This document shows, in pieces, positions 1-64,000 of a stretch of 64,000 nucleotides of DNA (positions are counted from its first letter, which is position 1; each line of letters starts with the position of its first letter). The position numbers were made by a program, and so were the translations under genes. The stretch lies in NCBI GenBank assembly GCA_023139105.1, contig JAGLOF010000023.1, positions 2,446 through 66,445 of the forward strand, read 5' to 3'. Source of the DNA: a bacterium. Lineage in GTDB: Bacteria > Zhuqueibacterota > QNDG01 > JAGLOF01. Under the pieces are notes generated by a model, which saw only the letters and a program-made list of their open reading frames with translations, did no database searches and was not told the origin of the DNA.

Positions 1-2811
1 TTTGTTAATAATTGAATTTTCCGAATCTGTAGCAACCAGATTTACTGTATATGTACCTGGTGTATCATATAGATAGGTTAATTTAGAGGAATTGTATATC
101 TCACCATTACCGAGATCCCATTTATATTGATATGGAGACTTTCCTCCAACAGGCGTAACTTCCATTGCAATGTTAAATGGAGCTATACCTGAAAGATCCC
201 CCGTTAATATATCAACAGTAAATGGTTGTTTTACTGTAATAGTAAGTTCTCTTTCAACTTGATTGTTATTTGAATCTTTTACTATACATTTAATTGTGTA
301 TACTCCATCATTTGGAAAACTATATACAAATGACTGTTGATTGTCAATCTTACTACCATTTGAAAACCATTCATATTCAAATGGAGCTGCTCCCCCACTA
401 ATAACTGCTGATAAAGTTGAGTTAACAGGTAGATAAGCTTCTGATATTGTAGATGTAATTACCAGATTCAACGATCTATTTAATTGAACAGAAATCGTAT
501 CCAATATTATCTGGGCGGATTCATCCTGCAATTTCACATAGATTGTATGGCGTTCCTCAGAATTAATAGCTCTTATAACAGACGTTCCAGTATTCTGCAC
601 TTTACCGTTCCAGCTCCACTCTATCTCATATGGTTCTATTCCTCCGGATGGTATGGCACTGAGCGTCCACTCTGCTGGTACTGTTTGAGAGGACACTGAG
701 GTAGTTGTACTCAAAGCTAATGGCATATATGTTATGATTTTCAATGTATCAGTCACGGACTGGCCTGATTGATCAGAGACACTAAGAACAAGGACATAAT
801 CTCCGCTGTTATTAAAAACATGTGAAAAATTAGCTACATTACTAATAATATCATTATTTAACGACCAGGAATAAATATATGGGTCTTCCCCACCTTCAAC
901 TTCTGCAGTCAATGTAGTCGTTACAGGTACCACCATAGCTTTAGAGAGTGGTTTCTTTATTTTTACTTTCAATTCATCAACTTGATTGTTTGAAACATAA
1001 TTACTTTCAAACGCACCAATATCAGGGCCGTTTCCATGATAGATAAGACTGATTCCTTCATTCATTTGCCAGGATAACTGCCTGTCCAGTTCTAATTCCT
1101 GCTGATCTGTATTTATTGATTTCACAATAGCACTTGTGCCTGAAACATGAAAGATAATAGTATCACCGCTTACAATACCATATCCATCAGAAAAGCATCT
1201 GGCATTTATTACAGGTACTGTACTGCCGGAACCTGCTGACGTGCACGTTGTTAATGCAAGTCCAGCATCAATAGCGGTTGAATTTTGCGTTAAAGCAATT
1301 GAATAATCCCCTGAGCCTGTTGGTGAATCGTTCTCCAGTTCAATGGGAAATACATTAACAACTCTTGAATTCGCTTCTTTTCCCACAGGGCCATTTATCG
1401 ATTGGAATCGCCGTTTTAGTTCTTCATGATCAATTTTTTCCCAGTTCCACCCCTTCTGAACTGCTGCCATCATCGGTGTATCTGAGCTAAAATACAGATT
1501 GCCATCAATTTCAGCCTGATCAAGATCGGCAGTGAGCCGGACTGATATCTCACCCTGATGATTCCCGCCAATGATATTGTTTTTGATCATTGAGAGATCA
1601 AAAGTTGGAGCGTATGGTTCGGTAATTATTACACCTACTAATCCGGGGAATCTCCGAAGATAGTCAGTTGGTGCTGTTTCAATTTGTGAGGCAGAACAAT
1701 CAGGGCCAAGATGGCTTCGGTTATTACCAATAATTGTATTATTTACAACTACCCATCCCCTGTTATGAATGGAGATGCCTCCAAGATTATCATAGATAAA
1801 ATTTTTCCTGATAAGAATATTGTGTGCCTGTGTATGGCCTATATCCCCTTTCATAATGCCGCCGGTCCCGCCTCCGAGGTTTCCGGAACCATCATTGTCG
1901 CCACGACATCCATAAATAATATTACCTTCAATAACTACATGAGCCGCACCCTTTAAATCAATTCCATTTTCCGCATGATTTCCAATTACATTGCCACGAA
2001 TAATAATTCCACGCATAGTACCATGATCAAAGGATACTGAATAGTCAGGTTCAAACTGGATTCCGTCTTCAGCTTGACTGCCTAAAAGAACATTATTTTC
2101 AATCAGCATAGCCTGATTATCACCGAAACTGGTTTGGATATCAATGCAACTGCCATGGGGCCCGATTATTCGATTGCCTCTTACAATATTGAATTTGGGC
2201 CTTGCCGTCATTATGATACCTAGATTCCAACTGCCAGTAAACTCATTATTTTCAATTAGTGTCCATTTTGCACTGCCAATCAAGACACCATGATTTCTTG
2301 GTTCTGTAGGTGTTGAACATTGGAAATGACAATTTCGTATTGTATTATATTCAGTATTTTTGCCGTATATACAAGCTCCATAACTCGCAAAAGTAGGATC
2401 TATTACAAAGCCATCTACAACAATATAATCCGCACCTCTCCAGCCAGCATCCTGTCCCGGATAACCAATGGCGATGACAGCTTCACTTGACTTTGCTCCG
2501 GGACCTTTTAATATAACTGTGTCACCCTCATATGCCTTAAAAACAATAGGATTTCCCTGCGTTCCACTATTGGCAGGATTGATGGATTCATGATATGTAC
2601 CGGCTCGAATATACACTATATCTCCGGCACGCAATGTTTTATTTGCCTTACTTATAGAGTTCCAGGGCTGTGCTATTGTTCCCGGATTACTATCTGTTCC
2701 ACCAGGTGAGACATAATATTCTGCGGCAAATATTTGTCCGCTGGAAAAAAATATCAATGTAATTAAAAAGCGTTTAATACACTGCATTTGGCTTGAATGA
2801 AATGATTTCAT
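1..2811 (-). CDS. Secreted right-handed parallel beta-helix protein with at least four C-terminal PKD/Ig-like repeats (putative polysaccharide-active enzyme). The 3' end runs off the window.
   Basis: Absent from the supplied ORF track because it has no stop inside the window. My translation of the minus strand from ATG 2811..2809 stays open for all 937 codons down to position 1. The N-terminus MKSFHSSQMQCIKRFLITLIFFSSGQIFA/AEYYVSPGGTDSNPGT is a signal peptide followed by the usual beta-helix opening. Beta-helix rungs include IIRGNVIGNHAENGIDLKGAAHVVIEGNIIYG, VVNNTIIGNN and IKNNIIGGNH. Four ~85-aa modules carry GG-x-x-P[YF]-x-Y-x-W (GGEDPYIYSW, GGIEPYEIEW, GGAAPFEYEW, GGKSPYQYKW) within about 1..985. 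Confidence 0.8.
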   Translation of the reverse strand, partial: MKSFHSSQMQCIKRFLITLIFFSSGQIFAAEYYVSPGGTDSNPGTIAQPWNSISKANKTLRAGDIVYIRAGTYHESINPANSGTQGNPIVFKAYEGDTVILKGPGAKSSEAVIAIGYPGQDAGWRGADYIVVDGFVIDPTFASYGACIYGKNTEYNTIRNCHFQCSTPTEPRNHGVLIGSAKWTLIENNEFTGSWNLGIIMTARPKFNIVRGNRIIGPHGSCIDIQTSFGDNQAMLIENNVLLGSQAEDGIQFEPDYSVSFDHGTMRGIIIRGNVIGNHAENGIDLKGAAHVVIEGNIIYGCRGDNDGSGNLGGGTGGIMKGDIGHTQAHNILIRKNFIYDNLGGISIHNRGWVVVNNTIIGNNRSHLGPDCSASQIETAPTDYLRRFPGLVGVIITEPYAPTFDLSMIKNNIIGGNHQGEISVRLTADLDQAEIDGNLYFSSDTPMMAAVQKGWNWEKIDHEELKRRFQSINGPVGKEANSRVVNVFPIELENDSPTGSGDYSIALTQNSTAIDAGLALTTCTSAGSGSTVPVINARCFSDGYGIVSGDTIIFHVSGTSAIVKSINTDQQELELDRQLSWQMNEGISLIYHGNGPDIGAFESNYVSNNQVDELKVKIKKPLSKAMVVPVTTTLTAEVEGGEDPYIYSWSLNNDIISNVANFSHVFNNSGDYVLVLSVSDQSGQSVTDTLKIITYMPLALSTTTSVSSQTVPAEWTLSAIPSGGIEPYEIEWSWNGKVQNTGTSVIRAINSEERHTIYVKLQDESAQIILDTISVQLNRSLNLVITSTISEAYLPVNSTLSAVISGGAAPFEYEWFSNGSKIDNQQSFVYSFPNDGVYTIKCIVKDSNNNQVERELTITVKQPFTVDILTGDLSGIAPFNIAMEVTPVGGKSPYQYKWDLGNGEIYNSSKLTYLYDTPGTYTVNLVATDSENSIINK

Positions 2812-3039
2812 TTGTGTTCCCTCAAGAAGGCTTTAGATTACGGCAATAGTTGCATTGCAACAGGCAAAAACTGCACTTATCACGGCACAAAAAAATATTT
2901 TCTTAGATTTGATAACTCAAAAATTATACTGCCTTTTATCCTTTATTTCCAATGATTTACAGAGGCTCGTATCAAATCTGATATACTTACTTGGTGAAGC
3001 ATCATTCTTCAAAATGCAAGGATTGTACCACGTATTTAA

Positions 3040-4557
3040 TTAAAAATAAAAGACTGATCGACCAATCAAACGATTAATTAAATTTCTTTCATCTTTGGCA
3101 AATACCTTGTTACAGATAGAAATAAGTGAGTAAAAAATAGCGGCTATTAATCCTGTCAGGATCAATGTAATTGTATTATCCACAATTGATCTGATAAACC
3201 AGATAAGAATACACATCAATAGAGAATTGAATACTATTTTTATAAGTTCCTGCCAGGGTATATTAAGAGAGATAGTTTTTTTAATTTTGTAAAAAGTAAA
3301 AATATTTTTAAAGAGAATTGCGCTGCTGGTCACAAGTGCAATTCCTACAATGCCAAAGGGTTTTATAACCAGCAGATTCCCCACTAAATTATAAATTGAA
3401 AAAATTTTACTATAGAAATGAATTTCTACTCTTTCTTTGGCTTGAATAACCAGACCCAAAGGCATTTCAAATGCATTTAATGCGCTGAATATGGCGGCTA
3501 TTCCCATCACCTGTAGAGCATCCAGGTATTTTATATCATACACATATCGGATTAGTTGATCACCTAAAAGAAGGATTAGTGCAACAAATGGAATAAAGAA
3601 GAAAAAGACAATTTTTATCAGGAAAGAAAACAGCCATACAAGATCTTCATCATCTTTTGAATGAGCATAGCGTGTAAAAAAATATGGCGTTATTACATCT
3701 AACAGAAGTCGGTGCGGCATCCATCTTGACATTATCTTTACTGTTTGTGTTGCAAATGCATATAATCCCACCATTTGTGTACCTAAAAAGGCAGATATAA
3801 TTAAAAAATCCGTAGAAACATCTAGTACTTGTTCACCCATTTCATTAACGTAGGCAAATCCTCCATATCGCATTAATCGTTTGAATGGGAGATTAGTATT
3901 GTCAATATTGGAATGTTTTTTTACAAAAAAACGATTATAATAATAATATTGCAAAGAGACCAGAATTAAAAAACCTATTACTTCGCCCAATACCAGGCCC
4001 CTTAAGGCCATTCCGGATTGGAGCAGAAAATATACAATCATAGCGCGTAAAATAGAGTAAGCAACTTGCGCAAAAGCAAAATATTTATGCATAAATAATG
4101 ATGTTAAGGCAAGGCCCAATAATTGAGATTCAAGATAGAAGAAAATCCCGAATGAATACATTAAGAATAGATTCCGGCTGTAAGATATATTGAATAATTT
4201 TGAAATCTGAGGAGCAAACACTATTGTGATAGCTAGCAGCAGAATAATCAAGGCTCCTCTTAATAATAATCCATTCTTAACCAGTAAGATTAATTGATTG
4301 AAATTTTTCTGATGCAACCACTCCGGAATAAAACGTTTAAAAATGTTCAATAAGCCTAAAGACGAAAACAATCCGATATACGCCATTATAGCAACTAATA
4401 AATTGTATACTCCATAATCATGAATATTCAATATTCTGACAATATAAATTGTCATCATGAAAGTTATTATTGGCGTGATCAGTTTTTGTGCAATGATATA
4501 AAAACTGGAGTGCCGAATTGTTTTTTCTAGCTCATTAGACATTTTCAATCTTTTCAA
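3040..4557 (-). CDS. Polysaccharide flippase of the MOP/Wzx family
   Basis: 505-aa multi-pass membrane ORF. The N-terminal pattern IAQKLITPIITFMMTIYIVRILNIHDYGVYNLL is typical of Polysacc_synt/Wzx proteins. It is the last gene of the EPS operon. The start may be M6 (4542). Confidence 0.75.
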   Translation of the reverse strand: MKRLKMSNELEKTIRHSSFYIIAQKLITPIITFMMTIYIVRILNIHDYGVYNLLVAIMAYIGLFSSLGLLNIFKRFIPEWLHQKNFNQLILLVKNGLLLRGALIILLLAITIVFAPQISKLFNISYSRNLFLMYSFGIFFYLESQLLGLALTSLFMHKYFAFAQVAYSILRAMIVYFLLQSGMALRGLVLGEVIGFLILVSLQYYYYNRFFVKKHSNIDNTNLPFKRLMRYGGFAYVNEMGEQVLDVSTDFLIISAFLGTQMVGLYAFATQTVKIMSRWMPHRLLLDVITPYFFTRYAHSKDDEDLVWLFSFLIKIVFFFFIPFVALILLLGDQLIRYVYDIKYLDALQVMGIAAIFSALNAFEMPLGLVIQAKERVEIHFYSKIFSIYNLVGNLLVIKPFGIVGIALVTSSAILFKNIFTFYKIKKTISLNIPWQELIKIVFNSLLMCILIWFIRSIVDNTITLILTGLIAAIFYSLISICNKVFAKDERNLINRLIGRSVFYF

Positions 4558-5428
4558 TATATGAGTGTGCAGTATAGAAACTTACACCATTGAATTGTGA
4601 GATATATGATAGAAACTTTTCTGTCATCTTAAATCTGGTATCACATGTATGTCTGAGTTTGAGTTTACTTCTAAAATAAAATCCTCGAGCCAATATTGCT
4701 TTCAATGATGTTTTATGATGTACTGCCTTGGTCATTGGTGCAAATTCAGCCGGATGTAAAAGATATACAATCGGTTTTCCTGTTAATCGTGATTCAAATG
4801 CCAGAATATTGAAAAAGAGCCGCATAAAACGATATCCGAAGAAATATAGCATACCTGAAATAAATGGTAGTATTATCGCTGAAACAGGAATTACCCACAG
4901 ATTTCTATCACCTTTCTTAAAGGCATTTTTTATATTTGGCCTGTAAGGTAATCGAGGTGCTGTAATCCAATGTGGATTTATTAAATTTGAACTTATAAAA
5001 TCAATACGCTGTGGACAAACCGACGAATCAGATAAATACGCAAGATCTTCCAAAACTTCCTGGGTTGCAGCAGATGTCTTAACTCTGGGACCTCGGAAAG
5101 ACACTGGTGCTTGTCCTATAACTTTTTTAATTTTTTCAGTAGCTTCTTTAAGTATTTTAGTTTGCGTCTCCAAGGGCATAGTAGAGAACTCTTCATCATC
5201 GGAGTGTGTCAGGCCATGACATCCAATCTCATGGCCTTCAGCTGTCAAGTCATTAAGTATTGCTGAATATTCATGTGCATTATTTGCAACAGTATAAAAA
5301 GTACTCTTAATAGAATATTTATTAAATAGATCTGCACAACGTCTTAGCGCAATACGTTTATCATCAATATTGGCCTCTGGTGTAGGATCAATATCACAGG
5401 TAATCAGAACATCTACAGCATGCTTCAT
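4535..5428 (-). CDS. Polysaccharide deacetylase (NodB/CE4-like)
   Basis: Motifs seen: VLITCDIDPTPE (Asp motif), GCHGLTHSD (His-x-x-x-His metal motif) and FRGPR. A C-terminal hydrophobic segment is present. The gene overlaps both neighbours. Confidence 0.7.
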   Translation of the reverse strand: MKHAVDVLITCDIDPTPEANIDDKRIALRRCADLFNKYSIKSTFYTVANNAHEYSAILNDLTAEGHEIGCHGLTHSDDEEFSTMPLETQTKILKEATEKIKKVIGQAPVSFRGPRVKTSAATQEVLEDLAYLSDSSVCPQRIDFISSNLINPHWITAPRLPYRPNIKNAFKKGDRNLWVIPVSAIILPFISGMLYFFGYRFMRLFFNILAFESRLTGKPIVYLLHPAEFAPMTKAVHHKTSLKAILARGFYFRSKLKLRHTCDTRFKMTEKFLSYISQFNGVSFYTAHSYIEKIENV

Positions 5429-5916
5429 TGAGTTTCACCGTTTTCAACTTTATCAGTGTCAGGTTTTTGAAATTTCCTAATCTTTGTAGCAGGCACACCA
5501 CCAACTAAAGTGTATGGGGGGACATTTCTGCTGACTACTGAACCTGCTGCAACAACTGAATGTTCTCCTATTGTGACTCCCGGGAGAATCGTAACACGTG
5601 CTCCTATCCAGCAACCTTGTTTTATTGTAACAGGTTTTGTGTGAGTAGGATATATAGGCTCATGCACAGGAGTACCCGGAGCTGAGTGCATAACAATAAG
5701 GCACTCAGGTGCAATGCCAACATCATCTTCGATTGTTAGTAATTCGGTACGCCCCGAATCAAATATCATCATCTCCTGGCCAATAAACACTCTTTCACCA
5801 ACATTCGCACCAGCCATTTTCAATAATTTGATTCGAATTCCATTACCAATAGCATGCTTTCTGATTTGCTGAAGACATTCTCGATAGATATGTTTTATTT
5901 TTGAATAATCTGACAT
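5425..5916 (-). CDS. Hexapeptide-repeat (left-handed beta-helix) O-acetyltransferase
   Basis: IGARVTILPGVTIGEHSVVAAGSVVSRNVPPYTLVGGVPATKIRKF is the canonical LbH acyltransferase C-terminus. There is a 4-nt overlap with the downstream deacetylase. Confidence 0.85.
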   Translation of the reverse strand: MSDYSKIKHIYRECLQQIRKHAIGNGIRIKLLKMAGANVGERVFIGQEMMIFDSGRTELLTIEDDVGIAPECLIVMHSAPGTPVHEPIYPTHTKPVTIKQGCWIGARVTILPGVTIGEHSVVAAGSVVSRNVPPYTLVGGVPATKIRKFQKPDTDKVENGETQ

Positions 5917-5953
5917 AATAGGTATCTCCTGGATAAATAATTGCTTTGCCTAT

Positions 5954-6976
5954 CTATAAATAACACCTTCTAATCATCGGGCCGACAATATTTGTTACAG
6001 GTGTGGGCAGATACCGCCAAATTTTTGAATAACGTTGACGTGTATTACTGGAATGACTGTGATCCGGCATTGCCTTTTGATTATGTAGATAATAGTGATA
6101 GTACAATGTCTCTTCAGATGAATTCCATCCCATTTTAAATTTATGAACCCCACTATCTTTTATACATCTTCCAAAATTATAAAATTTTTGGCCATCTTGA
6201 TAACCTTTTTCCATCAATTTCCATGTTAATAGGTGTTGAGGATAAAGATTTTTATATTCCGGATCTCCATAACTTATTACAGGAAAAATTTGGTCTTTAT
6301 ATATACGCACCATTTTTGTCATTATAATTTTATTTTTGTATTTTACATTTGAAATAAAATGATTATCGGGAAATGCATGAAATACGGATTTTATCCATCG
6401 TGGACCTTCTACCGGTGTACCAAAACGTTTCATCCCTTGCGAATAAAGTTTATAGAATGTATCAATATCTTTGGAAAAGATTTCAATTTCCATATCTTCT
6501 TTAAAACAACGTTTAAGACGCCGCCGTATATCTTTATTTAATTTTTTGAAGTGTTCTTCCATGTCTGTAAGTGGTACAATAATATTGGCATAACGATCAT
6601 CAACTACCATTTTTTTGTGTAATGGTTCAATTTGTCTTAGTACCAGATAGTCTACATTTAAACGTCTTGCCTCAGAAATTGCTTTTTCGATGAGTAGTAA
6701 TTCAACTTCAGAATTTTCAAAACAAATACCCCCAACTACTGCAGCAGGAATAGATAGTAATACCGATCCTCCCAAAAATGTTTTCATATGGAACAGCGGT
6801 AATCCGCCCAACATCACACCATTTTCTTCAGCAATGAAATATAAGGGCTTGTGACGATGAATTTTCTCAACTATAGATCTCCACGCCCACTGATGATAAA
6901 AAGTACCATTAGCGTGCTTATTAAAATAAGCATCCCAGTGATTTGAATCTTGCTCTTGAGCTTGTCTTATCTGCAT
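5954..6976 (-). CDS. FemAB-like / GNAT-fold acyl(aminoacyl)transferase of the EPS-locus-associated type
   Basis: 340 aa. WDAYFNKHANGTFYHQWAWRSIVEKIHRHKPLYFIAEENG, MKRFGTPVEGPRW and FYNFGRCIKDSGVHKFKMGWN resemble the FemAB-related proteins found in EPS loci. The call was made by eye, with no HMM. Confidence 0.55.
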   Translation of the reverse strand: MQIRQAQEQDSNHWDAYFNKHANGTFYHQWAWRSIVEKIHRHKPLYFIAEENGVMLGGLPLFHMKTFLGGSVLLSIPAAVVGGICFENSEVELLLIEKAISEARRLNVDYLVLRQIEPLHKKMVVDDRYANIIVPLTDMEEHFKKLNKDIRRRLKRCFKEDMEIEIFSKDIDTFYKLYSQGMKRFGTPVEGPRWIKSVFHAFPDNHFISNVKYKNKIIMTKMVRIYKDQIFPVISYGDPEYKNLYPQHLLTWKLMEKGYQDGQKFYNFGRCIKDSGVHKFKMGWNSSEETLYYHYYLHNQKAMPDHSHSSNTRQRYSKIWRYLPTPVTNIVGPMIRRCYL

Positions 6977-7093
6977 ATCAAATACCCTTATAAGTGAAAA
7001 CAGTATTCCCTATATCTAAATCAAATATATGAAAAATTATCTGATCATCTGCCCCAACTTGTTGTCAATTGACAATGGTCTATATCTATGAAA

Positions 7094-8278
7094 CTAATTT
7101 TCATCTATCTCTCCCAGATACTGTTGATAGTTGACTAATGCAAGATAAGCCCAGGCCTGCCCCCAGCGAATAAATGGGGTTTTATTGGTCCAGCATTTTC
7201 CTCTTCTAAAATAGAAATATCCCTTTGAACTTTGCATTTTATCGAGAAACCATGTAGATATTCTATGTAAATCATGTTTGTTATCCCTGAACGCCGAAGC
7301 TCTGGAGAGGGGAATAAGCACTGATATATTGTGTATATCAACTGGATAAGTTTGGTCAGATAGGAATTTTGGAAAACCATCGCCTTTAAACAAATTGCTC
7401 GTGTAGAAGTCAAATCCCTTTATTATGACATTTTTTAATTCGATTGAAGGATATTTCTCATATATTGTGATCAAGGCATCAAGATTGAATCCTGTATGGT
7501 ATGAGTCAATGTGCTGCTGTATACTCCATTCACCATATGACCAGCTGCCATCTTCTTTCTGTCTTGAGATAGCAAAACTTGTGATTTTTTTTATCAAATC
7601 ATCCAAATCCGGAGATGGCATATATTGACTTGCTCTTGCAAGTAATTTCCCTCCAAGCAGGCTGGCATTGTATACCATAGATTTATCTTCAGGTGTATAT
7701 GCCAGACAAATTCCGTCAGATTTTTTTGTTCTGTGAATATCCATTAATATGAACTTAACTGAACTCAATACGGAATCAAGATAATCCTGATTTCCCCAAA
7801 GCTCATATGCATCTAAAAGAGCATCGGCTATAAATGCCGTATTGACGAGAGTTGGTGTACCCTTTTTAAATAGAAAACGTGTGTTCTGCCAATCAAAATT
7901 GTATCCCCAGCAATCTCCATGATAACCCTTGACTTTGGCGTCATTCAAAAGTGCAATTATCTCAAATGCTTTACGTTTGTATTTATCGTTCTGCGTCATT
8001 TTATATCGTTTAATATTGGCGGAGAGAAATAATCCCAGGCCTTTCGGATTATATCCTTTTTTTGTAAAAAATAAAGGCCTTAGATTTATAGGAGATCTTC
8101 GCATAAGCTGTGTCCATGCAACACGAATCCATTTTTTATTAAAGGATAAAGCACGAATGAGCGGACTGTTCAAGGCGTCAAAGGGATCATATCCTGTCCA
8201 GTTTTTGTCTTCTAAATATTGTTCCAGCTTTTCAATTGATCTATCAATAATATCTATTTGATTAGTTGATTTTTTCAT
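7094..8278 (-). CDS. Conserved hypothetical protein, probably an (alpha/alpha)6-toroid fold; function unknown
   Basis: 394 aa and soluble. Motifs such as GYDPFDALNSP, CWGYNFDWQNT, EDGSWSYGE and IRWGQAWAYLAL recur in uncharacterised proteins of polysaccharide loci. No catalytic assignment is possible from sequence alone. Confidence 0.35.
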   Translation of the reverse strand: MKKSTNQIDIIDRSIEKLEQYLEDKNWTGYDPFDALNSPLIRALSFNKKWIRVAWTQLMRRSPINLRPLFFTKKGYNPKGLGLFLSANIKRYKMTQNDKYKRKAFEIIALLNDAKVKGYHGDCWGYNFDWQNTRFLFKKGTPTLVNTAFIADALLDAYELWGNQDYLDSVLSSVKFILMDIHRTKKSDGICLAYTPEDKSMVYNASLLGGKLLARASQYMPSPDLDDLIKKITSFAISRQKEDGSWSYGEWSIQQHIDSYHTGFNLDALITIYEKYPSIELKNVIIKGFDFYTSNLFKGDGFPKFLSDQTYPVDIHNISVLIPLSRASAFRDNKHDLHRISTWFLDKMQSSKGYFYFRRGKCWTNKTPFIRWGQAWAYLALVNYQQYLGEIDEN

Positions 8279-9438
8279 GCTCTATCCCCTGTTAAAGAGC
8301 TATATAGCTTGTCGAACTTTTCAGAAACAGCCTCAAGACTATAGAGTTGACGTACTTTAACAATATTTGCCTGTCCCATGGCAGATCTCTTTTCAGGATA
8401 TTCTATCAAATGTTTAATTTTATCAGTCAATTGATCGATTGATTTTATATCCACAACATATCCGTTAATATCATTTTTTATCATCTCAGGAATAGCACCA
8501 ACACGTGTGGCTACAATGGGGAGCCCGGATGCCATGGCCTCCAGTACCACCATGGGAAAACCCTCAGAATAACTTGGTAAAACAAATATGGAAGAGTGTT
8601 GCAAGTGGTGAATAATTTCACTCTTTCCAAGGAAGCCTGTAATTTGTACTTTGTCATCCAAGGTGTGTGTCTTGATAAATGATCGCATAGCTTCTTCTTC
8701 TTTCCCGCTTCCGATAATGATCAAGTTACATTGGATGTCATTGGAAGACAATCTGTTAATTGCCTCCAGTATTTCGAAAACACCTTTTTCACGAGTAAAA
8801 TGAGATGCAATCATAAGAATTGATACGTTGTTATTTCCCTTGTATTGTGGTGTAAATTGAAAATCCGTGTACTCTATCATATTGGGTATGATCAATAGTC
8901 TATCTTGAATGTATGTACCCTTAAAAGCATCAGCTTGAAAATTTGATAATACAATTATCTGATGTGCCAGATTAAGTATGTGCAATATAATACGTTGTAT
9001 TATTTGTGGGTAAATCGCCAAAAATTCATCTAATTTACCGCCATGAATTTGCAATAATATTCGTTTTCCAAAAAAACGACATGTGATCAGATAGAGACTG
9101 TCTCTCCAAAATGCACCTGTATTCAATGAGGTATGTATGTGACAGGTATGAGGCTTTTTTTTGATTATCAATCTAATTAGTACAAACCAATCTTTGATGA
9201 TTTGTTTAATTTTTTTTATCAGGGATTCTACTTTGTAACTATCTGTTCCATGCATACGGGACATGGTTTCAACATGTAGAAATTGATATTTATCCTGCAA
9301 TGGACCATGAATAATATTTTGTACATGAGTGGCAATACCTCCGATAGTCGGTGGCACAGGGCCAAGCATAGCAATTCGAATATTTTTAGAAGCTGGATTA
9401 TTTTTCATATAAAAGTATACCCTTTTGACGCCCAACAA
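8275..9438 (-). CDS. Glycosyltransferase family 4 (GT-B)
   Basis: FVLPSYSEGFPMVVLEAMASGLPIVATRVGAIPEMIKNDINGYVV is the E-x7-E GT4 signature. The likely true start is MKNNPASKNIRIAMLG at 9408. Confidence 0.9.
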   Translation of the reverse strand: MLGVKRVYFYMKNNPASKNIRIAMLGPVPPTIGGIATHVQNIIHGPLQDKYQFLHVETMSRMHGTDSYKVESLIKKIKQIIKDWFVLIRLIIKKKPHTCHIHTSLNTGAFWRDSLYLITCRFFGKRILLQIHGGKLDEFLAIYPQIIQRIILHILNLAHQIIVLSNFQADAFKGTYIQDRLLIIPNMIEYTDFQFTPQYKGNNNVSILMIASHFTREKGVFEILEAINRLSSNDIQCNLIIIGSGKEEEAMRSFIKTHTLDDKVQITGFLGKSEIIHHLQHSSIFVLPSYSEGFPMVVLEAMASGLPIVATRVGAIPEMIKNDINGYVVDIKSIDQLTDKIKHLIEYPEKRSAMGQANIVKVRQLYSLEAVSEKFDKLYSSLTGDRA

Positions 9439-10813
9439 TATAAAGAATAGTAAAAATATACCATATCATGAATCCTGAAACATCCAATCTGAAGATTGGA
9501 GTGTAGACAAGTGCAAGAAAAGAAATAAAAATTACACCTTTATAGCCAAAAGATATCGCTTTCCAGTATGGATCATCAATTTTTAAGAATAATCTATGAT
9601 TTGTACGGTACAATGTAATTAATATCCAGCAAAATATGCCAAGACCAACAAAACCATATTCCAGACTAATTAGAGCGAATTCTGTGATACCGTAATATAT
9701 TGAGAGTGAATCCATAACAGAGTCTTTGTTTTTTACAAAACTCTCTGTCAGTGTGCCCGGGCCGTATCCAAATAAAAATTTAACAGGATTATTGATAAGT
9801 GTCTTAATTACAAGTTCAGCTACAGCAGCACGGCCAGAAGTTACTTCTTCATTCTTTTGATATGTATATGATGTTGCCCAATCCATTGCTCCCTGCGGAT
9901 TAGTAAAAAGTTCATTCCAATTAGGGCTTACATAGAGTGCCAGGGCGATAATAATTACAGCCAATGGTGTAAGTGGTAAAACCTTCTTGAAATTTTTCTT
10001 TCCGGCACGTATCAACAGGTAAGTAATTGATGCCATAGCAAATAAGGGATATACACGTTTTGGGCATGCATAATAGAATAATTGAAAATATACCATAAAA
10101 CCAAGATATTGCCATTTAGTACGATCATACAGATAGAACCCCAGACAAATACTATTAACAAACAGTGGAAGAATAGCTGATAAACCTCCTCCAAAATATG
10201 CGTATGTCCCAATTGCCCATTCTGTCCTGCCAAAAATAGTCATTTTAATTAAGGCAGTAGGAATCTGAATAATAAATATTCCCAAAAGAAGTAAGTTTAA
10301 TCTTTTCAGAAACTTTTCATCATAATTGATATGAACAAAAAGATAGAACATCACTGCGTATTTAAACATTTGCCGCATTGAAAAAAACATTGAAAGTGGA
10401 GATTGGTCATTTACAACCATTGAAATAACAGCCCATATGGTAAATGCTGCAAACGGTATATCAATATGAGTTCGCACTATTTCTTTATCAATAAGCCGCA
10501 TAATAACGACCTTGATTGTAAAAATCACCAATGCTACATCAGGAAGCCATGTGAAAGAAGCCGGTATATACCCTAGTGCAAAAAACCAATCAGCAAACCA
10601 TACTGGTAAAATAATTACATACGGAAGTATCTTTGAGTTATTAAAAAATAAGGCGCGACCTGCAATGAAAAACCCAATTAACATCAAAATAGGATCTTCC
10701 TGTATGACAAACAAGCCGACGACAGTCCCTGTTAAAGGAGCAATAATCAAATAATAAGTTAATCTTGATTGGTCGAATACATTACTGATAATTTGAGATA
10801 TAGAGAATTTCAT
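9398..10813 (-). CDS. O-antigen polymerase/ligase-like (Wzy-type) membrane protein
   Basis: 471 aa with about 10-12 hydrophobic helices and one larger loop, sitting between glycosyltransferases. Confidence 0.6.
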   Translation of the reverse strand: MKFSISQIISNVFDQSRLTYYLIIAPLTGTVVGLFVIQEDPILMLIGFFIAGRALFFNNSKILPYVIILPVWFADWFFALGYIPASFTWLPDVALVIFTIKVVIMRLIDKEIVRTHIDIPFAAFTIWAVISMVVNDQSPLSMFFSMRQMFKYAVMFYLFVHINYDEKFLKRLNLLLLGIFIIQIPTALIKMTIFGRTEWAIGTYAYFGGGLSAILPLFVNSICLGFYLYDRTKWQYLGFMVYFQLFYYACPKRVYPLFAMASITYLLIRAGKKNFKKVLPLTPLAVIIIALALYVSPNWNELFTNPQGAMDWATSYTYQKNEEVTSGRAAVAELVIKTLINNPVKFLFGYGPGTLTESFVKNKDSVMDSLSIYYGITEFALISLEYGFVGLGIFCWILITLYRTNHRLFLKIDDPYWKAISFGYKGVIFISFLALVYTPIFRLDVSGFMIWYIFTILYIVGRQKGILLYEK

Positions 10814-11988
10814 TTAAGTAAGTTCTGCAAAAATAATTCCAAACGAGCTGCTTGAGAAGACCATGTATAGTGTTCTTTGATTAATTTTGCAGCAAGCAAT
10901 CCTTGCGCTTTCAAATTATCTTTACTCTTCATTATTTCTATTAAAGCATCTTGCATTAATGCTGGTTTATCAGGTTGATAGTAATATGCAAATGCAGATT
11001 CACCAAGGACATCTCGATGGGCCTCAATATCAGTAACAACAACAGGATTGCCTGTTGCGAGGTATTCCATTAATTTTATTGGACTGCTGACACGCCATTC
11101 AATTAATGCCGGCAAAGGAATAATTCCGGCATCAATACATTCCAAATATTCTTTTACATCTTTATGCGGGATCGGATTGATTAATGTAAAATAATTAGTG
11201 CATCCGGTTTTATGGATTAATATTTCTAATTCTTTTCGTACAGCACCGTCTCCTAATAATATACAATGTATATCAGGCTCTTCATGTCTAATTTTATCAA
11301 TAGCATAAACAATATTTTCAAGGCCTCTATTTGGACTCATAGCACCATGATACATAAATACAAATTTATTGTCAAGACCAAGTTTCTCTCGAATATTGTT
11401 TGAAATTTTATCATCAGAAGTATTATCCTCTACCCAGCTATCCATAGCACCCGATGTCCAATACCCAACACGTTTTTTATTTATATCATAATCATGGCAC
11501 ACAACATGTCTCATAAAAGGTGTAATTACCGTTATACCATCAAATACCGATTTTGCAGAGTGAATGGCTTTCTTGAATTCCCAATGTTGAAATGATGCCA
11601 TGAAACCTTGTACTTCAACTGGTAGTGTACGAATATCCAGTACCCACCTGGGTGTTATCAATTTAATTTTTTTTAATAATATAAATGGCCATAATCCCTT
11701 AACGCCGGAAGGATGGAGTATGATAATATCCGGTTTTTTCACAAAGTTTAAAAAAAACAATATGAAGAATATTGAAACTGTTACTGAGAGTAATCCAAAT
11801 ACTGGTTTTTTAATAGATGGCAGATAATGAATAGAATTACCCAGGGAAAAATTTTCTTTACGTTCACGAAATCCTGCATATAGCTGAACATCATGTCCCA
11901 GGGCCTTTAATTGACGTACCATCTCTGTCCAGGTAGTATGGTCAATACTTGTATCAAGGCATTTTTCTACAATCCATGCAATTTTCAT
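10810..11988 (-). CDS. Glycosyltransferase (GT-B, GT4-like)
   Basis: C-terminal GIIPLPALIEWRVSSPIKLMEYLATGNPVVVTDIEAHRDVLG matches the GT-B nucleotide-sugar binding half. 4-nt overlap with the downstream gene. Confidence 0.75.
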   Translation of the reverse strand: MKIAWIVEKCLDTSIDHTTWTEMVRQLKALGHDVQLYAGFRERKENFSLGNSIHYLPSIKKPVFGLLSVTVSIFFILFFLNFVKKPDIIILHPSGVKGLWPFILLKKIKLITPRWVLDIRTLPVEVQGFMASFQHWEFKKAIHSAKSVFDGITVITPFMRHVVCHDYDINKKRVGYWTSGAMDSWVEDNTSDDKISNNIREKLGLDNKFVFMYHGAMSPNRGLENIVYAIDKIRHEEPDIHCILLGDGAVRKELEILIHKTGCTNYFTLINPIPHKDVKEYLECIDAGIIPLPALIEWRVSSPIKLMEYLATGNPVVVTDIEAHRDVLGESAFAYYYQPDKPALMQDALIEIMKSKDNLKAQGLLAAKLIKEHYTWSSQAARLELFLQNLLK

Positions 11989-12023
11989 TTGTTACTCATA
12001 TCCAGTTGATCAGTACAGTAAAA

Positions 12024-13196
12024 TTAAATTCCTGCTAATTTGTCTAACATTTTATGAAAAGGTATTTCATATTTTGACCAATGATGATTTTCAACAAATC
12101 TGAGGGTTTCATGAACTTGTTCTTCACGTTTTGCGGGATTTTTCAATAAGAAAATTATCTTATCAGCAAGGTCTTCAATGTCGCCAGGCCTGAAAAAAGT
12201 CACCATTTTATCATCATAATATGTTGTGGCTGCCTTAATAGCCGATACAACAGAAGGAAGTCCCATAGCGTGGTATTCCATACATTTTGAGGATAGACCC
12301 TCACCGGCCAGAACACCATCTCTTTTAGGATCTATGCCAAGATCAGCTTTTTTAAGAATAAGCGCAACTTCTTTACGAGGTACCGGATCGTGCAAAATTA
12401 CAAATTTTTCTACCTTGAGACTGCATGCAAGTTCATGCAGCTGTAGCCTTGTTTTTCCTTGACCATAAATATGTAATTGAGTATTAGGAAACGCTTGTAA
12501 GACGCGCGGCAAAGCGGATATAGCCAGATCAATACCAAATATTTCAGTTAAATTTCCATGATAACTAAGAATATAAGGGCCCTTCTTTTTAACTGGTAAT
12601 TCACTACCGTCTCTAAAAAAAATGTCAGGGTCCGGAGTGTTCAAAACAACTGAACACTTTGCTGGAGTCACAGATCTACTGATCAGTGTTTTTTCCCAGA
12701 TTGTTGTAACAGTTATTACATGATGTGAAAACTTGCAAGCCATTTTTTCAACTAAACGTAACATTCGGATAATAATGTGATTGTATTCCAAATTAAATTT
12801 GCGTTGATAAAATTCAGGAACCAGATCGTGATTATCAAAGACGATCTTTGCACCAAACAACTTAGGGATAGTCATTGCAAAAATACCAAAATCAGGGATG
12901 TTGTGAAAATGCATAATTTGGTATTTTGATTTAAAATGTAATCTTGTACACAAACACCCTGCTTTCCAGAAAAATTTTAGCATTCTTGCAAGATATGTAA
13001 TAGGACTCTTTTCATTGTAATCTCTGCTTTGAATACGAAAGAGCCGAACTCCGTTCAGACTACCTTGAAAATCTTGTTCAGGCGTTCCAAGACAAATTAC
13101 ATCTACATCATCGCCGCGCTTGATTAATGATTCGCCATATCTATGAACACGATTGTCAAATTCGTATTGAGAGTATGATATCATACAAATTCTCAT
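12024..13196 (-). CDS. Glycosyltransferase (GT-B, GT4-like)
   Basis: LSSKCMEYHAMGLPSVVSAIKAATTYYDDKMVTFFRPGDIEDLADKI, together with the N-terminal MRICMISYSQYEFDNRVHRYGESL pattern. Confidence 0.75.
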   Translation of the reverse strand: MRICMISYSQYEFDNRVHRYGESLIKRGDDVDVICLGTPEQDFQGSLNGVRLFRIQSRDYNEKSPITYLARMLKFFWKAGCLCTRLHFKSKYQIMHFHNIPDFGIFAMTIPKLFGAKIVFDNHDLVPEFYQRKFNLEYNHIIIRMLRLVEKMACKFSHHVITVTTIWEKTLISRSVTPAKCSVVLNTPDPDIFFRDGSELPVKKKGPYILSYHGNLTEIFGIDLAISALPRVLQAFPNTQLHIYGQGKTRLQLHELACSLKVEKFVILHDPVPRKEVALILKKADLGIDPKRDGVLAGEGLSSKCMEYHAMGLPSVVSAIKAATTYYDDKMVTFFRPGDIEDLADKIIFLLKNPAKREEQVHETLRFVENHHWSKYEIPFHKMLDKLAGI

Positions 13197-14656
13197 GTAA
13201 TTTCCTCCACTCTAAGTCTCCTTTGTTTAGCAAGTAATTGCCTGAATCTTACAAATTCAACAATACGACGGAATGGTTTAAATTGAAAGAAAAGTTTTTC
13301 AACGAAATCAGTTGCAAATAAGGCGGCAATTATATATGCAAATGGACCATATTTCGCATACATTCTCTGTACAGCGCGACGGGTTACCTGTTTTTCTATA
13401 TTTCGGATTCTTTTCATCAAGACTACTCGCTCATCAAAACTGATTTCCGGAGTATCAAATACCGGTGTATTTTCATTTTCCGTAACAAAATTCAAGTATT
13501 CTTCAGGTTGTTTAATGAACCAACCATTATCTCTAACCGTATCAAAAAGCTCTGTGCCCGGATAAGGAATTGGATTATTTAATAGAACTCTTTTAATTGG
13601 ATATTTAGCTACAAGTCTCAATGCATCTTCAATATCTTCCATTGTTTCTTGCGGCATTGCAAGTATTACGAAAATCTTGACATCAAAACCCAATTCAGTC
13701 GCATTCTTGATACCTGCTTCAATCTGCTCAATAGTTTCACCTTTTTTATTGATTTTGAGCATACGATTATTTCCACCATCTACACCGAATGCAATATAAT
13801 TGAAACCGACTTCCCGCATTCTTTTAAGTAATGCGCGATCAGTCCTGTCTGCCCTGATTCCATTAGAACAACGAAATTCAATATCTTTAATGCCCCGTTT
13901 CTCCACATCGTCGCAAATATCGTAGACACGGCGGTTATCTAAAGTGAAATTATCATCATCATAGTTGAAAATGCGGTATCCCTTTCCATACCAATACTCA
14001 ATTTCATCAACAACATCCGTGGCACTTCTAAACCTCCATTTACGTGTCATCATTTTATTTGGACAGAAAACGCACTCATAAGGGCAACCCCTGCTTGAGT
14101 TGAAGGCCATTTCTTTTATGTATTTTTTCATTTCAAATTTTTCATATCTTGGCCATGATAAATCATCAAGATTTGCAGGTAATTCACGAATGCCATTAAA
14201 TACAACATCTTTAGCATTCCTGAAAATAATCCCTTTTATCTCTGAGATTTCACTATTTCCTTTGCATAATTCAATTAGAGTCGCTTCTCCCTCTCTCACA
14301 ACACCGTAATCAATTGATTCGCATTCCTGCATTACTTCTACTCGTAATACAGTAACATGTGGACCGCCCACAATAATTCCTGCGTCAGGTTTATAAGCTT
14401 TTATCTGATCTATTAGCGCATAAGATTTAAGGTACTCAAGAGAAACCAGTGTAATCCCAATTAAATCAGGATTGAATTCATCTATCTTTTTCTTCAAGTG
14501 CTTCCATTTATAACCTAATCTCATATCAAGGATTTCATATTCAATATGATTATCTAAAAGAGCTTGGGCAAGGAAACCAAGATTCTGTGGTGGACGCGCC
14601 GCACCTAAATAACTTGATGATGGCGGACTGATGAGCAATACTCTATTATAACGCAT
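13193..14656 (-). CDS. B12-binding (class B) radical SAM enzyme
   Basis: N-terminal B12-binding-like domain (VLLISPPSSSYLGAARPPQNLGFLAQAL) followed by FNSSRGCPYECVFCPN (the C-x3-C-x2-C cluster). Confidence 0.85.
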   Translation of the reverse strand: MRYNRVLLISPPSSSYLGAARPPQNLGFLAQALLDNHIEYEILDMRLGYKWKHLKKKIDEFNPDLIGITLVSLEYLKSYALIDQIKAYKPDAGIIVGGPHVTVLRVEVMQECESIDYGVVREGEATLIELCKGNSEISEIKGIIFRNAKDVVFNGIRELPANLDDLSWPRYEKFEMKKYIKEMAFNSSRGCPYECVFCPNKMMTRKWRFRSATDVVDEIEYWYGKGYRIFNYDDDNFTLDNRRVYDICDDVEKRGIKDIEFRCSNGIRADRTDRALLKRMREVGFNYIAFGVDGGNNRMLKINKKGETIEQIEAGIKNATELGFDVKIFVILAMPQETMEDIEDALRLVAKYPIKRVLLNNPIPYPGTELFDTVRDNGWFIKQPEEYLNFVTENENTPVFDTPEISFDERVVLMKRIRNIEKQVTRRAVQRMYAKYGPFAYIIAALFATDFVEKLFFQFKPFRRIVEFVRFRQLLAKQRRLRVEEIT

Positions 14657-15419
14657 GTATACCTCCGTTTTTCCGGATGTGCCTATTGATTATTTTCACT
14701 TGCTTATACGGAAGAGCACGATATACAGGCCCAACCTTCTCTTTATCGATATTTACAGATCCATGCTTTTTTTGAGCTATTAATTTAATTACTTCACACA
14801 TAAGCTCTGCACCGCGTAAAACTGCTCTGTCATTAATGGTGGCTACGCTGTCATTTCTATGTACTTCTACTCTCTCTCGTTTCAACAATGAACCCTTATC
14901 AATAGCAGCGTCGATAAAATGAACAGAAACGCCGGGTTTTTCTCCATTTTTTAATGCATGAGCATTTGCACCGATACCGCGATATTCCGGCAGCCAGCCG
15001 GGATGCGCATTCAAACAACCTATTGATGCTGTTTCAAAAACCTTTGTCTTGAGTATAGGAGCAGATACAATACACAGAAGTGCAGGTTGTAAACTGGTAA
15101 GTGCATCTATTCCTTGTGGTCCATTGAACGTATCTACTTTTATGAGTGGAACAGAGTGGCGTTTTGCGAGATCTACTATTGTTTGCCTGGAAATTTTCAT
15201 TGTTAAAATTTGAATTATCCTACGAAGAGTATCTTTCAGGCCGTCCTTTTTAATCTTTTCCAGAAATCGGCCTTTATTTTGACTACTTCCCATAGTTTCA
15301 ACGACCACAGCCTGTATAGGAATATTATTCTTTATGAACGTTTTAAAAAACACATGCCCAACAGGATTATCCGGATAGGCAAGCAGTACACATGAAGGTA
15401 TATTAAGAGATGAACCCAT
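14646..15419 (-). CDS. Formyltransferase-domain protein (Fmt/PurN N-domain type)
   Basis: LNAHPGWLPEYRGIGANAHAL supplies the Asn-x-His and LP-x-YRG elements. GVSVHFIDAAIDKGSLL supplies the catalytic Asp region. Confidence 0.8.
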   Translation of the reverse strand: MGSSLNIPSCVLLAYPDNPVGHVFFKTFIKNNIPIQAVVVETMGSSQNKGRFLEKIKKDGLKDTLRRIIQILTMKISRQTIVDLAKRHSVPLIKVDTFNGPQGIDALTSLQPALLCIVSAPILKTKVFETASIGCLNAHPGWLPEYRGIGANAHALKNGEKPGVSVHFIDAAIDKGSLLKRERVEVHRNDSVATINDRAVLRGAELMCEVIKLIAQKKHGSVNIDKEKVGPVYRALPYKQVKIINRHIRKNGGIHAL

Positions 15420-15422
15420 TCT

Positions 15423-16226
15423 TTAATCCTCGTCATTCCATGTTGCAAGCAGTGATTTCCCGGCCAAAACATGTTGACCTTCTTTTATCTTTAGACAAAG
15501 GTCAGGTAAAAGGGGTAATATTATATCCACTTGTGAACCGAATTTTATCATTCCAATACGTTCACCTGTCTCCATTTGCTGATCAGGTAGAACATAGGAT
15601 ACTATTCTCCTTACAAGTCGTGATGCAATTTGGACCATACCAATGTTGTATTTGCCGTGCTTGATAACAGTAGACATTCTTTCATTTTGTGTAATGGCTT
15701 CCATTGTTCTTAATGAATAGAAAGGTCCCGGATGTGCTTCCTGATAGACAATTTTACCAGAAATTGGCGTTCTATTAACATGAACATCCAATACGCTCAT
15801 CTCAATACCAATTATAATACCATCCGAATCCAATAATGCAGTATGTGCAAATTCTTTTAAAGCTATACTTCTTTTTTTCTTTTGTGCAAATGGTATTTCT
15901 CCGGCTTCAATTTGATGAATATATCTTATTGTTCCATCTGCCGGTGACACAATATTACCAGTTGAATCAGGTACTATGCGGTCAGGATCTCTGAAAAATC
16001 TAAATGCAATAATAATCAATGTTACGACAATTATCATTGTGCCTTCAAGGAATAATGTGATGATCAAAGGCAATGTACTTGTAATTAAGTATACGGCAAT
16101 ACTACAAAATAAACCAATAATCACTCCGGAAATCACGCCTATAGTCCGTGATATGTTTATTTTCCAGGATAATATCGACAATAAAAGGATACCGGTAATA
16201 GTACCCATTAAAATGGTAATAATCAT
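15423..16226 (-). CDS. Phosphatidylserine-decarboxylase-family (pyruvoyl) enzyme with an N-terminal membrane anchor
   Basis: Three N-terminal hydrophobic helices. GIEMSVLDVHVNRTPISGKIV and GERIGMIKFGSQVDIILP (the Gly-Ser self-cleavage site) match short-form Psd proteins. Confidence 0.75.
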   Translation of the reverse strand: MIITILMGTITGILLLSILSWKINISRTIGVISGVIIGLFCSIAVYLITSTLPLIITLFLEGTMIIVVTLIIIAFRFFRDPDRIVPDSTGNIVSPADGTIRYIHQIEAGEIPFAQKKKRSIALKEFAHTALLDSDGIIIGIEMSVLDVHVNRTPISGKIVYQEAHPGPFYSLRTMEAITQNERMSTVIKHGKYNIGMVQIASRLVRRIVSYVLPDQQMETGERIGMIKFGSQVDIILPLLPDLCLKIKEGQHVLAGKSLLATWNDED

Positions 16227-16227
16227 A

Positions 16228-17424
16228 TTAAAAACCTCTTTTAAAAATCAGAAAAGGTAATAAAAATAATTCTACAAAGAATGGTAGGGGATCTTTTAGA
16301 GACCATACTGCATAGGTTTTAGCACCTTTTAATGTACGCATGTATTCCCACAAAGTCCATCGACCTTTTAAACTTTCAGATAGTCCTACGGCAAGATCAG
16401 TTAATAATCTTATCCATCGTGCATTATGATAGTCTGACGGAGTAATTTTTTCTCCAATACACCAAAGATAAGTGAGATATGGCAGGTTTACGCCAGCTGC
16501 AATTGCCAATGTATGCCAGCCCCAAATTCTGGGATTAACCTCTAAAAATTTAAATTGCCCGTCTCTTGGATCTTTTATAAATTCGACTTCTCCCAAACCG
16601 GAATAACCCACGCTCTTCAAATAGCGAGTACCCATGGTTTCCAATTCCGGTTCACGTACTATTTCAGCAAAAGTACTGGCCTGCCCAAAATCCATAGGAT
16701 GCTGCCTGATACGTTTTGCTACAATTCTGGCCAGTGTTGAACTTCCGTCAAACAATGGACAGAATGAGTATAAGTTATTCGAAACATCTGGAATTTCTTC
16801 TTGTATTAAAATTTCACTGGCAGGAATAATCTGTACGGCTTTTTTATAAGCATCTTGCAATTCAATCATATTCCCGGCAGGGAAAACTTTTTTACCTGTC
16901 TGCTTAAAAAAGGATCTCATGATTGCAGGTTTAATTAATGCCGGAAATGGGCCGTCCCATTTTGCCACATCTTCAATTGACTGAGGATATGCTGTCTTTG
17001 GTATGGGTATACCAATTTTTTCTGCTAATTTATAACCGATACCTTTGTGATAAAGTGGTTCAATAAATTCCCATGCAGGTGTCCAAAGATTGAAATATTT
17101 GGATAATTCGGCATGATTTATTGACAAAAAGTGTACAGTCTCATCGTCTATGGGGAAAAGCACTGCTTTTTGTAATGAATATTTTTCACAAGATTTCAGT
17201 AAAAATTGGAGATATTTTTCTCTATCAGAAAGATCCGGGGATTTTATATACTGAGAGACATATCTGGAAAACTTACTTATATTGGGCTCATGATCCATTA
17301 ATACAACTGATACGCCTGATTCACCTAATGCCCGAATAGCACCTAAACCTTGAAAATGCCCCCCAAGAACTATTGCTTTGAAAGTATGTTTGTTTTTCGA
17401 AGACTTTTTCAATAGATTGTTCAT
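16228..17424 (-). CDS. ATP-grasp carboxylate-amine ligase (COG3919-like)
   Basis: N-terminal Rossmann-like AIVLGGHFQGLGAIRALGESGVSVVLMD and the ATP-grasp core GLGEVEFIKDPRDGQFKFLEVNPRIWGWH. Confidence 0.8.
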   Translation of the reverse strand: MNNLLKKSSKNKHTFKAIVLGGHFQGLGAIRALGESGVSVVLMDHEPNISKFSRYVSQYIKSPDLSDREKYLQFLLKSCEKYSLQKAVLFPIDDETVHFLSINHAELSKYFNLWTPAWEFIEPLYHKGIGYKLAEKIGIPIPKTAYPQSIEDVAKWDGPFPALIKPAIMRSFFKQTGKKVFPAGNMIELQDAYKKAVQIIPASEILIQEEIPDVSNNLYSFCPLFDGSSTLARIVAKRIRQHPMDFGQASTFAEIVREPELETMGTRYLKSVGYSGLGEVEFIKDPRDGQFKFLEVNPRIWGWHTLAIAAGVNLPYLTYLWCIGEKITPSDYHNARWIRLLTDLAVGLSESLKGRWTLWEYMRTLKGAKTYAVWSLKDPLPFFVELFLLPFLIFKRGF

Positions 17425-19718
17425 CCTTCTGAAGTTATTTTTTCTGAACTATAATCAACATAGTTTGAAAAATATTCACTATATGCATATGGATCCTGCT
17501 TTTTGATTCCTGTAAGTATAGCACCTATTAAACTGGCTTTTACATATTTCAACAATTTCAATGTCTTCATCAAAGATTCTCGTGGTGTCTGATTTGCTTT
17601 TACAACCAAGATCACACCGTCCATTAAGGAAGAAAGAACAACAGTATCAGTGACAGGAAGAATTGGAGCACTATCGAATATAATTGCTCCATACTCTTTC
17701 CTCACCTCAGTGATGAAATCAGGTAAAGCACGGGAACTTATGAGTTCCGAGGCATTTTTCACGTCAAGACCTGCACCCATAATATAAAGTCCATGAATAG
17801 TGGTCTCTCTTATTGTGGAGTGCCAATCTACATCTCCACTTAATATATTTGCAAATCCATGTTTTCTATGACTACCGGTAAATAAAATATCTATAACAGG
17901 CTTGCGAAGATCTGCATCTATCAATAATGTTTTAACACCTTTTTGTGCAATGGTAATAGCCAGATTTGCTGCTGTTGTAGATTTCCCTTCTGAAGGATTA
18001 GGACTTGTAACCAGTAAAGTACGCCATGGTTTTTTTGTGTCAGAAAAATACAGAGCTGTTCTTATGCTTCTATATGCTTCTGCAATAGAAGAGTGTGTAT
18101 GCTTATGTGCAATTAAATGAGGATAGATTGATTTTGCTCGTGAAATTTCCTGACTCTTTCTTTTTGTACTGAAAAGAGATTTAAAATTATCACTACTCTG
18201 AATTACACTCCCCAATAAACGTACTTGAAATTTTTCTATATCCTGTGCGGAGCGTATTGCATCCTGAAAATAGTCTCTACTATACGCCATTCCTACACCG
18301 AGCAGCATTCCAAAAAAGAAGCCCATAAAAAGGTTGCGTCCTTTTTTTGGCATTACAGCTACTCTTGGAGGCTCAGCCAGATCAACTACTTTAACAATAT
18401 CCATCTGCCCTGCTTCACGTATCTTTATCTGCTCATGATTTTCGCGTAAAGTAAAATACAGATTATTGGTTACTTGAAGCTCAAGCTCCAGACTGGCTAA
18501 TTTTAAACTCTTATCAGGCAGGTTCTCTAACCTTTTTTTGTATTCAGCCAAGATTGTTTTCTGTTTATTTTTTCTGGCATTCAAACTGATTTCTTCAGTT
18601 TCAAGATTAAAAATTTCTTCAATTAAATTTGCAGATTTATCAAGAGGATTTTGATTTCTCATATCCGTATTGATAAACGTGGATAGTTCCTGAGTCAATC
18701 TCTTTTTCAAACCGTCTATATGAGACTGCAGCCGTCGTAATTGAGGAGATTGCTCAAATGCTATCCCTTCAGAGATTAATTGAGCTTCCAAAGATGCTCT
18801 CTCTGACTCTTTTCCGCCAATAAGATCCTGGATACTTTTTATTGCAGGCGTTGAATACTGCTGTATGTCTGTAGTAATGTATTTATGCGTTTCCTTAAGT
18901 TCTTTCCTCAAAAAAGATAATTTCTTTTCAGTTGTTTCAAGATTTGTCCGTGTTTTATCCAGTTCAGATTGAAACATAGCAGATTGCTCAACCAATTGTT
19001 GAGTTTCTTCGGATAGTGAAACTACTTTTTCTTTCTTTTGATAATCAGCCAATGCCTTTTGTGCTCTCGCTAATTGTGACTCTATTTCAGCTAATTTGTT
19101 TTCAATAAATAATTTTGTTCTGACTACTTCTCCTCTGGTATCAGCCTGACTATATGCTTTATATGCTCTAACCCAGGAATTAGCTAAAATTGCAGCTTCC
19201 CATGCAGTTGAAGATCTTGTTTTTAAATATATAATATCTGATTCAGGATCCGCTGTTACACGAGCATTTCTTTGAAAGCGAAGAATTAAATCTTGAAAGG
19301 TTGGTGGTTTGGGAGGTATCGCCTTTTTTCCCAATCGTGCTAATATTTTTGTCTTCAATGTTTTTTTTGCAACTTTTTGGCGATACCCAAGAATCTGCAA
19401 CGAGTCCGCATATGTTATTTTTTGAAGAGCACTTATAACTTCTGCAGCTAAGGTTCTACTTTGAAGATGAGTAACCTGGTTGTTAATTAAACTTTTTTGT
19501 GCCAGGAAACTAGGCATATTGAATATTTGATTCTGTATCTCGCCGCTATCCCGGATTGAAAGTGTTGCAGTTGCTTCATAGACATATTCTGCCGTAAAAG
19601 TCATATACGTTACAGTTATCATTACACTGATAAAAGCAAGCATTACAATCATCCAATGTCGTCTTATCGGACCTAATAAAGTCTTAATATCAAAAATCCG
19701 AATTGCATTAGTTTCCAC
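17421..19718 (-). CDS. Wzc-type polysaccharide co-polymerase fused to a BY tyrosine autokinase
   Basis: Architecture: TM1, a long coiled-coil region, TM2 (FMGFFFGMLLGVGMAY), Walker A LLVTSPNPSEGKSTTAANLA, Walker B IIFDSAPILPVTD, and a Tyr-rich tail (DPYAYSEYFSNYVDYSS). Confidence 0.9.
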   Translation of the reverse strand: METNAIRIFDIKTLLGPIRRHWMIVMLAFISVMITVTYMTFTAEYVYEATATLSIRDSGEIQNQIFNMPSFLAQKSLINNQVTHLQSRTLAAEVISALQKITYADSLQILGYRQKVAKKTLKTKILARLGKKAIPPKPPTFQDLILRFQRNARVTADPESDIIYLKTRSSTAWEAAILANSWVRAYKAYSQADTRGEVVRTKLFIENKLAEIESQLARAQKALADYQKKEKVVSLSEETQQLVEQSAMFQSELDKTRTNLETTEKKLSFLRKELKETHKYITTDIQQYSTPAIKSIQDLIGGKESERASLEAQLISEGIAFEQSPQLRRLQSHIDGLKKRLTQELSTFINTDMRNQNPLDKSANLIEEIFNLETEEISLNARKNKQKTILAEYKKRLENLPDKSLKLASLELELQVTNNLYFTLRENHEQIKIREAGQMDIVKVVDLAEPPRVAVMPKKGRNLFMGFFFGMLLGVGMAYSRDYFQDAIRSAQDIEKFQVRLLGSVIQSSDNFKSLFSTKRKSQEISRAKSIYPHLIAHKHTHSSIAEAYRSIRTALYFSDTKKPWRTLLVTSPNPSEGKSTTAANLAITIAQKGVKTLLIDADLRKPVIDILFTGSHRKHGFANILSGDVDWHSTIRETTIHGLYIMGAGLDVKNASELISSRALPDFITEVRKEYGAIIFDSAPILPVTDTVVLSSLMDGVILVVKANQTPRESLMKTLKLLKYVKASLIGAILTGIKKQDPYAYSEYFSNYVDYSSEKITSEG

Positions 19719-20970
19719 GAAACCGCTCCCAAAAATCTATTAAGTCAATACCGTCAATATCACCACTAACTGCAATACATGATTTTTTTCCAGACGGCCA
19801 GTTTGCCAATTTTAAAATTTTTTCAGATGAATTTTTGACAATTTCATCAAGAAGTTCAGATGTAATTTTTGAAACATTCTCAGGTAACTGTACAGCAGCA
19901 TCATTCAAATTAGTATCAAGGATATAGGAATAACCGCTATTTTTTATAGTAGAAAGCCACTGCTCTTTTTGATTTGCATTAACAGCAATAGCAGGCATGT
20001 AGTTAGCGGTCCATTTATGTGACAAATCAGAAACGATCCTCTCACCTGCCTGCCATACTTCCAAATTACATGGTTTGTCGCTCATATTTGCCAATTCCCA
20101 ATTCTGAGCAGCATTTTCAAATTTAAACCGAAACTCTGATCGCTTCTTCCACCAAGAAGAAATTTCGTTAAGTGAGGCCATCCAAATTGTACCTCGATTC
20201 ATTGCCTCTTTTAGAATATTTTCCAGGGCAGTTTTGAAATAAACAAAGCGTTCCGGATGCAATTGGAGTATAAAAAGTGATTCTTTTTTATAGTGTTCCT
20301 CAAGCATTTGATATAGAATATTTGTAATAGCACTATTATCTTTTAATTCTAATCTTTCAATTAAGATGTCATCATCTGGTACAGATACCGGAAGATGAAT
20401 GAAATTATCATTAATTTCAGGCAGACATTTTGTGTTACAAAATTTTGTAGCTTCATATGTGTTTAATATATTTTGATAATTGTCCCAAATTTTTGAATTA
20501 AATTGTTCTTGTTTTACACCGGTCCAAACAATTGCGTTACTACTATCCCAGCTATATCCAGTACATTTTAGTACTTCAACGATGTGTGCATTACTTCTCA
20601 AATATGGATATCTAAATCCGCAAGTATTAATACCATGCAAATTGAAAATATCTATTGCTTTTTGTGCATGCTGCATAACATCTCTATCCGGTAATTGAGT
20701 GTAATCAATATGCTTCAAACCATGAACAGCAAATTCTACGCCTAAATCTTGGGCTTCCTTAAAAATTTCAGGATGCCGTTTGACAACGGATGCAGTTACA
20801 GGAAAAGTTGGGTGTATTTTATATTTCAGACATAATTCTATCATCTCAAATAAATTAGTGCAATATCTATTCGGCTTGAAACCATATCGCTGAAATATAG
20901 ATCTCACCCGCAAAAACACCCGATCAAATGATCGGGTGCGTATGCGTTTTACAATCTGTTGTATTCGCAT
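19708..20970 (-). CDS. NodB/CE4-like polysaccharide deacetylase homologue with a long C-terminal extension
   Basis: AVHGLKHID (His-x-x-x-His) and FRYPYL (R-x-P-Y) are present. The first motif reads TFPVTA instead of TFDD. Confidence 0.55.
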   Translation of the reverse strand: MRIQQIVKRIRTRSFDRVFLRVRSIFQRYGFKPNRYCTNLFEMIELCLKYKIHPTFPVTASVVKRHPEIFKEAQDLGVEFAVHGLKHIDYTQLPDRDVMQHAQKAIDIFNLHGINTCGFRYPYLRSNAHIVEVLKCTGYSWDSSNAIVWTGVKQEQFNSKIWDNYQNILNTYEATKFCNTKCLPEINDNFIHLPVSVPDDDILIERLELKDNSAITNILYQMLEEHYKKESLFILQLHPERFVYFKTALENILKEAMNRGTIWMASLNEISSWWKKRSEFRFKFENAAQNWELANMSDKPCNLEVWQAGERIVSDLSHKWTANYMPAIAVNANQKEQWLSTIKNSGYSYILDTNLNDAAVQLPENVSKITSELLDEIVKNSSEKILKLANWPSGKKSCIAVSGDIDGIDLIDFWERFRGN

Positions 20971-20981
20971 AAAATTTCCAG

Positions 20982-21986
20982 TTATTGTCCGTGATGTGAA
21001 AGAGCCGTTTCTTCAACAGTATATGTTTCGGTTTTTCTATGCCCATTCATCGACTGAAGCCATTCATAAGTTAATTTCAGGCCCTTGCGTAGATTGATTG
21101 ATGGTGACCACCTGAGTACTCGTCTTATTTTTTCTATATTAAGTACTCTTCTACGTATATTGTCAATATCTCTTTTATCTACATAGACCGGGCCAATTGA
21201 TGAACCTGCAAGCTCGGCAATATATGTTGCCAATTCATTTACACTTGTTTCTATTCCGGAAGCAACATTAAATACTTCCCCAACTGCTTTTGGGCTTAAG
21301 GCTGCAAGCAGGGTAGCCTCTACAGCATCAGTAACAAATGTAAAATCTCTGGTCTGTTCTCCATCTCCATGAACATATGGTGCATAGCCATCCATTGCTC
21401 TATCAAAGAATTTTGAAACAACACCACAGTAAGGATTTGTAGGTGACTGATTAATGCCATAGACATTTGAGTACCTTACCATACTTACTTCTACACCGTA
21501 AGACTCATAAAATGCAGAGCAGAAGTTCTCAGCCGACATCTTACTGGCTGCATAAGGACTAAGTGTACTTACCCGATCATCTTCATTAATAGGCAAATAG
21601 CGTGGATTTCCATAAACTGATGCTGAAGAAGAGTATACAATTCTCTCAATTCCGTGATTTCTTGCAGCTTGTAATATGTTAAACATGCCGCCGGTATTTA
21701 CTTGAAAATCCAATTGAGGTGAAAGAGTTGAGACAATTATATTCCGCACAGCCAGGTTGAATACCATATCAGAACGGCGTATCAGTCTCTCAATAAGATC
21801 ATAATCCGTTACAGTCCCCTCAATAAATTCAATATCTTTCAGAACGGCAATATTCTCTTTTTTACCTGTAAACAAATCATCAAGCACTGTTACATTGGCC
21901 CCATCTTTTACCAGGGCTGTAACCAAATTTGAACCCACAAAACCAGCTCCCCCTGTTACAAGCACTTTTTTATTCTTGAATCTCAT
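20982..21986 (-). CDS. NAD-dependent nucleotide-sugar epimerase/dehydratase (extended SDR)
   Basis: KVLVTGGAGFVGSNLV (Rossmann motif) and YAASKMSAE (Y-x3-K). Confidence 0.9.
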   Translation of the reverse strand: MRFKNKKVLVTGGAGFVGSNLVTALVKDGANVTVLDDLFTGKKENIAVLKDIEFIEGTVTDYDLIERLIRRSDMVFNLAVRNIIVSTLSPQLDFQVNTGGMFNILQAARNHGIERIVYSSSASVYGNPRYLPINEDDRVSTLSPYAASKMSAENFCSAFYESYGVEVSMVRYSNVYGINQSPTNPYCGVVSKFFDRAMDGYAPYVHGDGEQTRDFTFVTDAVEATLLAALSPKAVGEVFNVASGIETSVNELATYIAELAGSSIGPVYVDKRDIDNIRRRVLNIEKIRRVLRWSPSINLRKGLKLTYEWLQSMNGHRKTETYTVEETALSHHGQ

Positions 21987-22007
21987 GTGCTACCTCCAAT
22001 ACGATCT

Positions 22008-22772
22008 TTATTTAGCATCGCGATTAAAAAAAATAAATGGAATCGTTTTAAACAAAATTTTCATATCAAACCATAGTGTCCAATGGTCTACATACCATAA
22101 ATCGAATTTAATTGCTTCTTCATAGTTCTTGGGAGTTAATCTTAAATTAATTTTTGACCAACCTGTTAAACCCGGTTTCACCTGATGACGACGATGGTAC
22201 CAATCTTTGTATTCACTTACTTCATATGTAGGATGTGGTCGTGGTCCAACAAGGCTCATTTCACCTTTAAAAATATTCCAAAATTGTGGTAATTCATCAA
22301 GGCTGGTCTCTCTAAGTAATTTTCCAATTTTTGTTACTTTACCATGGACAAAATCGGTGTACTCTTTGAGTAATCTGTCTCTTTCTTCCGGAGTTGGATC
22401 TCCGTCTTGTAGAAGTTGTTTTATGTATGCTTTATGATCTTCTGCGGAATCATAGTGATGCATAGTCCTGAATTTAAATATTTCAAATTCATTTCCAAGT
22501 TCACGTATTCTTTTTTGTTTAAAAAAGACAGGTCCCTTGGAGTTACTTTTAATTATCACTGCAATCAAGACCCAGAGAGGAAGAGAAATTAATAATGCAG
22601 CACTGGCTCCCATAATATCTATAAATCTTTTTGATTGTAATTGCCAATAGAGGGATTTCTCATCCCCAACAATAAGAACAGAACTATTGTCAATTGCCAG
22701 GGTCGAATACTCTGAATTAATATGTGATTTGATTGTAGTTTTCATCATCATATCCAATAATTCTTTAGGCAA
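22008..22772 (-). CDS. Initiating phosphoglycosyl transferase (bacterial sugar transferase family, small WbaP/EpsL-like)
   Basis: KRFIDIMGASAALLISLPLWVLIAVIIKSNSKGPVFFKQKR, FKFRTM and SLDELPQFWNIFKGEMSLVGPRPHP. Confidence 0.9.
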   Translation of the reverse strand: MPKELLDMMMKTTIKSHINSEYSTLAIDNSSVLIVGDEKSLYWQLQSKRFIDIMGASAALLISLPLWVLIAVIIKSNSKGPVFFKQKRIRELGNEFEIFKFRTMHHYDSAEDHKAYIKQLLQDGDPTPEERDRLLKEYTDFVHGKVTKIGKLLRETSLDELPQFWNIFKGEMSLVGPRPHPTYEVSEYKDWYHRRHQVKPGLTGWSKINLRLTPKNYEEAIKFDLWYVDHWTLWFDMKILFKTIPFIFFNRDAK

Positions 22773-23451
22773 ACCTATACCCTAAACCATGTATGGTTTG
22801 GATATATTTAAGAGCACCTTGATATTCACCTAATTTTTCTCTCAGGCGTTTAACATGTACATCAACAGTGCGGTCAGTAACATAAGCGTGTTCACCCCAT
22901 ACCTTTTGAAGAATCTCATCGCGAGTAAAAACATATTCACGTTTTGAGGCAAGTAGATAGAGAAGTTTAAATTGTGTGTAAGTCAGATCAATCAGAGATC
23001 CATCTTTTCTGACTTCATGAGAATCAAGATTTATTTCAATATCATGTATCTGTAGTGTACGTGGTTCACAATAAACTAAATCAATTCGCCTTAGAAGGGC
23101 ATTTGCCTTTGCAACCAATTCTGCAATATCTACCGGTTTACCAAGGCAATCATCGGCTCCTTCTTCGAGAGCCTTTATCCGAATACGACTATCATCACAA
23201 TTGGCAATATATATTAGCCCGGTACGGTGACATTCTTCTTTTATCATATTTGATATTCTTTTCATACCGGTATTTACATGATCAATATCAGCAATTAATA
23301 AGTGTATATCTAATCCATGAAGACCACGTAAAGCTGCATCTATATCTTCAGTGCTAAAAACATCAAAATTCTCATTCTCAAAAATTTTTATGAAATGAAT
23401 GGATGTTTCCGATTCATTCATCAGTAACATCATTTTTTTCTTTTCCATCAC
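22765..23451 (-). CDS. OmpR/PhoB-type response regulator (winged helix) with an atypical receiver; first gene of the EPS operon
   Basis: The C-terminus LTYTQFKLLYLLASKREYVFTRDEILQKVWGEHAYVTDRTVDVHVKRLREKLG...GLGYRF is an OmpR-type output domain. The receiver keeps the Asp (LLIADID) and Lys (LGKP), but the acidic pair reads NE and the Thr/Ser position reads Ala. Confidence 0.85.
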   Translation of the reverse strand: MMEKKKMMLLMNESETSIHFIKIFENENFDVFSTEDIDAALRGLHGLDIHLLIADIDHVNTGMKRISNMIKEECHRTGLIYIANCDDSRIRIKALEEGADDCLGKPVDIAELVAKANALLRRIDLVYCEPRTLQIHDIEINLDSHEVRKDGSLIDLTYTQFKLLYLLASKREYVFTRDEILQKVWGEHAYVTDRTVDVHVKRLREKLGEYQGALKYIQTIHGLGYRFA

Positions 23452-23779
23452 CTATGACTCCTGCTATCTGTGAGTTTTTATCTACTCACTCTTTAAGCAA
23501 TGGATGTACCAAACAAAATAAATATGTTATAACTTATTGTAAATTTAAAAGTTAGATGATGTGCAGTTTCCAGTAAGATTGCGAATAGAGGCAATTTTTT
23601 CCTAAAAGCGATGGCAGTTATTGCAGTAATGTCACAATTAAGACAATAAAGTTAAATTTACAAATAAAGATCAATCCTGACTCTAAATGTAGTTAATCTC
23701 ATGATCTCAGGTAATGTAAATTACTATTTACAATACCTGAAGATCAATAATACCAACAAAATCTAAATCTTAAAATATA

Positions 23780-24598
23780 TTAAACGAATCTCAGTAGTAA
23801 GTAGATATATGTAAGAGGTGCAACTAAAAGTGGGCTGTCAAAGCGGTCGAGAATGCCTCCATGACCGGGTAGAAGTTTCGAACTATCTTTAACTCCAGCA
23901 TCTCTTTTAAACATTGATTCTACTAAATCTCCTAATTGTCCAACAACTCCGACAATAATTCCAATTACAATCCCATCTACCAGTAGTAATTGCGGGATAA
24001 ATAATTTTTGAATTATTACGGAAGAAATGATTCCGAAAACAAATCCGGCGGTTGCTCCTTCCCATGTTTTATTAGGAGAGATTCTTTTAAATAATGGATT
24101 TTTGCCTATCCATGATCCAAAGCCATAAGCAGCAGTATCACATATCCATATTGAAATAAAAATTAGAATAATCAGCCATGCACCTGTAGAGTAATCTAAA
24201 ACAGTATTAATTGGAAGTTGCCTTATCAAAAATAATGAGAAAAACAGCCCTGTATACAGTAACCCTGCTATAGTAATCATGGAATTCATAATTGGATTAA
24301 CTTTGTTTCTGAAAAGTTCTATTATAGGTACAATTAGTGTAAATAATAGCAAAAAGACAAGAATATCAATGTTGAAATATAGTGAAACACCAAATAGAAT
24401 CGTAAAGCTAATCCCGAGTATTTTGTTGGGTTTGGATGACTTACGTTCAGCAATTTCATAAAATTCTTTTAGCATCATACTGGCAACAACAATCAAAAAT
24501 GCTAAGAAATAAAAATCACCCAAAAATATTAAAAAAAATATGAAAGGAATAGCAATAATGGCTACAAAAAGTCGTTTACCCAATTCAGAAATCTGCAT
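23780..24598 (-). CDS. cdsA: Phosphatidate cytidylyltransferase
   Basis: SPNKTWEGATAGFVFG and KRDAGVKDSSKLLPGHGGILDRFDS signatures in a multi-pass membrane protein. Confidence 0.9.
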   Translation of the reverse strand: MQISELGKRLFVAIIAIPFIFFLIFLGDFYFLAFLIVVASMMLKEFYEIAERKSSKPNKILGISFTILFGVSLYFNIDILVFLLLFTLIVPIIELFRNKVNPIMNSMITIAGLLYTGLFFSLFLIRQLPINTVLDYSTGAWLIILIFISIWICDTAAYGFGSWIGKNPLFKRISPNKTWEGATAGFVFGIISSVIIQKLFIPQLLLVDGIVIGIIVGVVGQLGDLVESMFKRDAGVKDSSKLLPGHGGILDRFDSPLLVAPLTYIYLLLRFV

Positions 24599-24606
24599 GC
24601 GGCCCC

Positions 24607-26769
24607 TTAGTTATTATCTTGAATTAATTGAAACATTATTGAATTAACAGATGATTTGCCGATGTGATTATCATTTAAAGTCAACTTTAACTCGACATCA
24701 CCCGCCTTTAATTTACCCAAATCCAAAGAAAGATACTCTACTATATTTACATTTGTTCCCTTTCTATGAAAAGAACTGGATATCTCACCTTTTGAAGCCC
24801 CTTTAAAAAGACGACCAATCGCACCAAAAGTACTGGAGAGAATGCCTCTTTTGGTTTTTAACATTTTAAGAGTATAAGTTAATGTGTAGTCATTTTGGCC
24901 AAGTGCATCTAATGTAAGGTCATAGCCCTCAAAATAGATATAGATTGGTTTTTTATTATTAATAATACGATAAGGATAAGGAATAACTTGAAGATTATTT
25001 TTACAAAATATAGACCCATTTTCAAGAGGTTCAATCTTACTGGAGAGTTGAATATCACTAAGATTTAACTTATTTCCATTGTGCTTATCTATTATCAGTG
25101 GATTAGAATAGCTCTGTTGCTCATCCCCATTAGAATTCTTAAGATGTACAGCAAAACGATATTGACCAGGTGTTAATACAAAATCTTCCTGATGTAATAA
25201 ATGACGTGTCTTCAATTCTTCAAGCGAGTTACCGGCAACAGGTATACTTCCCATACGATTAATTATTGTATTGTAACTACTGTCCTGGATAATCATATTA
25301 TAGGTAATAATAGTGCCAACACTTTTATCTGGCAATTGAGAGCATGTAATTTGATTGAGAGGTATGGCAAAATAGAACTCTACACGCGTTTTTGTATCTT
25401 CATCATTAAAACGGGCTGCACTATAATAGAATTCTATTCTTTTACCAGGTAATTCATACCTGAAATTTTCTGATGGTGCCTTCATCTGGGCTTCATACCT
25501 TTTCGATTGAAAATCAAGTAATCCATTGGCATGTGCCATTACATTCATATATGAATCTGATAAAGCCATACGTTCTGCATACAATTGCATGGCCAGGGCT
25601 CTAGCTTCAGCAGGTGAAAACCGGGCAGGCGCAGCATCCTGTAGGGTAATTACTTCTCTGAAGACATTGCCTCGACTGACGAAATCAAAAGTTAATCCTG
25701 GCTCAATAGTTCTTTCATAGGTCCAAGATTCATTATGACGTACACCCTCTGGCAATTGAGAATTGGATCGGGAAACATATTTATCATCAGGTTCACCATA
25801 TTTAACATATATCTTGCCCCTATCATCAAAATAGGGAGGGATAATATCTCTATATATAACCAACGCCTGCTTTACACGTTTATAATGTACTTCATATCTC
25901 TCATTTTTTAAAGTAGTTGGTGTCGGGTCTTTGCTTTTCCAAAATTTCCAGAAGAACCTTCCTTTTTCTTCTAATGGTAAAACCTTATAGAGTTTTTTAT
26001 CATTTTTTGATAATAAGATTTTGATCTGAGCATATAAATCTTCAAGTATTTCCGGGTCTTTAAGACGTTTTATTCCATTATAAAAATATTCAATCGCTCT
26101 TTCAGGTTTATTATATTCAATACAAATATCAGAAAGCCTTATCATGGATTTTGCAATAAATCTATCTTTTGCAATAACACCTTCCAAAATTTCGATTGCT
26201 TTTTCCCATTGGCAAAGATGCTGATATGAGACACCGAGTACATAATCAGTATCTTTGTAATTAACATTTCTCTTTAGTACTTCCTGGCAAGACGCTATGG
26301 CCTTTCTGTAATTTGAGTCCCCACCTTTTGCCAGATTGTTCAAAGCACTCCAGTAATATGCATCAATATATTCACTATCCAGTTTTAATGCTTTCTTAAA
26401 TTCACCTGAAGCTCTGGAAAAATTGTCAAGATGAAATAGCTTTTTAATTGCTTCAACCGGAATAAACGCACTCGTACCTTTTCCCAATAAAGAACGGCCT
26501 CTTCCTGTATATGCACGAGGAATTTCTTTTACATTTTTAAGATAGAATTTAAATGCATTGTCGGCCTTATTCCATTGTTCATTTTCCAAATAAAGTTCAC
26601 CTAATTCTATATAAAGTGAATCTTCTCCATTTGAAATTCTGCGCTTGCATTTTTCTATCTTTAATTTGTTTTCATTATTCTGAGCATGTAAAAGATTAAT
26701 GCCGGATAATGGCATAATAAATAAAATAATTGTTAAACTGATAACGTTTAAATGTTTCAAATACCGCAT
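24607..26769 (-). CDS. Secreted TPR-repeat protein with a GWxTD-type domain
   Basis: Signal peptide (IILFIMPLSGINLLHA), TPR-like N-terminal third, then FWKFWKSKDPTPTT..NERYEVHYKRV and YFDDRGKIYVKYGEPDD, which match the GWxTD pattern. Confidence 0.6.
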   Translation of the reverse strand: MRYLKHLNVISLTIILFIMPLSGINLLHAQNNENKLKIEKCKRRISNGEDSLYIELGELYLENEQWNKADNAFKFYLKNVKEIPRAYTGRGRSLLGKGTSAFIPVEAIKKLFHLDNFSRASGEFKKALKLDSEYIDAYYWSALNNLAKGGDSNYRKAIASCQEVLKRNVNYKDTDYVLGVSYQHLCQWEKAIEILEGVIAKDRFIAKSMIRLSDICIEYNKPERAIEYFYNGIKRLKDPEILEDLYAQIKILLSKNDKKLYKVLPLEEKGRFFWKFWKSKDPTPTTLKNERYEVHYKRVKQALVIYRDIIPPYFDDRGKIYVKYGEPDDKYVSRSNSQLPEGVRHNESWTYERTIEPGLTFDFVSRGNVFREVITLQDAAPARFSPAEARALAMQLYAERMALSDSYMNVMAHANGLLDFQSKRYEAQMKAPSENFRYELPGKRIEFYYSAARFNDEDTKTRVEFYFAIPLNQITCSQLPDKSVGTIITYNMIIQDSSYNTIINRMGSIPVAGNSLEELKTRHLLHQEDFVLTPGQYRFAVHLKNSNGDEQQSYSNPLIIDKHNGNKLNLSDIQLSSKIEPLENGSIFCKNNLQVIPYPYRIINNKKPIYIYFEGYDLTLDALGQNDYTLTYTLKMLKTKRGILSSTFGAIGRLFKGASKGEISSSFHRKGTNVNIVEYLSLDLGKLKAGDVELKLTLNDNHIGKSSVNSIMFQLIQDNN

Positions 26770-26846
26770 TTTATCCTCCAGGGTTTATTTGTAAAGATCA
26801 CTTTTATATACGCGGTATTAAGTTAAATCCCTATCAAACAATATTT

Positions 26847-27422
26847 TTATAGTAATACGCCAAAATAAATAGAGGCTGTTTTATCTTTTATATCAATATT
26901 ATCTATTTTGGAAATTGATGATAAACCAAAATGATAACGTCCTTCTAAAAATGCACCTTTACCTAATAACTCAAATTCAATGCCAACACCTACTACGGCA
27001 GCCATAGCTGTTTTTTCAACCTTGGTTTTGACACCATCTATTTTAATATCTCCGGATATATGATAATTCCACTCTGGACCTACCATAATATATGGATGAA
27101 TCAACATAGGTAGAAAACGTTTTTTTATTAGTACCGGAATGGAAATGTAGTTCAATTTGATCTCATCACCATTCTCCAGTACCGTACCTTTTGATTGATA
27201 TAATAAATCGGCTTGAACAGCAAACACCAAAAATCCCAGTTCAAGGGAAAGACCACCAGAATTTGCCTTTAGTTTATCTATATTTTTAAAGTCATCACCG
27301 GTAAATTTTGATTGTGTTCTTCCCAGTTTGAAACCGGTTCTTATTCCAATTTGCGATATGGCCGTTTGAGTATAAACAAGCAGGGCAATAACGATAAATA
27401 GATATTTCATAGAGCGGTTCAT
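26847..27422 (-). CDS. Outer-membrane beta-barrel protein (small porin-like)
   Basis: Start moved to ATG 27422, which is preceded by GAGGAG and gives MNRSMKYLFIVIALLVYTQTAISQ as a signal peptide. The track's longer start would overlap the clpC terminator. Alternating beta-strand pattern, ending ASIYFGVLL. Confidence 0.6.
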   Translation of the reverse strand: MNRSMKYLFIVIALLVYTQTAISQIGIRTGFKLGRTQSKFTGDDFKNIDKLKANSGGLSLELGFLVFAVQADLLYQSKGTVLENGDEIKLNYISIPVLIKKRFLPMLIHPYIMVGPEWNYHISGDIKIDGVKTKVEKTAMAAVVGVGIEFELLGKGAFLEGRYHFGLSSISKIDNIDIKDKTASIYFGVLL

Positions 27423-27510
27423 TTTTAGCTCCTCAAATATGTTATGAATTGAATGGTTTCTTGATAAATTAGTGATCAGATATTGACAAATCAAGCTAAA
27501 AGTTAACAAA

Positions 27511-27543
27511 ATAAAAAACCGAGTTGATCTGTATCAACTCGGT
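27511..27543 (-). terminator. Rho-independent terminator after clpC
   Basis: Perfect 11-bp stem ACCGAGTTGAT/ATCAACTCGGT (27518-27528 / 27533-27543) with a 4-nt loop, followed on the minus strand by TTTTTTATTTT. Confidence 0.85.
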
Positions 27544-27567
27544 TTAAAAGATTAACTTACAGTTAAT

Positions 27568-30042
27568 TTATTCAGATTTCAATTTCTCAACTGGTTTGTC
27601 AATGATTGGAGTATTCACCGGTTTTCTATTTTCTACAAACTCCAATTCATCTTTTTTCAGTCTAACTTGTATGCGGCTTCCGTCACCAAAACGATCTTTC
27701 AATATCTCTTCTGCAATTGGATCTTCAATATATTTTCTGATAGTTCGTTTTATTTGCCTGGCACCGAAATGTGGGTCATAGCCCTTTTCCGCAAGAAATG
27801 TTTTGGCTTGTTTTGTTAGAGTTATATGAATATCACGATCGGAAAGTCCTTCGACCAAATCATCCAAAGCAATATCAATGACATCTTCCATATGTTCTTG
27901 AGATAAATTTTTAAACACAACAAGCTCATCAATGCGATTAATGAATTCTGGAGAAAATCGTTTTTTTGTCTCTTCCATAATTGAAGATTTCATCGCATCG
28001 TATTCTATCTGTGTATCATCCTGACCAAATCCAATTTGTGAATGGCTGAGAGTACGTGTACCTAAATTTGATGTCATGATCAAAATAGTGTTCTTAAAAT
28101 TAACTTTGCGTCCCAGGCCGTCAGTCAAGTGGCCTTCATCTAAAATTTGTAGAAGCAGATTAAAAGTATCAGGATGAGCTTTTTCAATTTCATCCAGTAA
28201 CACAACAGAATAGGGATTACGCCTGACCTTTTCGGTCAATTGTCCGCCTTCCTCATGCCCTACATAACCGGGAGGTGCTCCTGTCATTCTGCTTACGGCA
28301 AATTTTTCCATAAACTCAGACATATCAATTCGAATTAGGGAACTCTCATCTTCAAAGAGATATTTTGCAAGTAATCTTGCCAGATATGTTTTTCCGACTC
28401 CTGTGGGCCCGAGAAATACAAATGACCCAATAGGCCTTCTGGGATCTTTTAAACCTGCCCTGGTACGCCTTATGGCCTTGCATAATATATCTACAACATC
28501 ATCCTGGCCCACAATTCTTTTTTTCAGATCTTCTTCCATATTAAGCAGCTTTGCCGATTCTGATTTTGCTACGCGTGAAACAGGAACTCGTGTCATCATT
28601 GAAACAACTTCAGCAATGTCATCTTCAGTAACCATGGCAAGAATTTCACCTTCACCCTGCTCCCAGCGTTGTTTTGCCTCATGAAGTTCTGCTTGCAGTC
28701 GTTTCTCCCTATCACGTAAAACTGCTGCTTTTTCAAATTCTTGATTAAAAATAACAGATTCTTTCTCATTTTTAACGACTTCAAGTCGCTCTTCAAGAAT
28801 CGTAATTTCCCTTGGAACGGAAATATTTGCAAGATGAACCTTGGATCCAGCTTCATCAATAACATCAATAGCCTTATCGGGGAAAAATTTATCAGTAATG
28901 TATCTATCAGATAGAATGACAGCGGCTTTGAGAGCAGCATCCTCATATTTAATCCGATGATGTTTTTCATATCTATCTTTTAAACCATTAAGAATTTCCA
29001 AGGTGTATTCTACAGAAGACTGTTCAACAATGACTTTTTGAAATCGTCTTTCAAGTGCACCATCTTTTTCAATAAATTGACGATATTCATCCAGTGTAGT
29101 TGCACCGATACATTGAAGCTCGCCGCGTGACAACGCAGGTTTAAACATGTTTGATGCATCCAATGAACCGGATGCTCCCCCTGCACCAACAATTGTATGA
29201 AGTTCATCAATAAAGAGAATGATATTTTTAGATTTTATGAGTTCATTCATTATAGCTTTGAGGCGCTCTTCAAACTGTCCTCTGTATTTTGTCCCCGCTA
29301 CGATAGCACCCAAATCAAGTGTAACAACTCTTTTATTATGTAAAACTCGTGAAACTTTCTTTTCTATAATGCGCATTGCCAGTCCTTCGGCAATTGCGGT
29401 TTTACCAACACCTGGCTCACCAATCAATACAGGATTATTTTTTTTACGCCTTGAGAGAATTTGAGCCACTCTCTGGATCTCATCTTGTCGTCCAATAACA
29501 GGATCAAGCTCCCCTTTGGTAGCCATTTCTGTCAAGTCTCTGCCAAAGTGGTCAAGAGCGGGTGTTTGTGTTTTCTCTTTTGTCTCTTTCTTCTCTCCAC
29601 CATGCCCTCTTAATACTTGCTCCAACTCATTCTGAATAGACTCATATGTAATATGAAAACTATTCATGACCTGAGCGGCAACGCCCTCAATATCTTTCAA
29701 GAGTGCAAGGAGAAGATGCTCTGTACCTATAACATTTGATTTAAAACGTTCCGCCTGTGAAGCTGCAACGCGCAGAACTCGCTCAGCTCTCTTTGTAAAG
29801 GGTATATTGCCCATTGTAATAGTACCGCCGGTGGAACGAACAGCATCTTCAATAGATTTTTTCAGATTATCCAATTCAACATCTAAATTTTGAATTATCT
29901 CAATGGCAACTCCACCTCCTTCGCGCAATATACCCAGGAGAAGATGCTCTGTGCCAATATAGTCGTGCCCCAATCTAATGGCTTCTTCACGTGATAATTG
30001 AATCACAACTTGTACTCGTTGGGAAAAATTGTTACGGATCAT
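27568..30042 (-). CDS. clpC: ATP-dependent Clp protease ATP-binding subunit, ClpC type
   Basis: Duplicated Clp_N repeats, two AAA+ modules ([15 protein letters not shown]; [15 protein letters not shown]) and a UVR-like linker ([19 protein letters not shown]). Confidence 0.95.
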
Positions 30043-30077
30043 GAAAATCTGTCCTTATTGTTAAAACAATTTCTGCT

Positions 30078-30123
30078 CAAATATTGATTTTTATTGTAAT
30101 CAAATTGATTTTTGCAAATATTG
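30078..30123 (-). promoter_or_regulatory. Candidate operator/promoter repeats upstream of clpC
   Basis: CAAATATTG occurs twice (30078-30086 and 30115-30123). ATTGATTTTT occurs twice, 21 bp apart (30083-30092 and 30104-30113). The block lies 36-80 nt upstream of the clpC ATG. Confidence 0.25.
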
Positions 30124-30180
30124 AGCCATGAATTTATTCAAATGAATATTTTGAAATTTCTTTCTACTATTGAACTACGT

Positions 30181-30888
30181 TTATATCAATTCATCATTTT
30201 CACATATCAACCCATCACGGAGAATAATAGATCTGTCCGCCCTATTGGATAGTTTTCGATCATGTGTCACAACTACAAAAGTTGTCTGTTTGTCTCCTAC
30301 AACTTCCCATATTAATTCATGAAGAGCCTGACTGTTTTTTGAATCCAGATTGCCTGAAGGCTCATCAGCAAGGATTAACAACGGATCATTTACCAACGCT
30401 CTTGCAAAAGCAACTCTTTGCTGTTCTCCACCGGAAAGTTCTGAAGGTCTATGGCGAAGCCTCTCTTTCAGCCCGACTTTCAAAAGTAGCGATTCAGCTT
30501 TCGGGTAAAGTGTTTTTTTATTTTCACCGGCAATCAGTCCCGGCATCATCACATTCTCAATTGCATTGAATTCTGGCAATAGATAGTGAAACTGAAAAAT
30601 GAATCCTATAGTTTTATTCCGGAACCTGGCTAATTGTTCCTTGCTCATATCATAAATAGCATCACCATTAATAATAATTTCACCTTCAGATGGTTTATCC
30701 AATGCCCCCATGATGTGAAGCAAAGTACTTTTTCCCGCACCAGAATGGCCAATAACAGCTACAATTTCGCCCTGCATTAATTCAAGATCAATCCCTTTTA
30801 GTACAGTTAAGGATTTATCTTTATCCATCTGATAACGCTTTATTATTTTTTGTGCAGAGAGAAGCACATTTATTTTTTTATTGGTCAA
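30181..30888 (-). CDS. lolD: Lipoprotein-releasing ABC transporter ATP-binding protein
   Basis: [12 protein letters not shown] (Walker A), [15 protein letters not shown] (ABC signature) and [12 protein letters not shown] (Walker B), next to a LolC/E permease. Confidence 0.88.
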
Positions 30889-30897
30889 CGCTTTCTC

Positions 30898-32151
30898 CTA
30901 TTCATAGCGAATGGCTTCTACAGGGTCTAACTTTGCCGCACGTCTGGCAGGATAGATAGACGATATCAGGCATATAGTTATTGATGCCACTCCTATAGCG
31001 ATAAAATCAAATAACTGCATTTTTACGGGTAATGCCGATATAAAATAAACATCACCGGGAAGAGATATAAGTCCAAATTTTATCTGGGCCCAGCACAGAC
31101 TGAATCCGATAAGAAAACCGATAATTGTACCAACTACACCAACTACAATTCCTTCATAAAGAAAAATATTGGTTATAGAACGGTCTGATGCACCCATTGA
31201 TTTGAATATACCAATTTCCTTTGTCTTTTCCATAACAACCATGATCAAGGTGCTGATTATATTAAATGCTGCAACCAATATTATCAAGCTGAGAATGACA
31301 AATGCGGCCCAACGCTCCATCTGCATCCATGAATAAAGTGTTTTCCTCATTTCAAACCATGTTTTTGGATTGAAACGATAATCAAGGCGATCTTTTATCT
31401 GATCCCTGACAGTTGAAGCTCTGTTGAGATTATCCAATTTCACTTCAACACCATGGACAGTATCGCCCATTTTATAGAGATCTTGTGCAGATTTAATCGA
31501 TATATAAAGATAATTATCATCAAATTCAAAGAAACCTGTCTCAAAAATACCAGTGACAACAAATTGTTTCATCGGAGCTATGTGATTGACCATAGAAACA
31601 CCAGCAATATTAACAAGTAATACTTTTTGCCCGATATTTATCCGCATCCTGTCTGCTAAATATGAACCTATAACCATGCCCGGATATGTTTTTCCATCTG
31701 CTGTTGCAATATTGTAAAAATTCAGATCACCTTCAATAAGATTACCCACCAGGTCGGATACATCCTGAATACTCTCAGGATCAGTTCCGCGTACAATTAC
31801 GCCTGACATATCCTTATTACTACCGCCCAGGGAGCGCAGCATAGCCTTTTCCGCTATATACGGCGATGATGCTACAATATGGGGAATATCTGCAATTTTC
31901 TGTTGAATTTCTCTGTAATTTTCAACAGGTTGCATGTAGAATTTTCTTATTTTAATATGGGTATCAATACCTATGATGCGTTCCCTGACTTCAGTTTCAA
32001 ATCCATTCATCACTGATAGTACAATTATCAAGGCTGTTACACCAATTGCAACTCCCATAATGGAGATATAGGTGATAATATTAATAAAGCCGCTTTTTCG
32101 ATGTGCCCTCAAATATCTTCCGGCAACAATAAATTCAAAAGGAATTTTCAA
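30898..32151 (-). CDS. lolC: Lipoprotein-releasing system permease LolC/LolE (MacB/FtsX-like)
   Basis: 417 aa with TM1, a large periplasmic domain and three C-terminal TMs. The C-terminus PARRAAKLDPVEAIRYE is typical of the family. Confidence 0.85.
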   Translation of the reverse strand: MKIPFEFIVAGRYLRAHRKSGFINIITYISIMGVAIGVTALIIVLSVMNGFETEVRERIIGIDTHIKIRKFYMQPVENYREIQQKIADIPHIVASSPYIAEKAMLRSLGGSNKDMSGVIVRGTDPESIQDVSDLVGNLIEGDLNFYNIATADGKTYPGMVIGSYLADRMRINIGQKVLLVNIAGVSMVNHIAPMKQFVVTGIFETGFFEFDDNYLYISIKSAQDLYKMGDTVHGVEVKLDNLNRASTVRDQIKDRLDYRFNPKTWFEMRKTLYSWMQMERWAAFVILSLIILVAAFNIISTLIMVVMEKTKEIGIFKSMGASDRSITNIFLYEGIVVGVVGTIIGFLIGFSLCWAQIKFGLISLPGDVYFISALPVKMQLFDFIAIGVASITICLISSIYPARRAAKLDPVEAIRYE

Positions 32152-33659
32152 TTGTTCTCCTTATTTCTTTCAGGACGCATCTGTGGGAATAGTATTACAT
32201 CACGGATCGATTGTGAATTAGTCAAAATCATAGATAATCTGTCAATTCCCATTCCAAGTCCAGCTGTCGGAGGCATGCCGTATTCCATTGAACGCAGATA
32301 GTCTTCATCTACAACCATGGCTTCTTCATCGCCTTGCGCTTTGAGTTTGGCCTGATTTTCAAACCTCTCCCGCTGATCAACAGGATCGTTTAATTCACTG
32401 AATGAATTACATAGTTCCATTCTGGCAACAAAACCTTCAAAACGCTCGGTTAAACCTGCATGCTTGCGGTGCTTCTTTGCAAGCGGTGAAAGTTCAATGG
32501 GGAAATCTGTTATAAATGTTGGTTGAATTAATGTAGGTTCAACAAATTCACTGAAAATCTGATCTAAGAGATTTCCGAGGCCCTTCACATCGTCAACATT
32601 CAGTTTCAATGAGCGGGCAATTGCCCTGACTTCATCCTCTGATTTGCCTGAAAGATCATATTTTGTGGCTTCTTCAATTGCTTTAAGGTAAGGTTTACGA
32701 GGCCACGGTGGTGTAAAATCCAGCATATCATCTCCAAATGGCAGCAGCATGGAACCCATTACCTCTTGACACAGGTTTGATGTCATCTGTTCCACAAGGT
32801 CCATCATGAAGGTATAATCCTCAAATGCAACATAGAGTTCCATCATAGTAAATTCAGGATTATGGTCTTTATCCATACCCTCATTACGAAAATCCTTGGC
32901 AATTTCAAAGACCCCGTCAAAACCACCTACAACAAGGCGCTTGAGATAAAGTTCATCTGCAATTCGCAGGTACAATGACATATCCAAGGTATTGTGATGT
33001 GTGACAAATGGCCTTGCAAGAGCACCGCCGTAAACCGGTTGAAGAACAGGAGTTTCAACTTCAATATAACCTCTGCCTTCAAGATAGCGGCGCATAGCGG
33101 ATATTATATGTGATCTTTTCAGAAAAATCTGCTTTACTTCAGGATTCACAACCAGATCTATATAACGTTGGCGATAACGGGTCTCCTTATCGGCAAATGC
33201 GTCATAGACTAGCTTTTCATCACCTTCAAGCTTTTCTTTAACTATGGGTAACGGACGCAATGTTTTTGCCAGCATTTCAACATGTTGGGCTTGAACTGTA
33301 ATTTCACCTGTGCGTGTGCGAAATAGTCTTCCCTTAATGCCAACAAAATCTCCAAGATCTGTCAGCTTGAACATGGAATAAGCCTCTTCCCCAACTATAT
33401 CTTTTTTAATATAAATCTGAATCCGGCCGGTGGAGTCCATCAAATGTACAAAAGCAGCTTTACCCATACGACGAATTGCCATTAAGCGGCCAGCAAGTGA
33501 AACTTCAGCAGTTTCATCACCTGTCTTTTCAAATTCTTTGATTGTATCGTCTGCAAAATGTGTTCTGTCAAATGAATAAGCATAGGGATTAATGCCCATA
33601 TCTATTAACTTATCCATTTTTTCACGCCGTTGTCTCTGTAGATCATTTAATGAGTCCAA
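32148..33659 (-). CDS. lysS: Lysine--tRNA ligase (class II)
   Basis: OB-fold N-domain and class II motifs (FRNEGMDKDHNPEFTMMELY; GLGMGIDRLSMIL). The prfB-lysS order matches the classic operon. Confidence 0.95.
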   Translation of the reverse strand: MDSLNDLQRQRREKMDKLIDMGINPYAYSFDRTHFADDTIKEFEKTGDETAEVSLAGRLMAIRRMGKAAFVHLMDSTGRIQIYIKKDIVGEEAYSMFKLTDLGDFVGIKGRLFRTRTGEITVQAQHVEMLAKTLRPLPIVKEKLEGDEKLVYDAFADKETRYRQRYIDLVVNPEVKQIFLKRSHIISAMRRYLEGRGYIEVETPVLQPVYGGALARPFVTHHNTLDMSLYLRIADELYLKRLVVGGFDGVFEIAKDFRNEGMDKDHNPEFTMMELYVAFEDYTFMMDLVEQMTSNLCQEVMGSMLLPFGDDMLDFTPPWPRKPYLKAIEEATKYDLSGKSEDEVRAIARSLKLNVDDVKGLGNLLDQIFSEFVEPTLIQPTFITDFPIELSPLAKKHRKHAGLTERFEGFVARMELCNSFSELNDPVDQRERFENQAKLKAQGDEEAMVVDEDYLRSMEYGMPPTAGLGMGIDRLSMILTNSQSIRDVILFPQMRPERNKENN

Positions 33660-33677
33660 CTGAAACTCCTTATAGTA

Positions 33678-34776
33678 CTAATCATTAAATTCCAATAGAT
33701 ATGCTTTTATAAAGGTAGAGAGATTACCATCCATAACATCCTGGACATTTGAAGTCTCTACTGAAGTACGGTGATCTTTAACCATGTTATATGGATGGAA
33801 TACATATGAACGGATTTGACTGCCCCATGAAATCTCTTTCTTTTTCTTTTCTATGGCTTCCATCTTTTTGGCATCTTCTTCTTTTTGCTTTTGATAAAGA
33901 CGTGCCATTAACATTTTCATGGCATTTGCTTTATTTTGAAATTGTGATCGTTCATTTTGACATTGAACAACAATATTTGTAGGGATATGTGTGATTCTAA
34001 CTGCCGAACTGGTTTTATTAACGTGCTGTCCACCGGCACCTGAGGCGCGATATGTATCAATACGTAAATCGGAGGGATTAATTTCAATTTCAATATCGTC
34101 GTCAACTTCCGGATATACAAAAACTGAAGCAAATGAAGTATGTCGGCGTTTATTGGCATCAAATGGTGATATTCTAACAAGACGGTGAACTCCTGCCTCG
34201 GCTTTCAGATAACCAAAAGCATATTTTCCGTTCACTTCAATGGTCGCACTTTTTATCCCAGCTTCATCACCCGTTTGCTGATCCATAATTTGAACATCAA
34301 ATCCGGAACGCTGTGCATATCTAAGATACATCCTGAATAACATCTCAGCCCAATCCTGAGACTCTGTTCCACCAGCTCCGGGATGTATAGTGACAAGTGC
34401 ACTCTTTGCATCATCTACACCACCCAGCATCCGCATCAACTCAAGCGATTCAAGGTCTTCTTTTATAGTAGCAAGATCTTTCAGCAGATCATTTAAAGTT
34501 GATTCTTCTCCCTCATCCTGAGCCATATCTGCCATCATCATAAGTTCTTCAAGCCTGGTATAAAGAGAATCCCATCTGTCGGTCCAATCCTTTAGCTCTT
34601 TTATTTTTTTAAGAACAATTTGGGCCTTTTCATTGTCGTTCCAAAAATTGGTATTCGATGTTTCTTTTTCAAGCAAATTTATTCGTTCTTTTTTGGCATC
34701 TACGTCAAAGATGCCTCCGTAGTTTCTCAACACGATCAATACTTTTTTTATGTCCCGATTTTATTATGTCATACAT
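33678..34776 (-). CDS. prfB: Peptide chain release factor 2, with programmed +1 frameshift
   Basis: ATG 34776 opens a 23-codon frame (MYDIIKSGHKKSIDRVEKLRRHL) that ends at an in-frame TGA (34707-34705). The context is GGAGG-CAT-CTT-TGA-C (34718-34704). The +1 frame continues DVDAKKERINLL... into the track ORF, which carries SPF and GGQHVNKTSSAVR. Confidence 0.95.
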
Positions 34777-34817
34777 TATTAACCTCTATCTTTAACCCAA
34801 TAGTACCTTATACTAAC

Positions 34818-34845
34818 AAAAAAAACATTGGCTGTACGGCCAATG
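34818..34845 (-). terminator. Rho-independent terminator of the REC operon (upstream of prfB)
   Basis: Stem CATTGGC/GCCAATG (34826-34832 / 34839-34845) with a 6-nt loop, followed on the minus strand by T8 (34825-34818). Confidence 0.75.
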
Positions 34846-35117
34846 AATATCAGCCCGCATTATTCATGAATTTTTGAAAAAAAGGAAAGTGTGGATTACT
34901 ACCAAGAGCATGCGGGAATGACATGGGAAAAATGTATCAGTCCCGAATGTTTTATCAGGAATCCAGGTAGGATATAAGTTTTATTTTTAATTAAATTATG
35001 CTTACTATCCCACCATTTCATGAATTAACGAGATTTGCTTTAATATGAGGTTAAATGTACTTAAAATTGTTTAAAAAGTCAAGTAATGTACAATGAAAAA
35101 TCCCAATTCTCCAGTGT

Positions 35118-36191
35118 TCAACACGATCCGTCAATATCCAGCATCATTATACCTTGCAAATACTCTTTTTGCACCGGATTGGTAATTTTTGCCAACTTTT
35201 GTGTAATATCTCTTATCCTCAATGCATTATTAACAATAATTCTCAAACGTCTGCGCGTATCTTCATCCTGCATACTATCACTCTGAAGTAAAAACTGTGC
35301 ATTACCTAAAATTGGAACCAATGGATTATTGATAGCATGATTTACAGCAACTGCGGTTTCAACAACAGCGGCTAATCTTTCCGGTTTTGTATCACTACCA
35401 ATATTCTCATCTATATTGGTTTGTGCTTTACAAATACCCAAAACACCCATAACCTGACCTTCACCGTTCTTCATTGTGGAAATAGAAATATTGACGGGTA
35501 TTTCTTCACTCTCTTTTGTTATAATAGATGTTTTGTAATTTTTCATCTTTGTTTTTCGCTGCATGTATGTACTGATACGAAGCATTTCAGATACACCGTC
35601 TTTTAGAAATTCACTAACGCGTGTCCCGATTAAATCTTCAAATTGGATTCCCAAAAGCTCTTCACAAGCCCGATTACAGAAAGTTACATACCCTTTTGTA
35701 TCTGTTGTTACAATAGCATCTACAGAAGATTCGATAACTCTTTCCATAAAATCTCTGGATTCACGTATTGTCTCCCAAAAATGTACTTCTTCCATTTTCA
35801 ACTCATGCGAAACCAATGCATCTTCTATAAAATCCAGAAAATCTCTCTGCCTGAATGGCTTTGTAATACATGCAGAAAAACCCAAACTGTATAAACGTGA
35901 GCGGTCTACATGACCATTTGTAGTTAAAGCAATAAAAGGTATATTCCTGGCTCCATCAATTACCGGACTTATAAGATAGCGCATATACAGCTCTTCACCA
36001 TTGACATCACTTAGATCATAATCAGTAATTACAAGATCGGGAGATTGCTGTTCTATACACTCCAGTGCATCTTCAGCATTTTCACAAAGGTGATATTTAT
36101 ATTGACCGGCAATTAATGCCTGACGCGCTGTCTCTCTGTATTGCGAATCATTATCAACATAGAGAATAAATTTTTTAGTATGAGTATTCAT
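35118..36191 (-). CDS. Receiver-PAS-DHp protein (histidine-kinase dimerisation/phospho-acceptor domain but no ATPase domain)
   Basis: Start taken at ATG 36191, an ATGA overlap with the upstream stop. REC: FILYVDNDS, LVITDYDL, ALTTNG, ITKPF. PAS: VIESSVDAIVTTDTKGYVTFCNRACEELLG. H-box: AVNHAINNPLVPILGNAQFLL. The protein ends about 55 aa later with no N, G1 or G2 boxes. Confidence 0.8.
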   Translation of the reverse strand: MNTHTKKFILYVDNDSQYRETARQALIAGQYKYHLCENAEDALECIEQQSPDLVITDYDLSDVNGEELYMRYLISPVIDGARNIPFIALTTNGHVDRSRLYSLGFSACITKPFRQRDFLDFIEDALVSHELKMEEVHFWETIRESRDFMERVIESSVDAIVTTDTKGYVTFCNRACEELLGIQFEDLIGTRVSEFLKDGVSEMLRISTYMQRKTKMKNYKTSIITKESEEIPVNISISTMKNGEGQVMGVLGICKAQTNIDENIGSDTKPERLAAVVETAVAVNHAINNPLVPILGNAQFLLQSDSMQDEDTRRRLRIIVNNALRIRDITQKLAKITNPVQKEYLQGIMMLDIDGSC

Positions 36192-36559
36192 TGTGCAAGT
36201 CTTTCTGATACCAGATCTCTCAAAGTCCATAAATCCCAGGGTTTGGATAGATATAATGTTCCATCCGTATTGTTTTCACCGATACATCCAAAATCTACAT
36301 CAAGATATCCCGATGTTAATACACGAACTGTATCAGGTGAACGATCACGAATTTCCTCAAGAAGGATATCGCCGGGTGCGTCCGGGAGTTTCAGATCTGA
36401 AAGTACAAAATCAATTGAATGTTTATTGAATACGGTCAATGCTTCGTCTGCGCGTGATGCAGTGTGTAGTTCATAGCCTTCATCTTTAAATAAATCGACT
36501 AATATATCAAGAACGTCGTTCTCATCATCTACAAATAGTAAATTTTTATTTTGATTCAT
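36188..36559 (-). CDS. Single-domain CheY-like response regulator
   Basis: LLFVDDEND, FVLSDLKLPD, VLTSG and LSKPW give the full canonical receiver set. GGAGG lies 6 nt before the ATG. Confidence 0.9.
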   Translation of the reverse strand: MNQNKNLLFVDDENDVLDILVDLFKDEGYELHTASRADEALTVFNKHSIDFVLSDLKLPDAPGDILLEEIRDRSPDTVRVLTSGYLDVDFGCIGENNTDGTLYLSKPWDLWTLRDLVSERLAQ

Positions 36560-36595
36560 CTCTGCCTCCAGAATGATTTCCTATTTCATCCTTCT

Positions 36596-36635
36596 AAAAA
36601 GCAACACGCATGCCAGAGATAATAGCATGCGTGTT
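36596..36635 (-). terminator. Hairpin plus T-run after the sigma-54 activator gene (candidate terminator overlapping a promoter)
   Basis: Perfect 11-bp arms AACACGCATGC/GCATGCGTGTT (36603-36613 / 36625-36635) with an 11-nt loop. On the minus strand this is followed by GC then TTTTT (36600-36596). Confidence 0.5.
36600..36616 (-). promoter_or_regulatory. Sigma-54 (-24/-12) promoter candidate for the CheY-like / REC-PAS-DHp operon
   Basis: The minus strand reads CTGGCATGCGTGTTGCT, against the consensus YTGGCACG-N4-TTGCW, with the exact GG-N10-GC spacing. The GC lies about 42 nt upstream of the ATG at 36559. The site is immediately downstream of a sigma-54 activator gene. Confidence 0.55.
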
Positions 36636-36705
36636 AAAGTTTTGAATTTATTGAATTTAACTAAAATTTGAAGTATTATTTTATGACGGATTCGACTTGA
36701 TTCAG

Positions 36706-36732
36706 GGAATGATTTTCCTGTTTGTGGAATGA
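36706..36732 (-). promoter_or_regulatory. Direct repeat GGAATGA x2 (possible enhancer/UAS for the downstream sigma-54 promoter)
   Basis: GGAATGA occurs at 36706-36712 and at 36726-36732, 20 bp apart. The pair lies 92-118 bp upstream of the -24 element, in the intergenic region. Confidence 0.3.
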
Positions 36733-36748
36733 ATTGCCGGTTGTATAA

Positions 36749-38122
36749 TTATATATCTATTCCTTCTTGGCGGTACTCATTCAGTTTATTACGAAGGGTT
36801 CGTACAGAGATTCCAAGGATATCTGCAGTTTTTGTTCTGTTAGCTCCATTTTCATCTAGTGTACGTAGAATAAGTTGTTTTTCAACTTCCCGTAAAGTAA
36901 TATCACCTTCAGGAATTGACGAGGAATTATTTACTCGCAATCTGGCTTGTGGATGGAAATGATGATTTTCTAAAAATTTTGTTTCAGGTTTACACATCAC
37001 TACTGCACGCTCAACACAATTTTCAATTTCACGTACATTGCCCGGCCAATCCCTATCTGACAGTGCAATCATTGCGTCTTCTGAGACACCTTCAACATTC
37101 TTAATATTTTCATCATTAAATTTTTTAACAAAATGGTTAATTAGAAGAGGAATGTCTTCTCTTCTTTTTGTGATTGGCGGCATATATAAAGGAACAACAT
37201 TTAAACGATAAAAGAGATCTTCCCTGAAACGTCCTTCTCTCACTTCCAGCTCTAGATCACGATTTGTAGTTGCAATAATGCGTACATCCACAGGAGTTAA
37301 ACGGCCTGCACCAACACGTTCAATCTCCCTTTCCTGGAGAACGCGTAATAATTTTGCCTGCATTCCAATAGATATTTCAGATATCTCATCTAACAATAAA
37401 GTTCCCGTGTCGGCTTGTTCAAAGCGTCCTTTGGTAGTTTTAATAGCCCCGGTGAAAGCACCCTTTTCATGACCGAAGAGTTCACTCTCAACAAGGCCTT
37501 CAGGTAAAGCAGCACAATTTGTAGTAATAAAAGGATTATTTTTTCTATTACTGTTATAATGAATTGCCCGGGCAACTAATTCTTTACCGGAACCACTGGC
37601 ACCTTGTATAAGAACAGTTGCTCTACTCTGTGAAACCATGCTGATACTGTCAAATATCTGTTGCATGCTGGAACTGTTACCTACAATATTTTTAAAACTG
37701 AATTTACGATCAAGTTCTTTCCTCAGTCGTTTGTTTTCCACAACCAGGTTTTGAAAATCGAAATATTTTTTAACTACTAATTCAATTTCATCTAAATTGA
37801 AGGGTTTTGTAATATAATCAAAAGCACCTATTTTCATTGCCCTAACAGCATTTTTGATGGAACCAAATGCCGTAATCATAATAATACCCATATCAATGTA
37901 CTTCTCACGAACCTCTTCAAGTACTTCCATTCCACTGATATCGGGAAGTCGTAAATCTGTAATTAGAAGATCAAAATCAGTTCTTTCGAGTTTTAATAGG
38001 GCTTCGCGGCCATTCATTGCAGTATCAACTTCATAACCATCTTTTATAAATGTTTCACTCAGAAGGTCTCTAATCATTTCTTCATCATCAAGAATGAAAA
38101 TTTTCTTAGAAGCAGCAGACAT
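36749..38122 (-). CDS. Sigma-54-dependent response regulator (NtrC/AtoC family enhancer-binding protein)
   Basis: REC (IFILDDEE, LLITDLRLPD, MITAFG, ITKPF). AAA+ domain with GASGSGKELVARAIH and the GAFTGA loop (GHEKGAFTGA). C-terminal Fis-type HTH (NRTKTADILGISVRTLRNKL). Confidence 0.95.
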   Translation of the reverse strand: MSAASKKIFILDDEEMIRDLLSETFIKDGYEVDTAMNGREALLKLERTDFDLLITDLRLPDISGMEVLEEVREKYIDMGIIMITAFGSIKNAVRAMKIGAFDYITKPFNLDEIELVVKKYFDFQNLVVENKRLRKELDRKFSFKNIVGNSSSMQQIFDSISMVSQSRATVLIQGASGSGKELVARAIHYNSNRKNNPFITTNCAALPEGLVESELFGHEKGAFTGAIKTTKGRFEQADTGTLLLDEISEISIGMQAKLLRVLQEREIERVGAGRLTPVDVRIIATTNRDLELEVREGRFREDLFYRLNVVPLYMPPITKRREDIPLLINHFVKKFNDENIKNVEGVSEDAMIALSDRDWPGNVREIENCVERAVVMCKPETKFLENHHFHPQARLRVNNSSSIPEGDITLREVEKQLILRTLDENGANRTKTADILGISVRTLRNKLNEYRQEGIDI

Positions 38123-38832
38123 TAATTGATCCTTTTAAATGTTAATTCATAACTATGTATATCACCCGTCGTCTTCATAATAAATTTTGCATCATGTGCT
38201 TTCATTATTTTGAGAATAACGGATATCGCAAGCCTGGTTTCAACATAATGCATTTGTTCCAGCCATAAATCAATAGATTCGGGCCAAGCCTGCATCAGTT
38301 CATGACAACTAAAAGAGAAAATTACACGAGTCTCTTCTAGATCATTTAGATCCGCTTCTACAGAAATTAATTGGCCACGCATATTTATTATACTTTTCAA
38401 AACATATTCAAATACTCTTTGCAAAGATCTGGGATCAGCTAAAATAGAGATTTGATTTTTATTAAAACATTCTGCAATATTAATATCAAGTTGATGCAAT
38501 TCAGGGATTGGAATTAAATTATTCAAAACTTGTTTAATAAAAATTCCAATTCTCACATTTTCCATTGAAAATTCAGCAGGACGAGCTAGAAGCATTACGG
38601 CAACGGCAACATCATTAACTTTTCTTACACCGTCTTGTACTTTTTCAGCTAGTCTACGTCGGGGATCTTCAGGTTCAAGATCTCGTTCGAGGAGTGCTGC
38701 AAAACCATCAATTCCGCCCATGCCATTTTTTATTTTGTGAATAACATCAACCATCAATTGGTCATTAAACAATGGCAAATCATTATTCCAAACACATTCT
38801 ATATTGGAATTTTGTTTTTTTAATTCTTTCAC
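38122..38832 (-). CDS. Degenerate histidine-kinase-like protein (DHp with conserved His plus a CA-like domain lacking ATP-binding boxes); possible histidine phosphotransferase
   Basis: GTG start at 38832, with GAGGG 6 nt upstream. The H-box-like VIHKIKNGMGGIDGFAALLERDL aligns with sHElrnPLtaIlGfaelL. The N-box position reads LQRVFEYVLKSIINM (the Asn residues are lost). No DxGxG or GxGLG boxes are present. The stop overlaps the activator ATG (TAATG at 38124-38120). Confidence 0.6.
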   Translation of the reverse strand: MKELKKQNSNIECVWNNDLPLFNDQLMVDVIHKIKNGMGGIDGFAALLERDLEPEDPRRRLAEKVQDGVRKVNDVAVAVMLLARPAEFSMENVRIGIFIKQVLNNLIPIPELHQLDINIAECFNKNQISILADPRSLQRVFEYVLKSIINMRGQLISVEADLNDLEETRVIFSFSCHELMQAWPESIDLWLEQMHYVETRLAISVILKIMKAHDAKFIMKTTGDIHSYELTFKRIN

Positions 38833-38871
38833 TCATTACCCTCGAAATAAAAATTATATTAATGGAAATAT

Positions 38872-38887
38872 AGCTTAAATCATGCCA
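38872..38887 (-). promoter_or_regulatory. Weaker sigma-54-like promoter candidate upstream of the pseudo-kinase/activator operon
   Basis: The minus strand reads TGGCATGATTTAAGCT. GG-N10-GC spacing is correct and the -24 half is good, but the -12 half is AAGC instead of TTGC. It lies about 40 nt upstream of the GTG start. Confidence 0.3.
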
Positions 38888-39071
38888 AATATCAATAACA
38901 AGAATTTTAATAATCAGATTTTCAAAAACAACATTAATTAAAGTGCTACAAATAATTTAAAAACAACATTTTACACAATTAATTTCAAACACACAAATAG
39001 AGATATAAAAGGAAGATTACAATTATATATAAAGTAAATTTCCATACAGTGAGCGGAATTCAAACATTTTA

Positions 39072-41489
39072 TTAAGCATTTAATAATCCGCGAAGTGATT
39101 GCATTAATGGTCTAACCTGATAAGGTTTTTCAACATACTGTTCAATAAGTCCTTGGTAATTCTGGAAATCAAAATCAATTTCACCTTTTTCAACTGCACC
39201 TAATACTTTAGCACCAGGACTAATCTGATTGAATTTCTGCATAATTCGTTTGACAGATGCGCCCCGTATATGTAAATCAAGTATTATCAAATCGATTTTT
39301 TCATTGTATTTTTTATATAATCCAACAGCCTCTGATGGAGTTTTAGCACTTAAAACTTTATAGCCATATCTAAGCAGCATTTTACGAGCGGTTTCTCTTA
39401 AAATTTGTTCATCATCAACTAATAAAATTGTTTCACTTCCCAGCAAAGGCAATTCATCTTTGACAGAATCTTCATTTTTTTCAGTAATAAATCTAGTGGG
39501 GAAATGTACTTTTATCATTGATCCTTTATTTGGTTCACTAAATACTGAGATAAATCCGTTGTGGTCATCAAGTATTTCTTTAACAAATGTTAATCCATAG
39601 CCAAATCCACTGTCGACTGGTTTTGTACTGCTACCAGGATCAAAAATTCTTGATTTAATTGTTGAATCCATACCGTCACCGGTATCACTGACAGTTAATT
39701 GAATATATTGTCCTGGTTTAACACCCTGTTTCTTCCATAAACCGCGGTCACCTACATCGATATTCCGGGTCTTAAAAAACATTTTACCGCCATAGGGCAT
39801 AGATTCTTTTGCATTTAAGGCCAATTGTAATATAACTTGTTGTATCTGGCTTGAATCAGCTTTAATTTTATGTAACTTTTCATCTAGATCTGCACGGATA
39901 ATTAAAGATTTATCAGATAATCTTGATAAGATACCGGCAACTTCTTTTACAAGTTGATTCAAATCTAATTTTTCACGTATACAGGCCGAATTTTGAGTAA
40001 AAGCCATTAATCTTGAAATTCGCTCTGATGCCTGCTCAGAAGATTTGTGAATTTTTTGTATATCATTATAATATGGACTGTCACTTTTTATTTCCTCATT
40101 TAGCAATGATGAAAAACCAAGTATGACAGCCATTAAATTATTAAAATCATGTACCATTCCGCCTGCAATCAAGCCCATTGCCTCAACTTTACGAACCTGA
40201 CGCAGCTGATATTCCAAACGTTCTTCATCTTTCCTGGAAATAAAATACCAATGATGTACAGGTTTTCCATCAATCTCATCAATAGTAAATGAAGCCCTTA
40301 CATTGAATGTAGAATTATTCTTTGCCTTCAGAGCAATTATGCAATTACCATCATTTTTTTCTTCATTAAATCCACCTCCAATGATATGTTCAAATCTATC
40401 CCTGTCTTCTTCGGAGATCAAATCGACTAATCTCTGACCTGTTAATGCAGACTTTGGCTTGCCAAGATTTTCTTGAATCCATTGATTTGTATTTGAAATA
40501 ATGCCATCACGTACTTCCATCATTCCCATCAATGAAAATTCTTGTATACCTGATAACATATTAGGCGCTACTTTATCAGAAGATTTTATTGATGAATCAA
40601 TTCCTGATAGATAATTGGTCAAGTTTGAAATAAATTTGAATGTTTCCATATCAATAGATGAAGATAACTGTTTTAATACATATAAAAATGCTCTATTCCC
40701 ACTCTCGAGTTGAATGCTCCATACTGCAACAAATTGGATTTTGTCAAAAACCTGTCTAAGTAGTTGTGCTTTATCTTTGTCAAATTTTGTATCTATTTCA
40801 TCCAATGATTCTATAAATCCACCAATTTCTCCATTGTCTGCATTATATATATTGATTTCACTAGCAAACTCCTCCCATTGCTCAACAGGCCAGGAAAGAC
40901 ATACCGGTTGTATACCTATGGGGGCAATTGTTGGATCAATTACATGAAGACGTCCATGTCCAGGCCATGTGCATCCAGCATATGTTACAGATAACGTTTC
41001 TCTTATTTTTTCCAGAAATATGGGCAAAGATTTAATGGTAATAGGAATATATTTTGAAATGGACGAGCTTAAATCAATTAACTTCCTTAATTGATATTCA
41101 GTTGTAACTTCTTTTAAATATATATGAAGAAGTGCAGGGTTTCCATTTTCATCATTATATGAAATAGCATTAAATAGAAAGTGTTTTTCTTCCAGTTGGC
41201 CTGCAAGTAAAATAACAGGCTCTTCACGAACAATTCCTCGATTAATGCATTGATCTATCAACATCTTTAATCTACTACGGTATTGAACATTTGTAAATTT
41301 ATAAATTTCTATGCCAATATAATCGGATTCCTGACATTGCAATTTTTCTTCAGCACTGCTGTTCAGCGAAATAATTATTCCTTGAGCGTCCAACTCAAAA
41401 AATAAAATACCGGCACGTGAATAGATTTTCCCCGCATCCTGAGGCAATGGATTTGAACCGGACGTATTGTATTTAGTAATGGCATCCAT
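39072..41489 (-). CDS. Soluble hybrid sensor histidine kinase (PAS/GAF-like sensors, HisKA, HATPase, C-terminal receiver)
   Basis: No TM segments. H-box GGMVHDFNNLMAVILGFSSLL. ATPase boxes LALNAKESM, SDTGDGMD and GFGYGLTFV. Receiver ILLVDDEQ and LIILDLHI. Confidence 0.9.
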   Translation of the reverse strand: MDAITKYNTSGSNPLPQDAGKIYSRAGILFFELDAQGIIISLNSSAEEKLQCQESDYIGIEIYKFTNVQYRSRLKMLIDQCINRGIVREEPVILLAGQLEEKHFLFNAISYNDENGNPALLHIYLKEVTTEYQLRKLIDLSSSISKYIPITIKSLPIFLEKIRETLSVTYAGCTWPGHGRLHVIDPTIAPIGIQPVCLSWPVEQWEEFASEINIYNADNGEIGGFIESLDEIDTKFDKDKAQLLRQVFDKIQFVAVWSIQLESGNRAFLYVLKQLSSSIDMETFKFISNLTNYLSGIDSSIKSSDKVAPNMLSGIQEFSLMGMMEVRDGIISNTNQWIQENLGKPKSALTGQRLVDLISEEDRDRFEHIIGGGFNEEKNDGNCIIALKAKNNSTFNVRASFTIDEIDGKPVHHWYFISRKDEERLEYQLRQVRKVEAMGLIAGGMVHDFNNLMAVILGFSSLLNEEIKSDSPYYNDIQKIHKSSEQASERISRLMAFTQNSACIREKLDLNQLVKEVAGILSRLSDKSLIIRADLDEKLHKIKADSSQIQQVILQLALNAKESMPYGGKMFFKTRNIDVGDRGLWKKQGVKPGQYIQLTVSDTGDGMDSTIKSRIFDPGSSTKPVDSGFGYGLTFVKEILDDHNGFISVFSEPNKGSMIKVHFPTRFITEKNEDSVKDELPLLGSETILLVDDEQILRETARKMLLRYGYKVLSAKTPSEAVGLYKKYNEKIDLIILDLHIRGASVKRIMQKFNQISPGAKVLGAVEKGEIDFDFQNYQGLIEQYVEKPYQVRPLMQSLRGLLNA

Positions 41490-41543
41490 ACAGAATGAAA
41501 ACTATGCTCCATTAAAGGTAATTATTGATCTCAATATACCTTT

Positions 41544-41559
41544 AGCAAAAGCCGTTCCA
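41544..41559 (-). promoter_or_regulatory. Sigma-54 promoter candidate upstream of the second hybrid kinase
   Basis: The minus strand reads TGGAACGGCTTTTGCT: one mismatch to TGGCAC, a perfect TTGCT, and GG-N10-GC spacing. It sits in the 82-bp gap between the two kinase genes, about 55 nt upstream of the ATG at 41489. Confidence 0.5.
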
Positions 41560-41571
41560 TACAATATGAAA

Positions 41572-44055
41572 CTAGCGGTTATTTTGAAGAATTTTTTGAA
41601 TGGTTTTTATAAGTATTTCCGTTTGGAAGGGTTTTTGGATGAAAAATTGGTTCCCCATTTGGAGAAGTTCAGGCTTATCTTCAGGGCTGTATCCTGAAAG
41701 AAAACAGATCAGTACAGATGGCAAAATTTCTTTCAAACGTCTGGAACATTCCTTACCACCCATAAATGGCATCATCCAATCCAGCAAAACAAGATCGATA
41801 TTGTCATGCTCCTTTTCAAAAATCTTTAACGCCTCAATACCATTTTCAGCAGTTATTACAGAGAAACCTCCTCGTTCAAGCATTCTCTGTCCAACTTCAC
41901 GAATCACCAGTTCATCATCTACTAACAAAATACGATTACCAAGTTTAGTCTTCTTTTGAACAGACGTTATTGCAGTTTTAGGTTCTTGAACAATTCTTGG
42001 TAAATAGAGTGTGACTGTAGTCCCCAGCTGGATTTCAGACTTAATATTGATTCCGCCGCCATGATTTTTAATTACGCCATAAACCATTGCCATACCCAAC
42101 CCAGCTCCATCACCGGCAGTTTTTGTAGTAAAGAATGGTTCGAAGACTCGATTTTTTGTGCGATCATCCATTCCCTGACCATTATCAGAAATTATAACCT
42201 GGACATAGTCACCTTTCTCCAAAACAGCTGTTTCTTTAACAGAAATTGAATCAAGAGAGACACAGTGGGTCTCGATACTAATTTTACCGTGTCCTCTTAA
42301 GGAATCAATACCATTTATACATATATTCAGTATGGCCTGTTGAATCTGTATTGCATCACCACTCACTAACCATATATCAGAATGGAAATTTGTATCCAGG
42401 ATCATTGTCTGATCCATGTTTTCTTTCAAAATTGGTAATATCTGTGAAATAATATTGTTAATATTCAATCTTCTTACCTGATATTTACCACCACGGGCAA
42501 ATGCCAATAATCGGCTTGTAAGTTCTGCAGCTCGTTTAGCGGTTCTGGAAATAGTTTCAATATCAGCATAATATGGATGGGATTCTGGCATGTCGCTTAA
42601 TAAAAGGGATGCATAACCGAGAATACCACCTAACAAATTATTGAAATCATGTGCAATCCCACCAGCCAGTGTGCTGATTGATTCCATTTTTTTTGTTTCT
42701 AAAAGTTCCCTGGCCATTGTTTTTCGTTCGGTAATATCAATAATATTTCCAAGTATAGTGGGCTGGCCTTTCAAAATTACTCTTCGCGAACGGATTTCAC
42801 ACCATAAAAGTTGTCCGTTTTTACGCATCAGTCGTATTTCGTAATGCTCAGGTACTTCCTCGCCATTTTCTCTTCTACGTTCTCTCTCTGTAACCCATAT
42901 TCTATCCTCAGGATGTACAAGACTGTAAAAACCAACATCAAAAAGCTCTTCTTTTGAAAAACCTGTCAGAGATTCAAATTGAGAATTTGCAAATAATATT
43001 GTGTCCCCTCTTAAATTGAACACACTGACAAGGCTGGATTCAACCAAAATTCGATATTTATTTTTAGATTCTTTTAAACTTATTTCAAGTTGTTTTCTAA
43101 GAGAGATATTCCGGATAAAACTCTGTATTGTCTCTTCACCATGGAACCAGACCCGTCTCGAAGAAATTTCCGCAAAAAATGAATTGCCGTTAGCTTTCAG
43201 TAATTTCGTATCAAGAGGACGATCAGTTGTTTTTTTAAGGACATTTTCAAAAAACAGTTGCTGATTATCCAGGGCTTCCTTTGGAACAATTTGTGTCCAT
43301 TTCATATCAACTAATTGTTTACGATTATATCCAAGCATTTGACAGGCAACATGATTTGCCTCAAATATGGCACCATCTTTATCATGAACAACAATACCGT
43401 CATTTGCACCTTCAAAAAGTGCATGAAACTGAAATTCCTGTTCTAATAATCTTTTAGTACCATCCTGGATACGTCTTTCGACTTCCGCACTCCACTCTTT
43501 CAATAGGGCTGTTTTATTTTTTAATTCATTAAATAATCGGGCATTTTGAAGTGACAGAGCCAATACAGAAGATATTGCTGTAACAAAATCAAGTATTTTG
43601 CCAGGATATCTACTCATTGATAAATTTAAAATGACCAAGACATCATAGTAGTCATTATCAAAATTAAATGGAGCAACCAATAAATTACTAATATTATTAA
43701 TATTTAAAAGTTTAAAGAAATCAGGGTCAGATTTAAAGTCATCAAGTAAAAGTATATCTTTTTTTTCATTAGCCAACTTTACCATCTCTACAAGTATTTT
43801 TTTATCAACAGATATCTGATTTTTATCCGGAGCAGTTTGGATAATTTTTATATTGAGATCTGATTTTGTTATCTGTAATAACAGGACTTCTTCTGCAAGA
43901 ACACGTTTGTGTATTTCAACAAGAAATTGTTGTGTTCTTTGCCATGGATCGGTCTCTTGAAAGAGCATTTCTTTTTTAGATGCCCATTCAATAAATGAGG
44001 ATTCTTTTGAGAAAAAGCTATTTTTCTCATTTGATGTTTTCTTAAAAACTGACAA
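41572..44055 (-). CDS. Soluble hybrid sensor histidine kinase (GAF-like, multiple PAS, HisKA, HATPase, C-terminal receiver)
   Basis: H-box GGIAHDFNNLLGGILGYASLL. ATPase boxes ILNICINGIDS, SDNGQGMD and GAGLGMAMV. Receiver ILLVDDELV and LVLLDWMMP. PAS signature PEHYEIRLMRKNGQLLWCEIRS. Confidence 0.9.
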   Translation of the reverse strand: MSVFKKTSNEKNSFFSKESSFIEWASKKEMLFQETDPWQRTQQFLVEIHKRVLAEEVLLLQITKSDLNIKIIQTAPDKNQISVDKKILVEMVKLANEKKDILLLDDFKSDPDFFKLLNINNISNLLVAPFNFDNDYYDVLVILNLSMSRYPGKILDFVTAISSVLALSLQNARLFNELKNKTALLKEWSAEVERRIQDGTKRLLEQEFQFHALFEGANDGIVVHDKDGAIFEANHVACQMLGYNRKQLVDMKWTQIVPKEALDNQQLFFENVLKKTTDRPLDTKLLKANGNSFFAEISSRRVWFHGEETIQSFIRNISLRKQLEISLKESKNKYRILVESSLVSVFNLRGDTILFANSQFESLTGFSKEELFDVGFYSLVHPEDRIWVTERERRRENGEEVPEHYEIRLMRKNGQLLWCEIRSRRVILKGQPTILGNIIDITERKTMARELLETKKMESISTLAGGIAHDFNNLLGGILGYASLLLSDMPESHPYYADIETISRTAKRAAELTSRLLAFARGGKYQVRRLNINNIISQILPILKENMDQTMILDTNFHSDIWLVSGDAIQIQQAILNICINGIDSLRGHGKISIETHCVSLDSISVKETAVLEKGDYVQVIISDNGQGMDDRTKNRVFEPFFTTKTAGDGAGLGMAMVYGVIKNHGGGINIKSEIQLGTTVTLYLPRIVQEPKTAITSVQKKTKLGNRILLVDDELVIREVGQRMLERGGFSVITAENGIEALKIFEKEHDNIDLVLLDWMMPFMGGKECSRRLKEILPSVLICFLSGYSPEDKPELLQMGNQFFIQKPFQTEILIKTIQKILQNNR

Positions 44056-44358
44056 TCAAAGATCCCTATTGATTAATGACTTGACTCGCGCTGTAACAAT
44101 AAAAAATGCAACCTAAATTCAATGTTAACAGGTAAAAAAATGGAGATACACAGAATATGTTGAATATTATTAAATTTACCAATAAAAGTCAAGATAAAAT
44201 TTGTTAAAGTATTGTCATATTTTAATACAAAAATGCGTCTATATTGAAAAAAGCGAAGGAGTTCTTACATTAAAATTCAAGATTCGGTGTGTAGAGATTG
44301 AATATTCATCATTTCTAGGGAACGCAAAAAGATTTCCGAGTCAACATGGGAGAAAAGG

Positions 44359-44458
44359 GAGCAGAACACATCATCCGTAAGAGCTCTTTATCTGACAGGA
44401 TTAACATGATATACGTAATGATCATGTTAATCCTGTGATCCTGCCCTGCTCTTTTTTT
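44359..44458 (+). ncRNA. Candidate structured small RNA 3' module / terminator (strand and 5' end uncertain)
   Basis: Perfect 16-bp hairpin (44395-44410 pairs with 44421-44436, 10-nt loop). It is nested inside GAGCAG (44359-44364) / CTGCTC (44446-44451), which is followed on the plus strand by T7 (44452-44458). A second GAGCAG copy (44467-44472) could pair alternatively with the same CTGCTC. No ORF explains the region. Confidence 0.3.
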
Positions 44459-44527
44459 ATATTGTAGAGCAGTGCCGAAAGGTACCGTGTATTATGTGTA
44501 TTCCGTGGTAAAATGCTTTTTCTTTTT

Positions 44528-44630
44528 GGCTCTTCCGGGTATTCTATGGATTAATAACCTATATATCAACATGCTATACTCATCTGCGTTATCTGTAAAT
44601 TTATAATTTCACACAATTGCCGGAAGAGCC
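44528..44630. repeat. Perfect 11-bp inverted repeat pair (GGCTCTTCCGG / CCGGAAGAGCC) bracketing 81 nt of AT-rich sequence
   Basis: Arms at 44528-44538 and 44620-44630. The right arm starts 8 nt from the stop codon of the 44638 gene. There is no adjacent T-run on the minus strand, so it is not a simple terminator. Confidence 0.7.
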
Positions 44631-44637
44631 TATTGCC

Positions 44638-45159
44638 TTATTCTATTTCATTATTCTTTGATTTTTTATAACTATTTATCAAAATCCCGATACCAATTAC
44701 AATAATCAAGATCGGCCAAAAATATTCCCATATATTATCCAGATCTATATCCCATATACCCAGACTATCAATAGCACTCGACAGGCCTACCATAATTAAT
44801 ACTGCGCCGGGTATTAGTACACCCCATTTCTGTGTATCAATAATGAATTTACCAACAAATCCCAACCCAAATGCCAGAGGAAAAATTGGCCAATATTCAT
44901 CGGGATAGAGATACATTATTAAATTTAGATTTCTTGCAGCAAGAAAACAACCAATTACTGCAAGCGATATCCCCCAAAAAATAGCTGAAGATGATTTATT
45001 CCTGAATGCCTGATATAGCAATAGAGATGCAAATGCAAGAATTAATACAGGATAATAATCATAGAGCGAATCATCTAATCCGAATCTATCAGAGATCATC
45101 CAAAGTCCGAAAACTATAAGTAGCATACCGGGGATAAGACTACTGCGTTTCTCTTTCAT
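44638..45159 (-). CDS. Integral membrane protein (LiaF/DUF-type partner of PspC proteins); function unknown
   Basis: 173 aa with about five or six hydrophobic helices. It lies 2 nt downstream of the PspC-domain gene. Confidence 0.4.
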   Translation of the reverse strand: MKEKRSSLIPGMLLIVFGLWMISDRFGLDDSLYDYYPVLILAFASLLLYQAFRNKSSSAIFWGISLAVIGCFLAARNLNLIMYLYPDEYWPIFPLAFGLGFVGKFIIDTQKWGVLIPGAVLIMVGLSSAIDSLGIWDIDLDNIWEYFWPILIIVIGIGILINSYKKSKNNEIE

Positions 45160-45161
45160 TT

Positions 45162-45863
45162 TTATGCCTCCTCTGTTTGTGATTCAGGGACAGCAACCCA
45201 TAAACCGATATACAGGAGAAGGAAGAGCGGAGCATGTGTTGCCAGGCTAACCGCAACATAGGCTATTCTGACAATAACAGGTTCAATATTCAGATATTTG
45301 GCCAAGCCACTTAAAACACCTGCAATCCAGCGGTCACTTACACTACGCTGCATTTTTTTTCTATTATCAGTATCTGAGGTAGTAGTAGTTTTTGTAGTTT
45401 TAGTTGTGTCTTTTTTGTGATTTAGAGTGTAGACAATATATATTATTCCACAAGCCAAAATCAAGAATGGTAAGATCTCCCCAAAATCCATAAATCCTAT
45501 ACCGCGATAGTTAAAATGACGTGAATTATGCAATGGATTAAAAAAATGCCAGCTATCTGATAATATAAGGAGTCCTAATAATATTAATCCTCCGCCCCAA
45601 ATTAATCCCTGATTATGTGTAACTTTATCAGTTGATTTCATATTTTCCTGCTCAGGATTTTTTGGCATAAACAGTAAACTGGCCAGATATGCCCAGAATC
45701 CTATCCCACCCGCAAATATACTCATTACCCATATTACTCTTACAATAGTAACATCAAAGCCAAAATATTCGGCAACTCCACCACAAACACCATCAATCAT
45801 CTTATCTTTTTTAGACTTATAAAGTTTCTTTGATTTTATATCTTCCGATATTTTTTTTACCAT
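45162..45863 (-). CDS. PspC-domain membrane protein with two PspC domains
   Basis: N-terminal KMIDGVCGGVAEYFGFDVTIVRVIWVMSIF and C-terminal DRWIAGVLSGLAKYLNIEPVIVRIAYVAVSL both fit the PspC domain. A Thr/Lys-rich linker joins them. Confidence 0.8.
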   Translation of the reverse strand: MVKKISEDIKSKKLYKSKKDKMIDGVCGGVAEYFGFDVTIVRVIWVMSIFAGGIGFWAYLASLLFMPKNPEQENMKSTDKVTHNQGLIWGGGLILLGLLILSDSWHFFNPLHNSRHFNYRGIGFMDFGEILPFLILACGIIYIVYTLNHKKDTTKTTKTTTTSDTDNRKKMQRSVSDRWIAGVLSGLAKYLNIEPVIVRIAYVAVSLATHAPLFLLLYIGLWVAVPESQTEEA

Positions 45864-45949
45864 GATGACCTCGCTTTATTTTTGTTGCATGGTATGATAC
45901 TTCTATTACTCGGATAACGTATTTTTAAAGCGATTGTTTCAGAATATCA

Positions 45950-46696
45950 TTATTGTCTTTCTTTTTGTATCTCACCGGTCATCTTGACAAAGCGTACGGG
46001 AATCAAACGTTTTCTTTCAATCTGGCCCATATTCTTTTCAACAAGCATTAATTCCTGGTAATCATCTTCGCCAACAGGTAATATCATCCTCCCGCCATCT
46101 TTTAATTGATCAAGTAATTCCTCTAAAATTCTGGGCGGCGCAGCAGTAATTATAATTGCATCAAATGGTGCTTTGTCAGGCCAGCCTTTAAGTCCATCAC
46201 CAGCCTTTACAAAAATATTATTATACTGAAGTTTTTCAAAAAGAAGTTTTGCTTTAGGTACTAATGGATTAACAATTTCTATTGTATACACTTCAGCAAC
46301 AATTTTTGAAAGAATTGCTGCCTGATATCCTGAACCGGTACCAATTTCCAATACACGCTCATTAGCCTTTAATTGCAGTTTTTCTGTCATCAAGGCTACA
46401 ATATATGGTTGAGATATAGTTTGATCATATCCTATAGGTAAAGGAGAATCGTTATATGCAGATGTAGCCAGTTCAGGAGGAACAAATAAATGCCTGGGGA
46501 CTGATTTCATAGCATTCAGGACTGCAATATCATTGATATCTCTGGCCTTTATCTGCTGATCAATCATCATTAATCTTTTTTCAGTAAACATATCTTCCCT
46601 TTCGTCAATATTAATATGACGATCATCACCGGATTGCTTACAACCGCAAATTAGTATTAATAAAGACACAGCCATAATTTTAAAGACATAGTTCAT
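45950..46696 (-). CDS. pcm: Protein-L-isoaspartate O-methyltransferase with an N-terminal signal/lipoprotein-like leader
   Basis: QTISQPYIVALMTE and VLEIGTGSGYQAAILS (SAM motif). The leader is MNYVFKIMAVSLLILICGCKQSG. Confidence 0.88.
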   Translation of the reverse strand: MNYVFKIMAVSLLILICGCKQSGDDRHINIDEREDMFTEKRLMMIDQQIKARDINDIAVLNAMKSVPRHLFVPPELATSAYNDSPLPIGYDQTISQPYIVALMTEKLQLKANERVLEIGTGSGYQAAILSKIVAEVYTIEIVNPLVPKAKLLFEKLQYNNIFVKAGDGLKGWPDKAPFDAIIITAAPPRILEELLDQLKDGGRMILPVGEDDYQELMLVEKNMGQIERKRLIPVRFVKMTGEIQKERQ

Positions 46697-46713
46697 GATT
46701 CCCCCAATGTTTT

Positions 46714-47313
46714 TTAAAAATATCGATCACTACTGGTTGTCGCATTAATAGCCAGGTTGATACGTTTTCTATGATTTTTACGGTTCCAATATTGTCTATG
46801 AATTTCATAGACAACAGTGGCAAAAGTACAGCCAACATTCATACTGTTCTTAAATCCCTGCATTGGAATTTCAATAATATGATCTGCCATTTTCAGAATG
46901 GCCGGATCAACACCAAGTGCCTCATTACCCAATACTATTGCAACCGGTAAAGGAAAATCAAACTCCCACAGAATTTTACTTTTATTGGTTAATTCAAGAG
47001 CAATAATTGGAATTTTGTTGGATTTAAACTCATTTGCTGCATCAATAGTATTCTCAAAATGCCTGCTTGGAACATAATTGATAGCACCAAGTGAAGTCTT
47101 TGTTAGTTTATCATGAGGTGGATACGCAGTACAACCACAGGTAATTACTTCTTTTATTAAAGCACAATCAGCAGTTCTAAAAATAGAACCTACATTAAAT
47201 GCACTACGCAGGTTATCCAGAACCACTGTTATCGGATGTCTTTCAATTTTGCTGAATTCTTCCGGTGTAATATCAGCATCAAAAGATCTGACATGAATAT
47301 TCGTTTCTATCAT
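46714..47313 (-). CDS. SpoU/TrmH-family RNA 2'-O-methyltransferase
   Basis: VVLDNLRSAFNVGSIFRTAD, IVLGNEALGV and IPMQGFKNSMNVGCTFATVVYE (the three SPOUT motifs). Confidence 0.85.
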   Translation of the reverse strand: MIETNIHVRSFDADITPEEFSKIERHPITVVLDNLRSAFNVGSIFRTADCALIKEVITCGCTAYPPHDKLTKTSLGAINYVPSRHFENTIDAANEFKSNKIPIIALELTNKSKILWEFDFPLPVAIVLGNEALGVDPAILKMADHIIEIPMQGFKNSMNVGCTFATVVYEIHRQYWNRKNHRKRINLAINATTSSDRYF

Positions 47314-48050
47314 AAAACAAATTTTTCCAGATTTTTGGGGATCCCAGTGAAAAATTTAACATTATTCACCTTATCTTGCCAGTCGTTTAAAATATTATCC
47401 AACAAATCTGTTGTGAGCTCATTATCTCCAGTTGAACAATAAACAGGCTCACCCAGAACAATCCTACATTTACTGAATGGTTTCGGGATTTGATACCGGT
47501 CCCATGTATTATTTAAGACCCACGAGTTGTCACAATGAGTTGCAATTGGAATAATTGAATTACGTGTTTTTTTAGCCAGGAAAATTATTCCTGGTTTGGA
47601 TTTATATATTGGTCCACGTGGTCCGTCAAGTGCCACACCAACATTTGAACCCCTTTCAATGGCTTTCTTCATACAAAGTAGTGCATGCATTCCTTTACGT
47701 TTACTTGAGCCTCTTGTAATTTGATATCCATATTTCTGTAAAAGAGTTGCGATAATACTCCCGATCCAACTTACATCAACCATGATTGTAGAATGCCATT
47801 TCCCAAAAAAAGGGACAAGAAGAAATTGACGTCCATGCCAGAAACCAAATAATTGTCCCTTATGGCCAGTCTCCAGGAAAGACGGATGACACTCATATCT
47901 AATTTTTAATGTAAAAAAATAAAACTTAAAAAACAACCAGCCACACCCAGCGAGAATATTAATAAATCCATCAGAATAAGTAATGCGCCTTCTTATCCTT
48001 TTAATTTTTTTTTTAAATCCCTGGTGTTTATCTACAGAAGAAACTGTCAT
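47310..48050 (-). CDS. DUF374-type lysophospholipid acyltransferase-like protein
   Basis: FGFWHGRQFLL, RGSSKRKGMHALL and VALDGPRGPIYKSKPGIIFLAKKT match the DUF374/COG2121 pattern. Confidence 0.65.
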   Translation of the reverse strand: MTVSSVDKHQGFKKKIKRIRRRITYSDGFINILAGCGWLFFKFYFFTLKIRYECHPSFLETGHKGQLFGFWHGRQFLLVPFFGKWHSTIMVDVSWIGSIIATLLQKYGYQITRGSSKRKGMHALLCMKKAIERGSNVGVALDGPRGPIYKSKPGIIFLAKKTRNSIIPIATHCDNSWVLNNTWDRYQIPKPFSKCRIVLGEPVYCSTGDNELTTDLLDNILNDWQDKVNNVKFFTGIPKNLEKFVL

Positions 48051-48604
48051 ATCATTATTCCAAATGTGGCTGTTACTATCTGTGGACGTGTAGATGGTTC
48101 AAAAAGCAAATGCCAGCGTAATTCAAAACGAGTTGCCCAGAATGTATGATAATTCCAGTTTGTCATGCCCAGTGTCAATCCACCGGTATTTAATGTGTGG
48201 AGTTTTTTATCAAAAAGTTGTTCATGTTGATAATAACCATATCCGATAGATACAAAACTTTCTTTTAACAGAAAACCCCTTAATTGAATCATCAGGTCAG
48301 CAGTAGCCCAATTCGTATTAAACTTTAGCTCACTATTTTTCCCGCTGGCTGTTCCCAAACTAAAACTATGAAGAGCATTTGCAGTTAATTGCAAAGCAAA
48401 ACGATGATTAAATCGAACAAAACTGAAGACATTGGCAGTTATTGCAACAGGCGGTCTGTAAACATTGAGCGGTACTTTAGGCAGCCCCACACCTGCCATG
48501 ATTCCTGCATGAATTGGCTTAAAAGCTGCCGGCTGAGCCATGACTGGTAAAACAGCTATAAAAATGAATATATATATGAAAAAAATTTTCATTGCATACT
48601 CCAT
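48047..48604 (-). CDS. Putative outer-membrane beta-barrel protein
   Basis: Signal peptide (IFIFIAVLPVMAQPA) followed by alternating amphipathic strands. No family-specific motif recognised. Confidence 0.45.
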   Translation of the reverse strand: MEYAMKIFFIYIFIFIAVLPVMAQPAAFKPIHAGIMAGVGLPKVPLNVYRPPVAITANVFSFVRFNHRFALQLTANALHSFSLGTASGKNSELKFNTNWATADLMIQLRGFLLKESFVSIGYGYYQHEQLFDKKLHTLNTGGLTLGMTNWNYHTFWATRFELRWHLLFEPSTRPQIVTATFGIMI

Positions 48605-48634
48605 ATTTACAAATAATTCAAATTAGTTTATAGA

Positions 48635-49852
48635 TCATTTATCAGACTTAGGCTCTTGATTATGGTTAAAAGGATTAAACGATTTCAATTCCTGCGAATT
48701 ACTACCTTGATGTATTTTTTCATATCCATATTTTATTCTGACTGCATCAACGGCCCTGGCAATTTTAGATCCGGATTTATGTTGCTTCTGAAATAAATTT
48801 TCTTGTATACCGGTGCTTAATTGCAATTGTGTAATCCCCACACCTACAAGTCGTACCGGAAGACCTGTAAACTCCTGCTCAATAAGTCTTAAACATTCAT
48901 CACGTATTATCTCTGCTAATTGAGTATTTTCTGTTAAAGTAGAGTGCCTTATTTTAGTAGAAAAATCCTGAAACCTAATCTTAAGAATTACAGTCTTGCC
49001 GGTTAGCCCGGATTGTCTTAATCTATATGCAACTTTATCAGATAAAGAAATAACAGTATCATGTACCAGCTGCCTGGAAATAGTATCATTAGAAAATGTT
49101 ATTTCATTACTTATTGATTTTGCTGTTCTGAAATTTAATACGGGTGAATTATCTTCACCCCTGCACATTGAGTAGAGAGATTGGCCAAAGCTACCAAATA
49201 TCCTTTCCAGAGACGTCATATCCAGTTGTTGAATATGACTTATTGTTGTAATTCCCAGTGATAAAAGCCTGGCTTCACTTTTTTTCCCGATACCGCTAAG
49301 TCTTCTAACAGGCAAAGGTGCTAAAAAGTCAAGTCTTTCTTCAGGTTTGACTAATACAAAACCATCGGGTTTATCATGATCCGATGCAATTTTAGCAATC
49401 ATTTTATTTGGGCCGATTCCCACTGAAGCGACTAATCCCTGTTCTGAAAGAATCCTATGCTTTATCTGTACTCCTATATCACATATATCACCAAACAGCC
49501 TAATAGATCCAGTTAAATCCAGGAAGGCTTCATCGAGACTAATTGGTTCTAGAATTGGTGTGTAATATTTGAAGATTTTCATTATATTCCTGCTGATAGA
49601 CATATAATGAGAGCCTCTCACAGGTAAAAAAATACCATGAGGGCATAGTTTAAAGGCTCTGGATATTGGTAATGCTGAATGAATGCCGAATTTACGAGCT
49701 TCATAGGAAGCAGCCGATACAACACCACGCCCGAGGCCATTCTTTGGATCAGCTCCTACAATTACAGGTTTATTCCTGTATTTTGAATTATCACGTTGTT
49801 CAATTGATGCATAGAATGCATCCATATCTACATGCATTATAGCGCGCTGCAT
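48635..49852 (-). CDS. dinB: DNA polymerase IV (Y-family)
   Basis: IMHVDMDAFYASIEQRDN, SLDEAFLDLTG and PVRRLSGIGKK. Confidence 0.95.
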   Translation of the reverse strand: MQRAIMHVDMDAFYASIEQRDNSKYRNKPVIVGADPKNGLGRGVVSAASYEARKFGIHSALPISRAFKLCPHGIFLPVRGSHYMSISRNIMKIFKYYTPILEPISLDEAFLDLTGSIRLFGDICDIGVQIKHRILSEQGLVASVGIGPNKMIAKIASDHDKPDGFVLVKPEERLDFLAPLPVRRLSGIGKKSEARLLSLGITTISHIQQLDMTSLERIFGSFGQSLYSMCRGEDNSPVLNFRTAKSISNEITFSNDTISRQLVHDTVISLSDKVAYRLRQSGLTGKTVILKIRFQDFSTKIRHSTLTENTQLAEIIRDECLRLIEQEFTGLPVRLVGVGITQLQLSTGIQENLFQKQHKSGSKIARAVDAVRIKYGYEKIHQGSNSQELKSFNPFNHNQEPKSDK

Positions 49853-49866
49853 GAGATTATTCCCTC

Positions 49867-50325
49867 TTATAAAATATTACTACACTCTAGTTGTCTGAAA
49901 TAGTCTGATAATATTTGTCTGTGATCGAAAACAATGTTTGAAGGTAGATTACCTTCAGTGAACAATCCAACATCCAAAGCATCATCTGCTGCCTTGGGAA
50001 TGCCCTCTGTACTGGCTACAAAAACTGTTGAAATAGTATGCAGACGTTTATCCCTGGCTGGATCCGAATATACACCAAGAAGATATTTTAATTGACATTT
50101 TAATGATGTCTCTTCTTCAGCTTCTCGCAATGCTGCTGCCTCAACAGATTCTTCATAATCAACAAAACCACCGGGGATTGCCCATCCATAAGGTATATTA
50201 CATCGCTTAATTAGGACTATCTTTTGATTAAGTTCTATTATAATATCAACTGTAGGTGTTGGATTTTTGTATTCTTTTAATACATTGCCACATTCAGGGC
50301 ATATTATTTTATTATGTTCAGACAT
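49867..50325 (-). CDS. NUDIX hydrolase with an N-terminal zinc-ribbon
   Basis: CPECGN near the N-terminus. Nudix box GGFVDYEESVEAAALREAEEETSL. Confidence 0.88.
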   Translation of the reverse strand: MSEHNKIICPECGNVLKEYKNPTPTVDIIIELNQKIVLIKRCNIPYGWAIPGGFVDYEESVEAAALREAEEETSLKCQLKYLLGVYSDPARDKRLHTISTVFVASTEGIPKAADDALDVGLFTEGNLPSNIVFDHRQILSDYFRQLECSNIL

Positions 50326-50327
50326 AT

Positions 50328-50798
50328 TTATTTATGATATTTTTCACCACGAATTATCGTATGTGCTCTGTAGAGCTGTTCAAGCATAATAATCCTGGCA
50401 AGTTCATGTGTTAAAGTAAGAGAAGACAATGAAAATCTCCAATTTGCTCTTTTTAATACATTGTCAGATAAACCTAATGGACCGCCTATGATAAAAAAAA
50501 TCTGCCTGATGGATTGATTTTGCCATGATTGTACTTTTTGGGCCAATTGTTCGGATGTGCATTTATCACCGTCTTTATCCAACACTACAACAAACGAAGA
50601 ATCATCTATTTTATCAAGTATTCTACGGCCTTCTAATTCTATTATATTCTTTGAAGTTACTTTAGACGAAATTTTCTGTCCTTTAACTATTATTTCATTG
50701 AAACGGACATAGTGTTTAAGTCTGTTTAAATATATTTTTTGTGCATCTATTACAAATTTTTCTTTTGATGCATCTATCCAGAGAAATGAATATTTCAT
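50328..50798 (-). CDS. rlmH: 23S rRNA (pseudouridine1915-N3)-methyltransferase
   Basis: FIIGGPLGLSDNVLKRANWRFSLSSLTLTHELARIIMLEQLYRA is the typical RlmH C-terminus. Confidence 0.9.
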   Translation of the reverse strand: MKYSFLWIDASKEKFVIDAQKIYLNRLKHYVRFNEIIVKGQKISSKVTSKNIIELEGRRILDKIDDSSFVVVLDKDGDKCTSEQLAQKVQSWQNQSIRQIFFIIGGPLGLSDNVLKRANWRFSLSSLTLTHELARIIMLEQLYRAHTIIRGEKYHK

Positions 50799-51181
50799 TA
50801 TTTAGGTGAAACTCCGGTTTGCAATAAAAAATTGATCTCATTAAGCCCTTCTTCTATCTCTATTAAGATCAATTTCAAATTTTTATGTCTATCGTGTGCA
50901 GCATGTACCTTTTCATTCAAAAGTTGTGCAATATATACATCTGTATAACCTTGACTTTTAAAATTAGTAATTTTAATAATTTTCTCAAGATCATCGGGTT
51001 TGTATAAACGCCTTCCGGTTCTATGTCTAATAGATTTGACTTGTGGGAATCTTAATTCCAAAGATTTTAATTGCTGTACAGTAAGTCCGGTTTCTTCAGA
51101 AACATCTTTGGCAGTAAAATAGAGCCGGCGGATTTTAGGGCCTTTCATGAAATATCCTTCCAGCTTTAGTTCATCCTGCAT
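50798..51181 (-). CDS. MerR-family helix-turn-helix transcriptional regulator
   Basis: LYFTAKDVSEETGLTVQQLKSLELRFPQVKSIRHRTGRRLYKPDDLEKI. The true start is probably the internal MKGPKIRR. Confidence 0.65.
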   Translation of the reverse strand: MQDELKLEGYFMKGPKIRRLYFTAKDVSEETGLTVQQLKSLELRFPQVKSIRHRTGRRLYKPDDLEKIIKITNFKSQGYTDVYIAQLLNEKVHAAHDRHKNLKLILIEIEEGLNEINFLLQTGVSPK

Positions 51182-51993
51182 TTTTTCGATGAAGAAGGAT
51201 CAGCCATGGGTCTAGCCGGTTTAACAATGGCTGTACCATGAGAAAAAAAGTTAATAATTCTCAACTTAATTAATTCAAGTTTTGTCCATAAATTATTGCC
51301 GCATTTAGCTTTAATTGTAAATATTGTATCAAAAAGATAACAAGCTTTTCTTTCAATTACAATGATTTCTTTATAATTTGTAGTAATTTTAGAGTTCCAA
51401 AATACGCAGATACGTTGATAGCCGGAATTTATGGCAGTCTGAAGGACATGTTTATTATATCTGCCAAAGGGTGGTGCTATAGAATTGATAACTGTATTTA
51501 ACCTTGATTCTAGTTCAATCTTAGATTGTAAACATTCTTTCTTGATTCTTTTACTTGAAATCCGGGTAAGATCAGGATGGCATTCAGTGTGAGAGCCTAT
51601 CTCCCATCCGGCAGCCACCAATTGCTCAAGTTGATGCCATGAGGCGTGCTTGAAAAGTTTTCCTCCAAGGTTAACATCCCAGTAATTATTTTTTCCAATA
51701 AATTGTGTAATTACAAAGATAGTTGCTTTCATATTAAATTTTTTCAAAATTGGGAATGCATATTTAAATACAGAATCATAAGCATCATCAAAATGTATCA
51801 TGATCGGCTTTAAAGGTAATTCTTCAGGCCGATCAAGATCATTCGTCGTGATAGTCTCGTAACCTGCTTCTGATAAGTACCTGATAATTTTATAAAATTT
51901 ATGAGGCGACACACGAGTGACGCCCCATTCAAATTTATTATCAATTTTATGAAATGCCAATGCAGGAATATGTATATAGGACAGAGTATTCAA
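51166..51993 (-). CDS. Polysaccharide deacetylase (NodB/CE4)
   Basis: MIHFDDAYDS (Asp-Asp motif) and GSHTECHPDL (His-x-x-x-His). Confidence 0.85.
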   Translation of the reverse strand: MNTLSYIHIPALAFHKIDNKFEWGVTRVSPHKFYKIIRYLSEAGYETITTNDLDRPEELPLKPIMIHFDDAYDSVFKYAFPILKKFNMKATIFVITQFIGKNNYWDVNLGGKLFKHASWHQLEQLVAAGWEIGSHTECHPDLTRISSKRIKKECLQSKIELESRLNTVINSIAPPFGRYNKHVLQTAINSGYQRICVFWNSKITTNYKEIIVIERKACYLFDTIFTIKAKCGNNLWTKLELIKLRIINFFSHGTAIVKPARPMADPSSSKKCRMN

Positions 51994-52001
51994 TCAATCC
52001 C

Positions 52002-53216
52002 CTATTTACAATTGTAAGTTTTTACCGCCTTTTTCAAAATTTCAACTGCCCGCAATAAATCGGTCTGATTCAGAACATAAGCTATTCTGGCTTCCTGGCT
52101 TCCTCTTCCTGTAGTAGCATAAAAACCGGGGCCCGGAGCCATCATAACTGTTTCGCCATTATCATCGAAATCGGCCAGCAGCCAACGTGTAAAGTCTTCT
52201 ATGTCTTTAACTGGAAAGGTAACCATCATATAAAATGCGCCGCCAGGTTTCTTAACTTCGACACCTTCAATTTGCATTAATCCATCATAAAGTACGTTAC
52301 GACGCTGTTTATATTCTTCCAACATATCGTCAAAATATTTATCACCTACTTCTACAACAGCTGCAGATCCTATCTGCTCCAATGTTGGAGGACATAATCT
52401 GGCCTGCCCGAATTTAAGCACTGTCTGCATAAATTCTGTATTCTTTGATACAATACACCCGATTCTTGCGCCACAGGCACTATAGCGTTTTGACAGACTA
52501 TCCATTACTATTGCATGATCTGCCAATTCCGGGAATGACAGTATACTGATTGCAGGATTCTCAAAAGCAAATTCTCTATATACTTCGTCTGATAGAACGT
52601 ACAGGCCATGTTTGATGGCTATATCTTTAATTCTGCTCATTTCTTCGTGGTTGAAGACAGTACCAGTAGGATTATTAGGAGAACAGATCAAAATGGCTTT
52701 GGTTTTTTCAGTAATCATTTTTTCGATATCTTCTTTGGAAGGCATGCGATAACCATCATGAGGATCTGTACCAACAGGAACAATTTTAATACCTGCCATT
52801 GAAGCAAAACCATTGTAATTCGGATAAAACGGTTCAAATGTAATTATTTCATCACCCGGTGATGTCACAGCCATCATTGAAAAGATGATAGCCTCACTGC
52901 CTCCTGTAGTTACCATAATATCTTCAGTTTCTAAATGGGTCAGATTACAGCGATGATAATAATCTCGTAATTGTTTAAGAAATATGGGGATTCCATTTGA
53001 TGGATTATAGGCAACAACTTTTTCTTCATATTGATGAATAGCATTAAAAAACTCCTGGGGAGTTTCAATATCAGGTTGGCCTATGTTCAAGTGATAAACT
53101 TTAAAACCTTTTTTTTTGGCTTGTTCAGCATATGGAGCAAGTTTTCTAATAGGCGATGCTGGTGTTAGGTATCCACGTTGAGAGATAGTGGGTTGTTTCA
53201 TTCTCCACTCCTTCAC
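52002..53216 (-). CDS. Class I/II PLP-dependent aminotransferase (aspartate aminotransferase-like)
   Basis: LICSPNNPTGTVF and MDSLSKRYSACGARIGC (PLP lysine motif). Confidence 0.85.
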   Translation of the reverse strand: MKEWRMKQPTISQRGYLTPASPIRKLAPYAEQAKKKGFKVYHLNIGQPDIETPQEFFNAIHQYEEKVVAYNPSNGIPIFLKQLRDYYHRCNLTHLETEDIMVTTGGSEAIIFSMMAVTSPGDEIITFEPFYPNYNGFASMAGIKIVPVGTDPHDGYRMPSKEDIEKMITEKTKAILICSPNNPTGTVFNHEEMSRIKDIAIKHGLYVLSDEVYREFAFENPAISILSFPELADHAIVMDSLSKRYSACGARIGCIVSKNTEFMQTVLKFGQARLCPPTLEQIGSAAVVEVGDKYFDDMLEEYKQRRNVLYDGLMQIEGVEVKKPGGAFYMMVTFPVKDIEDFTRWLLADFDDNGETVMMAPGPGFYATTGRGSQEARIAYVLNQTDLLRAVEILKKAVKTYNCK

Positions 53217-53225
53217 ACTAAAGCG

Positions 53226-54449
53226 CTAGGGTTCAATGATGGCAGAAAACCATCTATTAGAATTGAGATATTGTCTTAATACATCTTGAATATTCTGTGT
53301 AGTAATTGATTTGAATCTATTTATAATTGTATTATCTTCAAAAAATTTCCCGTAATGAATCTCCATTTTTGCAAGACGCTGCATCCGTATATGCGAATCT
53401 TCCGAAGCGAGTTGAAAACCAAAAACAATTTGATCTTTTATGCGTAACAGATCTTCCTCTGTCATGCTAATGTCTACAAAATCATTGGTTATATTCTTAA
53501 CCATCGAAACAGCTTTGCTTCTGTTTTTAGGCGATGTCCCGAAATATATGCCTGTTTGACTGGTGTCATGGTAAAAATCATTCCAGGAATATATAGTATA
53601 TACAAGGCCTGATTCTTCCCTTAGTTGCTGAAAAAGCAATGATGCCATTCCACCACCAAGATATGTATTGCCCAGTATGATTGAATACTTTTCATTATCG
53701 GTATAAGAAGGGCCAGCTACACCCAATGCTACATGAGATTGAGATATATCTTTATTGTGAATGATATCGGTTGGAACTCCTGATTTTGTCCTCATATGAC
53801 CGTTACTATCGCCTGGTTTCATGTTACCAAACAATGCTTCCACCTTCTGAACAAAAACATCATGATCTACATCTCCGGCAGCAGAGATAATTATATGTGA
53901 TGCATTATACCATTTCTCTCTGTATCTGAATAAATCATCTTGTGAGATTGTGGCAAGCGTTTCCTCTGAACCTAAAACAGGGCGACCCATGGCATCATCC
54001 GGATACATTGAAGACATTAAATTGTCTACAACTTGATCTTCAGGACTATCCTCAAGACTTAATATTTCTTCAGCAACTACCGCTTTCTCTATTTCAATAT
54101 CTTTTTTACTGATTCTGGCCTTCTGCGTCAGATCAGATAGCACTTCAAGTGCATCGTCTATGTGCCTGCTGAGACTGTGAGTATAGTAACATGTATACTC
54201 TCTATCTGTTACTGCATTGAGGCTGCCCCCCAATGACTCAAGTGAAACAGCTATATCATAACCGGAACGATGTTCAGTTCCTTTGAAAACCAAATGTTCC
54301 AATAGATGAGATATACCGGTTAAATGTATATCTTCATCTACAGAACCACACAAGATCCAAATGCCCAGGGCCACAGAATGTGTCTGATCCATCGTCTCAG
54401 ATACAATTCGCAGCCCGTTGGGCAATATAGTTTTATTAAATTGAGACAT
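53226..54449 (-). CDS. M16-family zinc peptidase (insulinase-like)
   Basis: GISHLLEHLVFKGT (the inverted HxxEH zinc motif). Confidence 0.9.
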   Translation of the reverse strand: MSQFNKTILPNGLRIVSETMDQTHSVALGIWILCGSVDEDIHLTGISHLLEHLVFKGTEHRSGYDIAVSLESLGGSLNAVTDREYTCYYTHSLSRHIDDALEVLSDLTQKARISKKDIEIEKAVVAEEILSLEDSPEDQVVDNLMSSMYPDDAMGRPVLGSEETLATISQDDLFRYREKWYNASHIIISAAGDVDHDVFVQKVEALFGNMKPGDSNGHMRTKSGVPTDIIHNKDISQSHVALGVAGPSYTDNEKYSIILGNTYLGGGMASLLFQQLREESGLVYTIYSWNDFYHDTSQTGIYFGTSPKNRSKAVSMVKNITNDFVDISMTEEDLLRIKDQIVFGFQLASEDSHIRMQRLAKMEIHYGKFFEDNTIINRFKSITTQNIQDVLRQYLNSNRWFSAIIEP

Positions 54450-56533
54450 TACTCACCGGATGAATCTTTCATCAGTACTTTACGGCTGAGATCCATCTTA
54501 CCATCAGGAGTAATTTTAAGAAGCTTTACTTCAATCTCCTGACCTACCTTAAGATGATCTTCAACACGATTAACGCGTTTAATATCAATCTCGGAAATAT
54601 GTAAGAGACCCTCTTTACCGGGGATAATTTCAACAAAGGCACCAAAATTAGTAATCTTTTTAACACGTCCTTTGTAGACCATGCCAGGTTCCGGCTTTGC
54701 AGTAATTGCCCTTATCATTTCTATGGCAGCATTGCAAGATTCTTCTTCAGATGAAGCAATTTGTATTGTACCATCATCCTCGATATTAACCTCAGCACCG
54801 GATTTTTCAACAATCTCACGAATCATCTTACCACCGGGGCCGATAATTGCTCCAATATCATCAACATCTATGCGTATTGCTGTTATACGAGGAGCGTATG
54901 GCGAAAGATTTTCTCTATGTGTGTCAAGAGTCTCATTCATCTTACCCAAAATATGCAATCTGGCAATACGTGCTTTTTCCAGAGCTTCACTCATTAATTC
55001 CTTAGAAATTCCGGCAATTTTAATATCCATCTGGAATGCATTGATACCATCTTTTGTTCCGGCAACTTTGAAGTCCATGTCACCGAGGTGATCTTCATCG
55101 CCTAAAATATCTGTTAATATGGCAGCTCTATCACCTTCTTTAACCATGCCCATTGCAACACCGGCCACAGGCGATTTAATCGGAACACCTGCATCCATCA
55201 ATGATAAACAACCAGCACAGACAGTGGCCATAGATGAGGAACCATTGGATTCCAGAATTTCAGAGACAATGCGCAAAGTATAAGGGAACATCTCTTCACC
55301 GGGAATAACCGGCTTCAACGCACGTTCTGCAAGGTTTCCATGTCCAATTTCGCGGCGGCTTGTAAAACCCATTCGCTTTACTTCGCCAACACTGTAAGGT
55401 GGAAAGTTGTAGTGCAGCATATAGCTTTTCCATGACTCTCCGTCAAGGCCTTCTACTCTCTGCTCATCAGATTTTGTACCTAAAGTTGTTACTGAAAGAC
55501 TCTGAGTTTCTCCACGTGTAAAGACAGCAGAACCATGTGTACGTGGCAGAACAGATGTCTCACACTCAATATTTCTAACATCATCAAGACCACGTCCATC
55601 AATACGCTTACCATTCAAAATCATTTCCCGAACCATATCTTTTTCTACATCATGAATAATATTTGAGATTATTCGTTCCATATCGGGATATTCTTCGGCT
55701 AGAGTCTCTTTAATTTCAGTATATACGGCTTTAACAGCATCACGCCTGGGCATCTTTTCTTTTGTAGTGACAGCTTGCAACATCTTGGCTTCAACCAACT
55801 TTGTCACTTTAGCCACTAATTCTTCATTAACCTCTTTTGGTGTTACCTGTCGCTTGGTTTTACCAACTTCAGTAACCAGCTCATTTTGCAGCTCAACAAT
55901 TTTTCTGATTGCATCGTGGCCAAAATCAAGAGCTTCCAACATATCTGCTTCTGATATTTCATCGGCTTCACCTTCAACCATTGCAATTGCATCAGAAGAT
56001 GCGGCAATAATTGTATTCATATCACTATCATCCAACTCGGTGAAGGTTGGATTAATAATCAGTTCACCATCGATACGACCAACACGTGCAGCTGCAATCG
56101 GCCCATCAAAGGGAATATCGGAAATAGAAAGTGCTGCAGAAGTACCAATAGTTCCAAGTATATCAGCATCATTTTCTTTGTCAGCAGAGAGTACTGTAAC
56201 TACTACCTGTACTTCATATGGAAAATGCCCCGGGAATAGCGGCCGTATGGGGCGATCAATTAGCCTGGCACTTAGAACCTCTTTCTCATGAGGCTTTCCT
56301 TCACGTTTGAAAAAACCACCTGGAATTTTGCCTACAGCATATGTTTTCTCACGGTATTCTACGGAAAGAGGAAAGAAACCTCTATCTTCAACGGCATCTT
56401 TCGTGGCAACAACAGTTGCTAATACAACTGTATCGCCATACTGAACTACTACCGAACCATCGGCCTGTTTAGCCAGGCGTCCTGTTTCAATAGATAACGT
56501 TCTACCACCAAGTTCAATGCTTTTCTTTATCAT
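54449..56533 (-). CDS. pnp: Polyribonucleotide nucleotidyltransferase (PNPase)
   Basis: Two RNase PH domains, a KH domain ([15 protein letters not shown]) and an S1 domain ([17 protein letters not shown]). Conserved rpsO-pnp synteny. Confidence 0.97.
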
Positions 56534-56548
56534 CTGTCTTCTCCTAAC

Positions 56549-56566
56549 TCACAGCGGTCGCTGTGA
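56549..56566 (-). promoter_or_regulatory. pnp leader hairpin next to the RBS
   Basis: TCACAGCGGTCGCTGTGA forms a 7-bp stem with a 4-nt loop. It lies 5 nt upstream of the GGAGAAG Shine-Dalgarno (56544-56538) of pnp. Confidence 0.4.
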
Positions 56567-56584
56567 AATCCTGTATTGTCGAAA

Positions 56585-56620
56585 TAGTAAAACCGGTAAC
56601 CTTCGATTTAAGGTTACCGG
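56585..56620 (-). terminator. rpsO terminator/attenuator
   Basis: Perfect 11-bp stem CCGGTAACCTT/AAGGTTACCGG (56593-56603 / 56610-56620) with a 6-nt loop. It is followed on the minus strand by TTTTACTATTT and sits 10 nt after the rpsO stop. Confidence 0.8.
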
Positions 56621-56629
56621 AAAATATAT

Positions 56630-56902
56630 TTATCGACGTATGCCCAGCTCTTTAATCAAAATACGATACTCTTCGATTTTATTTTTAGCCAGGTAATCTA
56701 GTAAGCGACGTCGCTTACCTACCAACTTTAAAAGTCCGCGTCGTGAATGATGATCTTTTTTGTGGATCTTGAAATGCTCGGTCAACTCACGAATACGCTC
56801 GGTAAAGAGTGCAATTTGAACCTTGGTATTACCAGTGTCTTTCTCATTTGCACCGAACTGTTTTGCCAGCTCTCCGACGCGGTCATTGTTTAATGTGGTC
56901 AT
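56630..56902 (-). CDS. rpsO: 30S ribosomal protein S15
   Basis: [48 protein letters not shown]. Confidence 0.95.
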
Positions 56903-57852
56903 GCTTTGTGTACCTCCTGAAATAGGGTATTATCAAGTAATCCCAAAGAAGAAATTTGATCACGGCAAAGTTGCGCTTTCAATACCTCTAAGGAATCGAA
57001 CCGTTTTTCATCTCTAATTCTATGCACAAACTCTATTGTAATCATAGAATTATAAATATTTTCATCAAAATCAAATAAATTTACTTCAATGTTTCTTTCA
57101 GATCCAGGTATTGATGGTTTATGGCCAATATTGGCCATGCCCTTATACCAGCCATGCTGGTGACAAATTCTAACTGCATAAACACCATCACCGGGAATAA
57201 GCTTTTCAATATTGATCAGCTGTAAATTGGCAGTTGGGAAACCAATCTTTCTTCCTATTCCCTGGCCTTTTACCACAATTCCAGATAATGTATGATATCT
57301 CCCCAGCATGAATGCGGCATTTTGCACATCACCGTCAAGCAATGTATTTCTAATACGTGTACTGCTGATGGGCTTATTATCATATTGTACCGGTGCAATA
57401 ACAGATACAGTAAAATCATATTGATTACCCAGTTGCCTGAGATTATCTTCATGACCCTGTCGCTGTTTACCAAAAGCATGGTTATAACCAACTACAAGAT
57501 GCTTAATTTGCAGACGATCAACAAGTATTTTTTTCACAAACTCTTCAGGTGATAATGCCGCTAAATTCATATCAAAGTGAAGTATCAATAATGCTTGGAG
57601 ATCTAACTTTGATAATGCATTAGCTTTCTCATCCTGACCGTTTAATAGTCCTATATTACTTTCAGGCCTGAGCACTTGCTGTGGATACGGATTGAAAGTA
57701 ATGACTACACTGCGTCCATTAAGCACATTTGCAGCTTGAACCGTTGATGTTATAATCTTTTGGTGCCCCAGATGTACACCATCAAAAGTTCCAATTGTAA
57801 CTGCCGTACCAAAATGATCAGGCAGATTATTTAGTCCGTTATACTGTTTCAT
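56899..57852 (-). CDS. ribF: Bifunctional riboflavin kinase / FAD synthetase
   Basis: [26 protein letters not shown] and the EVNLFDFD pattern. Confidence 0.93.
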
Positions 57853-58546
57853 GCCGATTTAAAACAGCTTCTTTCAAATTATCCATTGACCATGCATTTT
57901 CAACTTTAGCATCGCCAATCGCAGTACGTACCAACGAGCTTAGATGGCCACCACACCCAATCTTATCGCCTAAATCACGGGCCAGAGATCTAATATATGT
58001 TCCTTTTCCGCAATGAACTTTTATTTCAAGTTCCGGCAGACCTACACGTATCAATTCAATATCATATATTTCAACTTGCCGGGCCTCTCTTTCAACGACA
58101 AGCCCCTTACGTGCTAATTTATATAGACGTTTTCCGTCTTTCTTTAATGCAGAAAACATGGGTGGAACTTGATCTATTGTACCGACAAATTCTGAGAGCA
58201 ATGTTCGTATATCATCAATATCCAGCATAGGTACTGGTTTGACTTCTAAGACTTCCCCCTCGGCATCATCTGTACTGGTCGATTGTCCCAGGCGGATAGT
58301 TGCAACATATTCTTTTGACTGACCGACAAATTCATTCACCTGTTTTGTGGCCTTACCCGTGCATACAATTAAAACACCTGTAGCCAACGGATCAAGAGTG
58401 CCGGCGTGTCCTACTTTTTTACACTGTGTCCAACCACGTACTTTTCTTACTACTCCAAATGAAGTAATGCCTGAAGGTTTGTTGATATTGAGCACAGTTC
58501 CGGCAGCAAAATCTATATGAGCCAGATTTTCTCCATTTTCTATCAA
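57839..58546 (-). CDS. truB: tRNA pseudouridine(55) synthase
   Basis: KVGHAGTLDPLATGVLIVCTGKATK, with the catalytic Asp motif. Confidence 0.95.
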   Translation of the reverse strand: MIENGENLAHIDFAAGTVLNINKPSGITSFGVVRKVRGWTQCKKVGHAGTLDPLATGVLIVCTGKATKQVNEFVGQSKEYVATIRLGQSTSTDDAEGEVLEVKPVPMLDIDDIRTLLSEFVGTIDQVPPMFSALKKDGKRLYKLARKGLVVEREARQVEIYDIELIRVGLPELEIKVHCGKGTYIRSLARDLGDKIGCGGHLSSLVRTAIGDAKVENAWSMDNLKEAVLNRHETV

Positions 58547-59538
58547 TTAAAAAATGTCTCCAATGCATCAACAATTTTCAATTTTACAGTTTGGGCATCT
58601 CCGCATATAGTAGCCCCTGCTGCACGACGATGTCCACCACCTCCAAAAATTTTGGCAACTTCATTGACATCAACATGGTTTTTGGACCGAAAACTTACAC
58701 GGAAACAGTCTTTATTATGTTCTTTCATAAAAAATTCTACTTCAGTGCCATCAACTGCAAGGAGATTATCAACAAAGCCTTCAGTATCAATATGATCATG
58801 CTTACACATAAAATCATTTGACAGAACCATGGAAGCTACTTTACCCTGATAATGAAACTGAAGTGTAGAAAGCGATTCAACCAGCCCTAGAATAGTTGAC
58901 TGTGATGATCTGAAATAAATTTTATCTGCAATATCAGCTGAAGACGCTCCTTCAGAAACCATTTTTGAACATATGTCTAAAGCCCTGGCTGAAGTGTTGG
59001 GAAAAGTAAATCTGCCTGTATCACAAATAATACCAGAATAAACCAGTGTTGCTACATTACTATTCATCTTTACATTACAGTACTCAAGAACCTGCCATGT
59101 AACTTCTGCTGCAGAACTTGCTTCTCCAACAACAAGATTAATATCACCAAAATAGTCATTGCTGACATGATGGTCAATATTAATTAAAGTTGCTGACTTG
59201 GGAATAATTTTCTCTATATCTCCCAGGCGAGAGATATTTGAAGCATCAAGTGCAAAAACAATATCCGGCTGGCCCAATCTTCCATCAGCTACATCAGTGA
59301 TTATTTCATGAAAAGAATGGAAAAAATCAAATTTACGTGGAATATGATCATCAACTATTGCAATAACATTTTTAGAATGTTGTTCAAGCAATAGTTTCAT
59401 CAATAACATTGAAGCCAGGCCATCGCCATCCGGGTGTATGTGCGTTGTTACCCAAAAATTTTGATGCTTATTAATAAGATCAGCTATCTGTTTTGAAATA
59501 TTGGTAATGTCATTCATTGTAGAATCCCGGTGGATCAT
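58543..59538 (-). CDS. nrnA: DHH/DHHA1 phosphoesterase (NrnA-like oligoribonuclease/pAp phosphatase)
   Basis: THIHPDGDGLAS, NIDHHVSN and FGGGGHRRAAGA. Confidence 0.85.
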   Translation of the reverse strand: MIHRDSTMNDITNISKQIADLINKHQNFWVTTHIHPDGDGLASMLLMKLLLEQHSKNVIAIVDDHIPRKFDFFHSFHEIITDVADGRLGQPDIVFALDASNISRLGDIEKIIPKSATLINIDHHVSNDYFGDINLVVGEASSAAEVTWQVLEYCNVKMNSNVATLVYSGIICDTGRFTFPNTSARALDICSKMVSEGASSADIADKIYFRSSQSTILGLVESLSTLQFHYQGKVASMVLSNDFMCKHDHIDTEGFVDNLLAVDGTEVEFFMKEHNKDCFRVSFRSKNHVDVNEVAKIFGGGGHRRAAGATICGDAQTVKLKIVDALETFFN

Positions 59539-59900
59539 TCAGGCTCTTCCGTATCTAAATCATCTTGAACACTATTTAGCAACTCTTCAATACGGGCACC
59601 ATATGCCAGGGATTTATCAATATAGAAATCAATTTCCGGCATAAAGCGAATGCGGATGCGTGAAGCGGTTTCGGTTTGAATAAATTTTCTGGCACCCTTC
59701 AATATTTTCAAAGAATTCTTTAATTGCTCCTCTTCTCCCAGAACACTGAAGTATATCTTTGCATAACGCAAATCATCAGACATTTCTACATCTGTTACAG
59801 TAACAAAACCAATTCGAGGGTCACTCAGACGTGTTCTGATAACTTCACTAACAGCAGTCTTTATTTGACCACCTACTTGAAATTTTCTTTTACCTCTCAT
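59535..59900 (-). CDS. rbfA: Ribosome-binding factor A
   Basis: DPRIGFVTVTDVEMSDDLRYAKIYFSV and RIRFMPEIDFYID. Confidence 0.9.
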   Translation of the reverse strand: MRGKRKFQVGGQIKTAVSEVIRTRLSDPRIGFVTVTDVEMSDDLRYAKIYFSVLGEEEQLKNSLKILKGARKFIQTETASRIRIRFMPEIDFYIDKSLAYGARIEELLNSVQDDLDTEEPE

Positions 59901-59935
59901 ATCATAAGCCAGGGAATACCCTGCAATCTATCTTT

Positions 59936-60217
59936 TTAATAAATATCCACAACCTGGTTAACTATCTCTATTCTATTATCTTTATCAATTGCATTAATTA
60001 TTTTTGATAAAACTGTATCTAAAAAACGACGATCATTTGACACACACGCTATTCCCAATACAGATCTTTGCCATTTATCAAGATAATCAACTTCTGCAAT
60101 TGAAACGTTAAAGTCTTTCTTAATTTTTGCTTTTATACTACGAAGCACAAATCTTTTTTCTTTTAAAGAAAAAGTAGCATGAAGTAGTAATTCAACCTGA
60201 AGTGATGCAATAAGCAT
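59936..60217 (-). CDS. DUF503 (YlxP-like) protein
   Basis: 93 aa. LHATFSLKEKRFVLRSIKAKIKKDFNVSIAEVDYLDKWQRSVLGIACVSND, in the conserved position between infB and rbfA. Confidence 0.8.
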   Translation of the reverse strand: MLIASLQVELLLHATFSLKEKRFVLRSIKAKIKKDFNVSIAEVDYLDKWQRSVLGIACVSNDRRFLDTVLSKIINAIDKDNRIEIVNQVVDIY

Positions 60218-60220
60218 AAT

Positions 60221-62932
60221 TTATAGAGTCCTGGCTTCTTCCTCCAGCGTGTATGCTTCAATAATATCACCTTCCTTTACATCTTTGAAGCCATCTACTG
60301 TCAGACCGCACTCATAACCTGATGCAACTTCTTTAGTATCATCCTGGAATCGTTTCAGTGAAGATAATTTACCTTCAAATATTGATTCGCCGTCACGCCT
60401 TACTCTTACATTTGCATTGCGGACGATTTTTCCATCAGTCACATAACATCCAGCAATTAGCCCAACCTTGGATGCACGGAAAACCGCTCTGACTTCAACT
60501 GTACCCATTGCTTTTTCAATAATATCAGGTTCCAGCATACCTTCAAGTGCCAAACGCACATCTTCTACAACATCATATATGATTTTATAAAGTCTAATCT
60601 CAACTTTCTCTTTATTTGCCAACTCCCTGGCCTGAACATTCGGATGGACATGAAAGCCTAATATTATAGCCTGGGATGCTGTTGCCAGATCTACATCAGA
60701 TTCTGATATATCACCAACACCTTTATGTATAATTCGAACAGCTACATCATCAGTAGAAAGCTGCATCAGTGAATCTGCCAAAGCTTCTGTGGAACCGTCA
60801 ACATCACCCTTAATTATTATTGACAATTCTCTGACTTGACCTTCAGCAATTTGCTTCCCTATTTGATCTAATGTTAAAAGACGATGCTGGCGGAAACTTT
60901 GTTCTCTTTTTAATTGCTGCCGCTTCAAACCAATTTCTCTGGCCTCTTGCTCTGAGCCTAAAACTGCCATAACATCTCCCGCCTGGGGCATTCCATTAAA
61001 ACCAAGAACCTGTACAGGCGTAGAGGGCGGAGCCGAATCCATTTTTTTACCACTTTCATCAAACATTGCGCGAACACGACCATTAAATTGTCCGGCAATA
61101 AATGAATCACCTATGTGCAATGTACCTTTTTTGATCAATATTGTACCAACAACACCGCGCCCCTTGTCCATCATTGCTTCTATAACCACACCACGCGGTA
61201 AAGCACCCGGATCAGCTTTAAGTTCAAGCAGTTCTGCTTCCAGCAGAATCAACTCTAAAATATGCTCAACACCCATACCGGTTTTTGCTGAAATTTCAGC
61301 TGCCTGTACTTTGCCGCCCCACTCTTCAACAAGGACATCAAAATCTGCTAATTTTTTCTTGATGAGATCAGAATTAGCATTAGGTAAATCCATCTTATTA
61401 ATTGCCACAATCATTGGTACGCCGGCGGCTTTTGCGTGATTAATAGCTTCAATAGTCTGGGGCATGACATTATCATCAGCAGCAACAACAAGTATTACAA
61501 TATCGGTAACTTGAGCACCGCGTGCACGCATGGCTGTGAAGGCCTCATGACCAGGTGTATCAAGAAATGCAATTCTCTTGCCGTTGTTTTCTACTTCATA
61601 GGCACCGATATGCTGCGTAATACCACCCGATTCACCAGAGATGACATTACTTTTTCGAATAAAGTCAAGAAGAGATGTCTTGCCATGATCAACATGTCCC
61701 ATAATTGTAACAACAGGAGCCCTGTCCACCATTTTTGTGATATCATCTTCTTCTTCAGGTATCTCCTCTGCCTTTTCCTCGCCATATTCAGTCTGAAAAT
61801 CTACTTCATAATCAAACTCATCAGCCACCATTATAATAGTATCACGATCCAGACGCTGGTTGATTGAAACCATAAGTCCAAGAGAGAAACATGCCTTGAT
61901 TACATCACTGGCTTCCACATCCATGATGTTTGCCAATTCGTGAACAGAAGCGAATTCAGTAGTCCTGATAGACATTACTTCAATTTCAGCATCAGACTCC
62001 TCAGTACGCTCTTTCTTACGTTTTTTACGCTTGGTACCTGAATCATCCATCTTTGCCAATGTAGATTTTATTGATGCTTGTATTTCTTTTTCATCTATTA
62101 CAACTGCCGGACGTCTTTTCTTTTTACGGCGGCGCTTCTTTTTATTTGCACTATCTGTATCACTACTCTGTTTTTCTTTAACATCATCACGTTTGCCGGA
62201 TTTGTTTTTCCGCCTATGTTTACTGCCACTGCCATCTTCTTTCTCGCTTTTTTCCGGTGATTCGGATGAAGGACGGCGTTTCAGCTGGCGTTTCGGCTTA
62301 TTATCGGATTTATCAGAAGTAGTTGACTTCTCGTGTGATTTGCCAGGTGCATCAGCTGTATCTCGAGATTGCGCTCTGCTATGCTCTTTTTTACCTGAAG
62401 TTGACTTGGGTACTTCTTTATGTTCATGTCTTATATGTTTTTCTTTCCCGGATTTTACATTTCCGGTTCTGACCACTTCTTCTTTGGTTCCAACAACTAC
62501 AGCCTCTACCTTTTCCTGGGCAACTGTGTCTACAGATAAGGCAGTATCTTTTTCCATTGGTTTTTGTGGTTTTTTATGTGGCTTCGGATGCGTAATCTCC
62601 AATGTTTTAACTGGCTCAAAAACCTCACGACGTGACATCTCTAATAATTCATCAATCTCATGCCGAACGGCTTCTCTCCGTGCTTCTTCAACATTACGCT
62701 TTTCTTCAAGTTTTTTACGGAAATCAGATTGTTTTTCAGCTTCCGTCTCTTCACGCGTAAAATTTTTGGACACCAGTTGGAACATCTGTTCATTTATTGG
62801 TGCCATATGATTACGCACTTTGAATTTATGCGAAGCTAAAAATTCAATCAAAGTTTCATTGGCAATATTAAAGTCTTTTGCAACTTGATAGACTCTTAAT
62901 TTTTTCACGTTTTTGCCCTTATCAGTAGTCAA
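60221..62932 (-). CDS. infB: Translation initiation factor IF-2
   Basis: G-domain VTIMGHVDHGKTSLLD, DTPGHEAF and NKMD. Long Lys/Arg/Ser/Glu-rich N-terminal region. Confidence 0.97.
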   Translation of the reverse strand: MTTDKGKNVKKLRVYQVAKDFNIANETLIEFLASHKFKVRNHMAPINEQMFQLVSKNFTREETEAEKQSDFRKKLEEKRNVEEARREAVRHEIDELLEMSRREVFEPVKTLEITHPKPHKKPQKPMEKDTALSVDTVAQEKVEAVVVGTKEEVVRTGNVKSGKEKHIRHEHKEVPKSTSGKKEHSRAQSRDTADAPGKSHEKSTTSDKSDNKPKRQLKRRPSSESPEKSEKEDGSGSKHRRKNKSGKRDDVKEKQSSDTDSANKKKRRRKKKRRPAVVIDEKEIQASIKSTLAKMDDSGTKRKKRKKERTEESDAEIEVMSIRTTEFASVHELANIMDVEASDVIKACFSLGLMVSINQRLDRDTIIMVADEFDYEVDFQTEYGEEKAEEIPEEEDDITKMVDRAPVVTIMGHVDHGKTSLLDFIRKSNVISGESGGITQHIGAYEVENNGKRIAFLDTPGHEAFTAMRARGAQVTDIVILVVAADDNVMPQTIEAINHAKAAGVPMIVAINKMDLPNANSDLIKKKLADFDVLVEEWGGKVQAAEISAKTGMGVEHILELILLEAELLELKADPGALPRGVVIEAMMDKGRGVVGTILIKKGTLHIGDSFIAGQFNGRVRAMFDESGKKMDSAPPSTPVQVLGFNGMPQAGDVMAVLGSEQEAREIGLKRQQLKREQSFRQHRLLTLDQIGKQIAEGQVRELSIIIKGDVDGSTEALADSLMQLSTDDVAVRIIHKGVGDISESDVDLATASQAIILGFHVHPNVQARELANKEKVEIRLYKIIYDVVEDVRLALEGMLEPDIIEKAMGTVEVRAVFRASKVGLIAGCYVTDGKIVRNANVRVRRDGESIFEGKLSSLKRFQDDTKEVASGYECGLTVDGFKDVKEGDIIEAYTLEEEARTL

Positions 62933-62960
62933 TCTGATCCCTTATATACTGTTATATTTT

Positions 62961-64000
62961 CTATTCTTCTTTATTCTTTTTCTCAACTTTAGCCGCATTA
63001 TTATCAGCCGACTCTTCGTAATAAGAATTGAGTATATCAATTATTCTTTCAACGGTTTTTGGTCCGAAACCTTTGAGCTTATTAAGAGTATCTGCTCCGG
63101 CATCCAAAATTTCATCAGCGGTTTCAAAACCGGCATCAGTCAATTTCTCTACAACTGCGGCAGATAATTCCGGAATTTCTCCAAGCAACAAGCTTTCATC
63201 TTTTGTTTCTGTATCCTGCCACTCTGACTCTTTAACAGTAGTAATTTCATAACCTGTCAATCTGGATGCAAGTTGACGATTTTGTCCTCCACGGCCGATT
63301 GCCAGAGATATTTGATCATCAGAGATGATTGCAAAAGCAGTCTTATTCTCTTTGTTCATTATTATCCTGGATGGTTTGGCTGGACTCAGGGCACGATTAA
63401 TAATAATTTCCGGTTCGCTCGATGCATTAATAACATCGATTTTTTCATTATTCAACTCTTTAACAATAGCTTGAATACGTACACCCTTAAGACCAACACA
63501 TGCACCTACAGCATCAATACGTTTATCATTTGAAAATACTGCAACCTTGGCGCGGTCACCAGGAAAACGAGCCACTTTTCTTATCTCGATTATACCATCA
63601 TATATTTCCGGCACCTCAATCTCAAAAAGTCTTATTAAAAATCTCTCATCTGTACGTGAAACTATTACTTCCGGACCTCTGTGTGTCTTGGCAACATCTT
63701 TGATTACAGCACGAATTGTCTCTCCACGATGATAACGCTCATTATAAATCTGTTCTGATCTTGGTAGCGATACTTCCATATTTTCCACTGAGATCAAGAC
63801 TTCATCACGATTAATCTGCCTGATATCACCTACAATTATTTCACCAACACGATCTTTAAACTCTTCAAACAGAACTTCTTTCTCAGCTTCTCGAATTTTT
63901 TGATTCAGACTCTGCTTGGCCGAGGTAATTAATCTACGTCCAAATGCAGCCGGACTTATAATTTCAATATATTCGTCACCCAGTTCCAGGTCAGGCTCAA
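62961..64000 (-). CDS. nusA: Transcription termination/antitermination factor NusA (5' end beyond the window)
   Basis: The track ORF starts at an internal TTG, but the frame stays open to position 64000 (...GDEYIEIISPAAFGRRLITSAKQSLNQKIREAEKEVLFEEFKDRVGEIIVGDIRQINRDEVLISVENMEV...). It contains S1, two KH domains (GACVGLKGVRIQAIVKEL; LAIGRGGQNRQLASRLTG) and a C-terminal HhH region. Confidence 0.93.
   Translation of the reverse strand, partial: EPDLELGDEYIEIISPAAFGRRLITSAKQSLNQKIREAEKEVLFEEFKDRVGEIIVGDIRQINRDEVLISVENMEVSLPRSEQIYNERYHRGETIRAVIKDVAKTHRGPEVIVSRTDERFLIRLFEIEVPEIYDGIIEIRKVARFPGDRAKVAVFSNDKRIDAVGACVGLKGVRIQAIVKELNNEKIDVINASSEPEIIINRALSPAKPSRIIMNKENKTAFAIISDDQISLAIGRGGQNRQLASRLTGYEITTVKESEWQDTETKDESLLLGEIPELSAAVVEKLTDAGFETADEILDAGADTLNKLKGFGPKTVERIIDILNSYYEESADNNAAKVEKKNKEE

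Follow-up and report, generated by a model that had tools for sequence, protein, structure and literature searches.

The window, that is the whole 64-kb stretch of DNA analysed here, contains four translationally coupled minus-strand genes that encode, in order, an ATP-grasp protein, a phosphatidylserine decarboxylase (PSD)-family protein, a Formyl_trans_N protein and a B12-radical-SAM enzyme (rSAM). ORF calls on the window recovered the four frames and their flanks exactly, all on the minus strand, and bore out the gene coordinates, strands, 1-3 nt gaps and 4-11 nt overlaps of an initial annotation. The junctions are a 4-nt overlap (Wzc/ATP-grasp), a 1-nt gap (ATP-grasp/PSD), an in-frame 3-nt gap (PSD/formyltransferase), an 11-nt overlap (formyltransferase/rSAM) and a 4-nt overlap (rSAM/GT4). 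All motifs pointed out in that annotation (EVEFIKDPRDGQFKFLEVNPRIWGWH, IKFGSQVDIILP, CPYECVFC and LNAHPGW ... HFIDAAIDKG) are present in the translations. The genes of the locus, all on the minus strand, are the following:

16228-17424, minus: ATP-grasp carboxylate-amine ligase, 398 aa; half of the conserved core
15423-16226, minus: PSD-family pyruvoyl decarboxylase proenzyme, 267 aa, with 3-TM anchor and Gly230-Ser231 processing site; the other half of the core
14646-15419, minus: stand-alone Formyl_trans_N domain protein, 257 aa; lineage-restricted accessory member
13193-14656, minus: class B (B12-binding) radical SAM enzyme, 487 aa; frequent accessory member
17421-19718, minus: Wzc-type co-polymerase/tyrosine autokinase (NCBIfam TIGR01007/TIGR01005); upstream flank
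12024-13196, minus: GT4 glycosyltransferase (Pfam GT4/GT1 domains), overlapping the rSAM stop; conserved neighbour
10810-11988, minus: GT4; downstream flank
8275-9438, minus: GT4; downstream flank
19708-20970, minus: cytoplasmic CE4 (NodB-type) deacetylase-like protein, 420 aa (Polysacc_deac_1, 1e-12)
20982-21986, minus: extended-SDR sugar epimerase/dehydratase; with the next two genes (20982..23451) the head of the syntenic block
22008-22772, minus: priming phosphoglycosyltransferase; head of the same block
22765-23451, minus: OmpR-type response regulator; head of the same block
4535-5428, minus: second CE4 deacetylase; candidate amine-exposing enzyme
5425-5916, minus: hexapeptide acyltransferase; candidate amine-capping or extending enzyme
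5954-6976, minus: FemAB-like transferase (TIGR03019, 227 bits, cutoff 260); candidate amine-capping or extending enzyme
3040-4557, minus: Wzx (annotated start 4542); Wzx/Wzy-dependent locus
7094-8278, minus: unknown protein; Wzx/Wzy-dependent locus
9398-10813, minus: Wzy-like protein; Wzx/Wzy-dependent locus

The cassette PSD is the sole PSD-family gene of the 64-kb window, where no pssA was found, and no UDP-sugar 6-dehydrogenase (Ugd-type) motif was detected in the window locus. The lack of a DegT/WecE-type aminotransferase, already noted from the initial reading, holds for the whole window; the 10 kb beyond the window start contain no DegT-type sugar aminotransferase either that could account conventionally for the formyltransferase. 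The protein encoded at 52002-53216 gives only a weak DegT match and is a class I/II aminotransferase.

Profile searches confirmed the domain identities of the four proteins, with weak matches in the case of the ATP-grasp protein (Pfam ATPgrasp_Ter and CPSase_L_D2). The AF2 model of the latter (pLDDT 92) has an ATP-grasp fold, its ATP/Mg residues K165, Q208, E279, E281, N297 and R299 are invariant in 41 homologues, and a fold search with the model returned generic ATP-grasp relatives only. The family is found sporadically, in at least 219 of 185,579 species genomes belonging to more than 15 phyla. Many homologues carry the JGI label 'D-aspartate ligase', an automated annotation. Distant relatives are encoded in a PIG-L deacetylase-GT4-ATP-grasp glycan locus of Priestia and in a DegT/AsnB glycan locus of Bradyrhizobium.

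The PSD-like protein matches PS_Dcarbxylase (PF02666; 1e-41), and stays below the cutoff of every NCBIfam PSD equivalog; the archaeosortase-linked decarboxylase model NF038088 matches it weakly (104 bits, cutoff 240). Its AlphaFold model (pLDDT 90.7) resembles E. coli PSD (6l06) and PsiD (8x4q), and the modelled helices 2-22, 27-48 and 54-78 support a three-helix membrane anchor. Residues D97, H149, G230 and S231 are invariant in the family alignment. Both the anchor and the Gly-Ser site proposed in the initial annotation are borne out. With these residues and a fold like that of E. coli PSD, the enzyme is predicted to be catalytically competent; it keeps all catalytic motifs of true PSDs and may act on phosphatidylserine. 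Cassette PSDs score at least 150 bits against each other, versus about 100 bits (33-36% identity, from residue 66 onward only) against canonical short PSDs. The two groups are further distinguished by FGSQVD instead of FGSR.D near the pyruvoyl serine, by IASRLVRRI instead of IAGLvARRI, by a 13-residue insertion with an invariant lysine in the cassette clade, and by three TM helices instead of one. Both the insertion and the substitutions beside the pyruvoyl serine speak for a change of substrate. By sequence comparison, cassette PSDs are thus a separate clade that is not the housekeeping phospholipid enzyme.

The formyltransferase (Formyl_trans_N, PF00551; 2e-16) keeps NAHPGW...HFID..ID across 17 homologues, and its nearest solved relatives are the Fmt N-domain and PurN, followed by sugar N-formyltransferases; Fmt formylates an aminoacyl alpha-amine. 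The rSAM matches Radical_SAM (8e-25) and B12-binding (1e-15), and its CxxxCxxC motif is conserved in homologues. It reaches no NCBIfam equivalog cutoff, the best models being ApyD, HpnJ and BchE.

We then compared the cassette across genomes. Of 75 loci, 66 have the PSD gene within 6 kb of the ATP-grasp gene; in 51 of the 75 it lies directly downstream of the latter on the same strand. Looked up from the PSD side, an ATP-grasp gene is directly upstream in 9 of 10 contexts. The pairing loci span KSB1, Chloroflexota, Planctomycetota, Kiritimatiellia, Ignavibacteriae, Aminicenantes, Actinomycetota, Geobacteraceae, Entotheonella and others; because the adjacency recurs in so many loci and phyla, and from both sides, the arrangement is well beyond chance. 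Two independent proteins (P0286 and P0290) are PSD-ATP-grasp fusions, and a third (P0322) fuses PSD to a methyltransferase. A PSD-Formyl_trans_N fusion (P0251) is a single sequence and could be due to a stop-codon error, the corresponding genes of the window being 3 nt apart and in frame. Among 39 well-flanked loci, 19 encode an rSAM orthologue (at least 400 bits) and 5 give a strong formyltransferase match (9 when weak matches are counted); the formyltransferase occurs in the window's clade and, in a different gene order, in L091. Hence, of the four-gene co-conservation anticipated in the initial annotation, the ATP-grasp and PSD-like genes stand as an invariant core, whereas there is no fixed four-gene cassette.

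In many bacterial phyla, most of them uncultured, this core is embedded in clusters of polysaccharide genes: GT4, phosphoglycosyltransferase, Wzx, Wzy or Wzc-type genes occur in 42 of 55 loci. GT4 orthologues follow the cassette in L001, L003, L005, L011, L012, L014, L022, L076 and others, and the SDR-phosphoglycosyltransferase-regulator order is kept in L003, L005, L012, L014, L016, L017, L019, L022 and L076. Wzc is syntenic within the window's clade, where cdsA sits five genes upstream; cdsA synteny is confined to this clade (0/39 elsewhere).

Frequent extra partners, all three present in the window too, are the 420-aa CE4 deacetylase-like protein (with motif conservation), a hexapeptide acyltransferase and a FemAB-like transferase. 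A gene for the first is found near ATP-grasp in 15 of 39 well-flanked loci; out of 27 occurrences, 8 are directly upstream. The other two recur beside ATP-grasp in other phyla; in loci without PSD, a FemAB-like gene follows ATP-grasp (L039, L063, L069, L089) or, in L035, is fused to it, which would fit a free amine left after ligation. Of 55 loci, 36 encode a CE4-like deacetylase or DegT (19 deacetylase only, 15 DegT only, 2 both), with neither within reach in 19; this near-exclusivity has a Fisher p of 0.008, phylogeny not being corrected for. Only 8 of 80 loci show UDP-sugar 6-dehydrogenase motifs; AsnB-like genes turn up in about 9 to 12. The CE4/DegT and UDP-sugar 6-dehydrogenase statistics favour a sugar amine over a uronic acid as acceptor, contrary to the uronic acid initially proposed, and the deacetylase- or DegT-containing loci of the distant ATP-grasp relatives point the same way. 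The formyltransferase and methyltransferase fusions imply a modifiable amine on the putative decarboxylation product. A single query of low sensitivity found no Asp/Glu racemase near any cassette.

These four genes may well form a conserved accessory glycan-tailoring module in which the ATP-grasp and PSD-like enzymes act sequentially on the same substituent, an amino acid linked through its side chain; we adopt this reading tentatively. Starting from the observed gene identities, intact catalytic motifs, co-conservation, fusions, separation from housekeeping PSDs and glycan-locus context, we infer every chemical step, substrate and product of the route below, as well as the order of its steps. 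It would operate before export by Wzx, at the cytoplasmic membrane face, on a sugar linked to a lipid (or to a nucleotide). A CE4-type deacetylase (19708-20970 and/or 4535-5428) would expose a sugar amine, a role taken by a DegT aminotransferase in other genomes. The ATP-grasp enzyme would then activate an Asp/Glu-type side-chain carboxylate as an acyl-phosphate and amidate the sugar amine, in the manner of peptidoglycan D-aspartate ligases, which work via beta-aspartyl-phosphate (PMC4155827). The alpha-amino and alpha-carboxyl groups would stay free, and the resulting X-CH2-CH(NH3+)-COO- end would mimic the serine head group of phosphatidylserine. Since catalysis by pyruvoyl decarboxylases requires a Schiff base with a free amine (PMC7952604), an amino acid linked by its alpha-amine would fail as a substrate, and attachment has to be through the side chain; of the route first proposed, ligation followed by decarboxylation is kept, and the ligation onto a uronic acid is abandoned. 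The PSD-like enzyme would strip the alpha-carboxyl via this Schiff base, and the remaining group, of beta-alanyl or 4-aminobutyryl type, would carry a new primary amine. PsiD and Ao-ADC1 are precedents for a PSD fold that serves substrates other than lipids. The formyltransferase would cap this amine with formate, and elsewhere a hexapeptide/GNAT acetyltransferase, a methyltransferase or a FemAB-like aminoacyl transferase would act on it. Finally, the rSAM would act on an unactivated carbon of the unit, C-methylation being the probable reaction. As a precedent for the side-chain linkage, N-acetyl-D-aspart-4-yl amino sugars do occur in O-antigens (PMC10609480).

An opposite order of reactions, similar to that of the Campylobacter jejuni HS:2 capsule, seems unlikely. 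Here the PSD-like enzyme would make an amine (ethanolamine phosphate from phosphoserine, or one from a free amino acid), with which the ATP-grasp enzyme would amidate a uronic-acid carboxylate of the repeat unit. Enzymes of the PSD fold can use free amino acids (PsiD, Ao-ADC1), the SDR of the syntenic block could be a uronate epimerase, the few Ugd-type and AsnB-like genes would fit, and the ATP-grasp domain of Cj1438C amidates GlcA with ethanolamine-P or serinol-P (PMC11800379). The parallel with C. jejuni drawn in the initial annotation does not extend to the family, since that amidoligase is TupA-like and the window's ATP-grasp belongs to a different one. Moreover, the product would have no free amine, so that the formyltransferase, methyltransferase and FemAB-like partners, whether fused or adjacent, would lack a substrate on this moiety, no partner phosphatase was observed, an enzyme acting on a soluble substrate would not be expected to have a 3-TM anchor, the window locus has no Ugd-type gene, and the CE4/DegT exclusivity indicates a sugar amine.

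Readings centred on phospholipids fare worse. It is rather improbable that the PSD-like enzyme makes PE locally and that the ATP-grasp joins a glycan or amino-acid carboxylate to the PE amine, giving a PE-anchored glycan or N-aminoacyl-PE to be formylated or methylated, in analogy to the dedicated PssA/PssD paralogues of archaeosortase systems. The retained PSD motifs at 33-36% identity, the predicted integral membrane location, the weak NF038088 match, the nearby cdsA and the Fmt-like formyltransferase are compatible with it; however, about 90 cassette loci yielded no pssA, cdsA is a neighbour in one clade only, the clade-specific changes argue for another substrate, and the partner genes are sugar-amine enzymes and glycosyltransferases without lipid enzymes. 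Hardly credible is the alternative of the initial annotation, an ordinary phospholipid enzyme placed by accident in an EPS operon with three independent genes. Its status as only PSD-family gene of the window, the proximity of cdsA and a solitary homologue without cassette (P0110, 42% identical, in a 2.4-Mb genome) could be quoted in its favour, but P0110 lies beside a transposase and is placed by the tree inside the cassette-linked PSDs. Against it also stand the sub-cutoff NCBIfam scores, the sporadic distribution, the ATP-grasp adjacency kept across more than 15 phyla, the PSD-ATP-grasp fusions, and pssA, which adjoins 5 of 5 canonical short PSDs examined and never the cassette PSDs.

We know of no polysaccharide with an N-formyl-beta-alanyl or similar substituent. 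As the initial annotation had supposed, our literature search found no published description of such a decoration route combining a ligase and a PSD-like enzyme. The side-chain-linked amino acid route would make this cassette a pointer to an undescribed way of adding an amino-acid-derived decoration to a surface sugar polymer.

The cassette consists of four genes on the minus strand, and the coordinates, junctions and motifs reported for them in the initial annotation were reproduced by the ORF table:

16228-17424, minus strand, ATP-grasp protein
15423-16226, minus strand, PSD-like protein (PSD, phosphatidylserine decarboxylase)
14646-15419, minus strand, formyltransferase (FT)
13193-14656, minus strand, B12-radical-SAM protein (rSAM)

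Junctions between these genes, and with the flanking Wzc (17421-19718) and GT4 (12024-13196) genes, are gaps of 1-3 nt or overlaps of 4-11 nt. Pfam agrees with the four domain assignments made initially, and none of the four proteins reaches a curated NCBIfam equivalog. The cassette lies in a Wzx/Wzy-type polysaccharide locus extending from about 3040 to about 23451. From its low-coordinate end, this locus encodes Wzx, a CE4 deacetylase, a hexapeptide acyltransferase, a FemAB-like transferase (TIGR03019, 227 bits, just under the cutoff of 260), an unknown protein, a GT4, a Wzy-like protein and two further GT4s, followed by the cassette, Wzc, a 420-aa CE4-like protein, an extended SDR, a priming phosphoglycosyltransferase (PGT) and an OmpR-type regulator. 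The SDR is ambiguous among the LegB, RmlB, GalE and TviC types of NCBIfam, which names no sugar. Beyond the regulator heading the locus, and separated from it by 330 bp, lies cdsA (23780-24598, minus strand); this synteny is kept throughout the window's own clade (loci L014, L016, L017, L019, L022 and L076), and near the cassette in other phyla cdsA occurs in 0 of the 39 loci whose flanks are each at least 5 kb long. No DegT-type aminotransferase, pssA (phosphatidylserine synthase gene) or second PSD was found in the window. The lack of a DegT/WecE-type aminotransferase noted initially also holds for the 10 kb past the window start, which contain only a Pel9A-like beta-helix protein and unrelated genes. 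Scans of the window for tRNA and Rfam families gave no matches, and promoter and terminator predictions between 11.5 and 24.8 kb did not exceed those in shuffled sequence.

The Pel9A-like gene (1-2832, minus strand, running past the window start; 11732-15406 of the retrieved locus L101) directly follows Wzx and encodes a truncated 1224-aa secreted protein with PKD domains, which may be a lyase or depolymerase of the same polysaccharide. It is followed by a gene with a Por_Secre_tail (type IX secretion) domain, and FolD is encoded about 8 kb further. Within the locus, a conserved 394-aa protein (7094-8278, minus strand) shows only a sub-threshold GH88-like match, and the 471-aa polytopic Wzy-like protein (9398-10813, minus strand) has no Pfam or NCBIfam match; both are syntenic in two other loci (L001 and L003). 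The 420-aa CE4-like protein (19708-20970, minus strand) is devoid of the N-terminal NodB motif 1, with a conserved TFPVTA replacing TFDD. It retains HxxxH, RxPY and LxH, and its conserved C-terminal 'wrWP...tGDiD...Df..R' resembles a displaced motif 1, so that it may be a circularly permuted CE4 deacetylase. The trio of CE4 deacetylase, hexapeptide acyltransferase and FemAB-like (TIGR03019-type) genes (4535-6976, minus strand) recurs with the cassette in unrelated phyla (L008/L046, L019, L090) and may constitute a second module that aminoacylates the same polymer.

The PSD-like protein matches PF02666 with E = 1e-41 (residues 74-260 against profile positions 5-197 of 198). G230, S231, D97 (SPADG) and H149 are invariant among 42 sequences, and H149 lines up by inspection with the essential His144 motif of the E. 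coli enzyme. A PDB sequence search gave no match. In the AF2 model (pLDDT 90.7), three helices at the N-terminus precede a beta-rich domain, and the best PDB matches of the model are the E. coli PSD (6l06, E = 9e-6) and then PsiD, an L-tryptophan decarboxylase (8x4q). The cassette PSD thus shares with canonical Psd (6L06/7CNW, and the short-type enzymes of psd-pssA operons in Alphaproteobacteria and Actinomycetes) its Pfam family, its fold, the Gly-Ser autoprocessing site that yields the pyruvoyl group, the SPADG Asp, the catalytic His (H149 for H144 in E. coli) and a membrane association. However, it falls under every NCBIfam PSD cutoff (NF003685, 167.7 versus 183; NF003678, 167.8 versus 225; TIGR00164, 162.8 versus 230). 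We compared it with five canonical short PSDs, from Paracoccus, Ruegeria, Azospirillum, Nocardia and Methylobacterium. These are 33-36% identical to the cassette PSD (about 100 bits), can be aligned only from residue 66 on, have one transmembrane helix instead of three and adjoin pssA in all five cases, whereas the cassette PSD is never next to pssA and almost always lies beside an ATP-grasp gene in glycan loci; no pssA or CDP-alcohol phosphatidyltransferase motif was found in about 90 cassette loci or in the window. Cassette PSDs further possess a 13-residue insertion with an invariant Lys (K116), missing from the canonical short enzymes, and read FGSQVD instead of FGSR.D and IASRLVRRI instead of IAGLvARRI. 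These two stretches, the most notable of the differences, flank the pyruvoyl serine, and the cassette-side positions are invariant. By these sequence characters, the cassette PSD is a separate clade, distinct from the housekeeping enzyme. The invariant catalytic residues, the structural matches to both E. coli PSD and PsiD, and the clade-specific substitutions indicate that it very probably works as a pyruvoyl decarboxylase but has switched to another substrate.

A search of 1.84 billion representative proteins recovered 4,373 PSD-family clusters at 50% identity, 117 of them with E <= 1e-30. Below this top group, full-length matches of about 270 aa give way to matches of about 210 aa that start around residue 60 and score about 135-140 bits. 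The Tyr137 phosphate-binding position of E. coli PSD was dropped as a guide to the substrate, the alignment of long and short types being too uncertain without coordinates. The lone solitary cassette-type PSD that we found (P0110; 8001-8810 of locus L007, CP070710.1) is 42% identical and lies in a 2.4-Mb genome labelled Deltaproteobacteria. We rejected it as a sign of a housekeeping role, since it nests among cassette-linked PSDs and adjoins a DDE transposase; it is probably a relocated cassette remnant.

For the ATP-grasp protein, the model (pLDDT 92) matched biotin carboxylase, CPS, PurK, PylC and RizA in Foldseek with E-values down to 7e-18, and K165, E279, E281, N297 and R299 (the conserved Lys, the Glu/Asn Mg ligands and an Arg) are invariant. 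From its predicted fold and these residues, it is a member of the ATP-grasp superfamily. PDB sequence and fold searches returned generic carboxylase-type relatives only and gave no clue to the substrate. ATPgrasp_Ter and CPSase_L_D2 are the only Pfam families matched at E <= 0.01, and the TupA-like family, to which C. jejuni Cj1438C belongs, is not matched. Six loci (L058, L068, L075, L024, L064, L065), among them loci of Geobacteraceae and Ignavibacteriaceae, encode a further, divergent ATP-grasp paralogue just downstream of or near the PSD. It scores 110-170 bits against the window protein and hints at the addition of a second residue.

The formyltransferase matches PF00551 (2e-16), and its Asn-x-His ... 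Asp catalytic set (NaHPGwlP.yRG and HfId.gIDtG) is conserved in 17 homologues. It shares the Formyl_trans_N fold, this set and the polysaccharide-locus setting with the sugar N-formyltransferases WbkC, ArnA N-domain, VioF and FdtF/QdtF. It is nevertheless nearest to the Fmt N-domain and PurN, more distant from the sugar enzymes, and misses all NCBIfam cutoffs (ArnA, 57 versus 777; PRK07579, 45 versus 238). Again unlike the sugar enzymes, its type is found fused to a PSD-like enzyme, and no nucleotide-amino-sugar pathway was found in the locus, nor any DegT in the window or the adjoining 10 kb. The rSAM protein matches PF02310 (N-terminal B12-binding domain, 1e-15) and PF04055 (8e-25), and its CPYECVFC (CxxxCxxC) motif is conserved across 39 orthologues. 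By domains and motif it is classed as a class B (cobalamin-binding) radical SAM enzyme; against the named class B equivalogs (ApyD, HpnJ, BchE, P-methyltransferases) it scored at best 153 bits, for cutoffs of 750, 578 and 481.

Loci of the nearest PSD relatives (45-52% identity) are ordered as in the window: regulator, PGT, SDR, CE4-like, Wzc, ATP-grasp, PSD, FT, rSAM, GT4. A Kiritimatiellia MAG carries ATP-grasp-PSD-rSAM without FT, adjoining hexapeptide and FemAB-like genes, and in another MAG a distant PSD relative forms an ATP-grasp-PSD pair beside sugar-nucleotide genes. Scanning 185,579 species genomes with two conserved peptides of the ATP-grasp protein gave at least 219 confirmed loci, nearly all in MAGs, which span KSB1, Chloroflexota, Planctomycetota, Kiritimatiellia, Ignavibacteriae, Calditrichaceae, Aminicenantes, Actinomycetota, Geobacteraceae, Syntrophales, Spirochaetota, Binatia, Entotheonella and others. 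Partner statistics were computed on 80 of these loci, kinship among them being ignored. A PSD is located within 6 kb of the ATP-grasp gene in 66 of the 75 loci with room for it; in 51 it is the immediately following gene, on the same strand.

Partners in the 39 loci that extend at least 5 kb to either side of the ATP-grasp gene
PSD: 33 of 39
B12-rSAM orthologue: 19 of 39
420-aa CE4-like protein: 15 of 39
Hexapeptide acyltransferase: 15 of 39
FemAB-like protein: 11 of 39
Formyltransferase: 5 of 39 (9 including weak matches)
cdsA: 0 of 39

Four additional loci, picked from unlabelled branches of the PSD tree, all have an ATP-grasp gene directly upstream of the PSD. One of them shows the order rSAM-FT-ATP-grasp-PSD, so that the four genes co-occur beyond the window's clade. 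The invariant core, however, is the ATP-grasp/PSD pair. AsnB-like amidases were considered as substitutes for the PSD and rejected, since they co-occur with it.

Several partners are also found fused. Two PSD-ATP-grasp fusions of 695 and 696 aa (P0286 and P0290) come from different sources, are less than 50% identical and both carry the ATP-grasp family motifs; they are independent. A PSD-Formyl_trans_N fusion (P0251) is a singleton. In the window, the PSD stop and the FT start are exactly 3 nt apart and in frame (15417-15428), so that loss of one stop would give a fusion of this kind. P0322 is a PSD-class I methyltransferase fusion, and an ATP-grasp-FemAB-like fusion is found in locus L035 (9929-12325). 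A PSD+GNAT fusion (P0386) is weak, and the fusions listed for L026 (7566-10217) and L047 (6808-8673) are GNAT-GNAT-ATP-grasp and GT4+hexapeptide transferase.

Amine-generating enzymes are the most enriched partners of the cassette, a CE4-like deacetylase or DegT being present in 36 of the 55 loci of at least 12 kb. Nineteen loci have the deacetylase only, 15 DegT only, 2 both and 19 neither (Fisher p = 0.008, phylogeny ignored), a near mutual exclusion that is expected of two alternative sources of the same thing. UDP-sugar 6-dehydrogenase motifs were detected in 8 of the 80 loci and not in the window. Distant ATP-grasp relatives from cultured bacteria occur without PSD, in PIG-L-deacetylase-GT4-ATP-grasp sets on Priestia plasmids and in DegT/AsnB glycan loci on a Bradyrhizobium plasmid. 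Loci without PSD have a FemAB-like transferase in its place or fused to the ATP-grasp protein; acylation of a free amine is the reaction of Fem transferases. That PSD is fused to FT in one protein and to a methyltransferase in another implies a modifiable amine on the product of decarboxylation. Together, the CE4/DegT partners, the few dehydrogenases, the distant relatives, the FemAB-like replacement and the PSD fusions favour the order ligase, decarboxylase, amine capping, acting on a sugar amine. We infer that this chemistry takes place on the undecaprenyl-linked repeat unit before export, since ATP, 10-formyl-THF and SAM are cytoplasmic, as is the catalytic domain of the PSD according to its positive-inside topology, and since the locus encodes Wzx.

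In mycothiol and bacillithiol synthesis, a GT4 transfers GlcNAc, which is de-N-acetylated before the free amine is acylated with an amino acid. The deacetylase, GT4 and ATP-grasp triad of the Priestia relatives is similar, as are the GT4, CE4 and ATP-grasp genes of the window; in the thiol pathways, however, the ligases are not ATP-grasp enzymes, no decarboxylation follows and the products are small thiols, not polymers. The Priestia megaterium plasmid set (locus L095, NZ_CP137801.1, 7033-11237) comprises a PIG-L deacetylase, a GT4, an ATP-grasp protein 32% identical to that of the window and annotated 'carbamoyl-phosphate synthase', and a kinase-like gene, among exosporium and spore-coat genes. 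It is present on about 37 Priestia plasmids and may produce an aminoacylated exosporium glycan; Priestia being cultivable, it could serve as an experimental model for the ATP-grasp family.

Substrates of pyruvoyl decarboxylases are bound as a Schiff base through their free amine, with a conserved His in contact with the departing carboxylate (PMC7952604). Amino acids that have the alpha-amine locked in an amide therefore cannot serve as substrates. The route proposed initially, ligation followed by decarboxylation, fails for an alpha-amine amide and is workable only with side-chain attachment of the amino acid. There is precedent for such a linkage: D-aspartate ligase (Aslfm/AslA, acting on peptidoglycan in Enterococcus and Lactococcus) is an ATP-grasp enzyme that forms beta-aspartyl-phosphate and joins the Asp side chain to an amine, leaving the alpha-amino and alpha-carboxyl groups free, and a second enzyme, AsnH, then processes the alpha-carboxyl (PMC4155827). 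In that system the acceptor is a Lys of the peptidoglycan precursor instead of a polysaccharide sugar, and the carboxyl is amidated instead of removed. Many homologues of the window ATP-grasp bear the automated JGI name 'D-aspartate ligase', which is a lead. The window protein matches no NCBIfam model for this ligase (EC 6.3.1.12), and the one query made for a racemase near the cassettes, as a test of the D-Asp idea, found none. A side-chain-ligated end group, X-CH2-CH(NH3+)-COO-, would match the serine head group of phosphatidylserine (PS) in shape, and side-chain-linked N-acetyl-aspart-4-yl amino sugars occur in O-antigens (PMC10609480). The rSAM enzyme would modify an unactivated carbon, probably by methylation. 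We tentatively propose, with less than even confidence, that a PSD-family pyruvoyl clade was recruited from phospholipid metabolism and decarboxylates an amino acid tethered by the ATP-grasp enzyme, via its side chain, to a lipid-linked sugar. The products would be a previously unknown family of aminoacyl decorations, N-formylated and/or C-methylated and of beta-alanyl or 4-aminobutyryl type, borne by the surface polysaccharides of over 15 phyla, most of them uncultured.

Decarboxylation could instead precede ligation, as in the C. jejuni HS:2 capsule, where an ATP-grasp enzyme (the C-domain of Cj1438, acting with Cj1437 and Cj1435) amidates GlcA with a pre-made amine and so places a small amino-alcohol-type group on a capsular sugar (PMC11800379). 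PSD-fold enzymes are able to act on free amino acids: PsiD of the psilocybin pathway and the arginine decarboxylase Ao-ADC1 of Aspergillus oryzae show that the fold and its pyruvoyl chemistry can be retargeted from PS. Both, however, are fungal and soluble and have neither a ligase partner nor a glycan context. The amine-making enzymes of the HS:2 capsule are soluble and PLP-dependent, the acceptor there is a uronic acid, and the pathway employs neither a pyruvoyl enzyme nor a formyltransferase or radical SAM enzyme. A decarboxylase-first order would deprive the capping enzymes, whether fused or adjacent, of a free amine, and the window ATP-grasp is not TupA-like; we consider this order doubtful. 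It is unlikely that phosphatidylethanolamine (PE) is made locally and then joined to a carboxylate: the intact motifs and the membrane anchor of the PSD-like protein would fit a lipid substrate, but the signature substitutions and the kinds of partner gene speak against it, as does the lack of pssA in about 90 loci and in the window. The alternative raised in the initial annotation, a simple housekeeping PSD embedded in the EPS operon, is very unlikely in view of the PSD fusions, the ATP-grasp adjacency across phyla and the sporadic distribution.

The initial annotation knew of no description of the decoration route, and our literature search (PSD, pyruvoyl, ATP-grasp, formyltransferase, radical SAM, polysaccharide, COG3919) likewise found none, nor anything on the PSD-like/ATP-grasp pair or the cassette. 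The superfamilies of the parts and the amino-acid decoration of glycans as a phenomenon are already known, whereas neither the enzyme logic nor the glycan-associated PSD clade appears to have been described. Every genome pipeline labels cassette PSDs 'phosphatidylserine decarboxylase', and lipid-metabolism reconstructions of many uncultured phyla may consequently credit an absent PE pathway; the clade is sizeable, with about 117 of some 4,400 PSD-family clusters at 50% identity. If the side-chain proposal is true, the cassette PSD would be the first glycan-directed enzyme of its family and the first pyruvoyl enzyme in polysaccharide tailoring. The few PSD-fold enzymes known to act on non-lipid substrates (PsiD, Ao-ADC1) would then be joined by a bacterial one with a macromolecular substrate, and a ligase/pyruvoyl-decarboxylase pair working on a tethered amino acid would represent a new logic for aminoacyl glycan decorations. 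To our knowledge, the biosynthesis of amino-acid-derived N-acyl groups in polysaccharides is largely uncharacterised, and the partner set of the cassette (CE4/DegT, FemAB-like, formyl-, acetyl- and methyltransferases, B12-rSAM) provides a testable scheme for it.

Follow-up and report, generated by a model that had tools for sequence, protein, structure and literature searches.

A conserved signalling cluster with a probable phosphorelay from CckA-like hybrid kinases to a sigma-54 activator through a kinase-like protein lacking ATP-binding boxes

Organization of the signalling cluster

All six signalling ORFs lie co-directionally on the minus strand between positions 35118 and 44055 of the window (the whole 64-kb stretch of DNA analysed), and an ORF check bears out the six genes in 9 kb described in an earlier, sequence-only reading. 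Two genes encode large hybrid kinases, HK1 (41572..44055), with the Pfam architecture PAS-PAS-HisKA-HATPase_c-REC after an N-terminal region of ~200 aa that has no Pfam match, and HK2 (39072..41489), with PAS, an unassigned region and PAS-HisKA-HATPase_c-REC. They are followed by the genes for pHK (38122..38832), a protein of 236 aa in which Pfam detects HisKA alone and below threshold (E=0.03), and for EBP (36749..38122; REC-Sigma54_activat-HTH_8). The remaining pair encodes a CheY-like single-domain receiver (36188..36559; REC) and RPH (35118..36191), which has REC-PAS-HisKA without HATPase_c, and downstream of RPH the terminator scan placed a terminator-like hairpin and T8 run (34826..34845, minus strand). 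The six-gene arrangement was found again in ~19 non-redundant lineages and is thus not a product of chance; the organisms in the comparison are uncultured MAGs throughout.

The six proteins are predicted to be soluble, since no 19-mer in any of them exceeds a KD value of 1.43, and a hydrophobicity scan of HK1 found no TM segment. With a Pfam REC domain at the C-terminus of both large kinases and no TM segment in either, their initial description as cytoplasmic, receiver-terminated hybrids stands; the GAF sensing proposed alongside it does not, as Pfam detected PAS but no GAF domain. None of the six proteins matched Hpt (PF01627) in Pfam at E<=0.1 and no intergenic gap is long enough for a hidden gene, in agreement with the absence of a canonical HPt from the cluster noted earlier.

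The kinase cores of HK1 and HK2 are CckA-like as judged from their best matches. For HK1 these are the CckA DHp-CA structure 5idj among PDB sequences (E=4e-39) and the CckA models of NCBIfam (307 bits against a cut-off of 1000), and for HK2 the NCBIfam CckA model (224 bits, under cut-off). The HK1 receiver bears an FLSGY motif, and F[LT]SGY is kept together with the D-D-D-S-K residues in all nine orthologues. The acidic pair of the HK2 receiver is DD in the window and DE, DN, DS, ET or QN in orthologues; it is degenerate in several of them, including two loci where HK2 is the sole hybrid kinase. EBP is an NtrC/AtoC-type sigma-54 activator comprising REC, an AAA+ domain with GAFTGA and HTH_8, its best NCBIfam model being AtoC (524 bits against a cut-off of 714), and the DD, D, T and K residues of its receiver are conserved in 12/12 sequences. 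The pHK stop codon overlaps the EBP start in a TAATG, indicating translational coupling and confirming the overlap first reported; cognate kinase-regulator pairs often overlap in this way.

Promoters and regulatory elements

Sigma-54-type promoters had been proposed in three of the intergenic gaps, and their GG-N10-GC elements show little or no variation across homologous loci that have diverged. The HK2 promoter (41544..41559, minus strand; TGGAACGGCTTTTGCT) lies 55 nt before the HK2 start and agrees with the consensus at 10/11 positions, and its block TGGAAYG..TTTGCW is kept in seven loci (L001, L004, L006, L007, L009, L010 and L027) while the flanks diverge. The pHK-EBP operon is preceded by the GG-N10-GC element TGGCATGATTTAAGCT (38872..38887, minus strand), where the block TGGCAYGATTTMRGCA is kept in 11 loci, including the distant L008-L011 and L015, in spacers that are otherwise unalignable. 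The promoter of the CheY-RPH operon (36600..36615, minus strand; TGGCATGCGTGTTGCT) lies 41 nt ahead of the start codon, agrees with the consensus at 10/11 positions and is conserved in every locus carrying that operon. In the gap upstream of HK1 in the window no sigma-54 element was found; a sigma-70-like candidate is present (44164..44192, minus strand; TTGACT, 17 nt, TAATAT; 9/12 consensus matches), but is weak because the sigma-70 scan shows no excess over shuffles.

The window contains eight strict sigma-54 matches, all on the coding strand, five of which fall in the ~10% that is intergenic. This pattern, together with the conserved promoters and an enhancer-like element, suggests that RpoN is very probably present in the organism; rpoN itself was not found among the ORFs scanned in the 64-kb window. 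The enhancer-like element (36706..36738, unstranded) consists of two 13-bp dyad sites of the GGCAA-N3-TTGCC type, 20 bp apart, just beyond the EBP stop codon and ~100-120 nt upstream of the CheY promoter. In 9/9 loci examined the half-sites fall near -122 and -102 (ranges -111 to -124 and -91 to -104). The pair is a single match in the window and 15 of 100 shuffles likewise gave one match, so the evidence for it is conservation and not rarity. The motif was found only here; the HK2 and pHK-EBP promoters have no such motif upstream. The earlier proposal of sigma-54 output by EBP therefore gains an enhancer-like dyad at the REC operon, whereas the suggested feedback on the island itself is uncertain.

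The CheY-RPH promoter also overlaps a terminator-like hairpin of 14 pairs with a T run (36602..36636, minus strand; terminator scan), whose 3' arm is the -24/-12 element. Neither arm varies among the window, L001, L004, L006 and L007, and the hairpin is missing in more distant loci.

The CheY-like protein and RPH

In the PDB the CheY-like protein is matched best by Spo0F (6ifh, 2e-15) and by a histidine-kinase receiver domain in isolation (6tne, 8e-13) that we take to be the CckA receiver; NCBIfam matches are the CckA receiver region (2.6e-14) and CpdR (1.8e-9), and an LTSGY motif is invariant in 8/8 sequences. Its gene overlaps that of RPH by ATGA, implying translational coupling. The longest RPH ORF (370 aa) is probably too long, as homologues and the ATGA overlap point to 357 aa. 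The PAS-DHp part of RPH is AtoS-like (NCBIfam, E=1e-26), its H-box VAVNHAINNPLVPILGNAQFLLQ is conserved with an invariant His, and the protein ends ~20 aa past the DHp in 10/10 sequences, the catalytic domain being missing. RPH is a second DHp protein in the cluster that has an invariant His and no catalytic domain, an observation under-weighted in the earlier reading.

It is conceivable, though quite improbable, that RPH, alone or with pHK, is the actual histidine phosphotransferase and pHK mainly a modulator. The invariant H-box without a catalytic domain fits such a role, as do an AtoS-like DHp, potentially able to dock with the receiver of the AtoC-like EBP, and translational coupling to a Spo0F/CckA-receiver-like protein, and a second candidate transferase counts against a relay through pHK. 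However, the promoter of RPH bears the enhancer-like element beside the EBP gene, which makes RPH look like an output and not an obligate input. Moreover, at least one locus, L009, carries the HK1-HK2-pHK-EBP core with no CheY/RPH in the ~1.3 kb left before the contig end, and L010 is without the CheY-like gene.

pHK is a kinase-like protein without ATP-binding boxes

The pHK family comprises about 55 clusters. In its alignment, the phospho-acceptor histidine (His32 in pHK) and the Asn at H+4, on which HisKA phosphatase activity depends, are both invariant (55/55). In contrast, the G1 box is found in 1/55 clusters and the G2 box in 0/55, against 50/53 and 47/53 of the nearest ~420-aa kinases, and the N and F boxes are likewise lost from the CA-like domain, so that the original picture of a coupled 236-aa protein with an H-box and no ATP-binding boxes is upheld. 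At H+1, where autophosphorylation needs Glu, 50/55 clusters have Lys while 22/25 kinases have Glu. An AF2 model (pLDDT 81) predicts a DHp hairpin and an alpha/beta domain with a CA-like fold in which the length of the lid region is kept, and a Foldseek search with it retrieved DHp-CA kinases, the best 50 matches being genuine kinases throughout. The intact DHp and CA-like fold mark pHK as a maintained protein and not a decaying gene.

The retained CA-like fold and lid-region length, along with P-x-E-A-R-L, a conserved motif proper to this domain, could reflect a non-canonical nucleotide pocket through which pHK is still an autokinase; Myxococcus Nla6S reportedly autophosphorylates despite an atypical CA domain. 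Loss of the four nucleotide-binding boxes and of the catalytic Glu at H+1 across 55 clusters makes this extremely improbable.

Origin of pHK

In a profile search of PDB sequences pHK matched ZraS (E=2e-11), with no match to ChpT or Spo0B at E<=1, and its NCBIfam matches are AtoS and ZraS with scores far below the family cut-offs. The nearest relatives are ordinary PAS-HisKA-HATPase kinases encoded directly upstream of the nearest-related EBP genes, in 41 loci from KSB1, Gemmatimonadales, Zixibacteria, Ignavibacteriales and others, and these live kinases share with pHK the helix-1 sequence GGIxGFAxLLERDL of the receiver-docking face. A co-occurrence analysis, suggested by the sequence-only reading, showed a hybrid kinase immediately upstream of pHK and EBP downstream in 28/28 assessable dead-kinase loci, and a hybrid kinase in 0/41 live-kinase loci.

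These comparisons indicate that pHK descended from the cognate kinase of EBP itself, as an independent conversion of an AtoS/ZraS-type kinase and a convergent analogue of ChpT/Spo0B that is homologous to neither. Thus the ChpT/Spo0B-like design of a DHp with degenerate CA attributed to pHK holds, but pHK is not a member of either family, as the PDB profile search and NCBIfam point to ZraS/AtoS-type kinases and Foldseek to genuine kinases.

The structural matches of the model include RetS and DivL, and hybrid kinases always accompany pHK, as might be expected if pHK, like these pseudokinases, regulated the hybrid kinases through direct contacts of the DHp-DHp or CA-like type and carried no phosphate. 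We regard this as very improbable, because heterodimers between an AtoS/ZraS-like DHp and the CckA-like DHp of HK1 and HK2 are unlikely and because the His and its surroundings are invariant in pHK, unlike in DivL, where the His is replaced.

A proposed phosphorelay

The sequences establish which domains each protein has, that pHK has lost its ATP boxes but kept its His, that it descends from the cognate kinase of EBP, that the genes strictly co-occur and that the promoters and enhancer-like element are conserved. On this basis the cluster probably constitutes a multi-step phosphorelay with pHK as a dimeric DHp-type histidine phosphotransferase, most likely working like ChpT or Spo0B; we infer all of its phosphotransfer steps. 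HK1 and HK2 would use their PAS regions to detect signals in the cytoplasm; after autophosphorylation, each would transfer the phosphoryl group to the receiver at its own C-terminus. From there pHK, unable to use ATP, would take it onto His32 and hand it to the EBP receiver, and phosphorylated EBP would bind the conserved dyad pair and switch on sigma-54 transcription of the CheY-like/RPH operon. The two products of this operon, one CheY-like and the other, RPH, a DHp gated by REC and lacking an ATPase, would most likely drain or reverse phosphate flow as negative feedback. These roles are predictions, as is any assignment of an EBP to the HK2 and pHK-EBP promoters.

The relay is favoured by a protein that keeps the phospho-acceptor without the catalyst, by live PAS kinase-EBP loci and dead-kinase loci that represent evolutionary before and after states, and by the strict hybrid-kinase/pHK/EBP co-occurrence with 0/41 hybrids in live-kinase loci. 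The lack of an HPt in the cluster, the TAATG coupling and the conserved sigma-54 promoters with the enhancer-like element also count for it, as do the CckA-likeness and the FxSGY (FATGUY-like) motif of the HK1 receiver and CheY-like protein, although this motif occurs outside relay receivers too, which counts against. It has been reported in the CckA receiver, CpdR, MrrA and SdrG (PMC9981736), receivers whose partners are the DHp-type transferases ChpT and PhyT. Further points against are the degenerate HK2 acidic pair, including the two sole-hybrid loci, the enhancer-like motif missing at the pHK-EBP and HK2 promoters, an HPt possibly encoded beyond the 64-kb window, and rpoN, which is not among the ORFs scanned in it. 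The relay as first read is therefore favoured in silico by pHK, co-occurrence, promoters and dyad alike, with pHK an analogue and not a homologue of ChpT/Spo0B and the feedback uncertain.

Retention of Asn at H+4 makes much of this evidence compatible with a role as phosphatase alone. pHK might be a dedicated phosphatase or sequestering anti-activator of EBP, comparable to NifL on NifA or to the phosphatase/sequestration side of PhyT, and not a phosphate donor; EBP would then be phosphorylated directly by the DHp of HK1/HK2, by an HPt from elsewhere or by acetyl phosphate. For PhyT, phosphate transfer and sequestration of its own regulator have both been described (PMC5898713). The invariant Asn (55/55), the docking helix inherited from the cognate kinase, the fixed pHK:EBP stoichiometry expected from translational coupling and a view restricted to 64 kb of the genome all leave space for this explanation. 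Yet HisKA phosphatase activity has no strict need for the His, which is nevertheless invariant in 55/55 clusters; EBP, unlike NifA, has a complete receiver; and hybrid-kinase DHp domains normally serve the tethered receiver. Hybrids beside every assessable dead kinase and in 0/41 live-kinase loci are also what is expected if they replace a lost ATP-dependent input, and we consider the phosphatase or anti-activator role unlikely.

Relation to known systems

A close parallel to the proposed relay is CckA-ChpT-CtrA/CpdR of Caulobacter and other Alphaproteobacteria, where the receiver of a CckA-like hybrid kinase likewise bears the FxSGY motif and the output likewise branches, reaching a DNA-binding regulator as well as a single-domain receiver with the same motif (PMC9981736). 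ChpT is a ~230-aa dimeric DHp protein with an N-terminal phospho-His33 and a Bergerat-like C-terminal domain unable to use ATP (PMC3433190), and pHK resembles it in size, in its N-terminal His (His32) and in its non-ATP-using CA-like C-terminal domain. However, sequence homology is not detectable and pHK comes from an AtoS/ZraS-type kinase; here a sigma-54 AAA+ activator takes the place of the OmpR-type CtrA as terminal regulator, the genes all lie in one cluster, input comes from two hybrid kinases, and the lineage (an uncultured marine bacterium near KSB1) is unrelated. Compared with Spo0F-Spo0B-Spo0A of Bacillus, pHK is without sequence similarity to Spo0B, the kinases carry the intermediate receiver as a fused domain and a sigma-54 EBP forms the output.

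PhyT is of the HWE/HisKA2 type and membrane-bound, whereas pHK is soluble and of the HisKA type. In the Pak-SdrG-PhyT-PhyR relay of Sphingomonas, PhyT (PhyP) passes phosphate from a receiver through its His to the terminal regulator, which it also restrains (PMC5898713). A kinase-like protein with a conserved His is thus the transferase there too, and the donor receiver SdrG has a FATGUY motif, but the output is an anti-anti-sigma factor and not an EBP.

TacA of Caulobacter is sigma-54 dependent, and LuxN/LuxQ-LuxU-LuxO (Vibrio) and SypF-SypG (Vibrio fischeri) follow the same overall path as ShkA-ShpA-TacA, from hybrid kinase through His phosphotransfer to an NtrC-family regulator. ShkA-ShpA-TacA comprises a hybrid kinase and a histidine phosphotransfer step leading to TacA (PMC7010744). 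These systems use a monomeric four-helix-bundle HPt protein or domain, whereas no HPt is present in our cluster and a dimeric dead kinase is proposed. The pHK DHp and EBP are most similar to AtoS-AtoC and ZraS-ZraR, the gene order and translational coupling are those of a cognate pair and 41 related loci retain the ordinary PAS-kinase + EBP form; unlike AtoS and ZraS, pHK has neither a sensor domain nor any ATP-binding motif, and its scores are far below the family cut-offs. The relay design proposed here, with a dead kinase as the transferase, would be one already known, and its use with a sigma-54 activator as target is apparently new.

A conserved six-gene signalling cluster

The signalling cluster is a real, conserved feature and consists of six ORFs, every one on the minus strand. 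Two hybrid histidine kinases come first, HK1 (41572-44055, 827 aa), with the Pfam order PAS-PAS-HisKA-HATPase_c-REC, and HK2 (39072-41489, 805 aa), with PAS...PAS-HisKA-HATPase_c-REC. They are followed by the pseudo-kinase pHK (38122-38832, 236 aa), for which Pfam returns only a sub-threshold HisKA match (E=0.03), and by an NtrC/AtoC-type sigma-54 activator, the EBP (36749-38122, 457 aa; REC-Sigma54_activat-AAA_lid-HTH_8). The last two genes encode a CheY-like single-domain receiver (36188-36559, 123 aa; REC) and RPH, a REC-PAS-DHp protein (35118-36191, 357 aa) that matches REC-PAS-HisKA in Pfam, with no HATPase_c. The sequence-only reading had described six co-directional genes, which is confirmed, while its strand, the start of its last gene and its GAF claim required correction; it placed PAS and GAF sensing in the kinases, and Pfam finds PAS domains and no GAF in HK1 or HK2. 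The TAATG overlap that it proposed to couple pHK to the NtrC-family activator is present, and an ATGA overlap joins the CheY-like gene to RPH. None of the six proteins contains a hydrophobic 19-mer above KD 1.43 and all six are therefore predicted to be soluble, in agreement, together with the Pfam order, with the view of the large kinases as cytoplasmic hybrids ending in receivers. The claim that no canonical HPt protein is encoded also holds, since none of the six proteins matches the Pfam Hpt profile (PF01627) at E<=0.1. Neither rpoN nor an HPt gene was found among the 30 flanking window ORFs scanned with Pfam, and Rfam and tRNA scans of the window returned no RNA genes.

The source organism is an uncultured marine bacterium, whose LysS has its nearest named relative in candidate division KSB1 (62% identity). 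A minus-strand ORF of at least 944 aa with a signal-peptide-like N-terminus runs off the start of the window (1-2832), and a long co-directional exopolysaccharide-type gene cluster (3040-23451), headed by an OmpR-type response regulator (22765-23451), includes a Wzx-like flippase, a Wzz/GNVR tyrosine-kinase-like protein, a polysaccharide deacetylase, a radical SAM/B12-binding protein and an initiating sugar transferase. Genes for PspC-domain and LiaF-like membrane proteins (44638-45863) lie immediately upstream of HK1, and occupy the same place in the homologous loci L001, L004 and L007. The Psp system of E. coli is under sigma-54 EBP control; no sigma-54 element was seen before the PspC/LiaF-like genes in the window.

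pHK has a kinase fold without ATP-binding boxes

A word-index search with pHK returned eight relatives only, and an exhaustive profile search recovered, at E<1e-27, ~57 clusters (50% identity) whose proteins are 205-257 aa long; PAS kinases of ~420 aa ranked next. Both His32 and the Asn at H+4 are invariant in the short members (55/55 each), and position H+1 is Lys in 50/55 of them compared with Glu in 22/25 neighbouring real kinases; the Pro that ends the H-box of real kinases is lost. The G1 box (DxGxG) is retained in 1/55 short members against 50/53 long kinases and the G2 box (GxGxG) in 0/55 against 47/53, a conserved P-x-E-A-R-L motif standing where G2 was; no N or F box remains. These observations bear out the earlier description of the 236-aa protein as kinase-like, with an H-box and no ATP-binding boxes, and pHK departs from functional HisKA kinases in the loss of all four boxes and in the non-acidic residue at H+1.

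A confident AlphaFold2 model built from the 8-sequence alignment (pLDDT 81, pTM 0.81) places a helical hairpin at residues 24-83 ahead of an alpha/beta domain, and Foldseek matches it to DHp-CA regions of histidine kinases, among them RetS and DivL, which are non-canonical. Such matches would be compatible with pHK modulating the hybrid kinases in the manner of RetS; we consider this, and a cryptic non-canonical kinase, to be lesser alternatives, the latter having the missing boxes against it. As in ChpT, there is a DHp hairpin with a phospho-accepting His and, judged by predicted fold and box loss, a Bergerat-like C-terminal domain devoid of ATP boxes. The proposed likeness to ChpT and Spo0B stands as far as this architecture is concerned and fails for homology: neither protein is among the best 50 Foldseek matches of the model, and neither matches the pHK profile at E<=1 among all PDB sequences, where ZraS is best (E=2e-11). 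In NCBIfam, AtoS (E=3e-10) and also ZraS are matched, placing the H-box-bearing HisKA DHp of pHK with the AtoS/ZraS/NtrB type. The Pfam HisKA score is 14.7 bits against a cut-off of 26.9, and the annotation of the identical protein reads "hypothetical protein KAR48_04535 [bacterium]".

An HPt domain is also rejected for pHK, given the unmatched Hpt profile and a model consisting of a DHp and an alpha/beta domain. Residues 32-40 read HKIKNGLGG, which resembles the HK[IL]KG motif around the phosphorylated His of HPt domains, that of ArcB for example; as the Pfam Hpt profile is unmatched, this likeness is at most convergence. Judged from its conservation and predicted fold, pHK is a maintained kinase-fold protein in which the putative phospho-acceptor and receiver-docking helix are kept and the features of ATP use are lost.

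Origin of pHK and gene co-occurrence

Scanning GTDB species genomes with the pHK alignment gave 47 loci, whose ORFs were scored against the six window proteins. The short, dead-kinase form occurs in 6/47 loci and the live-kinase form in 41/47, the latter in KSB1, Gemmatimonadales, Zixibacteria, Ignavibacteriales, Verrucomicrobiota, Chlamydiae and others. In the live-kinase loci, a PAS-HisKA-HATPase kinase of 370-460 aa, nearly always with G1 and G2, lies directly upstream of the most similar EBPs, and the helix-1 sequence GGIxGFAxLLERDL is common to dead and live forms. The simplest reading of these sequences is that pHK would be the EBP's own cognate kinase, minus its PAS sensor and ATPase function. 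From live to dead, Lys has replaced Glu at H+1 and the PAS domain and the N, G1, F and G2 boxes have been lost, and the ancestral state (PAS kinase and EBP) and the derived state (dead kinase, hybrids and EBP) coexist in related uncultured bacteria.

The set of dead-kinase loci was made up of the six GTDB loci, loci from an exact-protein look-up and 14 metagenome loci. Wherever the contig was sufficient, a hybrid kinase of HK1 or HK2 type lies immediately upstream of pHK (28/28) and an EBP immediately downstream (28/28), and after deduplication these 28 loci represent ~19 distinct lineages. No such hybrid kinase was found in any of the 41 live-kinase loci, within flanks extending up to 10 kb either way, or as far as a shorter contig allowed. 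Both hybrids are present in most dead-kinase loci; the single hybrid gene is HK2-like in L060 and L064, and in L065 only an HK1-like kinase adjoins pHK. The genes for the CheY-like receiver and RPH come next in most dead-kinase loci; L010 is without the CheY-like gene, and in L009 neither gene was seen in the remaining 1.3 kb downstream. Among close relatives the housekeeping genes flanking the cluster are syntenic too, so that it is the distant loci that carry the co-occurrence argument. Co-occurrence was among the checks proposed in the sequence-only reading, and it is the evidence that points to the candidate transfer from receiver through pHK to regulator.

Hybrid kinases, activator and receivers

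The core of HK1 is most like the DHp-CA structure of CckA (5idj, E=4e-39), and the best NCBIfam models for HK1 and HK2 are likewise CckA (307 and 224 bits; cut-off 1000); scores below this equivalog cut-off indicate a CckA-like core and not CckA orthologues. Alignment of five receiver types across loci revealed an FxSGY motif at the end of beta-4 in the HK1 receiver (F[LT]SGY) and in the CheY-like protein (LTSGY). A FATGUY-like motif is found in the CckA receiver, CpdR, MrrA, SdrG and Sma0114, and these receivers have intermediary or relay functions and deal with partners of DHp type, ChpT and PhyT among them; the role of the motif is, as the authors emphasise, not settled (PMC9981736). The best solved structures for the CheY-like protein are Spo0F and 6tne, an isolated histidine-kinase receiver domain. 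NCBIfam independently matches this protein to the CckA receiver region and to CpdR; 6tne is, we believe, the CckA receiver.

The receiver of HK2 carries the acidic pair DD in the window. In L001, L004, L006, L007, L009, L012, L015, L027, L060 and L064 the pair is variously DE, DN, DS, ET or QN, with the phospho-Asp and Lys still kept; in two of these loci, L060 and L064, HK2 is the only hybrid kinase near pHK. This variability among orthologues is a weak point for HK2 as relay donor.

The EBP is an NtrC-family sigma-54 enhancer-binding protein, with Pfam matches to REC (3.7e-30), Sigma54_activat (9.6e-71) and HTH_8 (1.1e-12), a Fis-type HTH, and GAFTGA legible in its translation; at 524 it falls short of the AtoC equivalog cut-off (714) and is therefore not AtoC itself. 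Its receiver is of conventional NtrC type and fully conserved (DD/D/T/K), and a pairing with a NifL-type anti-activator, whose partner EBP has no phosphorylatable receiver and responds to binding alone, is rejected on the completeness and conservation of this domain.

The PAS-DHp part of RPH is AtoS-like (NCBIfam, E=1e-26). The H-box of RPH reads VAVNHAINNPLVPILGNAQFLLQ almost without variation, Ala occupying H+1 and Asn H+4, and the C-terminus of the protein falls ~20 residues past DHp helix 2 in 10/10 sequences, the catalytic domain being absent altogether. As RPH has no catalytic domain and pHK no ATP boxes, the cluster holds two DHp proteins predicted to be unable to autophosphorylate. We know of no characterised protein with the REC-PAS-DHp architecture, and RPH may act as a phosphatase gated by its receiver or as a second node of phosphotransfer. 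Its invariant H-box would also be compatible with RPH being the real transferase, a lesser alternative to pHK. Downstream of RPH the window has a gap of only 378 nt (34740-35117), with a terminator-like hairpin at 34826-34845; in L001, L004 and L006 a ~510-aa gene with a weak SpoIID match stands between RPH and prfB, and L012 has a strong sigma-54-type element after RPH.

Promoters and cis-elements

Three intergenic spacers aligned from five diverged loci each contain an invariant GG-N10-GC block, TGGAAYGGCWTTTGC in the HK2 spacer, TGGCAYGATTTMAGC in the pHK spacer and TGGCATGCGTGTTGC in the CheY-like spacer, within poorly conserved surrounding DNA. All three lie upstream of their genes in the context TGGCAC-N5-TTGCW and are also found in more distant loci, and the sigma-54-type promoters previously read into three gaps are well supported by this conservation. 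The loose pattern TGG-N9-TGCW shows no enrichment in the window (19 matches against 16.8 expected), so that the sigma-54 signal comes only from strict scoring, position and conservation. Strict scoring gave 8 matches in the window against 4.2 +/- 1.9 in shuffles. That all eight are on the coding strand and five in intergenic DNA (~10% of the window), four of these at 41-71 nt before a start codon and one at ~190 nt, is indirect evidence that the organism uses RpoN. Outside the signalling cluster, three strong minus-strand elements with 10/11 consensus positions lie in intergenic DNA, at 30113-30128 (71 nt upstream of clpB), 23496-23511 (45 nt upstream of the OmpR-type regulator) and 3015-3030 (preceding the gene of a large secreted protein by ~190 nt). 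In front of HK1 the window shows a sigma-70-like match only, where L012 and L027 have a sigma-54-like element instead.

Two 13-bp dyad sites of the GGCAA-N3-TTGCC type, 20 bp apart, lie ~100-120 nt upstream of the CheY promoter, directly after the EBP stop codon. The position and sequence of the pair are kept in 9/9 loci examined, and it occurs once in the whole window. No dyad sites were found upstream of the pHK promoter (9 loci) or the HK2 promoter (8 loci). The enhancer-like sites support the proposed control by the EBP at the CheY-RPH promoter; the suggested feedback on the island itself is less certain.

A 14-pair hairpin followed by a T run (36602-36636, minus strand) is terminator-like and overlaps the sigma-54 promoter of the CheY operon, its 3' arm being the -24/-12 element. 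Five diverged loci show no change in either arm or in GCGTG, a promoter spacer that is normally free to vary; more distant loci lack the hairpin. The structure may combine the roles of terminator and promoter, or it may be a palindromic site for protein binding.

Proposed relay and relation to known systems

We favour, with some reserve, a relay from HK1 and HK2 through His32 of pHK to the EBP and the CheY-RPH operon, with a feedback sink. HK1 and HK2 would autophosphorylate and then load their own receivers, from which the phosphoryl group would pass to His32 of pHK and on to the EBP receiver. The phosphorylated EBP would switch on the CheY-RPH operon from the conserved enhancer, and the CheY-like receiver and the REC-gated DHp of RPH would probably serve as sink or phosphatase, giving negative feedback. 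We infer every phosphotransfer step; the architecture, evolutionary derivation, co-occurrence and cis-elements are observed. The main alternative, which we consider rather unlikely, is a purely phosphatase or sequestering role for pHK, with the EBP phosphorylated by another route; PhyT shows that transfer and restraint of the regulator can go together in one protein (PMC5898713). A phosphorelay onto the EBP, as first proposed from the gene sequences, is the best available interpretation and is strengthened by the comparative evidence.

The functionally closest system is CckA-ChpT-CtrA/CpdR. Common to both are a CckA-like hybrid kinase with an FxSGY receiver and, on the proposed reading, an output that branches to a transcription factor and a single-domain receiver, and ChpT, a ~230-aa transferase composed of a DHp and a dead CA domain (PMC3433190), is similar in plan to pHK. 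Because pHK fails homology with ChpT and Spo0B and descends from AtoS/ZraS-like kinases, this likeness represents convergence, not membership. LuxU-LuxO and SypF-SypG are relays that end on sigma-54 activators, and so is ShkA-ShpA-TacA (PMC7010744). All three use HPt modules, whereas the proteins of the cluster have no Hpt match. A DHp-type transferase feeding a sigma-54 EBP is not described in the full-text literature searched, whose coverage is incomplete, consistent with the earlier judgement that such a relay would be unusual. To our knowledge, DHp-type histidine phosphotransferases are confined to a few lineages (Spo0B, ChpT, PhyT and PhyK-like proteins), and their origin from kinases has so far been inferred and not observed.

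We regard the chances as evenly balanced that the cluster records the independent evolution of a dedicated histidine phosphotransferase from a cognate AtoS/ZraS-type kinase, a traceable conversion that rewired a two-component system into a multi-input relay from CckA-like hybrids to a sigma-54 activator, with RPH and a relay-type receiver transcribed by that activator in a possible phosphate-draining loop. Since both ancestral and derived loci survive, the steps from kinase to transferase could be reconstructed and tested. If true, this would be the first DHp-transferase relay onto a sigma-54 activator, as far as the searched literature shows, and it would add a family of ~55 clusters unnamed by current Pfam and NCBIfam models. 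As a model it would allow tests of how pathways are rewired and of which residues decide whether a DHp works as transferase or kinase, and its value for specialists in two-component signalling lies mainly in having the ancestral and derived states open to comparison.
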